Assembly: GCA_002269645.1 (NCBI GenBank)
Contig: NIVC01000424.1
Span: 310,001-374,000, forward strand
Source: Macrostomum lignano
Lineage: Eukaryota
Reading direction: 5' to 3'
DNA: 64,000 nucleotides
Shown here: positions 1 through 64,000 of the stretch, in pieces
Position numbering within the stretch: position 1 is the stretch's first letter
How the letters are laid out: each line of letters begins with the position of its first letter
Notes under the pieces: model-generated
Told to the model about the DNA's origin: nothing
What the model saw: the letters and a program-made list of their open reading frames with translations, nothing else
Databases searched by the model: none
Translations under genes and position numbers: made by a program

Positions 1-44
1 GTCAGTCAGTCAGTCAGTCAGTCAGTCAGTCAGTCAGTCAGTCA
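1..44. repeat. (GTCA)n microsatellite
   Basis: Direct reading. Confidence 0.95.
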
Positions 45-406
45 GGCTGGCTGGCATTTAGTGCCCGAGAACTTTTAAAACTTCCCCCATGCAACCCCCT
101 AAACTCCTTTAGCAGAGTGAGGCGGGGCGGTCGAGGGTCCCTGCCTGAGGAGCCTGACAAATGATTCACTAGAATGTGGCGACAACTATTGCAGCCTGTT
201 CTATCTCCAGATAGATAAGCAATCTTAAGCCTTACTAACGAGCTATGATATTATTTCATATTCCTAACAAGTAATAAATCATAACTGAAACCGGCAACGC
301 GCTAGATCCTTTACTGAGTAACATTAAAGGGTTTTGTCATGGAGATCGGGAACTAGAACCTGGAGTCCCAACTCTTTTAGTCTGGAAAGACCCCACATAT
401 AGGATT

Positions 407-540
407 TTCGGTTCTCAATCTCAACCAACTCGGAATAATTTGTGCCCTTATTGAGCAGGACACTTAACTCTGCATTGCTTCAGTTCACCCAGCTGTAAAA
501 TGGGTGCCAGAAATAGCTGGGGTAATTGAGGGTGTGTGTG
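407..540 (+). mobile_element. SINE family A fragment running into a (GACA)n tract
   Basis: Clear identity to about 29120-29250 (TTGAGCAGGACACTTAACTCTGCATTGCTTCAGTTCACCCAGCTGTAAAATGG). Confidence 0.7.
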
Positions 541-880
<340 letters not shown>

Positions 881-1486
881 AGTGAACACAGATGACTATC
901 TACGAGTCAAAAGGATCGGGCACCAGACAGATGACCACACAGACAGAGTTGGAAAACAGGACTAGAATGCCTGCATGCGAAGGCTTAAAGACTTCAGACA
1001 AAGGGTTTGTCCGACAACTGGATCTGTCAAATTCTCTATAGCAGGCGCAGGCGGGCCCCGCCGCTGGTACGGCACAGGCATGGTTTAACACTGATGTCGG
1101 CACGTGTTTGACAGAGCTGAAAGCCAAATCTGTCGGCTGACAGAAGTGCGTGCGTGAGTGTGACAAGTGAGGCTCATACGAGACCAGAAAAGCGGCCAAT
1201 TCAGGCTCATTGCCGGTTTTGTTTATGTCGTTCCGAATTCAAAGCAGCAGCATATTGACACATATCGAGATAATTGCTGAGCATATTTTTGCTCACTATA
1301 ATTAGTATCAGCAATTCTTTGTTTCCAATTATTTTTTTGATTTCAAGCAAAATTTAAATTTAAATTTAAATTTAAATTGCATAAAAACTTACTTAGGCTA
1401 CTTAGAGTAGGGTCGTAGACATGTATTAATATTTTCTTTTGCATCAATAGGTAAATAATAATACAATGATAATTGATTAGACCTGC

Positions 1487-1643
1487 CAGCAGCTATTGCG
1501 CGGCGCATCTGAAGGCTGCGTACGGCTGTTCAGTCCAAGGACTGGGGGTCGCCACACACACCCTCAATTCCCCCAGCTAATGCTGGCATCCATTTGAAGC
1601 CTTTCAGTCGTGAGTTGGACGCTCTAGGCTACTAGGCTGCAAC
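1487..1643 (-). mobile_element. SINE family A copy with the central domain deleted
   Basis: Reverse complement matches the head (GCAGCCTAG...CTCACGACTGAAAGG) and tail (GGCGACCCCCAGTCCTTGGACTGAACAGCCGTACGCAGCCTTCAGATGC) of the 29080 copy. Confidence 0.72.
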
Positions 1644-2194
1644 CCTAAAATCGCAATTCGTCAGTTTGTTGACTTGATAGATTGGTTGTCATGGCAACTG
1701 CAATCGATCGTAACTGCCTTCTGTTTTAGCTCAGAATCTTTGAATTTGATTGATAGATAGCATTGTCTAAGTTTTTTTAACGAAGGCTTCTTTGATTGCT
1801 GCTTTGTGTTGGGCCCCTATTGTTCTCAGGCATCGGTAGTTTCTATAACTATTGAGGGTGCTTGCTGCTTCTTAATTGGGTAGCCTGGGCCAGAAGATTG
1901 GGATGCATTTCACAAAAGACAATTGAAAGTGCAAGTGCTGTGTTGAGAGCACTAGTATTGAAGAGAATTGAGAAGAGGCAGGAGAGAGGGATATTGAGGA
2001 AAACTTGTGTGTAAGAAGAGACGAAACGAAAGAAACCAGGAAAAAGGGAGGGAAGGAGAGAGGGGGAGTGGAGAATCCTCAACTCCCCTCCACCCAAGCA
2101 CCTGGAAGTTGGTAACGCAGGTGCTTACATGTCAGCGAAGTGAGTGCCAATATTTTGAATATTTTATATTATTTCTCTGGGCTAATGCTTCGTA

Positions 2195-2385
2195 AGAGGA
2201 GAGGAGAGAAGAGAAGAGGAGAGAAGAGAAGAGGAGAGAAGAGAAGAGGAGAGAAGAGAAGAGGAGAGAAGAGAAGAGGAGAGAAGAGAAGAGGAGAGAA
2301 GAGAAGAGGAGAGGAGAGGAGAGAGAGAGATAAGAGGAGAGGAGAGAAGAGAGGGGAGGAGGAGAGAGAAAGGAGATTAGAGCAG
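2195..2385. repeat. (GAGAA/GAGGA)n pentamer tract
   Basis: Direct reading. Confidence 0.9.
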
Positions 2386-2834
2386 AGAGAATCAAGAGGC
2401 TGCAGTTCTAATGAATTCCAGCCAGTTTGATATTTGACTCAGTCCTCAAGCCCCTGAGCAAACTGCAGTTATGACACCAATCAGCACAGCACGACTTCAG
2501 AGCAAACCTCGCCTCCCGTGTGTTTGGTCAGCCGGTCTCACGAACTGGAAATTGGATTGCGCGGAATCGCTGCCGCGGCTGCAGCAGAGCCCAACCAATA
2601 CGTATTTGAGTTTTAGAGGGTTACAATTGGAATCAATTATTCAACAGATTTGTTCAAGCTAGAGAGATTATTCTTGCTGAGCAGAAATTCCCAGACCGAG
2701 TTGATTGCTTGCGAGTTGACAGGTCGTATACTGTTAAGGAACGAAGATTGGGGCGTGGTTTTGAGGTTGCAGAAAAATCGGTTGACATGAGTTTGGGGAG
2801 GATTTGCTTTAGAACTTTCGGGTTAAAAAGCGCA

Positions 2835-3695
2835 GACAGACACTCAGGCAGACACTGAGACAGACACTGAGACAGACACTCAGACAGACACTCAGGCAGA
2901 CACTCAAACAGATACTGAGACAAACACTGAGACAGACGCTAAGAGACAGACACTGAGACAGACACTGAGGCAGACACTGAGACAGACACTCAGACAGACA
3001 CTCAGGCAGACACTCAAACAGACACTCAGGCAGACACTGAGACAGACACTGAGACAGATACTGAGACAGACACTGAGACAGACACTGAGACAGACACTCA
3101 GACAGACACTGAGACAGATACTGAGACAGACACTCAGACAGACACTGAGACAGATACTGAGACAAACACTGAGACAGACACTGAGACAGACACTGAGACA
3201 GATACTGAGACAGACACTGAGACAGACACTGAGACAGACACTGAGACAGATACTGAGACAGACACTGAGACAGACACTCAGACAGACACTGAGACAGATA
3301 CTGAGACAGACACTCAGACAGACACTGAGACAGATACTGAGACAAACACTGAGACAGACACTAAGACAGACACTCAGACAGACACTGAGACCGATACTGA
3401 GACAGACACTCAGACAGACACTGAGACAGATACTGAGACAAACACTGAGACAGACACTGAGACAGACACTCAGACAGACACTCAGGCAGACACTCAAACA
3501 GACACTCAGGCAGACACTGAGACAGACACTGAGACAGATACTGAGACAGACACTGAGACAGACACTGAGACAGACACTGAGACAGACACTGAGACAAACA
3601 CTGAGACAGACACTCAGACAGACACTGAGACAGATACTGAGACAAACACTGAGACAGACGCTAAGAGACAGACACTGAGGCAGACACTGAGACAG
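2835..3695. repeat. 12-bp minisatellite (GACAGACACTGA)n upstream of ENaC
   Basis: Direct reading. Confidence 0.93.
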
Positions 3696-3862
3696 ACATT
3701 GTGAAATGCTCTGAGACTGAAAGCCTCACAGCAGCTCACAGCCAGGCTGACCAATGAGAATCCATGCGGTTGCTAAGCAGCTCAGAACTCTCTGCTGCAG
3801 TAGAAAAGCACACAGCGGGCCCCCAACCCCAGCAGCAGAAGACAGACAGACAGACCAGCGCC

Positions 3863-6800
3863 ATGGACTCAAAGCAATCCGACCAGCCCCATACTGCGGC
3901 CCCGTCAGCAACTCCGCAGAGCCGGCTGCAGCAGGCCGCGGCAGAGGCGGTGGCCCGCAGCCGACTGCGCAGGCAGCTGATTGAGTTCACCAAGGAGACT
4001 TCGCTGCCAGGGGTGAGCCAGGCCGGTCTGAGCAGCGGCCGAGGCTTGGTGTGGACCGGCCTCCTCTCTCTGTCGCTGGTGGCTCTCATCGTGCACCTGT
4101 GCATCATTGTGACCGTCTACCTGCGCTACAGCACCACCACCAGTTCGAGCTACGACCAGCCGTTCCAGTGGCCGGATGTGACCCTGTGCAACCTGGTGCC
4201 GCTGTCGGTCAGCGCGGTGAACGAGCATCTGGCTGAAGCTCCGACTTCGCCATCGAACAGTCTCGGCCGGTTCTTCGACGCTCTGCCAGCCCTGGCCGAG
4301 TCAATTTCGGCCGCCAACGGGCCGGACGTGACCAACTCGCAGAGTCTGCGCGAGTTGATGACGCGATCAAGGAACCTGACACCGGTTGAGCACAAGCTGG
4401 CAAACAGCCTGCTGAGCTGCAATTATCGAGGCGTCCAGTGTCCGACTGACTCCATCAAGCAAACCTACGTGCCCCGGTTCCACACCTGCTTCACCGTGAG
4501 CATCGGATCGGCTGGCGGCAGCTCGGGCACCCTGGCTGATGACGACTTCCTAGACATGATGCTGTTTGTTGAGAGCGGCGTGCTGAGCTACTGGGATCGG
4601 AGAACTCTCGCGGATTTCTCACCGGCTGGCAAAGTGTTTGTCCACGCTCGGGGCTCCTACCCGGATGTGGAGGACATTCTGGACTTGCCAACTGGAGCAT
4701 GGGTGATGCTGGGCCTTCGCTACACTGAGAGACACAATTTCGAGGGCCGGTGCGCCAAGTACCAGGGCGAAGTGAAGTTTTCCACACCGTCTGGGGAGAA
4801 ACTCTTTACCTGTGAGCGGGGAGCAGGATCAGCTACTTTATTGGCTAATTTTTTATTGTCAAACGTGTCTTTTACGTTTCTAATGATTTTGCTGTATGCT
4901 TGCAGATTTCTTGTCTTTTTCTCTACCCCTCTTTCCCTCTACCCCTCTTTCCCTCTACCCCTCTTTCCCTCTACCCCTCTTTCCCTCTACCCCTCTTTCC
5001 CTCTACCCTTCTTTCCCTCTACCCCTCTTTCCCTCTACCCCTCTTTCCCTCTAACCCCTCTTTCCCTCTACCCCTCTTTCCCTCTAACCCCTCTTTCCCT
5101 CTACCCCTCTTTCCCTCTAACTCCTCTTTCCCTCTACCCCTCTTTCCCTCTACCCCTCCTTCCCTCTACCCCTCTTTCCCTCTACCCCTCTTTCCCTCTA
5201 CCCCTCTTTCCCTCTACCCCTCTTTCCCTCTACCCCTCTTTCCCTCCAGGGGCGTAGCCAGGAATTTTGATTGGGGGGGGGGCCGTGAGTTAGGGGGCGC
5301 CAGCTTCTTATAGGGGGGGGGGGCGCGAGTTTCTTTTAGGGGGGGGGCGCCAGTTTCTTTTAGGGGGGGGCGCCAGTTTCTTTAAGGGGGGGGGGGCGCC
5401 AGTTTCTTATAGGGGGGGGCGCCAGTTTCTTTTAGGGGGGCGCCAGTTTCTTATAGGGGGGGGGGGCGCCATTTTCTTTTAGGGGGGGGGGGGGCGCCAA
5501 GGCCAGAGTTGGTGATTGGGGGGCCACGGCCCCCTTGCCCCCCCTCTGGCTACGCCCCTGTTTCCCTCCACCCCTCTTTCCCTCTACCCCTCTTTCCCTC
5601 TATCCCCTCTTTCCTTCTACCCCTCTTTCCCTCTACCCCTCTTTCCCTCTACCCCTCTTTCCCTCTATCCCCTCTTTCCTTCTACCCCCTCTTTCCTTCT
5701 ACCCCTTCTTTCCTTCTACCCCCTCTTTCCTTCTACCCCTTCTTTCCTTCTGCCCCCTCTTTCCTTCTACCCCGTCTTTCCCTCCACTCATTCTTTTCCT
5801 CTACTCCTCTTTCTCTCTTCCCTCAGCCAATGATTTTTACTAACAGATCGGCAAGGATTCAGTGGGTGCCGGAATGGCAACAATAGCAGTGGTTAGTAAA
5901 AGATTCACAGAGTCTTACTTACCAAAATAACCTGGCCCGCTAACTGTTTTGTCGCAGTTAATTGAACACACAAAACCCTGCTACTTGAAACGGAATTGAA
6001 GTCTGTTTGCGTTAAGTGCCCAACTAAGGCCTGGACAAATATTGACACTACTACGACGTATGCTGTTAGCTGCTAGCTGAGCCGAAATGTTATAATTAGG
6101 AGACTTTATAGAGACGTGATACTGAATTATTTATACGAATCGATTGATACACAATTTGCTAAGGTTGCCGGTGCTTTAATTTTTACAAAACAGCCAGTGT
6201 TAAAAAACTGAAAAACAAGACTTCTTTGACTCAGCTAACGAGAGGCAAATTCGATTTGCAAATAGAAATTCCAATAAGAAAGTAAATGAAAATACAGTAG
6301 AAAGCGGGAGAGGGTGGGAGAGAGCGGGAGAGAGCGGGAGGAGTGGGAGAGGGTGGGAGAGGGTGGGAGAGAGCGGGAGAGAGCGGGAGAGAGCGGGAGA
6401 GAGCGGGAGAGAGCGGGAGAGAGCGGGAGAGACCGGGAGAGGGTGGGAGAGGATGGAAGAGGGTGGGAGAGAGCGGGAGAGAGCAGGAGAGGGTATGAGA
6501 GGGTGGGAGAGAGCGGGAGAGGGTGGGAGAGAGCGGGAGAGAGCGGGAGAGAGCGGGAGAGAGCGGGAGAGAGCGGGAGAGAGCGGGAGAGGGTGGGAGA
6601 GGATGGGAGAGGGTGGGAGAGAGCGGGAGAGAGCAGGAGAGGGTATGAGAGGGTGGGAGAGAGCGGGAGAGGGTGGGAGAGAGCGGGAGAGAGCGGGAAA
6701 GAGCGGGACAGAGCGGGAAAGAGCGGGAGAGGGTTGGAGAGGGTGGGAGAGAGCGGGAGAGAGGGCGAGAGGGCGAGAGATAAAGAGAGAGAGCGGGAGA

Positions 6801-9800
6801 GGGTGGGAGAGAGGGCGAGAGGGCGAGATATAAAGGGAGAGGGTGGGAGAGGGTGGGAGAGAGGGCGAGAGGGCGAGAGATAAAGGGAGAGAGCGGGAGA
6901 GAGCGGGAGAGAGGGCGAGAGGGCGAGAGAGGGTGGGAGAGAGTGGGAGAGGGTGGGAGAGAGGGCGAGAGGGCGAGAGATAAAGGGAGGGAGCGGGAGA
7001 GAGGGCGAGAGAGGGCGAGAGGGCGAGAGATAAAGAGAGAGAGCGGGAGAGGGTGGGAGAGAGGGCGAGAGGGCGAGAGATAAAGGGAGGGAGCGGGAGA
7101 GAGGGCGAGAGAGGGCGAGAGGGCGAGAGATAAAGAGAGAGAGCGGGAGAGGGTGGGAGAGAGGGCGAGAGGGCGAGAGATAAAGGGAGAGGGTGGGAGA
7201 GGGTGGGAGAGAGGGCGAGAGGGCGAGAGATAAAGGGAGAGAGCAGGAGAGATTGAAGAGTTTGCTTTAAACAGTCATAAAAGTTATAGACCCCATATTT
7301 TTCTCTGGCTAATGGCTTTGGCGACTGAGGAAAACAATCGATAAAGGTGGGACCCGCAGTTGTGAGGCATTCAATGAGTTCTCGGGTCACAAAGCACCCA
7401 GAATCTCTCAGCAATGTGCATTAATTAATTTGTGTTTGTACTCTTTTGCCAACGCATAGGACAAACGGGAAATGAAATAACTTGGTTAATCAAAGAACAT
7501 CAATTAGGAAGATTGATTTGAGGAAGCAGCTCCGTCTGCCGTTGGGAGTGATGCAAATCCCAAATTCCGCCACAGAAATCAATGCCGCAATATTCTCGAT
7601 ACAATTTGCGCCTCGTAAAATGAAACTGGTATCGACGTCTCACTCCTTAAAGTCCTTCCAATACACCTTATACTGTTCCCCACATTCCACACAGCCGTTC
7701 CCACACCAAAGTCTCTAAATTTTAACTTTAGAAAGCTCACTGCATTGCACCTGCCACTTACCCACCAACCAGTACGCAACACAATCAGCCCCACACCCTC
7801 TGACCCACACCCTCTGACCCACACCCTCCACCCCATACCCTCTGACCCACACCCTCCACCCCACACCCTCTGACCCACACCTCCACCCCATACCCTCTAA
7901 CCCACACCCTCCACCCCACACCCTCTGACCCACACCCTCCACCCCATACCCTCTGACCCACACCCTCCACCCCATACCCTCTAACCCACACCCTCCACCC
8001 CACACCCTCTGACCCACACCCTCCAGGCCACCCCTTCACCCCTCAGCAACCACTCCCTGAACTCCCCGCCCGCAGCTCCATCCGACCGTCGCTCCTGCCT
8101 GGAGTCCAGCATCCAAGCCGAGCTCATCCGTCAGTGCGGCTGCATCAGCGAGAAGTTCCGCCGCTTCGATGCCCATCCTGGCCAGCCGGGCTGCCACTCG
8201 GTCGGCAACGCCTCGTCGGGGTCGGCCAGCACCGAGGACCGCGCCAGGGCCGCCTGCCACGGCCGAGTGTTGCCGCAGGCGCTGGAGGCGGCCGGCACCG
8301 AGTGTCGAATCGACTGCCTCGAACGGGACTGGGCGATCCGGGTGTCGCCGCACGTCTGGCCGAAGCTCGACGCCTCCGTGACGGCCCTGTTCGACGCTTA
8401 CGCCGAACCGGCTGTGCGACTTCGAGGATTCGATCCCAGGCTCCTGCTGGTGCGCTGGACTCTGGCAGCATTGGAGTGCTGACGAACCCCATACTCTGAA
8501 CACCATACTATGAACTCCACACTCTGAAACCCACACTCGGAACCCAATGCTCTGAACCCAATACTCTGAACCCCACACTCTGAACCCCATACAATTAACC
8601 AAAAATTCTTTTACACTGTAATCTAAACACTTCATTTCCCACACACCCATTCCCCACACCCCCTTCCCCACACACCCATTCCCCACACACCCATTCCCCA
8701 CACTCCCATTCCCCACACCCATTCCCCACACCCCCATTTCCCACACACCCATTCCACACACCCATTCCCCACACCCCCATTCCCCACACACCCATTCCCC
8801 ACACACCCATTCCCCACACCCCCTTCCCCACACACCCATTCCCCACACACCCATTCCCCACACACCCATTCCCCACACACCCATTCCCCACACACCCATT
8901 CCCCACACACCCATTCCCCACACACCCATTCCCCACACACCCATTTCCCACACACCCATTCCCCACACCCCCATTCTCCACACACCCATTCCTCACACAC
9001 CCATTCCCCACACACCCATTCCCCACACACCCATTCCCCACACCCCCATTCCCCACACACCCATTCCCCACACACCCATTTCCCACACCCCCATTTCCCA
9101 CACACCCATTCCCTACACCCCAATTCTCCACACACCCATTCCTCACACACCCATTCCCCACACACCCATTCCCCACACACCCATTCCCCACACACCCATT
9201 CCCCACACCCCCATTCCCCACACACCCATTCCCCACACCCCCTTCCCCACACACCCATTCCCCACACACCCATTTCCCACACACCCATTCCCCACACCCC
9301 AATTCTCCACACACCCATTCCTCACACACCCATTCCCCACACACCCATTCCCCACACACCCATTCCCCACACACCCATTCCCCACACACCCATTCCCCAC
9401 ACACCCATTCCCCACACCCCCATTCCCCACACACCCATTCCCCACACACCCATTCCCCACACCCCCATTCCCCACACACCCATTCCCCACACCCCCATTC
9501 CCCACACACCCATTCCCCACACCCCCATTCCCCACACACCCATTCCCCACACCCCATTCCCCACACTACGATCTAATTCCCCACCCCACCACTTAATCCC
9601 CAGGTGAACGGCACCGCAAATGTGACCACCCTGGACGCCAAATCTCAGTTAGAATTTGTTCAGCGCAGTTTCCTACGCATCACGGTGAACCCAACAAGTA
9701 CCATTGGGCTCCGTATTGATGAAAGCCTGGTTTACACTGCCGGAAACTTGCTCTCGGATCTGGGAGGAATCCTCGGCCTCTACCTGGGATTCAGCATCGT

Positions 9801-9903
9801 GTTCATCTACGAGATCGCATTCCTGCTGGTGAAGCTGGTGCGCGACTCACGTGCTGGAGGCGGTGGCGCGGTCGGGACCGCCGATTCTAAGAGCTCCTGT
9901 TGA
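3863..9903 (+). CDS. DEG/ENaC-family (ASIC/FaNaC-like) ion channel, ~540 aa; exons 3863-4811, 8076-8449, 9604-9903
   Basis: TM1 followed by FQWPDVTLCNLVP (FPAVTxCN motif); Cys-rich thumb SCLESSIQAELIRQCGC...CRIDC...SPHVWP; TM2 LLSDLGGILGLYLGFS with GxS filter. Phases fit (T|GTGAGC to CGCAG|CT phase 1; CTG|GTGCGC to CCCAG|GTG phase 0); 1623 nt total, divisible by 3. Confidence 0.92.
4915..5820. repeat. 15-bp pyrimidine satellite (CCCTCTTTCCCTCTA)n interrupted by the MITE
   Basis: Direct reading. Confidence 0.92.
5247..5560. mobile_element. hAT-type MITE inserted in a 15-mer satellite in ENaC intron 1
   Basis: Perfect 15-bp TIRs CAGGGGCGTAGCCAG / CTGGCTACGCCCCTG; perfect 8-bp TSD TTTCCCTC (5239-5246 and 5561-5568); internal GGGGGGCGCCAGTTTCTT repeats. 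Confidence 0.9.
6305..7250. repeat. Purine-rich ~10-bp repeat (GAGAGCGGGA)n with higher-order units
   Basis: Direct reading. Confidence 0.9.
7785..8030. repeat. C-rich minisatellite (CCACACCCTCTGACC-like) before ENaC exon 2
   Basis: Direct reading. Confidence 0.85.
8630..9565. repeat. 15-bp minisatellite (CCCATTCCCCACACA)n, ENaC intron 2
   Basis: Direct reading. Confidence 0.93.
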
Positions 9904-10049
9904 AGGATTTTTACGATGCCTTTGTGCGGCAATTACTATGAAAAATATTAAACTGAAAAACTTTTGAATATTTTCTATTTCTACCTCTTCTAATTGCATA
10001 ATACTCTGCTATCTTAATACTGTCTTAAGAAACCGCCCCAAACAATTTG

Positions 10050-11945
10050 AGAATCTGCCCTAAACCACCATGAGAATCGTCCCTGAACCACCATGAGAAT
10101 TGTCCCTGAGCCACCATGAAAATCGTCCCTGAACCACCATGAGAATCGTCCCTGAGCCACCATGAGAATCGTCCCTGAGCCACCATGAGAATCGTCCCTG
10201 AGCCACCATGAGAATCGTCCCTGAGCCACCATGAGAATCGTCCCTGAACCACCATGAGAATTGTCCCTGAACCACCATGAGAATCGTCCCTGAGCCACCA
10301 TGAGAATCGTCCCTGAACCACCTTGAGAATCGTCCCTGAACCACCATGAGAATCGTCCCTGAACCACCTTGAGAATCGTCCCTGAACCACCTTGAGAATC
10401 GTCCCTGAACCACCATGAGAATCGTCCCTGAACCATGAGAATCGTCCCTGAACCACCTTGAGAATTGTCCCTAAACCATGAGAATCGTCCCTAAACCATG
10501 AAAATCGTCCCTGAACCACCATGAGAATCGTCCCTGAACCACCATGAGAATCGTCCCTGAACCACCATGAGAATCGTCCCTGAACCACCATGAGAATCGT
10601 CCCTGAACCACCATGAGAATCGTCCCTGAACCACCATGAGAATCGTCCCTAAACCATGAGAATCGTCCCTGAACCACCATGAGAATCGTCCCTGAACCAC
10701 CATGAGAATCGTCCCTGAACCACCATGAGAATCGTCCCTGAACCATGAAAATCGTCCCTGAACCACCATGAGAATTGTCCCTAAACCATGAGAATCGTCC
10801 CTAAACCATGAGAATCGTCCCTGAACCACGATGAGAATCGTCTCTGAGCCACCATGAGAATCGTCCCTGAACCACCATGAGAATCGTCCCTAAACCATGA
10901 GAATCGTCCCTGAACCATGAGAATCGTCCCTGAACCACCATGAGAATCGTCCCTGAACCACCTTGAGAATCGTCCCTAAACCATGAGAATCGTCCCTGAA
11001 CCACCATGAGAATTGTCCCTAAACCATGAGAATCGTCCCTAAACCATGAAAATCGTCCCTGAACCACCATGAGAATCGTCCCTGAACCACCATGAGAATC
11101 GTCCCTGAACCACGATGAGAATCGTCTCTGAGCCACCATGAGAATCGTCCCTGAACCACCATGAGAATTGTCCCTGAACCACCATGAGAATCGTCCCTGA
11201 GCCACCATGAGAATCGTCCCTGAACCACCTTGAGAATCGTCCCTGAACCACCATGAGAATCGTCCCTGAACCACCTTGAGAATCGTCCCTGACCCACCTT
11301 GAGAATCGTCCCTGAACCACCATGAGAATCGTCCCTGAACCATGAGAATCGTCCCTGAACCACCATGAGAATCGTCCCTGAACCACCTTGAGAATCGTCC
11401 CTGAACCACCATGAGAATCGTCCCTGAACCACCTTGAGAATCGTCCCTGAACCACCTTGAGAATCGTCCCTAAACCATGAGAATCGTCCCTGAACCACCA
11501 TGAGAATTGTCCCTAAACCATGAGAATCGTCCCTAAACCATGAGAATCGTCCCTGAACCACCATGAGAATTGTCCCTGAACCACCATGAGAATCGTCCCT
11601 GAACCATGAAAATCGTCCCTGAACCACTATGAGAATCGTCCCTAAACCATGAAAATCGTCCCTGAACCACCATGAGAATCGTCCCTGAACCACCATGAGA
11701 ATCGTCCCTGAACCACTATGAGAATCGTCCCTAAACCATGAGAATCGTCCCTGAACCACCATGAGAATCGTCCCTGAACCACCATGAGAATCGTCCCTGA
11801 ACCACCATGAGAATTGTCCCTGAACCACCATGAAAATCGTCCCTGAACCACCATGAGAATCGTCCCTAAACCATGAAAATCGTCCCTAAACCATGAGAAT
11901 CGTCCCTGAACCACAATGAAGATCATCTCTGAGCCACCATGAGAA
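10050..11945. repeat. 23/20-bp minisatellite (ATGAGAATCGTCCCTGAACCACC)n
   Basis: Direct reading; mixed 23- and 20-nt units. Confidence 0.95.
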
Positions 11946-12334
11946 TCCTCTTTGAAAACATTATGATAATTTCACCTACTCTATTCTAATCCTTAGGAAG
12001 CACAACACTGAAAATGAACTGAATGTACTACTGCACATGAAAATCTAGTAGCTAGTGATGCATATTTTGTTTTTGAATAGATTAGATGCGGCAACGAAAA
12101 CTGCTTTTACTGCTTTTACTTACTTGACTTTTGCGCACTAAAAATAGTGCAGGGCTCTCTCTCGTGCAGGGAGTTAATAAATCTTCAAGTCACGAGCAAA
12201 GAAGACTTATATGCAAATTTAGCCCTTGATCACACCTTGCTGGGAAGACTTATAAAGTCAAGATTGATCGCAGACTAAGATGAAAAAAAAATTATTGTCA
12301 AAAGACGCTCGTAATTCAAACATCCTGCAATCTT

Positions 12335-12575
12335 CAGTTCAGTTCAGTTCAGTTTAGTTCAGTTCAGTTCAGTTCAGTTCAGTTCAGTTCAGTTCAGTTC
12401 AGTTCAGTTCAGTTCAGTTCAGTTCAGTTTAGTTCAGTTCAGTTCAGTTCAGTTCAGTTCAGTTCAGTTCAGTTCAGTTCAGTTCAGTTCAGTTCAGTTC
12501 AGTTCAGTTCAGTTCAGTTCAGTTCAGTTCAGTTCAGTTCAGTTCAGTTCAGTTTAGTTCAGTTCAGTTCAGTTC
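12335..12575. repeat. (AGTTC)n pentamer microsatellite
   Basis: Direct reading. Confidence 0.95.
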
Positions 12576-12874
12576 ATTTTGTTTCGTTATTTCGTGTCTA
12601 TTTTACGTCATCAGTTCGTTCGTCTGTCCTTTCCTTCGCAATGTTTGGATTTAAATTTCTCTGTGGCCATTGGCTAGCTAGAGCAGGGAGGCTGAGGCGG
12701 TCGGGTCCGATCTCCATCAAAATAGATACAAGACATCTAGACAGGAGCTCGCGAACGCGCCTTCATCGCTCATTTTCACCCAAGTCACATATCAATCAAT
12801 CGATCAATCAATTAATCAATCAATCGATCGATCGATCAATCAATCAATCGATCAATCAGTCAATCAGTCAATCA

Positions 12875-15800
12875 ATGGACGAGAAACTCCCGGACAGCGA
12901 GCGGCACCTTAGACTGGGCCTGCTGATTCTGTACGGCCTCGTTGGCGCGGTGGCCATCGCGGCCAATGCCGGTTTGGGGCTCGCCATCTGGCTCAGCCGT
13001 CGAGACCGTCAGCGGCCGAGGACGCAGGCTCTCCTAGCCAACCTCTGCCTGTGCGACCTCTGCATCAGCGCCATCGTCCTGCCGGTCACCGCGTTGAGCT
13101 TCGCCGACCTGCGCTGGCACCTGGGCGCGGTACTCTGTCCGCTGGTCCAGTTCGCCAGCTGCTCCGTGATGTTCGCCTCGGTGTTCACCTTGGCCTCGGC
13201 CAGCCTGGTTGAAGGATTCGGGTTGGGAGACAGTTTTGCCGCAGCGGCTGCGGCAGCAGGAACCAGCGGAGGCGGCAGCGTCGGCAATAGCAGCGGAGTC
13301 GAAGGCGGGGCTGGCAGCGGCGTCAGCGTTCGAGACGGGAGTTCCAGCAGATGGCATCGGTTTTGGAGCTCACGAGGGTGCGTGCGATGGTTTGTACCTG
13401 TTAGATAGGGGTGTCCGGGTGTGTTACCTGTTAGATAGGGGTGTCCGGGTGTGTTACCTGTTAGATAGGGGTGTCCGGATGTGTTACCTGTTAGATAGGG
13501 GTGTCCGGGTGTGTTACCTGTTAGATAGAGGTGTCCGGATGTGTTACCTGTTAGATAGAGGTGTCCAGATGTGTTCCTGTTAGATAGGGGTGTCTGGGTA
13601 TGTTACCTGTTAGATAGAGGTGTCCGGTGTGTTAGCTGTTAGATAGAGGTGTCCGGTGTGTTACCTGTTAGATAGAGGTGTCCAGATGTGTTACCTGTTA
13701 GATAGGGGTGTCCGGGTGTGTTACCTGTTAGATAGAGGTCTCCGGATGTGTTACCTGTTAGATAGGGGTTTCCGGTGTGTTACCTGTTAGATAGGGGGGT
13801 CCAGGTGTGTTACCTGTTAGATAGGGGTGTCCAGGTGTGTTACCTGTTAGATAGAGGTGTCCGGGTGTTAGCTGTTAGATAGAGATGTCCGGGTGTGTTA
13901 CCTGTTAGATAGGGGTGTCTGGGTATGTTACCTGTTAGATAGAGGTGTCCGGTGTGTTAGCTGTTAGATAGGGGTGTCTGGGTATGTTACCCGTTAGATA
14001 GAGGTGTCCGGTGTGTTAGCTGTTAGATAGAGGTGTCCGGGTGTGTTACCTGTTAGATAGAGGTCTCCGGGTGTGTTACCTGTTAGATAGAGGTGTCCGG
14101 GTGTTATCTGTTAGATAGAGGTGTCCGGGTGTGTTACCTGTTAGATAGAGGTGTCCGAATGTGTTACCTTTTAGATAGGGTGTCCGGGTGTGTTACCTTT
14201 TAGATACGGGTGTCCGAGGGTGCTATATGTTAGACAGATTGTGTAACCTATGAGACAATAGTCCCTGTACAATATCTCTCTGTAAAAGCTTAGCAGAAAT
14301 CATTAACCAACGAATTCCATTCGCAGTTTTTCCGGCATAAAATGGATCGCCTGTCTGTGGCTTCTGTCCGGGCTTTTTGCCGCCCCTAATGCGGTTAATT
14401 ACCGAATCGAGTTTTGCAACGACAGGTGCGTGTTTTAAGACACTTATAAATATGCAGCAACAGGCACGGCCCAAATGGAATCCGGGGAGTGGGGTGGCTG
14501 TTTAAATGAAGCCTGGGGAGTGGGGTGGTTGTCCAACTGACGCTCGAGGAGTGGGCTGGCTGTCCAACTGATGCCCGGGGAGTGGGGTGGCTGTCCAACT
14601 GACGCTCGAGGAGTGGGCTGGCTGTCCAACTGATGCCCGGGGAGTGGGGTGGCTGTCCAACTGACGCTCGAGGAGTGGGCTGGCTGTCCAACTGATTCCC
14701 GGGGAGTGGGGTGGTTGTCCAACTGACGCTCGAGGAGTGGGCTGGCTGTCCAACTGATGCCCGGGGAGTGGGGTGGTTGTCCGACTGATGCCCGGGGAGT
14801 GGGGTGGTTGTCCAACTGATGCCCGGGGAGTGGGGTGGCTATCCAACAGACTTAAAGTGTCTCCCCCTGGTTAGTCTTATCCGCCTCAGAGCTACAATGG
14901 GCTTCTTTAGTCCTTTTTGAAATCCCTTCTTGATCAAGCAGAGTTTATTTAAAAAGGCAGAAGATGCAGAGGCAACATGACTTGGATGCTGCCTCTCGAG
15001 TTTCAAAGGTGAATTGAGAGAGGGGAGTAAATAAGGACAATGAAAATAAATCAAAGTGAATCTGAGCCAGCTTAGCCGGGAACTTAAATCAGGATTTCTT
15101 CTGTATCGACTTCGAAAATTGACAAAAAATGAATATTTTCTTAATCAAGTAGTCGGTGTCTAAATCAAGGGGATTTAGATTTAATCTTTACCTTTTCCTA
15201 TCGGATCTACTCCCTCTATCGTTTAGCCGCTCCTTCCATCACTTATCCGCTCCCTCCATCACTTATCCGCTCCCTCCATCACTTATCCGCTCCCTCCATC
15301 ACTTATCCACTCCCTCCATCACTTATCCACTCCCTCCATCACTTATCCGCTCCCTCCATCACTTATCCGCTCTCTCCATCACTTATCCACTCCCTCCATC
15401 ACTTATCCGCTCCCTCCATCACTTATCCACTCCCTCCATCACTTATCCACTCCCTCCATCACTTATCCGTTCTCTCCATCACTTATCCACTCCCTCCATC
15501 ACTTATCCACTCCCTCCATCACTTATCCGCTCCCTCCATTACTTATCCGCTCCCTCCATCACTTATCCACTCCCTCCATCACTTATCCGCTCCCTCCATC
15601 ACTTATCCGCTCTCTCCATCACTTATCCGCTCCCTCCATCACTTATCCGCTCCCTTCATCACTTATCCGCTCCCTCCATCACTTATCCGCTCTCTCCATC
15701 ACTTATCCGCTCCCTCCATCACTTATCCGCTCTCTCCATCACTTATCCGCTCTCTCCATCACTTATCCGCTCCCTCCATCACTTATCCGCTCTCTCCATC

Positions 15801-18190
15801 ACTTATCCGCTCCCTCCATCACTTATCCGCTCCCTTCATCACTTATTCGCTCTCTCCATCACTTATCCGCTTAACCTGAAGCCCCAGTCACTGCAACTCC
15901 CGCTTAAACTGAAGCCTCAGTCACTGCAACTCCCGCTTAAACTGAAGCCTCAGTCACTGCAACTCGAGCTTTACCTGAAGCCCCAGTCACTGCAACTCCC
16001 GCTTAACCTGAAGCCCCAGTCACTGCAACTCCCGCTTAACCTGAAGCCCCAGTCACTGCAACTCCCGCTTAACCTGAAGCCCCAGTCACTGCAACTCCCG
16101 CTTAACCTGAAGCTCCAGTCACTGCAACTCGAGCTTAACCTGAAGCTCCAGTCACTGCAGCTCCCGCTTAACCTGAAGCTCCAGTCACTGCAACTCCCGC
16201 TTAACCTGAAGCTCCAGTCACTGCAACTCCCGCTTAACCTGAAGCCCCAGTCACTGCAACTCGAGCTTAACCTGAAGCTCCAGTCACTGCAACTCCCGCT
16301 TAAACTGAAGCCTCAGTCACTGCAACTCGAGCTTTACCTGAAGCCCCAGTCACTGCAACTCCCGCTTAACCTGAAGCCCCAGTCACTGCAACTCCCGCTT
16401 AACCTGAAGCCCCAGTCACTGCAACTCCCGCTTAACCTGAAGCCCCAGTCACTGCAACTCCCGCTTAACCTGAAGCCCCAGTCACTGCAACTCCCGCTTA
16501 ACCTGAAGCCCCAGTCACTGCAACTCCCGCTTAACCTGAAGCTCCAGTCACTGCAACTCCCGCTTAACCTGAAGCTCCAGTCACTGCAACTCCCGCTTAA
16601 CCTGAAGCCCCAGTCACTGCAACTCGAGCTTAACCTGAAGCTCCAGTCACTGCAACTCCCGCTTAACCTGAAGCTCCAGTCACTGCAACTCCCGCTTAAC
16701 CTGAAGCTCCAGTCACTGCAACTCGAGCTTAACCTGAAGCTCCAGTCACTGCAACTCCCGCTTAACCTGAAGCTCCAGTCACTGCAACTCGAGCTTAACC
16801 TAAAGCTCCAGTCACTGCAGCTCCCGCTTAACCTGAAGCCCCAGTCACTGCAGCTCCCGCTTAACCTGAAGCTCCAGTCACTGCAGCTCCCGCTTAACCT
16901 GAAGCTCCAGTCACTGCAACTCCCGCTTAACCTGAAGCTCCAGTCACTGCAACTCCCGCTTAACCTGAAGCTCCAGTCACTGCAACTCCCGCTTAACCTG
17001 AAGCTCCAGTCACTGCAGCTCCCGCTTAACCTGAAGCCCCAGTCACTGCAACTCCCGCTTAACCTGAAGCCCCAGTCACTGCAACTCCCGCTTAACCTGA
17101 AGCCCCAGTCACTGCAGCTCCCGCTTAACCTGAAGCCTCAGTCACTGCAGCTCCCGCTTAACCTGAAGCTCCAGTCACTGCAACTCCCGCTTAACCTGAA
17201 GCCCCAGTCACTGCAACTCCCGCTTAACCTGAAGCTCCAGTCACTGCAACTCCCGCTTAACCTGAAGCCCCAGTCACTGCAGCTCCCGCTTAACCTGAAG
17301 CCCCAGTCACTGCAACTCCCGCTTAACCTGAAGTCCCAGTCACTGCAACTCCCGCTTAACCTGAAGCCCCAGTCACTGCAACTCCCGCTTAACCTGAAGC
17401 CTCAGTGACCGCAAATCCCGTCTCTTCCCTTCTCTTCTCTCCTCTGTCCAGCAACCCGCACGCCACCTACGAGCTGACGCCCGCTGAAGACTCGCAGAGC
17501 TGCCAGCTGTGCTCCGAGAGCTGGAGCCGCAGTCTCCGCCTGCTCGGCCTGCAGGCCAACCGCAGCAACGAAGACGCCGCTCGAAGCGGCTACGCCTCCC
17601 TAACTGCCGTCTGCCTGCTGCTGCTGCCCACACTGGCCATCGGCGCCGCTCACTGCCGGATCTACCAGCGCCTGTCGGGTCTGGTGCACCGACGCCAGAC
17701 CGAACTGCGGCTTCAACTGCTTCGCGGCGACCCCACGGCCGACACGGCTGCTGCAGCGGAATCGGCGGTCGATTTCCGGATGCGACGGGCTCGATGCATC
17801 TACCGCGCGTCAGTTGTCATGGTGCTGGTGTTCGTCCTGTTCTGGGCGCCGCTGCACCTGTACAACCTGTTCGCCGACACCCTGATGAACCAGCTGATCA
17901 AGCTGAACACCAGCCTGGAGTTCTTTATCGTTGCTAAGAATGTCTACCAGGTGTTCATGTGTCTGGCACTCACTAATTCGGCCGCTAATCCATTCTTTCT
18001 ATTTGCCATGCATTCCGTCTATCGGAGGTCGCTAGTTCGAATCTGCTGCCGCTGTCTACGTAATGGAAGAGACGCGGCTGTTGATAGCAATTGCGAGGAA
18101 GTCATCCACAATGACACCGCGGATGCGGATGCAGAGCTGCTGCCGCTGCGTCCGATTGAGACTGGGTCGGCCGGGAGGGGATCCGAGTAA
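12875..18190 (+). CDS. Class A (rhodopsin-like) neuropeptide-receptor-type GPCR, ~446 aa; exons 12875-13377, 14327-14425, 17452-18190
   Basis: Seven hydrophobic segments: TM2 LANLCLCDL, ECL1 WHLGAVLC, TM4 WIACLWLLSGLFAAP (99-nt phase-2 exon not in the ORF track), TM6 FVLFWAPLH, TM7 TNSAANPFF. All junctions are phase 2; 1341 nt total. Confidence 0.88.
13396..14215. repeat. ~30-bp minisatellite (GTGTTACCTGTTAGATAGGGGTGTCCGGGT)n, GPCR intron 1
   Basis: Direct reading. Confidence 0.93.
14485..14845. repeat. 31-bp minisatellite (GGGGAGTGGGGTGGCTGTCCAACTGATGCCC)n
   Basis: Direct reading; two alternating variants. Confidence 0.9.
15230..17405. repeat. Abutting 20-bp (ACTTATCCGCTCCCTCCATC)n and 33-bp (TTAACCTGAAGCCCCAGTCACTGCAACTCCCGC)n arrays, GPCR intron 2
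   Basis: Direct reading; the switch is at about 15870. Confidence 0.95.
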
Positions 18191-18362
18191 GAGGCTGCTG
18201 CCGCTGCGTCCTAACACTGAAGGAAATGAACGCGTTTCATTTCCTGGAAATTTCATATCGTCGAAAGACAGCGGCTTTTACAAGCTTGAAACTTTAAACT
18301 AAGTTTGAAGATTAATTGGAGCTTATGAATTAATTGCCTTCTTTGACGATGCGATATTTGAC

Positions 18363-19151
18363 CAGGGGCTCGGCAAACTTCGTCCCGCAGGCCGCAAAGA
18401 CACTCTATCCGGCCTTCGCGGGCCTTTTTAAACTTCACATTTGCAATCCGGCCCGCTCAAAGCTCGGGTCCAACCTCTCCTCTCCTCTCCTCTCCTCTCC
18501 TCTTCTCTCCTCTCCTCTCCTCTCCTCTCCTCTCCTCTTCTCTTCTCTCCTCTCCTCTCCTCTCCTCTCCTCTCCTCTTCTCTCCTCTCCTCTCCTCTCC
18601 TCTCCTCTCCTCTCCTCTCCTCTCCTCTCCTCTCCTCTCCTCTTCTCTCATCTTCTTTCCTCTCCTCTCCTCTCCTCTCCTCTCCTCTCCTCTCCTCTCC
18701 TGTCCTCTCCTCTCCTCTCCTCTCCTCACCTCTCCTCTCCTCTCCTCTCCTCTCCTCTCCTCTCCTGTCCTCTCCTCTCCTCTCCTCTCCTCACCTCTCC
18801 TCTCCTCACCTCTCCTCTCCTCTCCTCTCCTCTCCTCTCCTCTCCTCTCCTCTCCTCACCTCTCCTCACCTCTCCTCTCCTCTCCTCTCCTCTCCTCTCC
18901 TCACCTCTCCTCTCCTCACCTCTCCTCACCTCTCCTCTCCTCTCCTCTCCTCTCCTCTCCTCTCCTCTCATCTCCTCTCCTCTCCTCTCCTCTCCTCTCC
19001 TCTTCTCTCCTCTCCTTTCCTCTCCTCTCCTCTCCTCTTCTCTCCTCTCCTCTCCTCTCCTCCCCTCTCCTCTTCCCTCCTCCTCTGGCAAGCAGTCATG
19101 CGCTAGGTTTTCTATCTGGCTTTTCAGTCTGGCTTTGGCTTACACCGCCTG
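18363..19151. mobile_element. Related MITE containing an expanded (TCTCC)n array (18475-19085)
   Basis: CAGGGGCTCGGCAAACT end; ATCCGGCCCGCTCAA motif before the array and GCAGTCATGCGCTAGGTT after it. No TSD match seen. Confidence 0.55.
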
Positions 19152-20149
19152 ATAACAAGAAAGTCTGAGATCGGATTTACAGTACTGTATATGCTGTCTG
19201 CTAGCGTCTCTGTGTACATGCACGGATGTCTGTGTTTACGCTTGATTGTTGTCTCAACATCCTCATCAGATTAGAGCTACGGGCTAGTACTCACAAATTA
19301 ACTAAAAAACAGTCAACCTGCAACTCGCGTGATAATTAATTGTTTTTCTGTAAACTCATCGCAACATTCGCGTGTAACTTTTGAATTTTGTCAATCGAAG
19401 GTCACCGAAGCCGCAGCAACCCCCTGGGAACATGGCTAGCAAACAGCCAGTTCTATAGGAAACTCCATAGGCCGTAATATGAGGCGAAGAGAGGATTAAA
19501 AGGTGCAGCAAAGTAGAATTACAAACTGTGAGAGCTCTGCAAAGGAATAAAATTTGCGTGTGAGCACATGCCAATTAGAAGGCAAGGTTTTCGTCATCAT
19601 CACTGAGCAGTCTGTTTAGTTACGAGTAATTACAGCAAGTACTTTTTTGTCCCAAGTCTGCGTTGATTCAGCGTCCTCTTGTCTGTTTTGTTTGACGCGG
19701 TTTGTGTAACCATGACAACACCTGCGTTTTATTGTATTCGGTTGTGCTGCAGATCCATGTTGAGTAACTGTTGAAATATATATAGCTTTAAGAAACAGCT
19801 TCTATGTGTTAATAATAATACAAGTTCCTTCTTACAAGACTATTCTTCCCTCTGATAAACTCACGGATGTTGTGAGCTAAGATTGAACTAAAGATTAAAA
19901 TCCCCTCTGCAAGCAAGAAAAAGGCTTAAATGAATAACATTTTATGCTCTGCTTTAATACCATGGATTTTATGGTTGGGGACAAAGCCAAGAATTCTACA
20001 TGTACATGTACACATGACTAAATTCCTACATGTACATTAATTTCAGAATCGGTGTTGTCAGCGCTTTTTTGGCACCGCAGGCCCACAGGCACTCGTTATA
20101 GTGCCACAGGCACCCATTTTAGCGCCACAGGTCCTCATTTTGGCGCAAA

Positions 20150-21210
20150 AGGCACTCATTTTAGCGTCGTAGGCACTCATTTTAGCGCCGCAGGCACTCA
20201 TTTTGGCGCCGCAGGCACTCATTTTGGCGCCGCAGGCACTCATTTTGGCGCCGCAGGCACTCATTTTGGCGCATTTTGGCGCCGCAGACACTCAAACGCT
20301 TTGGCGCCGAAGGCACTCATTTTGGCGCCGCAGGAACTCATTTTGGCGCATTTTGGCGCCGCAGACACTCAAACGCTTTGGCGCCGAAGGCACTCATTTT
20401 GGCGCCGCAGGCACTCATTTTGGCGCATTTTGGCGCCGCAGACACTCAAACGCTTTGGCGCCGAAGGCACTCATTTTAGCGCCGCAGGCACTCATTTTGG
20501 CGCATTTTGGCGCCGAAGGCACTCATTTTGGCGCCGCAGGCACTCATTTTGGCGCATTTTGGCGCCGTAGACACTCAAACGCTTTGGCGCCGAAGGCACT
20601 CATTTTGGCGCCGCAGGCACTCATTTTGGCGCATTTTGGCGCCGCAGACACTCAAACGCTTTGGCGCCGAAGGCACTCATTTTGGCGCCGCAAGCACTCA
20701 TTTTGGCGCATTTTGGCGCCGCAGACACTCAAACGCTTTGGCGCCGAAGGCACTCATTTTGGCGCCGCAAGCACTCATTTTAGCGCCGCAGGCACTCATT
20801 TTGGCGCTGCAGGCATTCATTTTGGCGCCGCAGGCACTCATTTTGGCGCTGCAGGCATTCATTTTGGCGCATTTTGGCGCCGAAGGCACTCATTTTGGCG
20901 CCGCAGGCACTCATTTTGGCGCATTTTGGCGCCGCAGACACAAACGCTTTGGCGCCGAAGGCACTCATTTTGGCGCCGCAGGCACTCATTTTGGCGCATT
21001 TTGGCGCCGCAGACACTCAAACGCTTTGGCGCCGAAGGCACTCATTTTGGCGCCGCAAGCACTCATTTTGGCGCCGCAAGCACTTATTTTGGCGCCGCAG
21101 GCACTCATTTTGGCGCCGCAAGCACTCATTTTGGCGCCGCAGGCACTCATTTTGGCGCCGCAGGCACTCATTTTGGCGCCGCAGGCACTCATTTTGGCGC
21201 CGCAGGCACT
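20150..21210. repeat. 21-bp-based minisatellite (GGCACTCATTTTGGCGCCGCA)n with higher-order units
   Basis: Direct reading; degenerate units from 20060. Confidence 0.92.
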
Positions 21211-21945
21211 ATGTTTTGTCGCCCTGAAGCAAAACTATTAATTTCCATAACGGGTCACCAGGTGGGGTGGGGGGGGGTACAAAGCATTGGATGTCCCCCC
21301 ATAGCTTTTACTGAGGGGACATGTCCCCTCTGTCCCCCCCCGGGTGGCGAAGCCCATGCTACTACCTGCATCTATGAAGCCATGCGTACAAAGCCAAAAA
21401 TACATTTACAAATTTAAAGTACTTGCAGAACTTTTTATGCAAACACTGATGCAAGTTTATTTCTGCTAATTCTCGTTAATTAGCCTCTAATTACCCTTAA
21501 ATTAGACAGGAAAATGGCAGCAGAGACGAAAAGGGGACGCAATCTATTTATTTACAGCAGCCGAAAGTTGCGATAGAGACAATCAATTAACGTGCAGTAA
21601 CTTCAATAAAGTCAAAGTATTATTACTCACTGTAAACTAAATGCTTATGCTTGTTTCTTATTACAATCGTTAGACTAAATAAGTGAAGCGATTACAGTAT
21701 GTACAGATCGGGTTGGCACTGCATCAAAGAAAATATTACTGGATTCAACAGCGATAAATAGGATTGAGGGACTTTGCCCGCACGACACCAACTCAGGCAA
21801 AAAATAACGGGCCGCTTCGATCAGAAAAGGGGTTGAAACACCTCGTTTCAATCAATTCTTTTCATCCATTAAGCCTCACCCATCTCACATCCGTTGATAT
21901 ATAATTAATAGGCCACTTGGCGCTGGGCTAAAAATGATGACATAA

Positions 21946-22028
21946 GGCTGTGTGCACCCTGGCGCACTTTAAGCGACATTGTCGAACAACCGGCGAGAGG
22001 CATTACTGCCCATTCCGCCGACTCCCCT
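21946..22028 (+). repeat. Dispersed ~85-bp repeat, second copy at 28167-28248
   Basis: GGCTGTGTGCA(C/T)CCTGG(C/T)GCACT...GAGAGGCATT(A/G)CTGCCCATTCCGC(C/A)GACTCCCCT occurs at both sites. Confidence 0.65.
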
Positions 22029-22341
22029 TAAGGTTTGAGTCCGGGAGAAGAGAAACGGGAACAAATAATGCTAAAATAAAAAGTACAGGTGTTAGATAGA
22101 ACTGAAGATTTATGGACTGAACACGAGGACTTTCTAGAACGGCAATATGAACCGTGTCAGCTGGCTGTCAATTCAGCTTCCTTTATTCCGTTTGCCTGTT
22201 CAGCCTTTCCAACTGAAGCTTGTCGCCTGCAATGGGTATAACACACGGAGCGAGTGAGGCAAGTTCAATTTCAATCCAGAGCTGCTTGTGGCTCGCTCGT
22301 CCCCGTCTATCGAGACATTTCCTTGGTCTATCATGGGGAGC

Positions 22342-24811
22342 TCAGCCTTTAAGCTTAGGGCTACTAAAAATGTATTGGCCAAGTGCTAATTCGTAATTGA
22401 ATTAACATTATCCAGTTCGGTGTAGTCTCAAGGGGAAAGAAAGACTTGAGCAATGTAGAAAAGCAGAATACCCAATTTTCTCCGCTTTATCCAATTTGTA
22501 AAACTTCATTTATGAAATGCAGGTAACAGCTTAGACCTGCAAACATGCTGTTCGTGTCGTGCATCATGCTAGCATCGCACTATCAATGTTTAACTGGCCG
22601 AACTCACCTTAACTCTTTGCTTCTTTTCGACTGCTTATTCTTTGGCGGCGGCGGAGGTGGTGGAGATGGCGAAGACGCGGAATGCGACGGTTCACTGGCC
22701 GCTGCCTCCTCCATGGACTTGATGCTCTCGTAGGTGTGCGACTGGGCTGACTCGGACAATATCGCGTTTTCCTTTGAAGGCGGTGGCGATGTTGAACTGC
22801 TTGCACCGGAAAATCCCTCGTCTTCAATGTTCTCTTCGTCCGCATCGTAATGATTTACCTGTGCCGAGGGGAAACGGCACTAATTTTGTGCAAAGCTAAA
22901 GTGTTTGCATTTGACAGTGACAGTGTCTGTCTCAGGGGGCCAAATAGAGAACCTAGAGAATGACTGCGAGCCGGGGGGAGAGGAGAGGGAATAAAGAAGA
23001 GAGAAGGGAGATAAGAGAAAGGAGAGGCGAGAGGAGAGAGGAGAGAAGAGAGAAGCGGGGAGAGAGAAGAGGAGAGGAGATGATAGAGAAGAGAAGATAG
23101 GAGAGAAGATAGGAGAGAAGAGAGGAGAGAAAGGAGGAGAGAAGAGAGGAGAGAGGAGATGAGATGAAAGAAGAGAGGAGATGATAGAGGAGAGGCGAGA
23201 GGAGAGAGGAGAGAAGAGAGAAGAGAGGAGAGAAGAGAGGAGAGGAGAGGAGATGATAGAGAAGAGAAGATAGGAGAGAAGATAGGAGAGAAGAGAGGAG
23301 AGAAGGGAGGAGAGAAGAGAGGAGAGAAGAGAGGAGAGAGGGGAGGAGATGAGATGAGATGTAAGAAGAGAGGAGATGATAGAGGAGAGGCGAGAGGAGA
23401 GAGGAGAGAAGAGAGAAGAGAGGAGAGAAGAGAGAAGAGAAGATAGGAGAGAGGAGAGAAGAGAGAAGAGAGGAGAGAAGAGAGAAGAGAAGATAGGAGA
23501 GAGGAGAGGAGAGAAGGGAGGAGAGAAGGGAGGAGAGAAGAGAGGAGAGAAGAGAGGAGAGAGGAGATGAGATGAAAGAAGAGAGGAGATGATAGAGGAG
23601 AGAAGATAGGAGAGAAGAGAGGAAAGAAGAGAGGAGAGAGGAGATGAGATGAAAGAAGAGAGGAGATGATATAAAAGAGAAGATAGGAGAGAAGATAGGA
23701 GAGAAGAGAGGAGAGAAGGGAGGAGAGAAGGGAGGAGAGAAGAGAGGAGAGAAGAGAGGAGAGAGGAGATGAGATGAAAGAAGAGAGGAGATGATAGAGG
23801 AGAGAAGATAGGAGAGAAGAGAGGAAAGAAGAGAGGAGAGAGGAGATGAGATGAAAGAAGAGAGGAGATGATAGAGGAGAAAAGAGAGGAGAGAGGAGAT
23901 TAGAGAGAAAAGCGCTGAGAAGAGATAGAAACCTTGAGCGGGCCGGATTGCTATTGCAAAGTTTCAAAACACCCGAGGGCCGAATGAAGATGCTCCGCGG
24001 GCCGGAGTCTGCTGAAACCTGATTGTCTATCTAATTGAATTTGCACTTTCGTTAGCCACAAGCAGTAGTAGCAGTAATAGCATCGCTGCGTACTAATCAC
24101 ACAATGCCGAAGACTTTAAGTCACAACCCCAACCCCTAAGACAGACGAGAATGATCCTGCTGCGATAGAGTAGCAATGTTGAGCTACGGTACGGTAATGG
24201 TACGCTCGTACATTTTATATGAGAGGTGCTACTCCTGCACAGTCTCAGCACTCACGGTAGACAGCAGCAACAACAACAACAAAGTACACTGGATAGTCTC
24301 TAGTGTCACAGGGCGCGTCTCAAGGCCACAGCAGCGCTTTATCTATTCCTCTTCCCATACTGAGCCGGGATGCTGGGATTCAGTTATGAGTTAATTAACT
24401 CACTTGAGCAGTGGTCCGGACAGTTGTCGAACTGCCTGAGGTTTCATCTTCATCAAGAAACGTCTCCGGCAGGCTGTCAATCAGCAGCATGACAAAATTT
24501 CTGCGCTCCGACTCTGTTGAGGCCTGCGAGTCGAAACTCTCCAGTCGGAATTTGACGCGGCTACGAGAGGGCCGGAGACGAACTGAACTAGACGACTTGC
24601 GACGCTGCCGATCTGTAGTTTGCATGCAGTGCCGATACCTCACAGCCAGCTCCTCGTCATCAATCTGCATCCGAGCTTCGTAGTCGTCTCCGGTACTTGG
24701 CTTCTGCCGATGATGGCCAGGCTCTGAATTAGGGTCTATAGCCACCTCGAAGCTGTATCCGGAGCTCCGCTTGCTGCGCCCGCCAGCGCACGACGCTAAA
24801 TGGTTGCCCAT
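22342..24811 (-). CDS. Orphan, probably N-myristoylated disordered protein, ~226 aa; exons 24811-24404, 22858-22608, 22363-22342 (last exon tentative)
   Basis: MGNHLASC start; CAA|GTGAGT donor joins in phase 0 to CACAG|GTAAATCAT (VNHYDADEENIEDEG...PPPPPPPKNKQSKRSKEL); AG|GTGAGT donor. No domain recognised. Confidence 0.6.
22955..24012. mobile_element. Related MITE in opposite orientation containing an expanded GA-rich array (22980-23915)
   Basis: TTGAGCGGGCCGGATTGC at about 23935 and GAACCTAGAGAATGACTGC at about 22950 are reverse-complement matches of the motifs in the 18363 copy. Confidence 0.5.
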
Positions 24812-25213
24812 ATCTACAGCCGGCTGAGCGACTGGCTGTGTCAGCTCAAGTGCTCAAAGTATTTATTTATAAATGTAAAAATAACTGCTGCTTCAGACGA
24901 GACTGCTTCTCATGTGTATTTATATTATTCTTACCAGCTATCCTAATTTAGACTGCGGTGGTTTGCCCCTCTGCTATTTCGAACTCATGCAGCTTTTTAA
25001 GTCTGGCCAGATACGCATGAACAATTTAATTTTCAAACCTCTCCATTGCTTTTCTCTGTCTCTCTCTCTCTCCGTCTGCTGACTATTCTCTTCGAGCTGT
25101 CTGTCTCTGTCTCAATGTACCTGACCCTGCTCAACCCACTATATATAACTGTTGTATGGGCTTTTTAAAAAAATGACGCAAAAGCAGACTGAGCGCATGA
25201 CCCCAGATGCGCG

Positions 25214-25256
<43 letters not shown>

Positions 25257-26026
25257 CAAGCGTAAATAAGCTTAGGTGTGCTGATCTCGCCCTCCCTCAG
25301 CTTAAATTGAATTTGCTTCTATTTGGATAGCAAGAAAATTCACCAGACCCCGAATGTGTGCTCACGCGGGAGCGCTCACTCACGGTTTTATGAATTATTG
25401 CAGCATCACAATGTCTAATGTCTATACTAATACTATAGTGTCATAAAAGGTCATTCAATAAAATTTAAACCATTAAATCGCTACGTACATTTAATTGTAC
25501 ATGTCCTATGCCTAAAAAAGCATAAAACTGGCACGGCTCAATGGTTTTATGAATCTATACTTTGTCATTCTTTGCTGATTCTGTAAAATATGTTATGACT
25601 TTTAGGTACAGTGAATGTACGAACAAGCTCTACAACTATCAATAGAACTACAAGAAAGGCACAACATATCAAAAAATGAACATTGGGTCTGCGTCCTATC
25701 GAAAGCAATAACAATATTTGTGCAGATAAAATGAAAACTTCCTATCTCCGTAGTGTATTCTTTCGGTAACACCTGCATGCCTCCTAAAATTTTCCAAGAA
25801 AAGAGGTTTCCCATCCTTCTACTTGAGTAGTCTTTGTTCAGATGGCGGTGCCAGGGGGGAATAGCGATTAAGGAAATAACTGCGCCATGTCTATGGCAAA
25901 AGCTTCCCGCCGAAAAGAATGAGAGGTCGAGCCCAAAACCCAAAGTGTTAATTTCCAATAACTTGCTAGAGATCGTTGCAATTTCACAAAAATTCATATT
26001 TTACTTAAATTTCCTACACACCGACT

Positions 26027-29000
26027 ATGGAGCTCAGGGTTTCCAGTTCGGACATTCTGCGTCAACCTCGAGCCGTTTCGATTCAACAAGACTCGCAGCA
26101 GCAGCAGCAGCAGGACCAAGCAGAATCCAAGCACGAGTTGCCGCCAATAATCCTACGCCGATACACCCCCAGCCAGGACATCCAGCCCGAAGAGACTGCG
26201 CCCTTCGGCATCACCGAATTCGAAACAACCGCCAAAGTGAGCGGAGTCAACACGAGGAACTTCAGAACCTTCCACGTGTACAGAGACAAGCCGCCATGGA
26301 TTGAACGGCTCACGGAAACAAGTTGCCCATTCTTGAAAGTTAATAGCAGCCTCGACGATGTGATTCCGTTGAAGAATGAGCTAGATCGCAATCCGGATCT
26401 AATTGGAATATCTTTGCGGGTAAGTACTTTCCATCGATATTCGTCCTTTTTTTACCCACCCAGATCAGCGGCCCACACAGAGGGGGCAGGCGGGCCGACA
26501 CCAAATGCGAATAATGCTCCTCAAAAACTATACGAAATTGGTAACCAAGCACTATGAATGAGAGCCTACCAAGAGACAGGGGCGCCCACCAAGAGACAGG
26601 GGCGCCCACCAAGAGACAGGGGCGCCCATCAAGAGACAGGGGCGCCCATCAAGAGACAGGGGCGCCCATCAAGAGACAGGGGCGCCCACCAAGAGACAGG
26701 GGCGCCCACCAAGAGACAGGGGCGCCCATCAAGAGACAGGGGCGCCCATCAAGAGACAGGGGCGCCCATCAAGAGACAGGGGCGCCCACCAAGAGACAGG
26801 GGCGCCCACCAAGAGACAGGGGCGCCCATCAAGAGACAGGGGCGCCCATCAAGAGACAGGGGCGCCCATCAAGAGACAGGGGCGCCCACCAAGAGACGGG
26901 CGCCCACCAAGAGACAGGGGCGCCCATCAAGAGACAGGGGCGCCCATCAAGAGACAGGGGCGCCCATCAAGAGACAGGGGCGCCCACCAAGAGACAGGGG
27001 CGCCCACCAAGAGACAGGGGCGCCCACCAAGAGACAGGGGCGCCCACCAAGAGACAGGGGCGCCCACCAAGAGACAGGGGCGCCCACAAAGAGACAGGGG
27101 CGCCCACAAAGAGACAGGGGCGCCAACTAAGAGACAGGGGCGTCAACCAAGAGACAGGGGCGCCAACCAAAAGACAGGGGCGCCCACCAAGAGACAGGGG
27201 CGCCCATCAAGAGACAGGGGCGCCCATCAAGAGACAGGGGCGCCCATCAAGAGACAGGGGCGCCCACCAAGAGACAGGGGCGCCCACCAAGAGACAGGGG
27301 CGCCCACCAAGAGACAGGGGCGCCCACCAAGAGACAGGGGCGCCCACCAAGAGACAGGGGCGCCCACAAAGAGACAGGGGCGCCCACAAAGAGACAGGGG
27401 CGCCAACTAAGAGACAGGGGCGTCAACCAAGAGACAGGGGCGCCCACCAAGAGACAGGGGCGCCCACAAAGAGACAGGGGCGCCCACCAAGAGACAGGGG
27501 CGCCCACAAAGAGACAGGGGCGTCAACCAAGAGACAGGGGCGCCAACCAAAAGACAGGGGCGCCCAACAAGAGACAGGGGCGCCCACCAAGAGACAGGGG
27601 CGCCCACCAAGAGACAGGGGCCCCGACCAAGAGACAGGGGCGCCCACCAAGAGACAGGGGCGCCAACTATGAGACAGAGGCGCCAAATAAGAGACAGGGG
27701 CGCCCACCAAGAGACAGGGGCGCCAACTATGAGACAGAGGCGCCAAATAAGAGACAGGGGCGCCCACCAAGAGACAATGGCGTCTACTAAGAAATCAAAT
27801 AGCAGCGCCCCATGGGGTGGCGGTCCGCTCTAGTTAAAGATCCTGCGTACGCCACTGACCAAAATACTCGTAATCAACATTTTCTAAAATTTTATTCCGA
27901 TATACAATGCATATTGCGACTTGCGGGAGACAAATATTTAGAATTTTGGATGAGAGGATTTTCATCAGAATAATTACAATCAAAAATCAGACAGACAACT
28001 AATAAGAGATGCTGGCAGATGCACCTGATTAAGGGGTTATAGCGACGCAAAGATTGAAAGGTATCGCTGGGTCTGTCTGAAGGGCCGGACGCCATTAGAA
28101 AAGGAAAAATGAAAGAGGTACTGGGCGCATATTTTGCTGCAGTGCGAGTTTCTAAATAGAGGCAGGGGCTGTGTGCATCCTGGTGCACTATAAGTCGCAC
28201 AAGAGGCGAGAGGTGAGAGGCATTGCTGCCCATTCCGCAGACTCCCCTGAGCAGGCACACAAGCGCGCGGATACGTACGCAGTCAAACGCACAGGCACAC
28301 ACTCACACAGGAGTGTACAGCAGCCCTAACTTTATTTATAGTTAGGCATGAACACTTCACTGTGCCTTGGGGGTTGGCCCTTGAAGGCGTTAATTGCACG
28401 AGCAGAGCTAAGCCGAGATTCCAATTTAGCCTCAAATTAATGTGACTGCACTTGGAATCGAGCCTGGGCCGCTGGCACATCAAAGCGCCGCGCTAAAACC
28501 ACTGGGCTACGGCCCACCGCTACGATAGAGGCATATTTTGTCAATTGAAGTTCAAATCCTATGATGATGAGTAGTTATACATGAATAACATGAATATGCC
28601 TTATTGAATTGTTTTTCTTAAACTCAACAAGGAAGTTGACCCGCACTACATGGGTCGCAACACTTTCGTAACGGTGTCAGACGAGCGGGAGCTCTATCGA
28701 TTCACCTCGCATCGCAGTCTGGGCGTTTTCTCTCCTGACAGTGAGCTGAGACAGGCCGCCATCAGCATAGTGACCAGCCTCCACTTCCAAGCTTTCATAG
28801 TCAGCGTTATCATTCTCGACTTTCTAGCTTTGGTCTTCGCATACAGCGACGATCCGATCATCGATATTGGAACAGATTTATTTTTTGCCGTGTACTGCTC
28901 CGAACTGATCATCAAGATAATCGCCTACGGATTTATGTTCGATGAGCACTCGTTTCTGCGGAGCGGGCACAGTGTAATAGAAGTAATCGTGATCAGCTCC

Positions 29001-31534
29001 AATGTGCTGCCGATGTTTATACCGATTACTTCAATGTTCAGGTAGGTTTTTCAACGGTTTTGGTTACAGTTGTAGCTCATATTTGTAGCCTAGTTGTTAG
29101 AACGGCGGACTCACGACTGAAAGGTCGGGGGTTCGATTCTCAACTCACTCGGAACAATTTGTGTCCTTGAGCAAGACGCTTAATTCTGCATTGCTTCAGT
29201 TCACCCAGTTGTAAAATGGCCAGCATTCTGGGGTAATTGAGGGTGTGTGTGGCGACCCACAGTCTTTGGACTGAACAGCCGTACGCAGCCTTCAGATGCT
29301 CCGCGCAATAGCTGCGGCTGAGCTGTCGGTTGCACATATGGCCGTTAGGGTAGGTAAAATCAATAATAATAATTTATTTAATTCGTTCATATTACACTAT
29401 ATCTTCAGGAATTTATATCTACAAGCCTTTATATGGCGCTGTGAAGAAGCATCGAAAAAAATATTAAAATGCATACGCGAGATCTATATTTCAAGGATAT
29501 GCGAGTTAATCGGCTTTATGTGCAGATTTTTCAGCATTGGGGTCTTTGAAAGGAACCTGTGCAATTAGTTTCTAATTTGTGGCATTCTAATTTATTTTCT
29601 AGGGCTAAATTTTGGAACGGGTGTCTTTTGGATGATTAAACGGAGATTTAGAGACCTAAAAGAAGATACATGTACTAATACACACCGGATATTAAACCGC
29701 TGGAAAAAACTTATTTTTTCAAACCAAAACGCGCAGGCAACTTCGAGTCATCCGGGTGATCCGCCTGTTCCGTCTCATTGGCACGCTTCAGTTCACGCGC
29801 AAAATCATGAGAGCTGTGGTGAGCTCCATCAAGGATCTGGTGCCAGTTTTCGGGCTTTTTATGGCTCTGGTTGGATTCTTCAGCCTGTGCTCGTTGGTGT
29901 TCTACCGGCGTTCTCTGTTGGGCAAATGCGTCAACATTAACTACACTGCGATATTTGACGGTGCAGGCGACGCTGCCAGCTACGACAGCGTAGCTGCGGC
30001 CTCCAGGGTCATGCACAATCGTTTTCTCAACTGGACAGACAACACGGACAATTGGCAGCCAGGACCGTTCGGAGCCCAGCGCTGCCCAGTGATCACATCT
30101 AGTCCAAACTGGTGGACCAGCATTATTGACGATCGCCAGATGCGCAAGTGCCCGGAGCCTTACCGGTGCATGCAGACTACCACGGGCAACCCGGACATGG
30201 GCTTCAGCAATTACGACACGCTGATGCTATCAATGTTGAGCACTTTCCGCTTACTGTGCCAGGACTGGTGGGACAACCTGTTCGTTCAGTTGTCTTTAGT
30301 TAACGGTGGGCACGCAACAACGCTGTACTTCTTGGCCCTGATATTTCTAGGCTCGCACTATGTGATCAACTTAGTATTGTCTACTATTACGCTCTCATAT
30401 CAGAGAAACGAACGATCGGAAGACACTGACGAGGATGAGCTGGCTAGGATGGCCGTGCTAATGCACGTTAATAGAGACAATTACCTTCGCAGACAAGTGG
30501 AAATCTATAATGTACTGCTAGACCAACAGCGCAGTGGACTGACTGAACCAAAGTTTCTTCGAGAACTGAACGAATCTCCCGTGGGCAGGTCGCCTTTGGT
30601 GGAAGCCTACATAGACGAGTATATAAAATCCTATTCCATGCAGCCGGGGCCCAACAGTCAGATAGGCCGCAAGACCAATGTGTACCTTAACGCTCTGAAC
30701 ATGGCGACCTCGCCAGGCAAAATAGGCGTTCGTCTGCGCGGCATGGTGGTTCGAAACGGCAGCACGGATGATTTGCCAATCGATCGGTTAATCAACTTCG
30801 TCATTTTGATGAATGTTGTCGAGATGCTAGTGGTAACTCCGGTTAATATACAATCGCAACAAATTATCGAAGGCACGAACAAGCTTTATACAATAATATT
30901 CACCCTGGAAGCTATAATTAAGATTCGCTATCAGCGTACTTATTATTTGAAGAATGACATAAACCGATTTGACCTAATAATTGTATTCTTCTGTTTAATT
31001 GAGATGATGCTACCAACTAGCGGTAGCCGAATGGCAATGGTACTTCGGATGACGCGTTTTCTCCGGTTATTCAAACTGGCTCGCGTGTCCAAGGAGCTTG
31101 AGAGGCTGCTAACCATAATGTTCCAGTCGTTCAGGTCCGAGATACCCCTGATTGTTGTCAGCTTTGTAGTCATCCTGATAAGCGCTGGCATCGGCATGGT
31201 CATGTTTCAGGATGTTTACAAAAAGAATCCGCAATATTTAAGACCGACACAGAATTTCGCCGATTTATACAACAGCATTCTGCTAGTTTTTCGTATTATG
31301 TGCGGCGAATGGACAGAAAACCTGTGGGTCTGCATGAAAATTATGGAAACAGCTCCAGACAAAGGATTCTGCGTCGCTTATTTTCTCACTAATCAGATAA
31401 TAGTCAGTCTCATCATATTTCAACTCTACATTGGTATTCTGCTGAGCAAGTTCTCAGAATTTCGATCATTGTCCGCGAGCAGCAGGAGAGGGCGAGGGCG
31501 GAAGCGGAGGATGCGGGCCAAGAGAAACCACTAA
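26027..31534 (+). CDS. Nav1: Nav1-type voltage-gated sodium channel, 5' half (N-terminus, DI, DII); exons 26027-26419, 28632-29041, 29737-31534
   Basis: N-terminal DLIGISLR|EVDPHYMGRNTFVTV...YRF matches the Nav cytoplasmic N-terminus; S4s RQLRVIRVIRLFR and LRMTRFLRLFKLAR; pore loops FRLLCQDWWDNL (D) and FRIMCGEWTENLW (E). The frame ends at TAA 31532-31534 just after DII S6. Confidence 0.9.
26466..27857. mobile_element. Possible old hAT-type MITE containing a 21-bp minisatellite (CCAAGAGACAGGGGCGCCCAC)n at 26570-27775, Nav intron 1
   Basis: Ends CAGCGGCCCACACAG and rc CAGTGGCGTACGCAG (11/15 match); flanks ACCCAGAT vs ACCAAAAT (6/8). The array is certain; the element boundaries are tentative. 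Confidence 0.45.
28330..28515 (-). mobile_element. tRNA-derived SINE family B copy in Nav intron 1
   Basis: GGGCCGTAGCCCAGTGG...GGCTCGATTCC head; tail GGGCCAACCCCCAAGGCACAG...CATGCC is shared with 39310-39490. Confidence 0.6.
29080..29320 (+). mobile_element. tRNA-derived SINE family A (CORE-like central domain), near full length, in Nav intron 2
   Basis: A-box-like TAGCCTAGTTG and B-box GGTTCGATTC, followed by GTGTCCTTGAGCAAGACGCTTAA...CAGTTCACCCAGTTGTAAAATGG; homologous to the copies at 407-540 and 1487-1643. Confidence 0.75.
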
Positions 31535-31545
31535 AGCCCCTACTT

Positions 31546-33792
31546 ATGGAAAGGATTAAGGGCTTTTTAGCAAAAACTTTCGGCATTAATTTTGGCGTTG
31601 TAAGGGAGTCAGCGACGATGGGTGCTACAGATACGGCGTTCTCGCGTTTCCGAAACGCGCTGGCCGCAATAGCGAGCTACAGTTCCAGCTGGTACTCCAG
31701 GTACATAATAGCCATGACTATATTGAGTTCGGCAGCTCTAATACTCGACGATTACTATTTAAAAAGCGATCCGGGGCTTCAGAAAATATGCCAACACCTA
31801 GAAATAATTTTTTTGGTCGTGTTTGGCACGGAGGTGATCGTCAAGACTATCGCCTACGGGCCGCGCACTTATTGCAGTAGTCCGTGGCGCATAATCGATG
31901 CTATCATTGTTCTTGTCTCGCTGGTTGACGTCGTTATTAACAACATCTACACCAAGGAAGTGAACCTAGCCATGCTCAGGGTGATTAGAACTCTACGATG
32001 CCTGCGAATACTGCGCACAGCGAACGTGTGGGAGGGCTTCAAGCTCACAATCAGCGCACTATTCCGTTCGGTTGGCAGACTATTTTTTGCATTCCTCATT
32101 GTGATCATCGTCTGGCTGATGTTTGCTCTGGTGTCAACCAGCCTTTTCTCGAACAAGTTTTACAGATGCGTACACGACGGTGTAGTGTTAAATAAGACAA
32201 TAATACCAAACAAGGCGGCCTGTCTTAAAGCCAATTACAGTTGGGTCAATAAGCGAATCAACTTTGACACAACGCCGCACGCGATGCTCGCTTTACTTGA
32301 GGTGTCCGTATTTAAAGGCTGGATTGACATCCTGCAGGACATCTCCAACTCGCCTAGTGCAATCGATGATCAGCCAGAAATCAACAATAACACAACGCTC
32401 AGCGTATTGATCTACATATTATTTATTATCATCGGCTCGTTCTTCATGATCGGCATGCTCATTGGTGTGATTGTTGACAGTTTCGAACAGGAGAGGATAA
32501 AAGTAGCCAAAATAGTGCTAACTGACGGTCAGAGACGACTGCAGAACACTCTGAAGCAGTACCTCATGTTTCCACTCAGTTCAGCCAAGCCGGTGACAGA
32601 GGGTTGGCTGTCAGAACGCTTACACGGAATCATCAATACAATCTATGTGGAAGTATTCTATCTGGTGCTAATCTTAGTCAGCACTGTCATCATGGCTCTG
32701 CAATATCATCCCGGCAAAAGCAGATTGGTGCAAGTGTACTTAACTGTATTTGATGACATCATTCTATTCTGTTTTGTACTGGAGATTATAATGAAGATTC
32801 TTGGCGAAGGGTCTTACTATCTTGTGCCTCTAGTCAGCTGGAATCTGATCGACTTCCTTATCGTAGTACCGTCAGTGGTTGCGGAAGTCTGCGAAGAAGC
32901 CATCGAACTTCAATACCTTCGCGTGGTTCGTTTCGCCCGTGTCTTCCGCATGGGCCGCCTGTTGGCTCGATCAACGAACATAAAAACTGTGCGCGACATT
33001 CTGCTCGCCATGGTGGCCACCCTTCCTAGCATGTTGAACATGATCGCCCTGCTAATCATGGCAATTTGCATCTTTGCCATCGTTGGCGTCAATCTATTCA
33101 ACGACCAGGAAGGCAACATAGCGCACCCGTTCAACGAGTTGTTCAACTTTCGCAGCTTCACAGCTACCTGGAGAATTCTGTTCATAGTAAGCACGGCGGC
33201 TGGCTTCAATGACTACCTGGAAGGTACAATGCGATTCCCATATCCGTATTCTGTACTAGCTGTTGTTTTCTGGGTGTCCTACCTGTGCGTAGCCTTCTTT
33301 GTACTAACCAATCTGATAGTATCGGCTGTCGTATCCAGCTATAACGAGGTGTTTAACAATGAGGACTTCAAGACGCAGTTACAAACGGCGGAAAAATTCA
33401 CCAACCTGTGGAACGATTTCGATCAGAATGGTACAGGCAAAATGCATTCGAAGCACATAAACGAGCTGTTGGATTTACTAACCGAACCGTTGCGAATGGC
33501 CCAGCCGAATTCGGGTGTGATTAGCTACATGGAAATACCGCTCACCGACGACTATCACGTGTGCTACGGCGACGTCATCACAGCTTTAGTGAAGGAGATT
33601 ATGGAAGAAATGGGCCTGCTGGACAGCGAAACGGACGACATCAACCAGGAGATTAAACACACGGCATCCAAACCGCCATTAAATACGCAGGTGATGTACA
33701 AGTTGCGCATGGCAACTGACGTGATTAAGACTGCTTGGAGACAGAAGAAGTTGCGACAAAGTTTGGCCAAATTCAGTGAACTTCAGGACTAG
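31546..33792 (+). CDS. Nav1: Nav1-type sodium channel, 3' half (DIII, DIV, EF-hand-like C-terminal domain, IQ-like helix); one frame off the 5' half
   Basis: Pore loops LLEVSVFKGWIDIL (K) and FIVSTAAGFNDYL (A); S4s LRVIRTLRCLRILR and LRVVRFARVFRMGR; C-terminal FTNLWNDFDQNGTG...EPLRMAQPN. This frame is already open from 31393. Confidence 0.9.
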   Translation: MERIKGFLAKTFGINFGVVRESATMGATDTAFSRFRNALAAIASYSSSWYSRYIIAMTILSSAALILDDYYLKSDPGLQKICQHLEIIFLVVFGTEVIVKTIAYGPRTYCSSPWRIIDAIIVLVSLVDVVINNIYTKEVNLAMLRVIRTLRCLRILRTANVWEGFKLTISALFRSVGRLFFAFLIVIIVWLMFALVSTSLFSNKFYRCVHDGVVLNKTIIPNKAACLKANYSWVNKRINFDTTPHAMLALLEVSVFKGWIDILQDISNSPSAIDDQPEINNNTTLSVLIYILFIIIGSFFMIGMLIGVIVDSFEQERIKVAKIVLTDGQRRLQNTLKQYLMFPLSSAKPVTEGWLSERLHGIINTIYVEVFYLVLILVSTVIMALQYHPGKSRLVQVYLTVFDDIILFCFVLEIIMKILGEGSYYLVPLVSWNLIDFLIVVPSVVAEVCEEAIELQYLRVVRFARVFRMGRLLARSTNIKTVRDILLAMVATLPSMLNMIALLIMAICIFAIVGVNLFNDQEGNIAHPFNELFNFRSFTATWRILFIVSTAAGFNDYLEGTMRFPYPYSVLAVVFWVSYLCVAFFVLTNLIVSAVVSSYNEVFNNEDFKTQLQTAEKFTNLWNDFDQNGTGKMHSKHINELLDLLTEPLRMAQPNSGVISYMEIPLTDDYHVCYGDVITALVKEIMEEMGLLDSETDDINQEIKHTASKPPLNTQVMYKLRMATDVIKTAWRQKKLRQSLAKFSELQD

Positions 33793-34623
33793 TAGGACAT
33801 GCATATATCTGCAAGTTTAGATAGACAAAAAACAAGTAATACTGCTTGCGATTCACCGAGTATCTCCCTCAATCAAATAGTCCAATCACAAACCCATAAA
33901 ACTTCAATTCCCATCAGTCACTATAAAAAAGCAAATCACCCTTTATCAGTAGCTTAACCCTTCCTTATAAAAGCACAAACTTTTTCAGCACAAATACATT
34001 GCACTCGGAAGATTTAATTACACTGATTAAAAAAACAGACAGCAAAAGCAGTTTACTGTAGTCAGCAATTTTTTATTCGAATTGAAACTGTTAGAACACT
34101 ATAATCAAAAGTTTGCATACTAAACAAACGACTTGTTTTTTGTCCTTTTTTCACCGTTTTATTTGTTCTTATAATGCTTCATTCGGTGCTTAGATAACTT
34201 GAGCTTGTCACTACCGATAGCAAGATAAAAATATTAGAAAAATAGCTTCAATAATTAACCGCGAATCAGGCACTCGTACAACAAAGAAAAACTATTTCCA
34301 AATACAATGAAATTAACTAAGACGAATCATTCGATAAAGATAAATGGCAGACACAATAACAATCTCATAGAAGACACAAATAACAATCTCATAGAAGACA
34401 CAAATTGTGCACGTACAGAGTCTATTTTTTCAAAACTTAGACAATACAAAACTGTTGACAAAACCACACTGACACACAGAAACTAGAAATACACAGAAAT
34501 GAAAGAAGTTTGCTACTTGAAATGAATATGATGCACTCTCCTTGGTCTTTTGGTTGACTCTAAATTAACAATTTGAAACTTTGTACTTTGTACTTGCTTT
34601 AGTCAAGCAAAAGATCGCACAAG

Positions 34624-35082
34624 TCACAATCGACAATGCCGAGCGAGATGAACCAGATAAACCACACTAGCTGCAATTCCGCCCATATTCAACGCCATGC
34701 TAAGCCCGTGCAGACGACGGAAAGCTGTTTTATCCTTGCGCTTCAGAGCCTGACTGACCAGCGGGCCAAGGTACAGCTGGTGCAGCCAGGCGCTAGCGGT
34801 GCTGGCGCACAATACAGCCATGATTCCCAGATTGTTCTGAGCTAGGCGAGTCAAACTGAAGTGCTGCTGTGCGCTGCCTCGCAGCTGAATGTAGCTGCCC
34901 AGTAAGGCGGTGGACAGAATACTCTGAGACAAGAAGTAGCAAGGAAAAATGATAGATTGAACCTCTTGGAAAGTCTCAGATGACAGGGCCCTGAACAGAC
35001 TGGGTCCATGGACAAAGGTAACCCATAGCTGGGTGCCAAATTGGGCACCCCAGACTGACAGGTTTACTAGAGTGGATATCAT
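34624..35082 (-). CDS. TMEM205: TMEM205 (DUF4149) membrane protein, 152 aa, single coding exon
   Basis: WGAQFGTQLWVTFVHGPSLFRAL...FQEVQSIIFPCYF and FRRLHGLSMALN match the recognisable TMEM205 motifs. Confidence 0.88.
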   Translation of the reverse strand: MISTLVNLSVWGAQFGTQLWVTFVHGPSLFRALSSETFQEVQSIIFPCYFLSQSILSTALLGSYIQLRGSAQQHFSLTRLAQNNLGIMAVLCASTASAWLHQLYLGPLVSQALKRKDKTAFRRLHGLSMALNMGGIAASVVYLVHLARHCRL

Positions 35083-38003
35083 TTTAAATTGAAGCTGGTT
35101 TCTTTTCTCTAAAATAGCAAGTTTTTTGCGAGAATGATTTGGCCTGATGAATGTTCATACAAGATTTAAAACTACATATTTAGCCACTTGATGTTATTTG
35201 AGATCTGACATAAAAACATGTTAACAATGAACACACCAATAAAATAGGATTATTGCCAAAGTGAACAATTTCCTTGTTGCTAATAGCCCCACAATCCCTT
35301 TCAATTGTCTATAACTGTTAGTCATCAATAACAATTTGTAAGCCCTCTTTAGAAGTTTAAAAAAATCACTTGGTCAAATTATTCTATGGCATCATATTTG
35401 GAAAGGAAAAGCCAAAAAAATTGTTATTTGATATTATCAAAAAAACTTATAAATAAATTTAAAGGCATAGAATGGTACTCCCAGGTATTTTGATATGAAT
35501 GTTCTAGCCCTAGGCCCAATAAATGTTCCAAAAGCTAAAAAACTTCAAGTAAAGATTTTTGAAAGTTTTACCTCAACTAACATTTTGAATTGTTTAACTA
35601 AAACACATAAGTGTATGACTTCTTAATTAAGCTAAAAATATAATATATAGGAAAAAGAAAACATATATACACATATATATAGGCTAATATTCTAGAACTT
35701 TAATTATTAAGGATTATAAATTGATATATTTTGTCTATTGTCAATGAATATAGGATAAAAAGCAAGACCTTTCCCTTGCTATTTCTATAGTTACATTAGA
35801 AATTGATGGTGGATATGACCAAAAAAGGATATTGACTTAGGCCTAGTCTTAAAATGGGTGCAAATATATTAGAGTGGCACTTTAGCTATTAGATTCTTTT
35901 TATTGGGATAGCAATGAATGTATAAAATTATAAAAAAACCCTATCTCTCTTGTTTCATTAGTATTTGACCCTAGTGGGGGCAGTGATACAATATCTTACA
36001 AAGGTCAAGGTGCAACTAGACATTGTTGAAAGGGTATTCTAGAGGACAAAGATTCAAAGGAGGGGAGAGAGGGTGGCACTATGGCTTTGTATTTTGGCAA
36101 AAAATGCATGGTTTCCTTTCTAATTTTTGAAGAATCAAAATTCCTCAAAGGTTAGGCCTATGTGCCTAGGGGCCTAGGGGTCTATATTTTATCTTCAAAA
36201 GCTAGAAGTTGAATTGCCAATTGTAATTGTTATGTGATGGTGATTCTAACATAACATAAATATATAGCCTTTAGTTTATACTTTTTACTTGGTATTGGTA
36301 ATTAATTATCCACTATACTAAATTTTTTTGGCTATGTGACTAATAGGCAAGTGAAAGTTAATAATAGGCATAGCTAATAGTGTATAGTGGTAGATAGACC
36401 TTAGATCTTAGTCTTAATCTTAGGTCTAGCTAGGCCTAGTAAATTATATAGAAATTAGCCTAGTTAGACATAGACTCATATAGAGCCTAGAACAAAGAAA
36501 CATGTTAATGCTTCATTTTATACTATAGACCAAATGGATGAGTCTGTCTAATTTAAAAAGGCAGTCATGTCTCATGTGCATCTAAAAGCGATTTTTCAGT
36601 CCCAGTGGTGACATAAAATTCCATAAATAAGAGGGATAGAGTAGACTCCGCGATGACAATAGGGTTATATCTCACAGCAAGGACTACTCAACTAGAGACT
36701 CAACTCAACTAGAGAGTCTAGTTGAGTAGTCCGACCTTGTCTCACAGATGGTCGTCGTCGAAAACTTCGATTTTTGCTATATAATTTTATTACTATACCC
36801 ATATATACTAGTGTGATAGGTATTAACTTTTTTAAATACATTCTCCCCCCTAACATGGGATAGGCCTATCCCCAGTAAAAATCATGTAGCCTACGCCAAC
36901 CAACAGGCCAGTCTTATAAAATTAGCCTAGATGCACTATGGCAAAGAGATGCATTATGGTTCCCAGAAAATTATTAAAGTGAATCGGTGCCATAAAAACT
37001 ACGTTCATATGAATCAGGTGAAGTAGATGATTTTATATAAGGATCAGAATGTCTTGTTAGGATTTTTTCAATGACAATAGGTCAGGTTTTACAGGAAGAA
37101 ACTAATAAGTTACTAAGATTGTTATGAAATGGTGGATACTAAATAGATCTGAGCGCGTATATTAGAGTTGAGGATCGTGTTAAATTCCCCTTGCACGTAC
37201 CCAAGCATGCGCATGAGCATTTTCTGAATAAAAAGTAAACTAAAACTGATGCTTTCTGGAAATCGCGTAGGCTTAACTAGCGGTACTTGGTTATAAATTT
37301 TACGGAACGCCTTTTGTTGCAAAAATTATGCGTACGATGATCCATGGCAGCAGGTTACGGTGTACATGTACTTCTTTATATAGTTGTTCGTGTCAGTAAC
37401 TATAGCTACCTATCCAATGCGTCTCAAAGCTAAATATACTGATAAATTGTGAGTATTTGATTTTATTCTTGTAGCCCATCACGCCATTATCTGGTATTGT
37501 CGGCAAACGTTTGCGGAATTCGGAATGTTGAACACTGAACAGGCTGCAAAACATTTTAACGCTGCATTCGACTGCCAATATTCTACCTGTCTCCAAGATT
37601 GAAGACACCCGCGGGTGGAACTAAATGTAAATAAATAACAAGCAGTATAAGGTAATTTTGCTTTGCCCACACCCGCATCCTGCATGTCGCGAAGCTCTTA
37701 AAATTAGAGGAGAGATGAAATCCTAAATTATACATGTATGTATAGGACGTATCGTTGAGTACCTATAATATACGCGCATGCGGTGTTTAATTTCAAAGCT
37801 AGCTAGTTATCATCACAACAAGTAATTACAGCAGCTACAGTACATTGGCGCGCTTGTACATGTGTGCTCAGAAGTCAGCGGAATGGGCAGAATTGACGCG
37901 AGTTAATAAATATCGTAAAATTGTCAACAAAAATGCCAAAATTGAAGGCTTAGTTTCCCTAGTGCGTTTTTTAATCATGTATTTATTGATCAATCGCAAT
38001 GAT

Positions 38004-40122
38004 TTATAGCCAAACCAGCTCAAGGAACCAATAGTTAGAGTCTTCAGCAGTGGTACAGACCGGCAGTGACGGCCCAGCTCCGCAGGCATTAAGAAAGCAG
38101 GTCTTGCCAAACGAATCAAAATCGACAGATCCGCATCCGGCAGTGCGAGAGCAGTTGGCCAAACAGTCCGTCAGATTGTCAACAAAATATGGACCGCCAA
38201 CAAGATTGTAGCCAGGTGCGTAGCGACCAGCTTGGCCTAGGTAAACCTTGGCAGATTGCTGAGGGATTTATAGTTTTTAAGTTTCTTGTTACTATTACAA
38301 AAACTGTCTATCTTAGGGGGTTCATGGCAAGCTTTTTAACTCAAAAAGTCAGATGCAGAATCTAGCGCATGACTGCAGACCAGAGAAAGGGTGAAGAGAG
38401 AAGGGAGAGAAGGGAGAAATAAGGGAGAGATAATGGAGAGGAGAGAAGAGAGAGGAGAGAACGGAGAGGAGAGAACGAATAGGAGAGGAGAGAAGGAAAT
38501 GGAATGAAGGGAGAGGAGAGAAGGGAGGGGAGAGGAGAGGAGAGGAGAGGAGAGGAGAGGAGAGGAGAGGAGAGGAGAGAAGGGAGAGGAGAGAACGGAG
38601 AGGAGAGAACGAATAGGAGAGGAGAGAAGGAAATGGAATGAAGGGAGAGGAGAGAAGGGAGGGGAGAGGAGAGGAGAGGAGAGGAGAGGAGAGGAGAGGA
38701 GAGGAGAGGAGAGAAGGGAGAGGAGAGAACGGAGAGGAGAGAACGAATAGGAGAGGAGAGAAGGAAATGGAATGAAGGGAGAGGAGAGAAGGGAGGGGAG
38801 AGGAGAGGAGAGGAGAGGAGAGGAGAGGAGAGGAGAGGAGAGAAGGGAGAGGAGAGAACGGAGAGGAGAGAACGAATAGGAGAGGAGAGAAGGAAATGGA
38901 ATGAAGGGAGAGGAGAGAAGGGAGGGGAGAGGAGAGGAGAGGAGAGGAGAGGAGAGGAGAGAAGGGAGAGGAGAGGAGGCAGAGGAGAGGAGAGGAGAGA
39001 AGAGAGAGGAGAGGAGAGGAGAGAAGGGAGAGGAGAGGAGATGAGAGAAGGGAGAGGAGAGGAGAGGAGAGGAGAGGAGAGGAGAGGAGAAGGGAGAGGG
39101 GAGAAGGAAGAGAGGAGGTAGAGGAGAGGAGAGGAGAGAAGGGAGAGGAGAGGAGAGGAGAGGAGAGAAGGGAGAGGAGAGGAGAGGAGAAGGGAGAGGA
39201 GAGGAGAGGAGAGAGGAGAGAAGGGCCGAGAGAAGAGTGAAGCCCTATTCACTGCTAAGCGTGCGCATTTCTAGACCTACGCTGGTTGATTTGTATGGAT
39301 CCATATGCAAAACAGCTCAGTGGTAAACGCGTCAGACTTCTCGCGCCAAGACCCCTGGTTCGATTCCGTGCGCGGCCCATTCATTTGGGGCTTGTTTGCA
39401 TGAAGATTAGCCAGAGTGAATTGGGCTGCGTGCAATTCACTGCACCCATGAGGGCCAAGCCCCCAGGGCGCAGAGAGTGAACATGCCTGACGATTAGAAG
39501 GTCAACAAAGGGCCGCTGTAACCTAGCAATCAGGCCGGTTAAGCCATGGCATAAAGGCAGGGCTTCGATGCCAAAGCTCACAGGGGATGATGATATCTTA
39601 GGCTATAGATAGCAGGCTGTCAAGGCGGATGCTGTTTTTCTTTAAGCATCAATTTCCTTAAGAAATTAACCAGAGTGATCGGAACAGCTACATATAGTCG
39701 AAGCTTCAATTAAACATGTAGCAATTATTTACCTTAACGAACACGGAACACATCGATCGATTTCTGCTACTAGGAGGAGCGAGCAAAAACTTGTTGTACC
39801 CGGTTGACTCGACGCGTTTAGCCGCATCAATCAGACAGTTTGCATGAGGAGTTGCAGCGATGGCGGACGCTGCCGCCGGCAGCTGATCAAATGCGTCATC
39901 GTTACACGCTAGAAAAAAATCGCAGTCTAGCTTCGAAGCGCAGGCGCTGGCGCAATAAGCCGTAACTGCAGCCGCCCTGCCGGATAATTTGTGCTCTTCA
40001 ACTGCGGAACTGGTACACTGAATGAACTGCTCAACTCGCGTGCTACCGCTGATTTTAATCAGCAGCAGTAGCACAAGCCATGTAACACATGATTTAAAGT
40101 TGTACATGCAGATTTTCGTCAT
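38004..40122 (-). CDS. Secreted protein with two PAN/Apple-like domains, ~214 aa; exons 40122-39733, 38258-38004
   Basis: Signal-peptide-like N-terminus (VTWLVLLLLIKISG); CASACASKLDCDFF; exon 2 (phase 0, AAG|GTAAAT to CTCAG|CAA) encodes DCLANCSRTAGCGSVDFDSFGKTCFLN, the classic PAN Cys pattern. Confidence 0.8.
38385..39240. repeat. GA-rich (GAGAG/GGAGA) array in the PAN-gene intron, flanked by the MITE motif CTAGCGCATGACTGC
   Basis: Direct reading. Confidence 0.88.
39310..39490 (+). mobile_element. tRNA-derived SINE family B copy in the PAN-gene intron
   Basis: AGCTCAGTGGTAAA A-box and GGTTCGATTCC B-box; tail GGGCCAAGCCCCCAGGGCGCAG...CATGCC. No complete cloverleaf. Confidence 0.6.
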
Positions 40123-40174
40123 CTTGGCCCGGTAGGGAAACTGTCTAAAACAAAGGATGTTTTTAATGACTGTC

Positions 40175-41910
40175 TAACAGGTGACACTAACAGGTGACAC
40201 TATCTAGGTGACACTAATACAGGTGACACTAATACAGGTGACACTAATGCAGGTGACACTAATGCAGGTGACACTAACAGGTGACACTAATACAGGTGAC
40301 ACTAATACAGGTGACACTAATGCAGGTGACACTTACAGGTGACACTAATACAGGTGACACTAATGCAGGTGACACTAATACAGGTGACACTAATGCAGGT
40401 GACACTAACAGGTGACACTAATGCAGGTGACACTAATGCAGGTGACACTAATACAGGTGACACTAATGCAGGTGACACTAATACAGGTGACACTAATGCA
40501 GGTGACACTAATGCAGGTGACACTAATGCAGGTGACACTAATGCAGGTGACACTAATGCAGGTGACACTAATGCAGGTGACACTAACAGGTGACACTAAC
40601 AGGTGACACTAATGCAGGTGACACTAATACAGGTGACACTAACAGGTGACACTAATGCAGGTGACACTAATGCAGGTGACACTAATACAGGTGACACTAA
40701 TGCAGGTGACACTAATACAGGTGACACTAATGCAGGTGACACTAACAGGTGACACTAATGCAGGTGACACTAATGCAGGTGACACTAATACAGGTGACAC
40801 TAATGCAGGTGACACTAATACAGGTGACACTAATGCAGGTGACACTAATGCAGGTGACACTAATGCAGGTGACACTAATGCAGGTGACACTAATGCAGGT
40901 GACACTAACAGGTGACACTAACAGGTGACACTAATGCAGGTGACACTAATACAGGTGACACTAATGCAGGTGACACTAATACAGGTGACACTAACAGGTG
41001 ACACTAATGCAGGTGACACTAATGCAGGTGACACTAATACAGGTGACACTAATGCAGGTGACACTAATGCAGGTGACACTAATGCAGGTGACACTAATGC
41101 AGGTGACACTAACAGGTGACACTAATGCAGGTGACACTAATACAGGTGACACTAATGCAGGTGACACTAATGCAGGTGACACTAATGCAGGTGACACTAA
41201 TGCAGGTGACACTAATGCAGGTGACACTAATGCAGGTGACACTAATGCAGGTGACACTAATGCAGGTGACACTAACAGGTGACACTAATGCAGGTGACAC
41301 TAACAGGTGACACTAATGCAGGTGACACTAACAGGTGACACTAATACAGGTGACACTAATACAGGTGACACTTACAGGTGACACTAATACAGGTGACACT
41401 AATGCAGGTGACACTAATGCAGGTGACACTAATGCAGGTGACACTAATGCAGGTGACACTAATGCAGGTGACACTAATGCAGGTGACACTAATGCAGGTG
41501 ACACTAATACAGGTGACACTAATGCAGGTGACACTAATGCAGGTGACACTAATGCAGGTGACACTAATGCAGGTGACACTAATGCAGGTGACACTAATAC
41601 AGGTGACACTAATGCAGGTGACACTAATGCAGGTGACACTAATGCAGGTGACACTAATGCAGGTGACACTAATGCAGGTGACACTAACAGGTGACACTAA
41701 TGCAGGTGACACTAATGCAGGTGACACTAATGCAGGTGACACTAATACAGGTGACACTAATGCAGGTGACACTAATGCAGGTGACACTAATACAGGTGAC
41801 ACTAATGCAGGTGACACTAATGCAGGTGACACTGTCTACATGTAACGGTGACACTATCCAACAGGTGACACTAACAGGTGACACTAACAGGTGACACTAA
41901 CAGGTGACAC
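40175..41910. repeat. 15/13-bp minisatellite (CAGGTGACACTAATG)n
   Basis: Direct reading. Confidence 0.95.
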
Positions 41911-42949
41911 TATCTAATTCAGTAATTCCTTACCTTGGGGTTTCTATAGGGGCTTCGCGGCCTATTCGCGGCGCCTGCGCCCCCCGCCAGTAGTAAGTAG
42001 TAAGACACAATCTAACAGGTGACACTATATCCAACAGGTGGCACTATCTAACATGTGACACTAACAGGTGACAACAACAGGTGACACTGTCTAACAGTAT
42101 ATACAAAACAATAATTTTGACAAACTGAATGAAAATGACTCACCGTTTTGCTAACAGATAGAATCAGAGAATCAGACAATGATATAAATGTTCAAGAAGC
42201 CACGGATTCTATTTTACACTCTGGTGGGGAACTCCTACCTTAAATCTTGCTTGGACAGAGTTGGTTCAGCAACGCAAATACAGATTTCGATAAAGCAAAG
42301 AAAACATCTTGACCGAGAAAGAGCGAGGAAATTGGGAAATTGGGCAACGCGTTTCCCGCAGAAGCGAAAGCGTGACTAAGAATTTGTAGACAATAAATTT
42401 CCCTTGACGAAGTGGTTGAACTATTTTGGCCAGTAAATATTTATTCAGCAGCAGAGTGCAATCGACAAAGTTTCTGATTAAATATTTCTTTTTACTTTTG
42501 CGAGCAAATTATGGAACAGTCGAAATTCCGCACTAATCACTTTACTCTGATTCTTAATTACTTCTGAATGTTCAGTTTGCAACATGAATAATTCAAAACC
42601 AATTACAGCTCCATAAGTTCGGACTGAGTTGGCATAAATTACTGAGCAATACAGAATTATTTATGTCTACAGGTGCGCCAATTGTAAACGAAAACTTCCT
42701 GAGTAATAATATATTTTTAATAGAAATCAGTTATTTAAAAAACTACTGGAAGTAGCAAATAAGGCGAATTTTATAAAAATAAACGACATTGGACGGATTT
42801 TAATGTTCGCTATGCAAAAGAATTTGCAGCCAATGAAAAAAATGTATCACAAAAACGAGTCACTAAACTGACAGAAACTGTGAATTCTGTTTACTAATAG
42901 CTACATTTGTAGATTAACTGTTATATTATATTTGGCTCCAGTATGAACT

Positions 42950-43830
42950 TGGATTGACCAATCTGTATATTGGATTGACCAATCTATAAGTTGGATTGAA
43001 CAATCTGTATATTAGACTGACCAATCTGTATATTGGATTGACCAATCTGTAAAATAGATTAACCACAATCTGTACATTAGATTAACCACAATCTGTACAG
43101 TAGATTAACCACAATCTGTACATTAGATTAACCACAATCTGTACATTAGATTAACCACAATCTGTACAGTAGATTAACCACAATCTGTACATTAGATTAA
43201 CCACAATCTGTACATTAGATTAACCACAATCTGTACATTAGATTAACCACAATCTGTACAGTAGATTAACCTCAATCTGTACATTAGATTAACCACAGTC
43301 TGTACATTAGATTAACCACAATCTGTACATTAGATTAACCACAATCTGTACATTAGATTAACCACAATCTGTACATTAGATTAACCACAATCTGTACAGT
43401 AGATTAACCACAATCTGTACATTAGATTAACCACAATCTGTACAGTAGATTAACCTCAATCTGTACATTAGATTAACCACAATCTGTACAGTAGATTAAC
43501 CACAATCTGTACATTAGATTAACCACAATCTGTACAGTAGATTAACCTCAATCTGTACATTAGATTAACCACAATCTGTACAGTAGATTAACCACAATCT
43601 GTACAGTAGATTAACCACAATCTGTACAGTAGATTAACCACAATCTGTACAGTAGATTAACCACGATCTGTACAGTAGATTAACCACAATCTGTACAGTA
43701 GATTAACCACAATCTGTACAGTAGATTAACCACGATCTGTACAGTAGATTAACCACAATCTGTACAGTAGATTAACCACAATCTGTACAGTAGATTAACC
43801 ACAATCTGTACATTAGATTAACCAATCTAT
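42950..43830. repeat. 23-bp minisatellite (TTAGATTAACCACAATCTGTACA)n
   Basis: Direct reading. Confidence 0.93.
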
Positions 43831-43874
43831 ACATTGGATTGAACAATCTATACATAAGTCTTGAACAGACAACG

Positions 43875-46080
43875 CTAGCCCTCTGGCGTCCATTCCAGCC
43901 GGCACAGTCGCCCAGTAACCTGGCAGTCTGACAGGACGCCGCCCTGCAGCCAGGCCACACCGGTGGCCGGACACACGCAGGCCACGGCACCAGCGACAGC
44001 CGCGTCCTGACTGGCCTGGCCGCAGTCGAATGCGGCGACACCGTCCAGCAGGACGAAGTGCGATGTCGGGCCCTTGTGGCGCCCGGTGAAAGTCTCGCCG
44101 CCGTACAGCAGAATCCGGCGACCGCCTGCGGCGAATGCCGAGTGGCCGCGACGGCCATTGCGACGGGGATCGCTTGGCCGGCACGGGATCGACTTTGAGT
44201 CCAGAACTGCCGCTGCGAATGAGGCTGCCGCGTGGCAGATTGGACCTGCGGAGGATGGGAGTGCTCAAAACTGAGATAATTGCTCACAGTTGGGCTAAAA
44301 AGTGCTCAAAACTGAGATAATTGCTCACAGTTGGGCTAAAAAGTGCTCAAAACTGAGATAATTGCTCAGAGTTCGCAACAAGTGCTCAAAACTAAGATAA
44401 TTGCTCAGAGTTCGGCAACAAGTGCTCAAAACTGAGATAATTACTCAGAGTTGGGAAACAAGTGCTCAAAACTGAGATAATTGCTCAGAGCTGGGCCAAG
44501 AAGTGCTCAAAACTGAGATAATTGCTCAGAGTTGGGCCAAGAAGTGCTCAAACTGAAATAATTGCTCAGAGCCAAAAAGTGCTCAAAACTGGGATACTGT
44601 AATTGCTCAGAGCTGGGCCAAGAAATGCTCAAAACTGAGATAATAAAAAACCACCCCCAGTCTCACTAGGCTTCACTCCGCGGAAGGCATGCACCTCGGT
44701 GAGCTGGTCGGCCCGACCGCCCGTCACCACCAGCCGGCCGCCGCTGGAGTCGCCGACCGTGGCGTGGCCGCTGCGAGAGCCCACCACAATGCCCGGCTCA
44801 GCGTACTCGGACGTGGCTGGCCGGCTGGCCCGGCCGGACAGCAGGAAGGCGTTGCCAGATCGGCGCTGAGTTCGCAGCGAGCCCTCGCGACCGATCAACA
44901 GGGCGGCGAAGTTGTCGCTTCCGGTTCTGACATCGCCTCCGCCGACGCCTGAAGGAAAATTTCATAAAAATTGAGTTGAGTTGACCTGCAGCCAAGCGAG
45001 AAGGCGAGCAGTCATGGGTGGATGCTGTAGAAAAAGGAAAAGAAACGACTCTAAAACGGAAGTTTCACAAGCTCGAAGTGTGATAAGCTCGAAGTGTGAT
45101 AAGCTCGAAGTGTGATAAGCTCGAAGTGTGATAAGCTCGAAGTGTGATAAGTTCGAAGTGTGATAAGTTCGAAGTGTCACAAGCTCGAAGTATCACAACA
45201 AGCTCGAAGTGTCACAAGCTCGAAGTGTCACAAGCTCGAAGAGTGATAAGCTCGAAGTGTCACAAGTTCGAAGTGTCACAAGCTCGAAGTGTCACAAGCT
45301 CGAAGAGTGATAAGCTCGAAGTGTCACAAGTTCGAAGTGTCACAAGTTCGAAGTGTCACAACAAGCTCGAAGTGTCACAAGCTCGAAGTGTCACAACAAG
45401 CTCGAAGTGTGATAAGCTCGAAGTGTCACAAGCTCGAAGTGTCACAAGTTCGAAGTGTCACAAGCTCGAAGATTTACTAACTCAAACTCGTTCTAGTTTC
45501 AAAAGTGACTGGCAGATCTGTTCGAAAATGGTGAACTATTTTTAAGGTAAATTTCTAAAAAACCCACAGATAAACAAAGCGATGTACTTTTTCTCCGTCC
45601 TCCAGCATTAGCAGCTGTCGCAACAGCGGTCGCCGTATGACCACTCAAGCCGGCTCCACGAGGAAAATTGCCGGGCTGCAGGCCGACACAGATCCAACGG
45701 CACTCGGCTGTATCATAGCAGGACAAACCGCTTGTCCGCTGACGACCGTCCCAACCGCCTAGCAACAGGAGGTACCGGTTAGCAACTGTCAGGGAGGCGT
45801 GCCCGCTAAGCGCTGGAGACTCCGGCGTGGTCAGGTCGGTCCAGACTCCGCTGTCCAGCTGGCACCTGTGCAGCTGGTTGACTGGCGACTGGCCGCGGTA
45901 CTGGCTGACCCCGCCGTGGGTGTACAGGCAGCCCCCGATCACCTGGCCCGTGTGCTCGGCGACCCGGGGCCCTCCGGCGCTACCGATGGAGCGCCAGGTC
46001 AGGTGCAGCTGCACTGGCTGGGAATCCAGGCTGGAGCGCCGGGCTGCGGCCTGCCTTGCCGGTCTAGGTGGCGATGAGGA
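43875..46080 (-). CDS. KLHDC9: Kelch domain-containing protein 9-like; exons 46080-45588, 44948-44667, 44245-43875; ATG-bearing first exon not securely located
   Basis: LLLLGGWDGRQR, AGLSGHT, IGREGSLRTQRR, SRSGH and RGHS...LLYGGETF match KLHDC9 motifs; phase-1 junctions are consistent. There is no in-frame ATG after the 46081 acceptor; a weak candidate micro-exon lies at 46863-46850 (ATG ATA CTC|GTATAA). Confidence 0.8.
44261..44640. repeat. 41-bp minisatellite filling the last KLHDC9 intron
   Basis: GTGCTCAAAACTGAGATAATTGCTCAGAG... about 9 units. Confidence 0.9.
45065..45470. repeat. 16-bp minisatellite (AAGCTCGAAGTGT(GAT/CAC))n
   Basis: Direct reading. Confidence 0.9.
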
Positions 46081-46111
46081 CTGAAGAGGAATATGGGATG
46101 CGCTGGATGCG

Positions 46112-46141
46112 TCTGTCTGTCTGTCTGTCTGTCTGCCTGCC

Positions 46142-46220
<79 letters not shown>

Positions 46221-46281
46221 ATTAGTGTCTGTCTGTCTGTCTTAGTGTCTGTCTGTCTTAGTGTCTGTCTGTCTGCCTGCC

Positions 46282-46322
<41 letters not shown>

Positions 46323-46377
46323 GCCTGTCTGTCTGTCTGCTTGTCTCTCTGTCTGTCTTCCTGTTTGTCTGTCTGTG

Positions 46378-46414
<37 letters not shown>

Positions 46415-46627
46415 GCTTGTCTCTCTGTCTGTCTTCCTGTTTGTCTGTCTGTCTGTCTGCTTGTCTCTCTGTCTGTCCGTCTGTTTGTCTGTCTGGTTGT
46501 CTGTCTGTCTGTGTGTCTGTCTGTGTGTCTGTCTGTCTGTCTGTCTGCTTGTCTCTCTGTCTGTCTGTCTTCCTGTTTGTCTGTCTGTGTGTCTGTCTGT
46601 CTGTCTGTCTGTCTGTCTGCTTGTCTC

Positions 46628-46678
<51 letters not shown>

Positions 46679-46740
46679 GCCTGTCTGTCTTCCTGTTTAT
46701 CTGTCTGTCTTCCTGTTTGTCTGTCCGTCTGCCTGTCTTT
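46112..46740. repeat. (TCTG)n microsatellite; similar tracts at 50505-50820 and 54730-55420
   Basis: Direct reading. Confidence 0.93.
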
Positions 46741-47107
46741 TCCGCCCGTCTGTTCGCTTTCGTGTTTATCTAATACACAGTCGGCACAAGACGGCAGAAA
46801 TAGCACAGATTAGAACTCATGTAGATCGCATATGTATTGGCAGTTATACGAGTATCATACAGACTGTAGTTGAAACCAACGTAAGCTGCATGCCATACAT
46901 GTACAATATATTCAACAATTCAATCCAGCATTAATATATCTTAACAAAATCAAGATGGATAGGCAAGAAATAGATCAACAAATAAATAAATTGAATTAGA
47001 GTGCAATTCTAGTACTGTACAATGCATAACCTTGAGTCGCAACCACAATCTAGTTTTGCCAACGCTAAGATCTGCTACTGACGCAGACAATGATACTTGA
47101 AATACAA

Positions 47108-47268
47108 TAGGTGTCGGCAAAATTTTGTTTCCCAACGGCTCGATCGAGAACCTAACGCATGACTGGGGTCCAGAGTAGGGAAGGAGGGGAGAGAGGAGAG
47201 AGGAGAGGAGATAAGAGTGAAGAAAACGACAGAGATTACTAGAGATAAGTGAGTTTGCCGACCGCCTG
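47108..47268. mobile_element. Short hAT-type MITE with internal GAGAG tract
   Basis: TIRs TAGGTGTCGGCAAA / TTTGCCGACCGCCTG; flanks AAATACAA vs AAGTACAA (7/8 TSD match); internal AACCTAACGCATGACTG motif is shared with related copies. Confidence 0.7.
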
Positions 47269-47390
47269 AAGTACAATACTAACTATAAATAACCCGGCTT
47301 TACTTTCTGCAGTTAAATCCGGGCTCGTCAAATATAACCTTGTCATAAACAAAACAGACTACTAGTAATAGTAGTATCGTCAACTAATTG

Positions 47391-50300
47391 CTAGGAAAGA
47401 CCAAAAAACGCCTGACAAGCCCGATCTGGCAGCAGGGTGGTCACCAAAATTGGCTGGAATTTGTCAACTAGAGCAACAATCTGAGTCCGATGACGGCCCA
47501 GATGATGGGCCAGGTGCTCAATGTGACAGCTGCGCGAGCTGTCCAACTCCAGAAGATCAACAGCGTCGGCTAGAAGCTCCAGATCGGCCGGTTCAGACGA
47601 CTGAGGCAGTCGTTGAATTGTCAGCTGAACTGGCGGGCTGAGGCGGTCGCGCAGACGGGCTGGCAGCTGCGGCAGTCTGCGGTTGGTGGCGGGCACGAGA
47701 TGAGTGATTATTTTAATTATGTAGTTGCTATGGGCTGTACAAGGAAGTAACTATGGTAAATAAACAAAGGTCGTTCTTGTTCTGTACGAGAGGAGCGCTT
47801 GATATAAGCAAATACTGGTTGCTATGGTCGGCAGGAGTGGTTGCTATGGTCAGGAGTGGTTGCTATGGGCATTAGGAGTGGTTGCAATGGTCGGCAGGAG
47901 TGGTTGCTATGGGCGGTAGGAGTGGTTGCTATGGTCGGTAAGAGTAGTTGCTACGGCGGTATGACCGGGACTATAGACAGTGAAAAATAGTTGCCATGGC
48001 AACCAATGAACAGTGAAATATGGTTGCTATGGTGATCAATGAACAGTGAAATGTGGTTGCTATGGTGACACAATGAACAGTGAAATATGGTTCTATGGTG
48101 ACCAATGAACAGTGAAATATGGTTGCTATGGCAACCAATGAGCAGTGAAATATGGTTGCTATGGTGACCTATGAACAGTGAAATATGGTTGCTATGGCAA
48201 CCAATGAACAGTGAAATATGGTTGCTATGGCAACCAATGAGCAGTTACATATGGTTGCTACAAGAGATGATGCACTCAATCAACTAATTAAATTCAATAC
48301 AAAGTACTTACGGATTCGGCGACAAGCCATCGTCGATGCAGCCGAACGTGGCGTCGGCCACATCGACAGGATCCGGCAGAAAGGTGACGTATGTGTGCAG
48401 CTGAAGCAGCAGACGACGGCGGAGCAGCCAGGTGAGCAGTCCGAGTGGCAGGTCGGCGGCCTGCTCACGATCCCGCAAGTCGCCAAGAGGCGCGTGAAGG
48501 GAGAAAGCGGCCAGGACCTGGGGGGGGGGTAAAGATGGCGATATAACTGATGTGAATGGCGATATAACTGATGTGGATGGCGATATAACTGATGTGAATG
48601 GCGATCTAACTTATGTGAATGGCGATATAACTGATGTGAATGGCGATCTAACTTATGTGAATGGCGATCTAACTGATGTGAATGGCGATCTAAATTATGT
48701 GAATGGAGATTTAAATGATGTGAATGGCTGTCTAAATTACGTGAATGGCAATCTAAATAATGTGAACAGTGATCTAACTGATGTGAATAGCGATTTAAAT
48801 TACGTGAACGGTGATCTAAATGATGTGAATGGCGATCTAAATGATGTGAATGAAGATTAAAATATTGTGAACGACGATCTAACTAATGTGAATGGAGGTT
48901 TGGATACTGTGGATGGCGTTGTGAATGAAGAATATGAGAGATTATAGTGTTAGCAATAAACAAAATTAGTAAAATAATAACAATATTAATTAATTTTACC
49001 TCAGCCAGACTGGGCATGGACTGCGAATGACTGGAGCATTGGTTCTGATAGTCTGCCACAAGATCTGGACTCTCTTCTAGAAGTACATCTAATCTAGGGT
49101 TGAGCACGTACACGTTGGCGTCAGTTACGGGATGACAGATAATAGCACTACCCCAGCGCACCAGGTGCCTGGCGAACTCCAAAGCGACAGAGTAGGCCAT
49201 ATCAGTTTCCAGGCGAATATCTAATAAACTTTTCTGCGGCGACAAAGCGCGCAGGAAACGGGACATGAGCGGATTGCAATCCATTGGCAGGTGTGAGTAG
49301 GTTAAACCGCCATTTGCACCGGCTTCCAAAGGGTTGCTGCTGCTGCTGCTGTAGTCAGTCAGTGGCAGGACGCAGTGGTAAGGCTGCAGAGACATTAGAC
49401 AGGACTCCACTAGGCTTGGAAGAACATAGCATCTGCCTAAAATTATTTATTTTGGCGGATTTAACTACTCGTACTTAAAGTAGAAGTTTTTGCTACATTT
49501 TTTCAGAGGCAAAATTTCAGAACTGTCAAACCTTCTGAGTTTTGCTTTACAGACAAAATCTGAGACCACAAATACACTTCCGAGTGTTGCTTTAGAGACA
49601 AAATCTGAGACCACAAAGACACCTCTGCGTACTGCTTTAGAGACAAATTAGAGACAAAATCTGAGACCACAAAGACACCTCTGCGTACTGCTTTAGAGAC
49701 AAAATCTGAGACCACAGTGACACTTCCGAGTGTTGCTTTAGAGACAAAATCTGAGACCACAGTGACACTTCCGAGTGTTGCTTTAGAGACAAAATCTGAG
49801 ACCACAGTGACACTTCCGAGTGTTGCTTTAGAGACAAAATCTGAGACCACAGTGACACTTCCGAGTGTTGCTTTAGAGACAAAATCTGAGACCACAGTGA
49901 CACTTCCGAGTGTTGCTTTAGAGACAAAATCTGAGACCACAGTGACACTTTCGAGTGTTGCTTTAGAGACAAAATCTGAGACCACAGTGACACTTTCGAG
50001 TGTTGCTTTAGAGACAAAATCTGAGACCACAGTGACACTTTCGAGTGTTGCTTTAGAGACAAAATCTGAGACCACAGTGACACTTTCGAGTGTTGCTTTA
50101 GAGACAAAATCTGAGACCACAGTGACACTTTCGAGTGTTGCTTTAGAGACAAAATCTGAGACCACAGTGACACTTTCGAGTGTTGCTTTAGAGACAAAAT
50201 CTGAGACCACAGTGACACTTTCGAGTGTTGCTTTAGAGACAACAGCTGAGATCACAAATACAAGTCTTCTTTCGTAAACAATCGTAACTGAAAATAATTG

Positions 50301-50515
50301 ATTCAAGAAGGCACTGCGTAACCTGCCAATCGATGCATTTTGTGAGCCAAACAGAAGCTGATAGGAAGCCAACCGTTCAACCTCAGGCTGACTCGACCGC
50401 CGCGTCTCAGCTGACAGAATACCGAGGTGAGACTGCGGCACAGCTGGCTGCGTTCGTTTAGGCGGTCCAGTATTTGCTGCAGTGGAATTGCGAAGCAGTC
50501 GTCTGTTTGTGTCTG

Positions 50516-50556
<41 letters not shown>

Positions 50557-50559
50557 GAC

Positions 50560-50630
<71 letters not shown>

Positions 50631-50703
50631 GTGTCTGTCTGCGTGTCTGTCTGTCTGTCTGTCTGCGTGTCTGTCAGTCTGTCTGTCTGTGTGTCTGTCT
50701 GTG

Positions 50704-50742
<39 letters not shown>

Positions 50743-52441
50743 ATGTGTGTCTGTCTGTCTGTATGTGTGTCTGTATGTGTGTCTGTCTGTCTGCCTGTCT
50801 GTCTGTCTGTCTGTCTGTCTGTTCGTCAGTTCAGTCCTCACCCGTCTCTGCTGCCTGGCGTCCTCAAGCTCCGCCATCAGCTGGTTGATGAGCTCCTGCT
50901 GTGCGTGCAAGAATTTGCAGCGCTGCTCCTCGTGCCTGAGCGCCGTGGTGAGCTGCCGGGCCAGCTGGATGTACAGCTTGTTGATGCTCTTCGGCGCGCA
51001 GCATCGCACGGCGAATATGATGCAAAATGTGCTGATGGAGGACGAGCCGGCGGCGCTCTTGCGGCGCTGCTGCGGACTGCCGGACCCAGCCGAACCAGTG
51101 GAGGAGGCTGTGCTGCCCGCATCCGGGATGGATGCTGGGCAGGAAGAATCGCCTTTGTTTGAGACACCTGAGATTGATAATTGTATAGGTGAGGGACTGC
51201 GAAGGATCTGCGCGTCTGGCCCAGCAACTGAGGATCTGGGAGGCTGATGGCCCAGCAACTGAGGATCTGGGAGGCTGATGGCCCAGCAACTGAGGATCTG
51301 GGAGGCTGATGGCCCAGCAACTGAGGATCTGGGAGGCTGATGGCCCAGCAACTGAGGATCTGGGAGGCTGATGGCCCAGCAACTGAGGATCTGGGAGGCT
51401 GATGGCCCAGCAACTGAGGATCTGGGAGGCTGATGGCCCAGCAACTGAGGATCTGGGAGGCTGATGGCCCAGCAACTGAGGATCTGGGAGGCTGGCCCAG
51501 CAACTGACACTCTGGGAGGCTGGCCCAGCAACTGACACTCTGGGAGGCTGGCCCAGCAACTGACACTCTGGGAGGCTGGCCCAGCAACTGACACTTTGGG
51601 AGGCTGGCCCAGCAACTGATACTCTGGGAGGCTGGCCCAGCAACTGAAACTTTTAGAGGCTGGCCTAGCAACTGAGGATCTGGGAGGCTGGCCCAGCAAC
51701 TGAGTATCTAGGAGGCTGATTGCCCAGCAACTGAGGAATTGTGAGGATCTAGGAGGCTGACTCACCAACAGCTCCAGCAGCCAGGCTCTCCGAGTAGCCC
51801 AGAAACACAACATCGTCCACCTTAATCTCAAAGGCCCGCTGCGTCATCACCGCTTTAGCTGACAGAATCGAAGCCAGAGCCTCATCCCGCAGGCAGACGG
51901 TGACTTCCGGTTGGTTTCCGGTTCCAGCCGATCCATTTCCGGCCCCGTTTCCGTTGGCAGTGTGCAGAGAGGAACAGGTTGGTTGAGTGCGGACCAGCAA
52001 GCTGAACTGACTGGAGATCGCGGCAGCGTCCGAGTCCAATAAGTCAGATGAGGCGGCGGCGGAGGCTGCAGCGGCGGCAGCTGCAGCAGCCATAGCGTTA
52101 GCCCCACTGCTAGATGAAGCTATGGCAGATTCTGCACCTGCCCTCACGCCAGTGTCAATGCTTGAGGAGCCTGCTGCTGCTCCAACGGAATTCACTGTCG
52201 ATGACTTGCTGGGACTGGAAGCTGCGGCTGCTGCTGCTGCTGCTGTTGCCGCCGCTGATTCTGCATCCACCGGACGTGAGGCTTGAGAAGCCGAAGCATC
52301 GCAGCTTGAAGCCAACGGCAGAGGCGGATAGCGGAATAGCAAGCGATCGCCAGTGGAACCGGAAGTGACTAGAAATATGCTGATTGGGTCTAACTGACCG
52401 GCGCCCCAGCGAGCGTAGGAGGTGCCATCGTGTATAGTCAT
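47391..52441 (-). CDS. NPRL3: GATOR1 subunit NPRL3, ~685 aa; exons 52441-51766, 51167-50842, 50476-50323, 49409-49000, 48517-48312, 47676-47391
   Basis: [72 protein letters not shown] and VDKFQPILV all match NPRL3. All five introns are phase-consistent; 2058 nt total. Confidence 0.93.
47815..48260. repeat. GTTGCTATGG-based minisatellite (33-bp units) containing X-box motifs, last NPRL3 intron
   Basis: GTTGCCATGGCAAC at 47990-48003; GTTGCTATGGCAAC at 48122, 48188 and 48221. Confidence 0.88.
48535..48900. repeat. 21-bp minisatellite (TGATGTGAATGGCGATATAAC)n
   Basis: Direct reading. Confidence 0.88.
49545..50250. repeat. 45-bp minisatellite, NPRL3 intron 3
   Basis: TTGCTTTAGAGACAAAATCTGAGACCACAGTGACACTT(C/T)CGAGTG units. 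Confidence 0.93.
51212..51760. repeat. 31/28-bp minisatellite, NPRL3 intron 1
   Basis: GGCCCAGCAACTGAGGATCTGGGAGGCTGAT units. Confidence 0.92.
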
Positions 52442-52624
52442 TTAGTATCGAAGCTAGCTTAAGCAGGAGAGTGGGTTAAAGAAATACTTTAGCTACTTAA
52501 CTGTTGAATAAAGAGTAGTCAAGTACGATTATTGGATTTTAATAGGAATTCAGAAGCTTAAAAAAGTTCAACTGTTTTATGAAGTGCTGGAAGTGACCTT
52601 CGTGGATTTTCAGTGAGCTGCCTT

Positions 52625-53600
52625 CAGGGTCCTTCAGTAGGTCACTGTCAAATCCAGGGCCCTTTAAAAAGTCACTGTCACATCCATGATTCTTCAATAG
52701 GTCACTGTCACATCCAGGATCCTTCAATAGGTCACTGTCACATCCAGGATCCTTCAATAGGTCACTGTCACATCTAGGATCCTTCAATAGGTCACTGTCA
52801 CATCCAGGATCCTTCAATAGGTCACTGTCACATCCAGGATCCTTCAATAGGTCACTGTCACATCCATGATCCTTCAATAGGTCACTGTCACATCCATGAT
52901 ATCCATCAATAGGTCACTGTCACATCCATGATTCTTCAATAGGTCACTGTCACATCCAGGATCCTTCAATAGGTCACTGTCACATCCGGGATCCTTCAAT
53001 AGGTCACTGTCACATCCATGATATCCATCAATAGGTCACTGTCACATCCAGGATCCTTCAATAGGTTACTGTCACATCCATGATTCTTCAATAGGTCACT
53101 GTCACATCCAGGATCCTTCAATAGGTCACTGTCACATCCGGGATCCTTCAATAGGTCACTGTCACATCCATGATATCCATCAATAGGTCACTGTCACATC
53201 CAGGATCCTTCAATAGGTTACTGTCACATCCATGATTCTTCAATAGGTCACTGTCACATCCAGGATCCTTCAATAGGTCACTGTCACATCCGGGATCCTT
53301 CAATAGGTCACTGTCACACCCGGGATCCTTCAATAGGTCACTGTTACATCCAGGATCCTTCAATAGGTCACTGTTATATCCGGGATCCTTCAATAGGTCA
53401 CTGTCACATACGGGATCCTTCAATAGGTCACTATCACATCCGGGATCCTTCACATAGGTAACTATCACATCCGGGATCCTTCAATAGGTCACTGTCACAT
53501 ACGGGATCCTTCAATAGGTCACTATCACATCCGGGATCCTTCACATAGGTAACTATCACATCCGGGATCCTTCAATAGGTCACTGTCACATCTAGGGTCC
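52625..53600. repeat. 30-bp minisatellite between POLE3 and NPRL3
   Basis: AATAGGTCACTGTCACATCCAGGATCCTTC units. Confidence 0.93.
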
Positions 53601-54262
53601 TTTCAGAGGCCGCTGAAAACCCTGTTTAGTTTCGACTACCAAAACAAGGTCTGATAACAACTGTCCTGACTGCAAAAATCAAAGCGATAAAAATTGCCAT
53701 TTTATTTTTCTATTAAAAATTAAATTGGACTGTTTTAAACGCAACATATATTTAGTTATTACTTCAATTATTATTCAAATGCAACATAGAAAAAAACACA
53801 AAAAATTACATGCGATCAAAAGAGAACCAATGCCATTTCGTATATAATTAATAGACATACTGTAACAGGATTACAAATGCTTTTGCAATAGAGAATATTT
53901 ATAATATCATAATTTAAGCAACGACTGCACACAGAACGAAATTGAGTTGAATTACAAAAAAGTACAAAAATGCATTTAGTTTATATAATCTGCTGTCGTA
54001 ATAATTGACACTATAATACCGGTACGACAGTTTAGATGATTACATACATGCGTAACACAAGGCTGGCGAGGTACCCAGCTAAAGTAAGTCGCAAAAATAC
54101 CCACTCGTAGAACTAACTAGATGACGACGCATTTAGCCTTAACAATACAGTTATAGTTACACCCGCCGTTTACCCAAAATTTGTCTAAGCTTCGTTCATA
54201 GGTAAGTCGCATTTTTGGCGGGTGGGGTTTACACATGTATGGATGGTTATAGTTATAATTAC

Positions 54263-54792
54263 TTAGAGAAACTCAATGGTATCAGCCTCAAACGAGACCA
54301 CATTATTTGGCACAGACCAAGGCTTGCTGTTGTCACTGACCTCGGCAGCAACTGGTGTGTCATCAGCATCCTTGCTGCCGGCCTTGTCTTCATCACACGA
54401 TGACGATGGCGCGTGAAACTGAACCAAAGCGTCGACATATGATCGGCGAGGCTGCTGAACTTGTTTCACCGGTGGAACAGGTGTCATCACCGGCTCTACC
54501 GGTGAAGCCTGGCTAGTGTCGCCTTCTTTGTCGTCAGTGCCGGACACAACCGCGTTCATGATGTCATCTAAATCGTCCAGAGTGGCAGTTGGACCGCTGT
54601 TGGCGTCGTTGCTAACATTATTATTGTTAGTGTTCAGCGTTTCAAAGTCTGCCAACGGGTCCTGCGGGCAGAAAGTGATGAATGCGTTGGATGAGGCTGC
54701 AGTGGGTCTGAGATAAGACACTGCCTAAATGTCTGTCTGTTTGTCTTAGTGTCTGTCTGCCTGTCAGTCTGTCTGCCTGTTGTCTGTCTGCC

Positions 54793-54831
<39 letters not shown>

Positions 54832-54868
54832 ATGTATGTGTGTCTGTCTGTCTGCCTGTCTGTCTGCC

Positions 54869-54909
<41 letters not shown>

Positions 54910-54983
54910 GCCTGTTTGTATGTATGTGTGTCTGTCTGTCTGTCTGCCTGCCTGTCTGCCTGTCTGTCTGCCTGTCTGTCTGC

Positions 54984-55025
<42 letters not shown>

Positions 55026-55164
55026 GCCTGCCTGTCTGTCTGTATGTATGTGTGCCTGTCTGTCTGCCTGTCTGTCTGTCTGTCTGTCTGCCTGTCTGTC
55101 TGTCTGTCTGTCTGCCTGTCTTTCTGTATGTATGTGTGTCTGTCTGTCTGCCTGTCTGTCTGCC

Positions 55165-55201
<37 letters not shown>

Positions 55202-55288
55202 GCCTGTCTGTCTGTCTGCCTGTCTTTCTGTATGTATGTGTGTCTGTCTGTCTGCCTGTCTGTCTGCCTGTCTGTCAGCCTGCCTGCC

Positions 55289-55335
<47 letters not shown>

Positions 55336-57506
55336 ATGTATGTGTGTCTGTCTGTCTGTATGTGTGTCGTCTGTCTGTCTTTCTGTGGCTGTGTGTGTCT
55401 GTCTGTCTGTTCGTCCGTGTGTGTCTACCTGCTCAAGCTCGGCATCCTCAGCATCAGCCTCATCGGCCGCCCCCCGCCCTCTGGTCCGCAGGCGCTCCAG
55501 GCACTCCCGGACAGCCGGCAGGAAGGCTTCGAATTCGGCTTCGACCAGAGCCAGCTCAACATCGGCAGCCGTCATCGTTTTGCGACCCTGCGGAGCCGCC
55601 GCCTTCTTGCTGTTCAACGGCTGCTTGCGAAAGACGCGACCTCGAGTAGATCGGTGCTGCCTGGTGTTGCGGGCGAAATTGAGATTGGTGATCATTGAGG
55701 TTGGGGTTGAACTGATGACAGTTAGGCCTACGTCCTCTCCTGTTCTTCTTTCCCACTCTCACTCTCTATCTCGCTATAAAATCTCTCACACTCTACCGGT
55801 GTCTTTTACTCTACCAGTCAAGCATTATATCCTACCTCACTCCTCTATATGTTTCTTCCCCACTCTTTACGTAGCTCTCCTCATACATTACTGTCTGCCC
55901 CCCTCTCTAATTGCCTCTCACTCTCTACCTGTCTCTCCCTCACTCTCAACCTGTCTCTCCCTCACTCTCTACCTGTCTCTCCCTCACTCTCTACCTGTCT
56001 CCCTCACTCTCTACCTGTCTCTCCCTCACTCTCTACCTGTCTCTCCCTCACTCTCTACCTGTCTCCCTCACTCTCTACCTGTCTCCCTCACTCTCTACCT
56101 GTCTCCCTCACTCTCTACCTGTCTCCCTCACTCTCTACCTGTCTCTCCCTCACTCTCTACCTGTCTCTCCCTCACTCTCTACCTGTCTCTCCCTCACTCT
56201 CTACCTGTCTCTCCCTCACTCTCTACCTGTCTCTCCCTCACTCTCTACCTGTCTCTCCCTCACTCTCTACCTGTCTCTCCCTCACTCTCTACCTGTCTCT
56301 CCCTCACTCTCTACCTGTCTCTCCCTCACTCTCTACATGTCTCTCCCTCACTCTCTACCTGTCTCTCCCTCACTCTCTACCTGTCTCTCCCTCACTCTCT
56401 ACATGTCTCTCCTTCACTCTCTACCTGTTTCCCTCACTCTCTACCTGTCTCCCTCACTCTCTACCTGTCTCTCCCTCACTCTCTACCTGTCTCTCCCTCA
56501 CTCTCTACATGTCTCTCCTTCACTCTCTACCTGTCTCCCTCACTCTCTACCTGTCTCTCCCTCACTCTCTACCTGTCTCTCCCTCACTCTCTACCTGTCT
56601 CTCCCCCACTCTCTACCTGTCTCTCCCTCACTCTCTACCTGTCTCTCCCTCACTCTCTACCTGTCTCCCTCACTCTCTACCTGTCTCTCCCTCACTCTCT
56701 ACCTGTCTCTCCCCCACTCTCTACCTGTCTCTCCCTCACTCTCTACATTCTACATGTCTCTCCCCCACTCTCTACCTGTCTCTCCCTCACTCTCTACCTG
56801 TCTCTCCCTCACTCTCTACCTGTCTCCCTCACTCTCAACCTGTCTCTCCCTCACTCTCTACCTGTCTCCCTCACTCTCTACCTGTCTCTCCCTCACTCTC
56901 TACCTGTCTCTCCCTCACTCTCTACCTGTCTCTCCCTCACTCTCAACCTGTCTCTCCCTCACTCTCTACCTGTCTCCCTCACTCTCTACCTGTCTCTCCC
57001 TCACTCTCTACATGTCTCTCCCCCACTCTCTACCTGTCTCTCCCTCACTCTCTACATGTCTCTCCCTCACTCTCTACCTGTCTCTCCCTCACTCTCTACC
57101 TGTCTCTCCCTCACTCTCTACCTGTCTCTCCCTCACTCTCTACCTGTCTCTCCCTCACTCTCTACATGTCTCTCCTTCACTCTCTACATGTCTCTCCCTC
57201 ACTCTACCTGTCTCTCCCTCACTATCTACCTGTCTCTCCCTCACTCTCTACCTGTCTCTCCCTCACTCTCTACCTGTGTCTCCCTCACTCTCACCTGGCA
57301 GCCTCGGCCAGCATGACATCATTAGCGGCCGCAGTCAATCGCAGAGCGAACGCAATCGCACAATCACCAATCAATTTCCTAGCGTCCTTAGCAACGGAAG
57401 CCGAGTCGGGTAGGGAAGACTTAATCAGACGATTGAGCACAGCTTGAGGCAGACCCAGCTGCTCAAACGTTGGACCAGTTTCTTCAGACTGAAACACAGA
57501 CACCAT
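54263..57506 (-). CDS. POLE3: Histone-fold protein POLE3/CHRAC17/DPB4, ~297 aa with long acidic tail; exons 57506-57295, 55711-55429, 54661-54263
   Basis: LGLPQAVLNRLIKSSLPDSASVAKDARKLI...AAND and RKTMTAADVELALVEAEFEAFLPAVRECLE match the POLE3 histone fold. The exon 2 acceptor could alternatively be the internal ACACCAG site. Confidence 0.85.
55920..57294. repeat. 22/20-bp minisatellite (CTCACTCTCTACCTGTCTCTCC)n, POLE3 intron 1
   Basis: Direct reading; it abuts the donor site. Confidence 0.93.
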
Positions 57507-57651
57507 TGTCAACTATAAAATATATTAGAAATTAGCGACACTGACTAATTTCCTATGCTAATGCATTATGAGTCATAATGCAAATAACAAATTCAGAATA
57601 GATATAAGAGTAAGTTATGTATTCTAGATAAATATAATCATTTTTTCATTC

Positions 57652-57657
57652 TTTATT
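57652..57657 (-). terminator. Candidate IGHMBP2 polyadenylation signal AATAAA
   Basis: TTTATT on the plus strand, about 330 nt after the stop codon; a similar signal for POLE3 lies at 53701-53706. Confidence 0.5.
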
Positions 57658-57983
57658 TTAACAATAACAGGTTCACACAGGATTCACACAGGAAGACAGT
57701 AAAAATGAGACGGCAGAGAGGACTAATCCAAGGGGGGCAGAGGGCCAATGAACGAGTCGCGTCAGAAAATATCTATAAAATGCCATTATGCATCTATCTA
57801 CTGAACTGAGTAGCTTAGACGCGATTTTGTCGAGCGGCCTTTGAGTAGCAATTTTACGATCTGCAGCAAATGAATTTAATATTAGATTTTGAGCAACCTC
57901 AGGCGCGCAACGCCTTCTGGCAACGAAAAGAAAATGCAACAACAACAGAAGGCCTTCTGTGTCAGCTTATTAATTGATAAAAA

Positions 57984-60900
57984 TTATTTCTTCTTGTTCT
58001 TCTTTTTATTGCCAGTTTTCGGTTGCGACTCCGCCGCAGAGGCAGCAGACGCCGGCCGCCTTGACTGCTCCATGTCGTCCAGCCTCGCCTCCAACCGGCG
58101 ATGCAGCTGGGCCCGTCGCACAGCCTCCCTGTTGGATTTTGGCGGCGCCACAGGACCGGAAGTGGCCGAACCGGAAGCGACTCGCCTGGCTGCCTCTCGG
58201 GCAGCCTGACCGCAGCCGTGAACTTCCGGTACGAAATGGCTAAAACAGTAGCGCCTGCGGCAGTGTGCGCAGCCGTGGCCTACAGTGCGGACTGGAGTTT
58301 TACAGTCCGGATAGCCGCACACGGAGTCCATGGCGGCGAATTCGGCTAGAAGGGCGTCGAAATCTTCTTCAGTGTTGTTGTCGACGGCTTCTGCTTGTTG
58401 CTTTTTCTTGTTGGCTTGCTGCTTTTTTATAGCGGACCCGTCCGATTTTTGATTGCTGGCCACGCCAAGGACCACTAATTGGGAGAGTTTTTGGCGGTGG
58501 CAAATTTTGTAATTTTATAAACTACTATTAAAATAAGCTTTAATAGTGCCCATGGCAACAGACTCAAACTATCATACACTGGGTATCCATGACAACAGGC
58601 TCAACTACACTGGGTGTCCATGGCAACGGACTCAACTACTCTGGGTGGCCATGCCAACAAACTCAACTATCATACACTGGGTGTCCATGGCAACATAATC
58701 AACTACGCTGGGTGTCCATGGCAACAGACTCAACTATCATACACTGGGTATCCATGACAACAGACTCAACTACACTGGGTGACCATGGCAACGGACTCAA
58801 CTACTCTGGGTGGCCATGCCAACAAACTCAACTATCATACACTGGGTGTCCATGGCAACAGACTCAACTACACTGGGTGTCCATGGCAACAGACTTAACT
58901 ATCATACACTGGGTATCCACGAAAACAGACTCAACTTCCCAGAGTGTCCATGGCAACAGACTCAACTACACTGGGTGTCCATGGCAACAGAATCAACTGC
59001 TTTGGGTATCCATGGCAACATACTTAACTACATTGGGTGTCCATGGCATCAGGAATCTCTTTGGTGTCCATGGTAACAGAAACTAGACCTACGCCAGTGG
59101 ACGTGACAGCAAAAAAGTCAATCGGTTGCCATGGAAACAGAAACTAAGGTCGCTAGCATAGGCTAAAGCCGGTGCTCGAGTGCATAGCAATCAACTATTT
59201 GTAAAATTCTCTTACCTCCAGTCTTTTTTTGGCTGCCCTTCTTGCCGCCCACAGCTCCAGCGGATTCAACCGCAGCCGAAGCGCCATCAACGGCCGCTCG
59301 CAACTGTCGATTTCGCATTGCCCGATCGCAGGCCACCCGGTGCAGTTCGGCGTTGCCAGGCGGCACCGGCTTGCCGCACACCGGGCAATCAGTGGCGTCA
59401 TTGGCAACCGGGCCGCTTGACAACGGATCGACCTTTGCGTTGCCAGCTGCTGACATTTGGTCAGACTCTGTTGCCATCTTGTCAGACTCTGTTGCCATCT
59501 TGTCAGACTCTGTTGCCATCTTGTCAGACTCTGACGCCGTCTTGTCAGACTCTGTTGCCATCTTGTCAGACTCTGTTGCCGTTTTGTCAGACTCTGACGC
59601 CGTCTTGTCAGACTCTGTTGCCATCTTGTCAGACTCTGATACCATCTTGTCAGACCCTGATGCCATCTTGTCAGACTCTGTTGCCATCTTGTCAGACTCT
59701 GTTGCCGTCTTGTCAGACTCTGCTGCCGTCTTGTCAGACTCTGATACCATCTTGTCAGACCCTGATGCCATCTTGTCAGACTCTGTTGCCATCTTGTCAG
59801 ACTCTGTTGCCGTCTTGTCAGACTCTGCTGCCGTCTTGTCAGACTCTGTTGCCATCTTGTCAGACTCTGTTGCCGTCTTGTCAGACTCTGCTGCGGTCTT
59901 GTCCGACTCTGTTGCCATCTTGTCAGCAGTCGCCCCAGAGACCTTAGATACAAGCAAGACTCTCCCGCCGCCTTCCCCAGCAGAATTTGCAGCATCATCG
60001 TCGACACTTCTGTGCTGAAGCCCGCCGATGCGTTCGCACTCCTGATGGAAAGTTACGAACCAAAGGAAAACTATTGTCAGGGCGATTCTTGAAGGGTAAC
60101 TGAGGGCAATTCTTGAAGGGTAACTGAGGGCGATTTTCAGGAGGAACTGAGGGCGATTCTCAAGGGGGAACTGAGGGAGATTCTCAAGGGGTTACTGAGG
60201 GCGATCCTTAAGGGGAACTGAGGGCGATTCTTAAGGGGGAGCTGAGGGCGATTCTCAAGGGGGAACTGAGGGCGATTCTTACAGGGGAATTGAAGGCGAT
60301 TCTTAAAGGGGAACTGAGGGCGATTTTTGAAAGTGGAACTTAAGGCGATTCTTAAAGGGGAATTGAGGGCGATTCTTGAAGGGGAATTGAAGGCGATTCT
60401 TAAAGGGGAACTGAGGGCGATTCTTGAAGGTGGAACTGAAGGCGATTCTTAAAGGGGAATTGAGGACAATACTCAAGGGGGAACTGAGGGCGATTCTTGA
60501 AGGTGGAACTGAAGGCGATTCTTAAAGGGGAATTGAGGACAATACTCAAGGGGGAACTGAGGGCGATTCTTGAAGGTGGAACTGAAGGCGATTCTTAAAG
60601 GGGTATTGAGGGCGATTCTCAGGGGTAACTGAGGACAATACTCAAGGGGGAGCTGAGGGACATTCTCAAGGGGGAACTGAGGGCGATTCTTAAAGGGGAA
60701 TTGAGGGCGATTCTTAAAGGGGAGTTGGGGGCGATTATTATAGGGGAACTGAGGGCGATTCTTAAGGGGGATTTTGACAGACTTCTCTAGCCGATTAGGC
60801 GTAAAAGGCCAGGGTAAATATGACATTTGTTCCTACATTAGTAAATAAAAGCCTCACCATCTAATTAGTGCTAATAATTAACAAATGCCTTACCTCGTGC

Positions 60901-62591
60901 AGCCTGGCTCTCTCGTAGGGATTCAGTCCGAGAAATCGAAGCTCCCCACCATCTTCTGTGGGAACAAATGCTACTCCGACAGCTGCAGCAGCTGACGACA
61001 AATTATCCAAAGAATAATTGGCTAACAGACGAATAACATTGATTAGCTGTTCGATGCGAGCTTCTTTTGCTTCTTTGTCTAATTTTTGCTGCTTTTTATT
61101 GTTGCCACATTTCTGTTGTTGCTTCTGGCTTTGACCGCCAGCTGATGGTTGAGATGGAGATGCCATCACAATGTCTGGGGAAGAAACAAAGAAAGCATAA
61201 CATAACTGTGCTACTTAGAAGCTTTGATTTTGGGGACTCTGGATACAGGCTTGCAGATCCCTGGATACAGGCCTGGAGATCCCTGGATACAGGCCTGGAG
61301 ATCCCTGGATAGGAGCTTGGAGATCCCTGGATACAGGCCTGGAGATCCCTGGATAGGAGCTTGGAGACCCCTGGATACAGGCCTAGAGATCCCTGGATAC
61401 AGGCCTGGAGATCCCTGGATACAGGCCTGGAGACCCCTGGATAGGAGCTTGGAGACCCCTGGATACAGGCCTAGAGATCCCTGGATACAGGCCTGGAGAT
61501 CCCTGGATACAGGCCTGGAGATCCCTGGATACAGGCCTGGAGATCCCTGGATACAGGCCTGGAGATCCCTGGATAGGAGCTTGGAGACCCCTGGATACAG
61601 GCCTAGAGATCCCTGGATACAGGCCTGGAGATCCCTGGATACAGGCCTGGAGATCCCTGGATAGGAGCTTGGAGACCCCTGGATACAGGCCTAGAGATCC
61701 CTGGATACAGGCCTGGAGATCCCTGGATAGGAGCTTGGAGACCCCTGGATACAGGCCTAGAGATCCCTGGATACAGGCCTGGAGATCCCTGGATACAGGC
61801 CTGGAGATCCCTGGATAGGAGCTTGGAGATCCCTCGATACAGGCCTGGAGATCCCTGGATAAAAGCTTGGAGATCCCTCGATACAGGCCTGGAGATCCCT
61901 GGATAGGAGCTTGGAGATCCCTCGATACAGGCCTGGAGATCCCTGGATATGGGCTTGAAGACACTAAATGATGTTGCGAATGCCAAGATTAATGATGGTC
62001 TGGAAACTCTTATAATGCTATAATAAACTAGCAAGTGAAAACTACATTGCTAAACTTATTAGAGATTAGCACTTAAAGAAAAAATGATTATAATAAATGA
62101 ATACCAATTTCTCACCGTCTAGCACATGCGCAAACTCGCTAGCAGACCTGACCTTCGCATTGGTCAGCAGATACTGAACAAATCCCGCTAGAACGCTGTC
62201 CCCCCGTCCAACTGTATCGCAGTCTCCGATGACGCACAGGTGTCGCCTAGCTCGAGTTACGGCTACATTTAATCGCCTATGCTCGGACAGAAAGCCAACA
62301 ATTCCTTTGCGATTGGATCTCACTAGAGAGATTATAACCGCCTCCTTTTCGCGTCCTTGGAAACCGTCCACTGAGCGAACTTCGACGCTTTGCAAATTGC
62401 TGGACGGAGTGGACTGCTGTTGCTGCTGCTGTTGAATGGCAAGTCGAATGTGTTCGACCTGAAGGTTGTACGGACTGATCACGGCTATGTCTGACGGAGC
62501 GAGACCGCTGGTAACCAGGGCCGATACGTGCTCTGCAAAGGGGCCAGTGTTTTGATTAGTGTAGGCTTTGGAATCTAACTGACTAACTAAT

Positions 62592-62630
<39 letters not shown>

Positions 62631-62711
62631 TTAACTAACTAACTAATTAACTAACTAACTAATTAACTAACTAACTAAATAACTAACTAACTAATTAACT
62701 AACTAACTAAT

Positions 62712-62762
<51 letters not shown>

Positions 62763-62851
62763 TTAACTAACTAACTAATTTACTAACTAACTAATTAACT
62801 AACTAATTAACTAACTAACTAATTAACTAACTAACTAACTAACTAACTAAT

Positions 62852-62886
<35 letters not shown>

Positions 62887-62919
62887 TTAACTAACTAACT
62901 AATTAACTAACTAACTAAT

Positions 62920-62962
<43 letters not shown>

Positions 62963-63205
62963 TTAACTAACTGACTAACTAACTAACTGACAAACTAACT
63001 GACTAACTAACTAACTTAACTAACTAACTGACTAACTAACTAACTGACTAACTAACTAACTAACTGACAAACTAACTGACTAACTAACTGACTAACTAAC
63101 TAACTTAACTAACTAACTGACTAACTAACTAACTAACCAGCTAACTAATTAACTAACTAACTGACTAACTAACTAACTAACTAATTAATTAACTAGCTAA
63201 CTAAT

Positions 63206-63245
<40 letters not shown>

Positions 63246-63716
63246 CAACTAAATAACTAACTAGCTAATTAACTAACCAGCAACAATGGCGGCCTCCCCA
63301 GTATTAGCTTTGGACATCTCAGAATCGTCAGACTCCAGCTCAGCCAAATCGCAGCCAGCAGTATCAACAAGCAGCAGAGGCGGAAACTCGTCGTCGTTTT
63401 CGACGCCATCCGACACGGCGGCGAAGCCGGGAAGATCGGCCAGTCGGTGCCCGGCCACCGACTGGTGAGCAATCAGCTGATTAGAATAGAAAGCTTCCGA
63501 TGACCAGAGCATAATATCGCGATGCATTCGATACTGTACAGTCAGCAGCTGGGTGGCTTCGGCTGATCTAGGCAGCAGGCGCTCCATCAGGGTGACAGCG
63601 AAGCCGGCAGCAACGGCGCGTTCGCTGCGCACAGTCGGCGGCAGCTGGTAGGGGTCGCCGGCCAGGATGCACTTAGGAGCTCGGGGCAACGCCAGCCAGC
63701 AGGCCGCTTCCGTGGC
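57984..63716 (-). CDS. IGHMBP2: IGHMBP2/SMUBP-2 SF1 (Upf1-like) helicase, 3' part (gene continues beyond the window); exons 63716-63278, 62532-62116, 61174-60894, 60041-59216, 58474-57984
   Basis: Helicase motifs ILAGDPYQLPPTV, LLTVQYRMH, ISPYNLQV, SVDGFQGREKEAVIISLVRSN and RRLNVAVTRAR; R3H domain (ERARLHEECERIGGLQHRS); AN1 zinc finger CGYPDC...CAHCRRRYCFSHFVPEVHGC. Phases are consistent. Confidence 0.95.
58550..59080. repeat. ~31/36-bp minisatellite with GGGTGTCCATGGCAAC core, last IGHMBP2 intron
   Basis: Direct reading. Confidence 0.88.
59125..59138. promoter_or_regulatory. RFX X-box consensus GTTGCCATGGAAAC; isolated matches also at 1685-1698 (GTTGTCATGGCAAC) and 19706-19719 (GTAACCATGACAAC)
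   Basis: Matches the RTHNYY-WT-RRNRAC X-box consensus; function untested. Confidence 0.4.
59455..59920 (-). repeat. Coding 21-bp tandem repeat, about 22 x MATESDK-like heptads in IGHMBP2
   Basis: In frame between the R3H domain and a CPVC...HRVAC finger. Confidence 0.8.
60075..60775. repeat. ~23-24-bp minisatellite (GAGGGCGATTCTTAAGGGGGAACT)n
   Basis: Direct reading. Confidence 0.88.
61245..61935. repeat. 22-bp minisatellite (GATCCCTGGATACAGGCCTGGA)n
   Basis: Direct reading. Confidence 0.93.
62580..63277. repeat. (CTAA)n microsatellite filling an IGHMBP2 intron
   Basis: Direct reading. Confidence 0.95.
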
Positions 63717-63779
63717 CTGCGAGTGGGTGGGGGCGATGGGTGCACTTTTAATAAAGAACCAAACAAATGTACTTTAATA

Positions 63780-64000
63780 CACCCACCTCACTCCAATAAC
63801 CTACCCCTCACTACACCCACCTCACTCCATTTTCCTACCCCCTCACTACACCCACCTTAATCCACTTTCCTACCCTCTCACTACACCCACCTCACTCCAC
63901 TTTCCTACCCCCTCACTACACCCACCTTAATCCACTTTCCTACCCTCTCACTACACCCACCTCACTCCACTTTCCTACCCCCTCACTACACCCACCTTAA
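63780..64000. repeat. 35-bp C-rich minisatellite running off the window
   Basis: CTCACTACACCCACC...TTTCCTACCC units. Confidence 0.85.

What the first reader, a model, noticed from the sequence alone, without database searches (positions are those of the whole stretch)
31393..31560. Nav1-type channel split between DII and DIII: -1 frameshift, two half-channels, or assembly indel
The DI-DII frame stops at 31534 with an out-of-frame-looking tail (SSRRGRGRKRRMRAKRNH). The DIII-DIV frame is open from 31393 and reads as a plausible linker (IVREQQERARAEAEDAGQEKPLKPLLMER), with an ATG at 31546 only 11 nt after the stop. I found no GT-AG pair that restores the frame and no in-frame X XXY YYZ slippery heptamer. 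Both halves keep intact pore and S4 motifs and have no other lesions. One extra base would give about 1619 aa. The options are a 1-nt assembly error (most parsimonious), recent pseudogenisation of a duplicate, recoding, or a channel assembled from two 12-TM halves; engineered split Nav channels cut in cytoplasmic linkers are known to function.
Basis: partly seen in the sequence, partly recalled or inferred. Interest (0 to 1): 0.72.

Follow-up and report, generated by a model that had tools for sequence, protein, structure and literature searches.

The report
One-base gap splits flatworm sodium channel
The apparent split of this flatworm sodium-channel gene comes from one missing C in a CCC run that two other copies in the same genome assembly keep, so it is most likely a sequencing-assembly error or, less likely, a very recent knock-out of a redundant copy.

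Summary
In detail: the DI-DII frame stops at 31532-31534, and the DIII-DIV frame is open from 31393 with an ATG at 31546. The window is Macrostomum lignano assembly Mlig_3_7, contig NIVC01000424.1:310001-374000. The gene is already annotated there as BOX15_Mlig006313g1, an 866-aa truncated product. The same assembly holds two homeologous copies, Mlig005290g1 (1599 aa) and g2 (1619 aa), which read straight through as ...SEFRSLSREQQERARAE.... The only indel in the 4.06-kb exon 3 is CC (window 31473-31474) against CCC in both other copies. A distant Macrostomum-like relative is also continuous there. From 31350 to 33826 the window matches g2 exactly apart from this base. Of 41 substitutions among the three copies, 38 are synonymous. 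There is no credible intron, slippery heptamer, stimulatory RNA structure or trans-splice acceptor. Mlig_3_7 is a PacBio CLR/Canu assembly polished only with short reads, in a triplicated genome where 93% of read pairs multimap. Best explanation: an uncorrected homopolymer deletion (about 0.7). Rival: a real, very recent 1-bp deletion in one redundant homeolog (about 0.25). A functional two-half channel or recoding has no support. I could not reach reads, so the choice between the first two is still open. Interest is low.

The parts
26027..26419 (+). Exon 1 of the channel gene (N-terminus, 131 codons; donor CGG|GTAAGT).
   Evidence: Matches the N-terminus of P0251 and P0252. Boundary determined.
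26420..28631 (+). Intron 1. It contains a 20-bp minisatellite (26564-27776, about 61 copies) that produces spurious long ORFs.
28632..29041 (+). Exon 2 (end of the N-terminal cytoplasmic part and DI S1-S3).
   Evidence: Pfam Ion_trans partial hit. 100% identical to L003 and L005. Boundaries.
29042..29736 (+). Intron 2 (GTAGGT...CGCAG). It is absent from the distant relative L001 and about 5 kb long in homeolog L005.
29737..33792 (+). Exon 3: DI S4 through DIV and the C-terminus. It is a single continuous coding exon in both homeologs. Here it is broken only by the 1-nt gap at 31473-31474.
31473..31474 (+). The lesion: CC here, CCC in both homeologous copies (TGTCCGCG against TGTCCCGCG). It is the only indel in exon 3 among the three copies.
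   Evidence: Alignment to the distant relative places the shift at the same spot.
31475..31534 (+). Out-of-frame tail (ASSRRGRGRKRRMRAKRNH) and premature TAA at 31532-31534. This is the end of the annotated 866-aa product BOX15_Mlig006313g1.
31546..33792 (+). DIII-DIV ORF (748 aa from ATG 31546; frame open from 31393). It is not annotated as a gene in the assembly. It is identical at the nucleotide level to homeolog L005.

Best explanation
The window is Macrostomum lignano Mlig_3_7, contig NIVC01000424.1:310001-374000. It carries one of three homeologous copies (subgenomes S, L1, L2) of a compact DEKA-type Nav1-like channel gene with three exons. In this copy a CCC run in the DII-DIII linker is assembled as CC (31473-31474). 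That shifts the frame, produces a 20-codon junk tail and a stop, and leaves DIII-DIV as an unannotated downstream ORF.

The most likely cause is a residual single-base homopolymer deletion in the PacBio CLR/Canu consensus that short-read polishing could not repair. My inference for why: reads carrying CCC align without a gap to the near-identical homeolog instead of to this contig. On this reading the real gene encodes one 1619-aa four-domain channel, like its two homeologs.

Shown here: the identity of the locus, the exact position and nature of the lesion, the intact state in the two homeologs and in a distant relative, and the absence of any signal for an intron, recoding or trans-splicing. 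Inferred: that the missing base is an assembly error and not a true allele.
For: - Locus identity: L004 from GCA_002269645.1 is base-for-base identical to window 16027-41534, and P0251 equals the truncated product.
- Two other loci in the same assembly encode intact 1599-aa and 1619-aa proteins that read SEFRSLSREQQERARAE across the site.
- There is exactly one indel in 4.06 kb of exon 3 among the three copies, CC against CCC.
- Between 31350 and 33826 it is the only difference from L005.
- All three window-specific 1-nt indels in a 6.5-kb three-way alignment are deletions in homopolymer runs. Window-specific small indels overall are 6 deletions to 1 insertion.
- 38 of 41 substitutions among the copies are synonymous, and 6 of the 7 on the window branch are.
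- The distant relative P0002/L001 is also continuous, and its alignment needs a 1-nt gap in the window at the same place.
- Assembly method: PacBio CLR data, Canu 1.4, Pilon polishing only, with Bowtie2 and STAR mappings (PMC5730564).
- Genome context: about 70% of the assembly is in 3-copy blocks, 93% of read pairs multimap, and 36% of the assembly length is in chimeric scaffolds (PMC10733133).
Against: - No reads could be examined, so the error is inferred and not seen.
- A CCC run is short for a homopolymer error.
- The window copy also carries real-looking private differences from its homeologs: 7 substitutions and a 3-nt A-run expansion at about 33827-33832. It is therefore a distinct locus in which a genuine 1-bp deletion could have arisen.
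- With three subgenomes, loss of one copy would probably be tolerated.
- Only one frameshift appears in about 14.6 kb of CDS across the three copies, so residual errors are not obviously frequent here.
Confidence: 0.7

Rival explanations
1. The 1-bp deletion is real and very recent. It sits in one of the three homeologs, probably one of the two MLI1 (L1/L2) chromosome variants. This would be an early step of gene loss after whole-genome duplication. The truncated DI-DII product would be non-functional, and the other copies would supply the channel.
For: - The window copy is a distinct locus with private substitutions and a differently sized intron 2 compared with L005.
- The genome is a neopolyploid with three subgenomes, so redundancy exists.
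- There is a single lesion and no other decay, which is what a very young null allele looks like.
Against: - The downstream half has zero differences from the intact homeolog over 2.3 kb. Nothing shows relaxed constraint, and the event would have to be extremely recent.
- The lesion has the typical form of a PacBio consensus error, a deletion in a homopolymer, in an assembly polished only with multimapping short reads.
Confidence: 0.25
2. The deletion is real and the locus now makes two 12-TM half-channels, DI-DII and DIII-DIV. These would co-assemble into a working or modulatory channel, with the second half translated from ATG 31546 by reinitiation or after SL trans-splicing.
For: - An ATG lies 11 nt after the stop, and the downstream ORF is fully intact.
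- M. lignano does have SL trans-splicing and operons, and its SL ends in ATG.
- From general knowledge: Nav and Cav channels cut in cytoplasmic linkers can function when the parts are co-expressed.
Against: - No [T/C]TNCAG trans-splice acceptor exists between 31359 and 31624.
- The assembly's annotation, which the paper describes as using trans-splice and poly(A) evidence, calls no gene for DIII-DIV.
- The intactness of the downstream ORF is fully explained by its 100% identity to the intact homeolog, so it is not evidence of selection on a split form.
- Both homeologs and a distant relative are single-chain.
- Reinitiation after an 866-codon ORF is not expected in eukaryotes (general knowledge).
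Confidence: 0.02
3. Programmed -1 ribosomal frameshifting, or a short unannotated intron, restores a single polypeptide from this sequence.
For: The required shift is -1, and the two frames overlap by about 140 nt.
Against: - There is no X XXY YYZ heptamer in the overlap.
- The 100 nt downstream fold worse than shuffled controls, z = +2.14.
- Only two GT donors are available, GTTCTC and GTCCGC. Neither matches the species' GT[G/A]AG motif, and the candidate acceptors lack CAG with a pyrimidine tract.
- The window has no extra sequence relative to the uninterrupted homeologs. It is one base shorter.
- The homeologs need no recoding.
Confidence: 0.01

Closest known systems
BOX15_Mlig006313g1 (PAA83285.1), Macrostomum lignano Mlig_3_7, contig NIVC01000424.1
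   Same: This is the same locus. The 866-aa annotated product is exactly the exon 1 + exon 2 + exon 3 translation of the window up to the premature stop.
   Different: Nothing differs. The public annotation simply stops at 31534 and leaves DIII-DIV unannotated.
BOX15_Mlig005290g2 (PAA79862.1, 1619 aa) and g1 (PAA90619.1, 1599 aa), homeologous copies in the same assembly
   Same: - They share the same three-exon gene.
- Exon 3 is 99.7% (g2) and 99.1% (g1) identical at the nucleotide level.
- They have the same flanking genes: a 242-aa gene upstream and a DUF4149 gene downstream.
   Different: - They have CCC where the window has CC, so they encode one continuous four-domain protein.
- g2 has a roughly 5-kb intron 2.
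- The g1 annotation lacks 20 residues in exon 1.
Bilaterian Nav1 (DEKA) voltage-gated sodium channels, e.g. human Nav1.5 and Nav1.7 structures
   Same: - There are four Ion_trans repeats.
- D/E/K/A are at the four pore positions.
- The best PDB matches are Nav1 channels, ahead of Cav and NALCN.
   Different: - Identity is only about 30%.
- The protein is very compact: 1619 aa, with a DII-DIII linker of about 75 residues.
- IVL replaces the IFM inactivation triplet.
- The gene has only two introns.
Engineered split Nav/Cav channels (halves co-expressed)
   Same: The cut would fall in the cytoplasmic DII-DIII linker, which is a tolerated place to cut (general knowledge, not tested here).
   Different: Nothing here shows that the second half is expressed. 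The split form is not conserved in either homeolog or in the distant relative.

Membership tests
Nav1-type four-domain voltage-gated sodium channel | Four homologous Ion_trans (6-TM) repeats | tested here: met
   Pfam Ion_trans gives two stretches in each half, plus DI S1-S3 in exon 2. There is full-length alignment to the intact homeologs.
Nav1-type four-domain voltage-gated sodium channel | D/E/K/A selectivity-filter residues in DI-DIV | tested here: met
   - DI: QDWW aligned to Nav1.3 QDYW.
- DII: CGEW aligned to Nav1 CGEW.
- DIII: FKGW aligned to Nav1.5 FKGW.
- DIV: STAAGF, with A aligned to the DIV filter position.
Nav1-type four-domain voltage-gated sodium channel | Closer to Nav1 than to Cav or NALCN | tested here: met
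   PDB phmmer for the DIII-DIV half gives Nav1.5 at 4e-107, Cav3 at 1e-80, Cav1 at 6e-65 and NALCN at 1e-21. The order is the same for the DI-DII half and for named database hits.
Nav1-type four-domain voltage-gated sodium channel | Hydrophobic inactivation triplet (IFM or MFM) in the DIII-DIV linker | tested here: inconclusive
   IVL aligns to the IFM of Nav1.5. It is a hydrophobic triplet but not the canonical motif.
Nav1-type four-domain voltage-gated sodium channel | All four domains on one polypeptide | tested here: not met
   This is not met in the window as assembled, because of the stop at 31532-31534. It is met in both homeologs and in the distant relative.
Nav1-type four-domain voltage-gated sodium channel | Voltage-gated Na+-selective current | not testable with these tools
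   This needs electrophysiology.
Programmed -1 ribosomal frameshift site | X XXY YYZ slippery heptamer in the zero frame within the overlap | tested here: not met
   No such heptamer exists in any frame between 31393 and 31534.
Programmed -1 ribosomal frameshift site | Stable downstream stimulatory structure | tested here: not met
   RNA 31476-31575 has an MFE of -17.3 kcal/mol against a shuffle mean of -23.1, z = +2.14.
Programmed -1 ribosomal frameshift site | Frameshift arrangement conserved in relatives | tested here: not met
   Both homeologs and P0002 are in one frame.
Spliceosomal intron bridging the frames | Species-typical GT[G/A]AG donor and CAG acceptor, and extra sequence relative to uninterrupted homologs | tested here: not met
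   Only the donors GTTCTC and GTCCGC are available, against the published motif. The window is 1 nt shorter than the homeologs, not longer.
SL trans-spliced bicistron (M. lignano operon) | [T/C]TNCAG trans-splice acceptor upstream of the second cistron, and a separately annotated downstream gene | tested here: not met
   The motif is absent between 31359 and 31624. No gene is called over DIII-DIV in the annotation.
Decaying pseudogene | Several lesions and relaxed constraint (excess non-synonymous change) | tested here: not met
   There is one lesion only. The window branch has 6 synonymous and 1 non-synonymous change. There are 0 differences from the intact homeolog downstream of the lesion. 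This does not exclude a very young null allele.

The most novel reading that the evidence does not exclude
The CC allele is real on one MLI1 chromosome variant, and both 12-TM halves are made: DIII-DIV from ATG 31546, or from an SL-donated ATG. The halves would then assemble into a natural split Nav channel, or the DI-DII fragment would act as a dominant modulator of the intact homeologs.
Probability: 0.02. Interest if true: 0.6.

Novelty: not a real feature. Interest (0 to 1): 0.08.

Why it matters
If the gap is an assembly error, the lesson is practical. Mlig_3_7 annotates this copy as an 866-aa 'Ion transport domain-containing protein' under a different gene-cluster ID from its two homeologs. 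Copy-number and gene-family counts for flatworm ion channels taken from this assembly would therefore be distorted.

If the deletion is real, it is an ordinary example of early gene loss in a neopolyploid.

Independently of the split, M. lignano carries three near-identical copies of a very compact, divergent DEKA-type Nav1-like channel with IVL at the IFM position. This may interest people studying sodium-channel evolution in flatworms, but it is already in public databases.

Tried and rejected
- **Word-index protein searches.** The DIII-DIV half alone found only one weak hit. A junction-only alignment found nothing. So I could not recover short-read (Logan) fragments that would show the CC or CCC state independently.
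- **Exact-product look-ups.** The look-ups for the 748-aa ORF and for P0251, P0152 and P0252 returned only the NCBI contigs and no Logan contigs. This is uninformative for both alleles.
- **Intron enumeration.** 188 formal GT/GC/AT-type pairs and 16 GT-AG pairs keep the frame open. All were rejected on signal quality and on the homeolog alignment.
- **-1 frameshifting.** Rejected.
- **SL trans-splice acceptor.** Rejected.
- **Retrogene idea.** The long intron-free exon 3 suggested a retrogene, but the gene has two canonical introns and conserved synteny in all three homeologous blocks, so I dropped the idea.
- **dN/dS against the distant relative.** Not pursued, because about 70% nucleotide identity means synonymous sites are saturated and the test cannot date a recent event.
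- **Literature on frameshift or indel error rates in Mlig_3_7.** The search found nothing quantitative.
Full report
**Observation.** The frame that encodes DI S4 to DII S6 runs from 29756 and ends ...LLSKFSEFRSLSASSRRGRGRKRRMRAKRNH, with TAA at 31532-31534. A second frame is open from 31393. It reads ...IVREQQERARAEAEDAGQEKPLKPLLMERIKGF..., has an ATG at 31546 (11 nt after the stop), and continues for 748 codons to 33792. Passing from the first frame to the second needs a -1 shift, which is the same as one missing base.

**Family.**
- Pfam finds two Ion_trans repeats in each half.
- PDB sequence searches place both halves closest to Nav1 channels. For DIII-DIV the E-values are 4e-107 for Nav1.5, 1e-80 for Cav3, 6e-65 for Cav1 and 1e-21 for NALCN.
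- The four pore residues are D (QDWW), E (CGEW), K (FKGW) and A (STAAGF).
- IVL sits where Nav1.5 has IFM.

**Gene structure.**
- DI S1-S3 lie in a separate exon. Intron 2 (29042-29736) has canonical signals, AG|GTAGGT...CGCAG|G.
- Exon 1 is 26027-26419. Intron 1 holds a 20-bp minisatellite.
- As assembled, the CDS is 393 + 410 + 1798 nt, which gives 866 aa. With one more base, exon 3 runs to 33792 and the product is 1619 aa.

**Where the shift lies, and what relatives show.**
- An exhaustive HMMER search found P0002, a 1428-aa protein. Both window halves are 68-69% identical to it when aligned, and it is continuous across DII-DIII.
- P0002's DNA (Logan contigs L001 and L002) aligns to the window on both sides of the junction. 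The alignment needs a single 1-nt gap in the window at about 31475. So the window holds no extra sequence there, which rules out an intron, and the ancestral state is one reading frame.

**Identity of the locus.**
- A profile search then found three Macrostomum lignano proteins in one 90% cluster:
  - PAA90619.1, Mlig005290g1, 1599 aa.
  - PAA79862.1, Mlig005290g2, 1619 aa.
  - PAA83285.1, Mlig006313g1, 866 aa.
- The 866-aa protein is exactly the window's truncated product.
- Its locus, GCA_002269645.1 NIVC01000424.1:326027-351534, is base-for-base identical to window 16027-41534. The window is therefore NIVC01000424.1:310001-374000 of assembly Mlig_3_7.
- The other two proteins read ...SEFRSLSREQQERARAEAEDAGQEKPLKPLLMERIKG..., that is, frame A joined to frame B.

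**The lesion.**
- I aligned the three genomic loci: the window, L003 (g1) and L005 (g2). Exon 3 has 37 substitutions against g1 and 11 against g2, and exactly one indel. The window has TGT-CCGCG where both others have TGTCCCGCG, so CC at 31473-31474 stands against CCC.
- Of the 41 variable sites among the three copies, 38 are synonymous. The window's own branch has 6 synonymous changes and 1 non-synonymous change, all upstream of the indel.
- Downstream of the indel the window is identical to g2 for the rest of the exon. Between 31350 and 33826 the missing C is the only difference.
- In a 6.5-kb three-way alignment the window has 6 private small deletions and 1 private insertion. All three private 1-nt events are deletions inside homopolymer runs.

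**Context from the literature.**
- Mlig_3_7 was built from PacBio data (SRX1063031) with Canu 1.4. It was polished with Pilon using Bowtie2-mapped Illumina reads and STAR-mapped RNA-seq (PMC5730564).
- The sequenced DV1 line carries three homeologous subgenomes, S, L1 and L2 (PMC10733133). About 70% of the assembly lies in 3-copy blocks and coding divergence is about 1.1%. In that paper 93% of read pairs map to several loci, and 36% of the assembly length is in chimeric scaffolds.
- The three channel loci, with the same neighbours (a 242-aa gene upstream and a DUF4149 gene downstream), fit this 3-copy pattern.
- My inference: a consensus deletion in one copy is hard to polish in this setting. 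Reads carrying the true CCC align without a gap to the near-identical homeolog, and not to the erroneous contig.

**Alternatives tested.**
- *Intron.* Only two GT dinucleotides lie between the end of DII S6 and the stop. They are caaGTTCTC (31450) and attGTCCGC (31471). Neither fits the species' GT[G/A]AG donor motif, and the candidate acceptors lack CAG and pyrimidine tracts.
- *-1 frameshifting.* There is no X XXY YYZ heptamer in the overlap. The downstream 100 nt fold worse than shuffled controls, z = +2.14. The homeologs do not need recoding.
- *Two half-channels.* M. lignano does use SL trans-splicing and operons, and its SL ends in ATG. However, no [T/C]TNCAG acceptor lies between 31359 and 31624. 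The assembly's annotation, which the paper describes as using trans-splice and poly(A) evidence, calls no gene over DIII-DIV. The intactness of the DIII-DIV ORF is not evidence of selection for a split form, because it is simply identical to the intact homeolog.
- *Old pseudogene.* Excluded, because there is a single lesion and no excess of non-synonymous change.

**Verdict.**
- What is shown: the locus, the exact lesion, and its absence from two homeologs and a distant relative.
- What remains inferred: whether the missing C is an assembly error or a true, very young deletion.
- The error-like form of the lesion, the assembly and polishing method, and the multimapping problem favour an artefact, at about 0.7.
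- A real loss-of-function allele in a redundant homeolog of a neopolyploid remains plausible, at about 0.25.
- A functional split channel (about 0.02) and recoding or an intron (about 0.01) are not supported.
- I could not reach raw reads. The last protein search, aimed at short-read fragments across the junction, returned nothing. Exact-product look-ups found only the NCBI contigs.
- A k-mer count of CC against CCC in the raw DV1 reads would settle the question.
- The finding is ordinary and already present in public annotation, so interest is low.

Noticed in passing
window 29737-34056 compared with L005 17335-21660: Divergence from homeolog g2 is mosaic. There are 11 substitutions in the 1.7 kb of exon 3 upstream of 31350, then none for about 2.7 kb (31350-34056), then normal divergence again. 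This suggests recent gene conversion or recombination between homeologs, or a chimeric consensus in the assembly.
   Followed up: partly
window 1-64000: The window is extraordinarily rich in minisatellites: 72 TRF rows and dozens of arrays with 4-154-bp units, many 0.5-2 kb long. They create many spurious long ORFs, for example 26554-27672 and 15156-17408. This agrees with the published 15% simple and tandem repeat content of M. lignano.
   Followed up: partly
window 29042-29736; L005 12285-17334; L001 about 750: Intron 2 is 695 nt in the window and about 5 kb in homeolog g2. It is absent from the distant relative's contig L001, whose 4.3-kb ORF runs uninterrupted. L001 appears to be genomic, because an intron-like sequence with a CAG acceptor lies upstream of its exon-2 homolog. 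This is a case of intron gain or loss and of large indel divergence between homeologs.
   Followed up: partly
window 26050-26120 (exon 1) compared with P0152: The g1 annotation (1599 aa) has EFG where the window and g2 have the 23-residue Q-rich stretch DILRQPRAVSIQQDSQQQQQQDQ. This is either a deletion or an annotated mini-intron in g1.
   Followed up: no
window 32490-32520: The DIII-DIV linker has IVL where vertebrate Nav1 channels have the IFM fast-inactivation motif. The channel is also unusually compact, at 1619 aa with a DII-DIII linker of about 75 residues.
   Followed up: partly
window 57987-58514, 62069-62590, 63276-63773 (minus strand): These are exons of an IGHMBP2/SMUBP2-like helicase, with AAA_11 and AAA_12 domains and a C-terminal AN1 zinc finger. 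A (CTAA)n microsatellite fills one of its introns (62575-63277).
   Followed up: partly
window 48886-49446 and 51752-52441 (minus strand): These are exons of an NPRL3 (Pfam NPR3) homolog, including an alanine/serine-rich low-complexity stretch.
   Followed up: no
window 9577-9900 (+) and 17393-18187 (+): The first is the C-terminal exon of an amiloride-sensitive (ASC/DEG/ENaC) channel. The second is the TM4-TM7 part of a rhodopsin-family GPCR, which lies directly after a 33-bp minisatellite array.
   Followed up: no
window 34624-35103 (minus strand): This is a DUF4149 (TMEM205-like) single-exon gene immediately downstream of the channel. Its annotated products differ in length among the three homeologous loci (159, 155 and 158 aa).
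   Followed up: no
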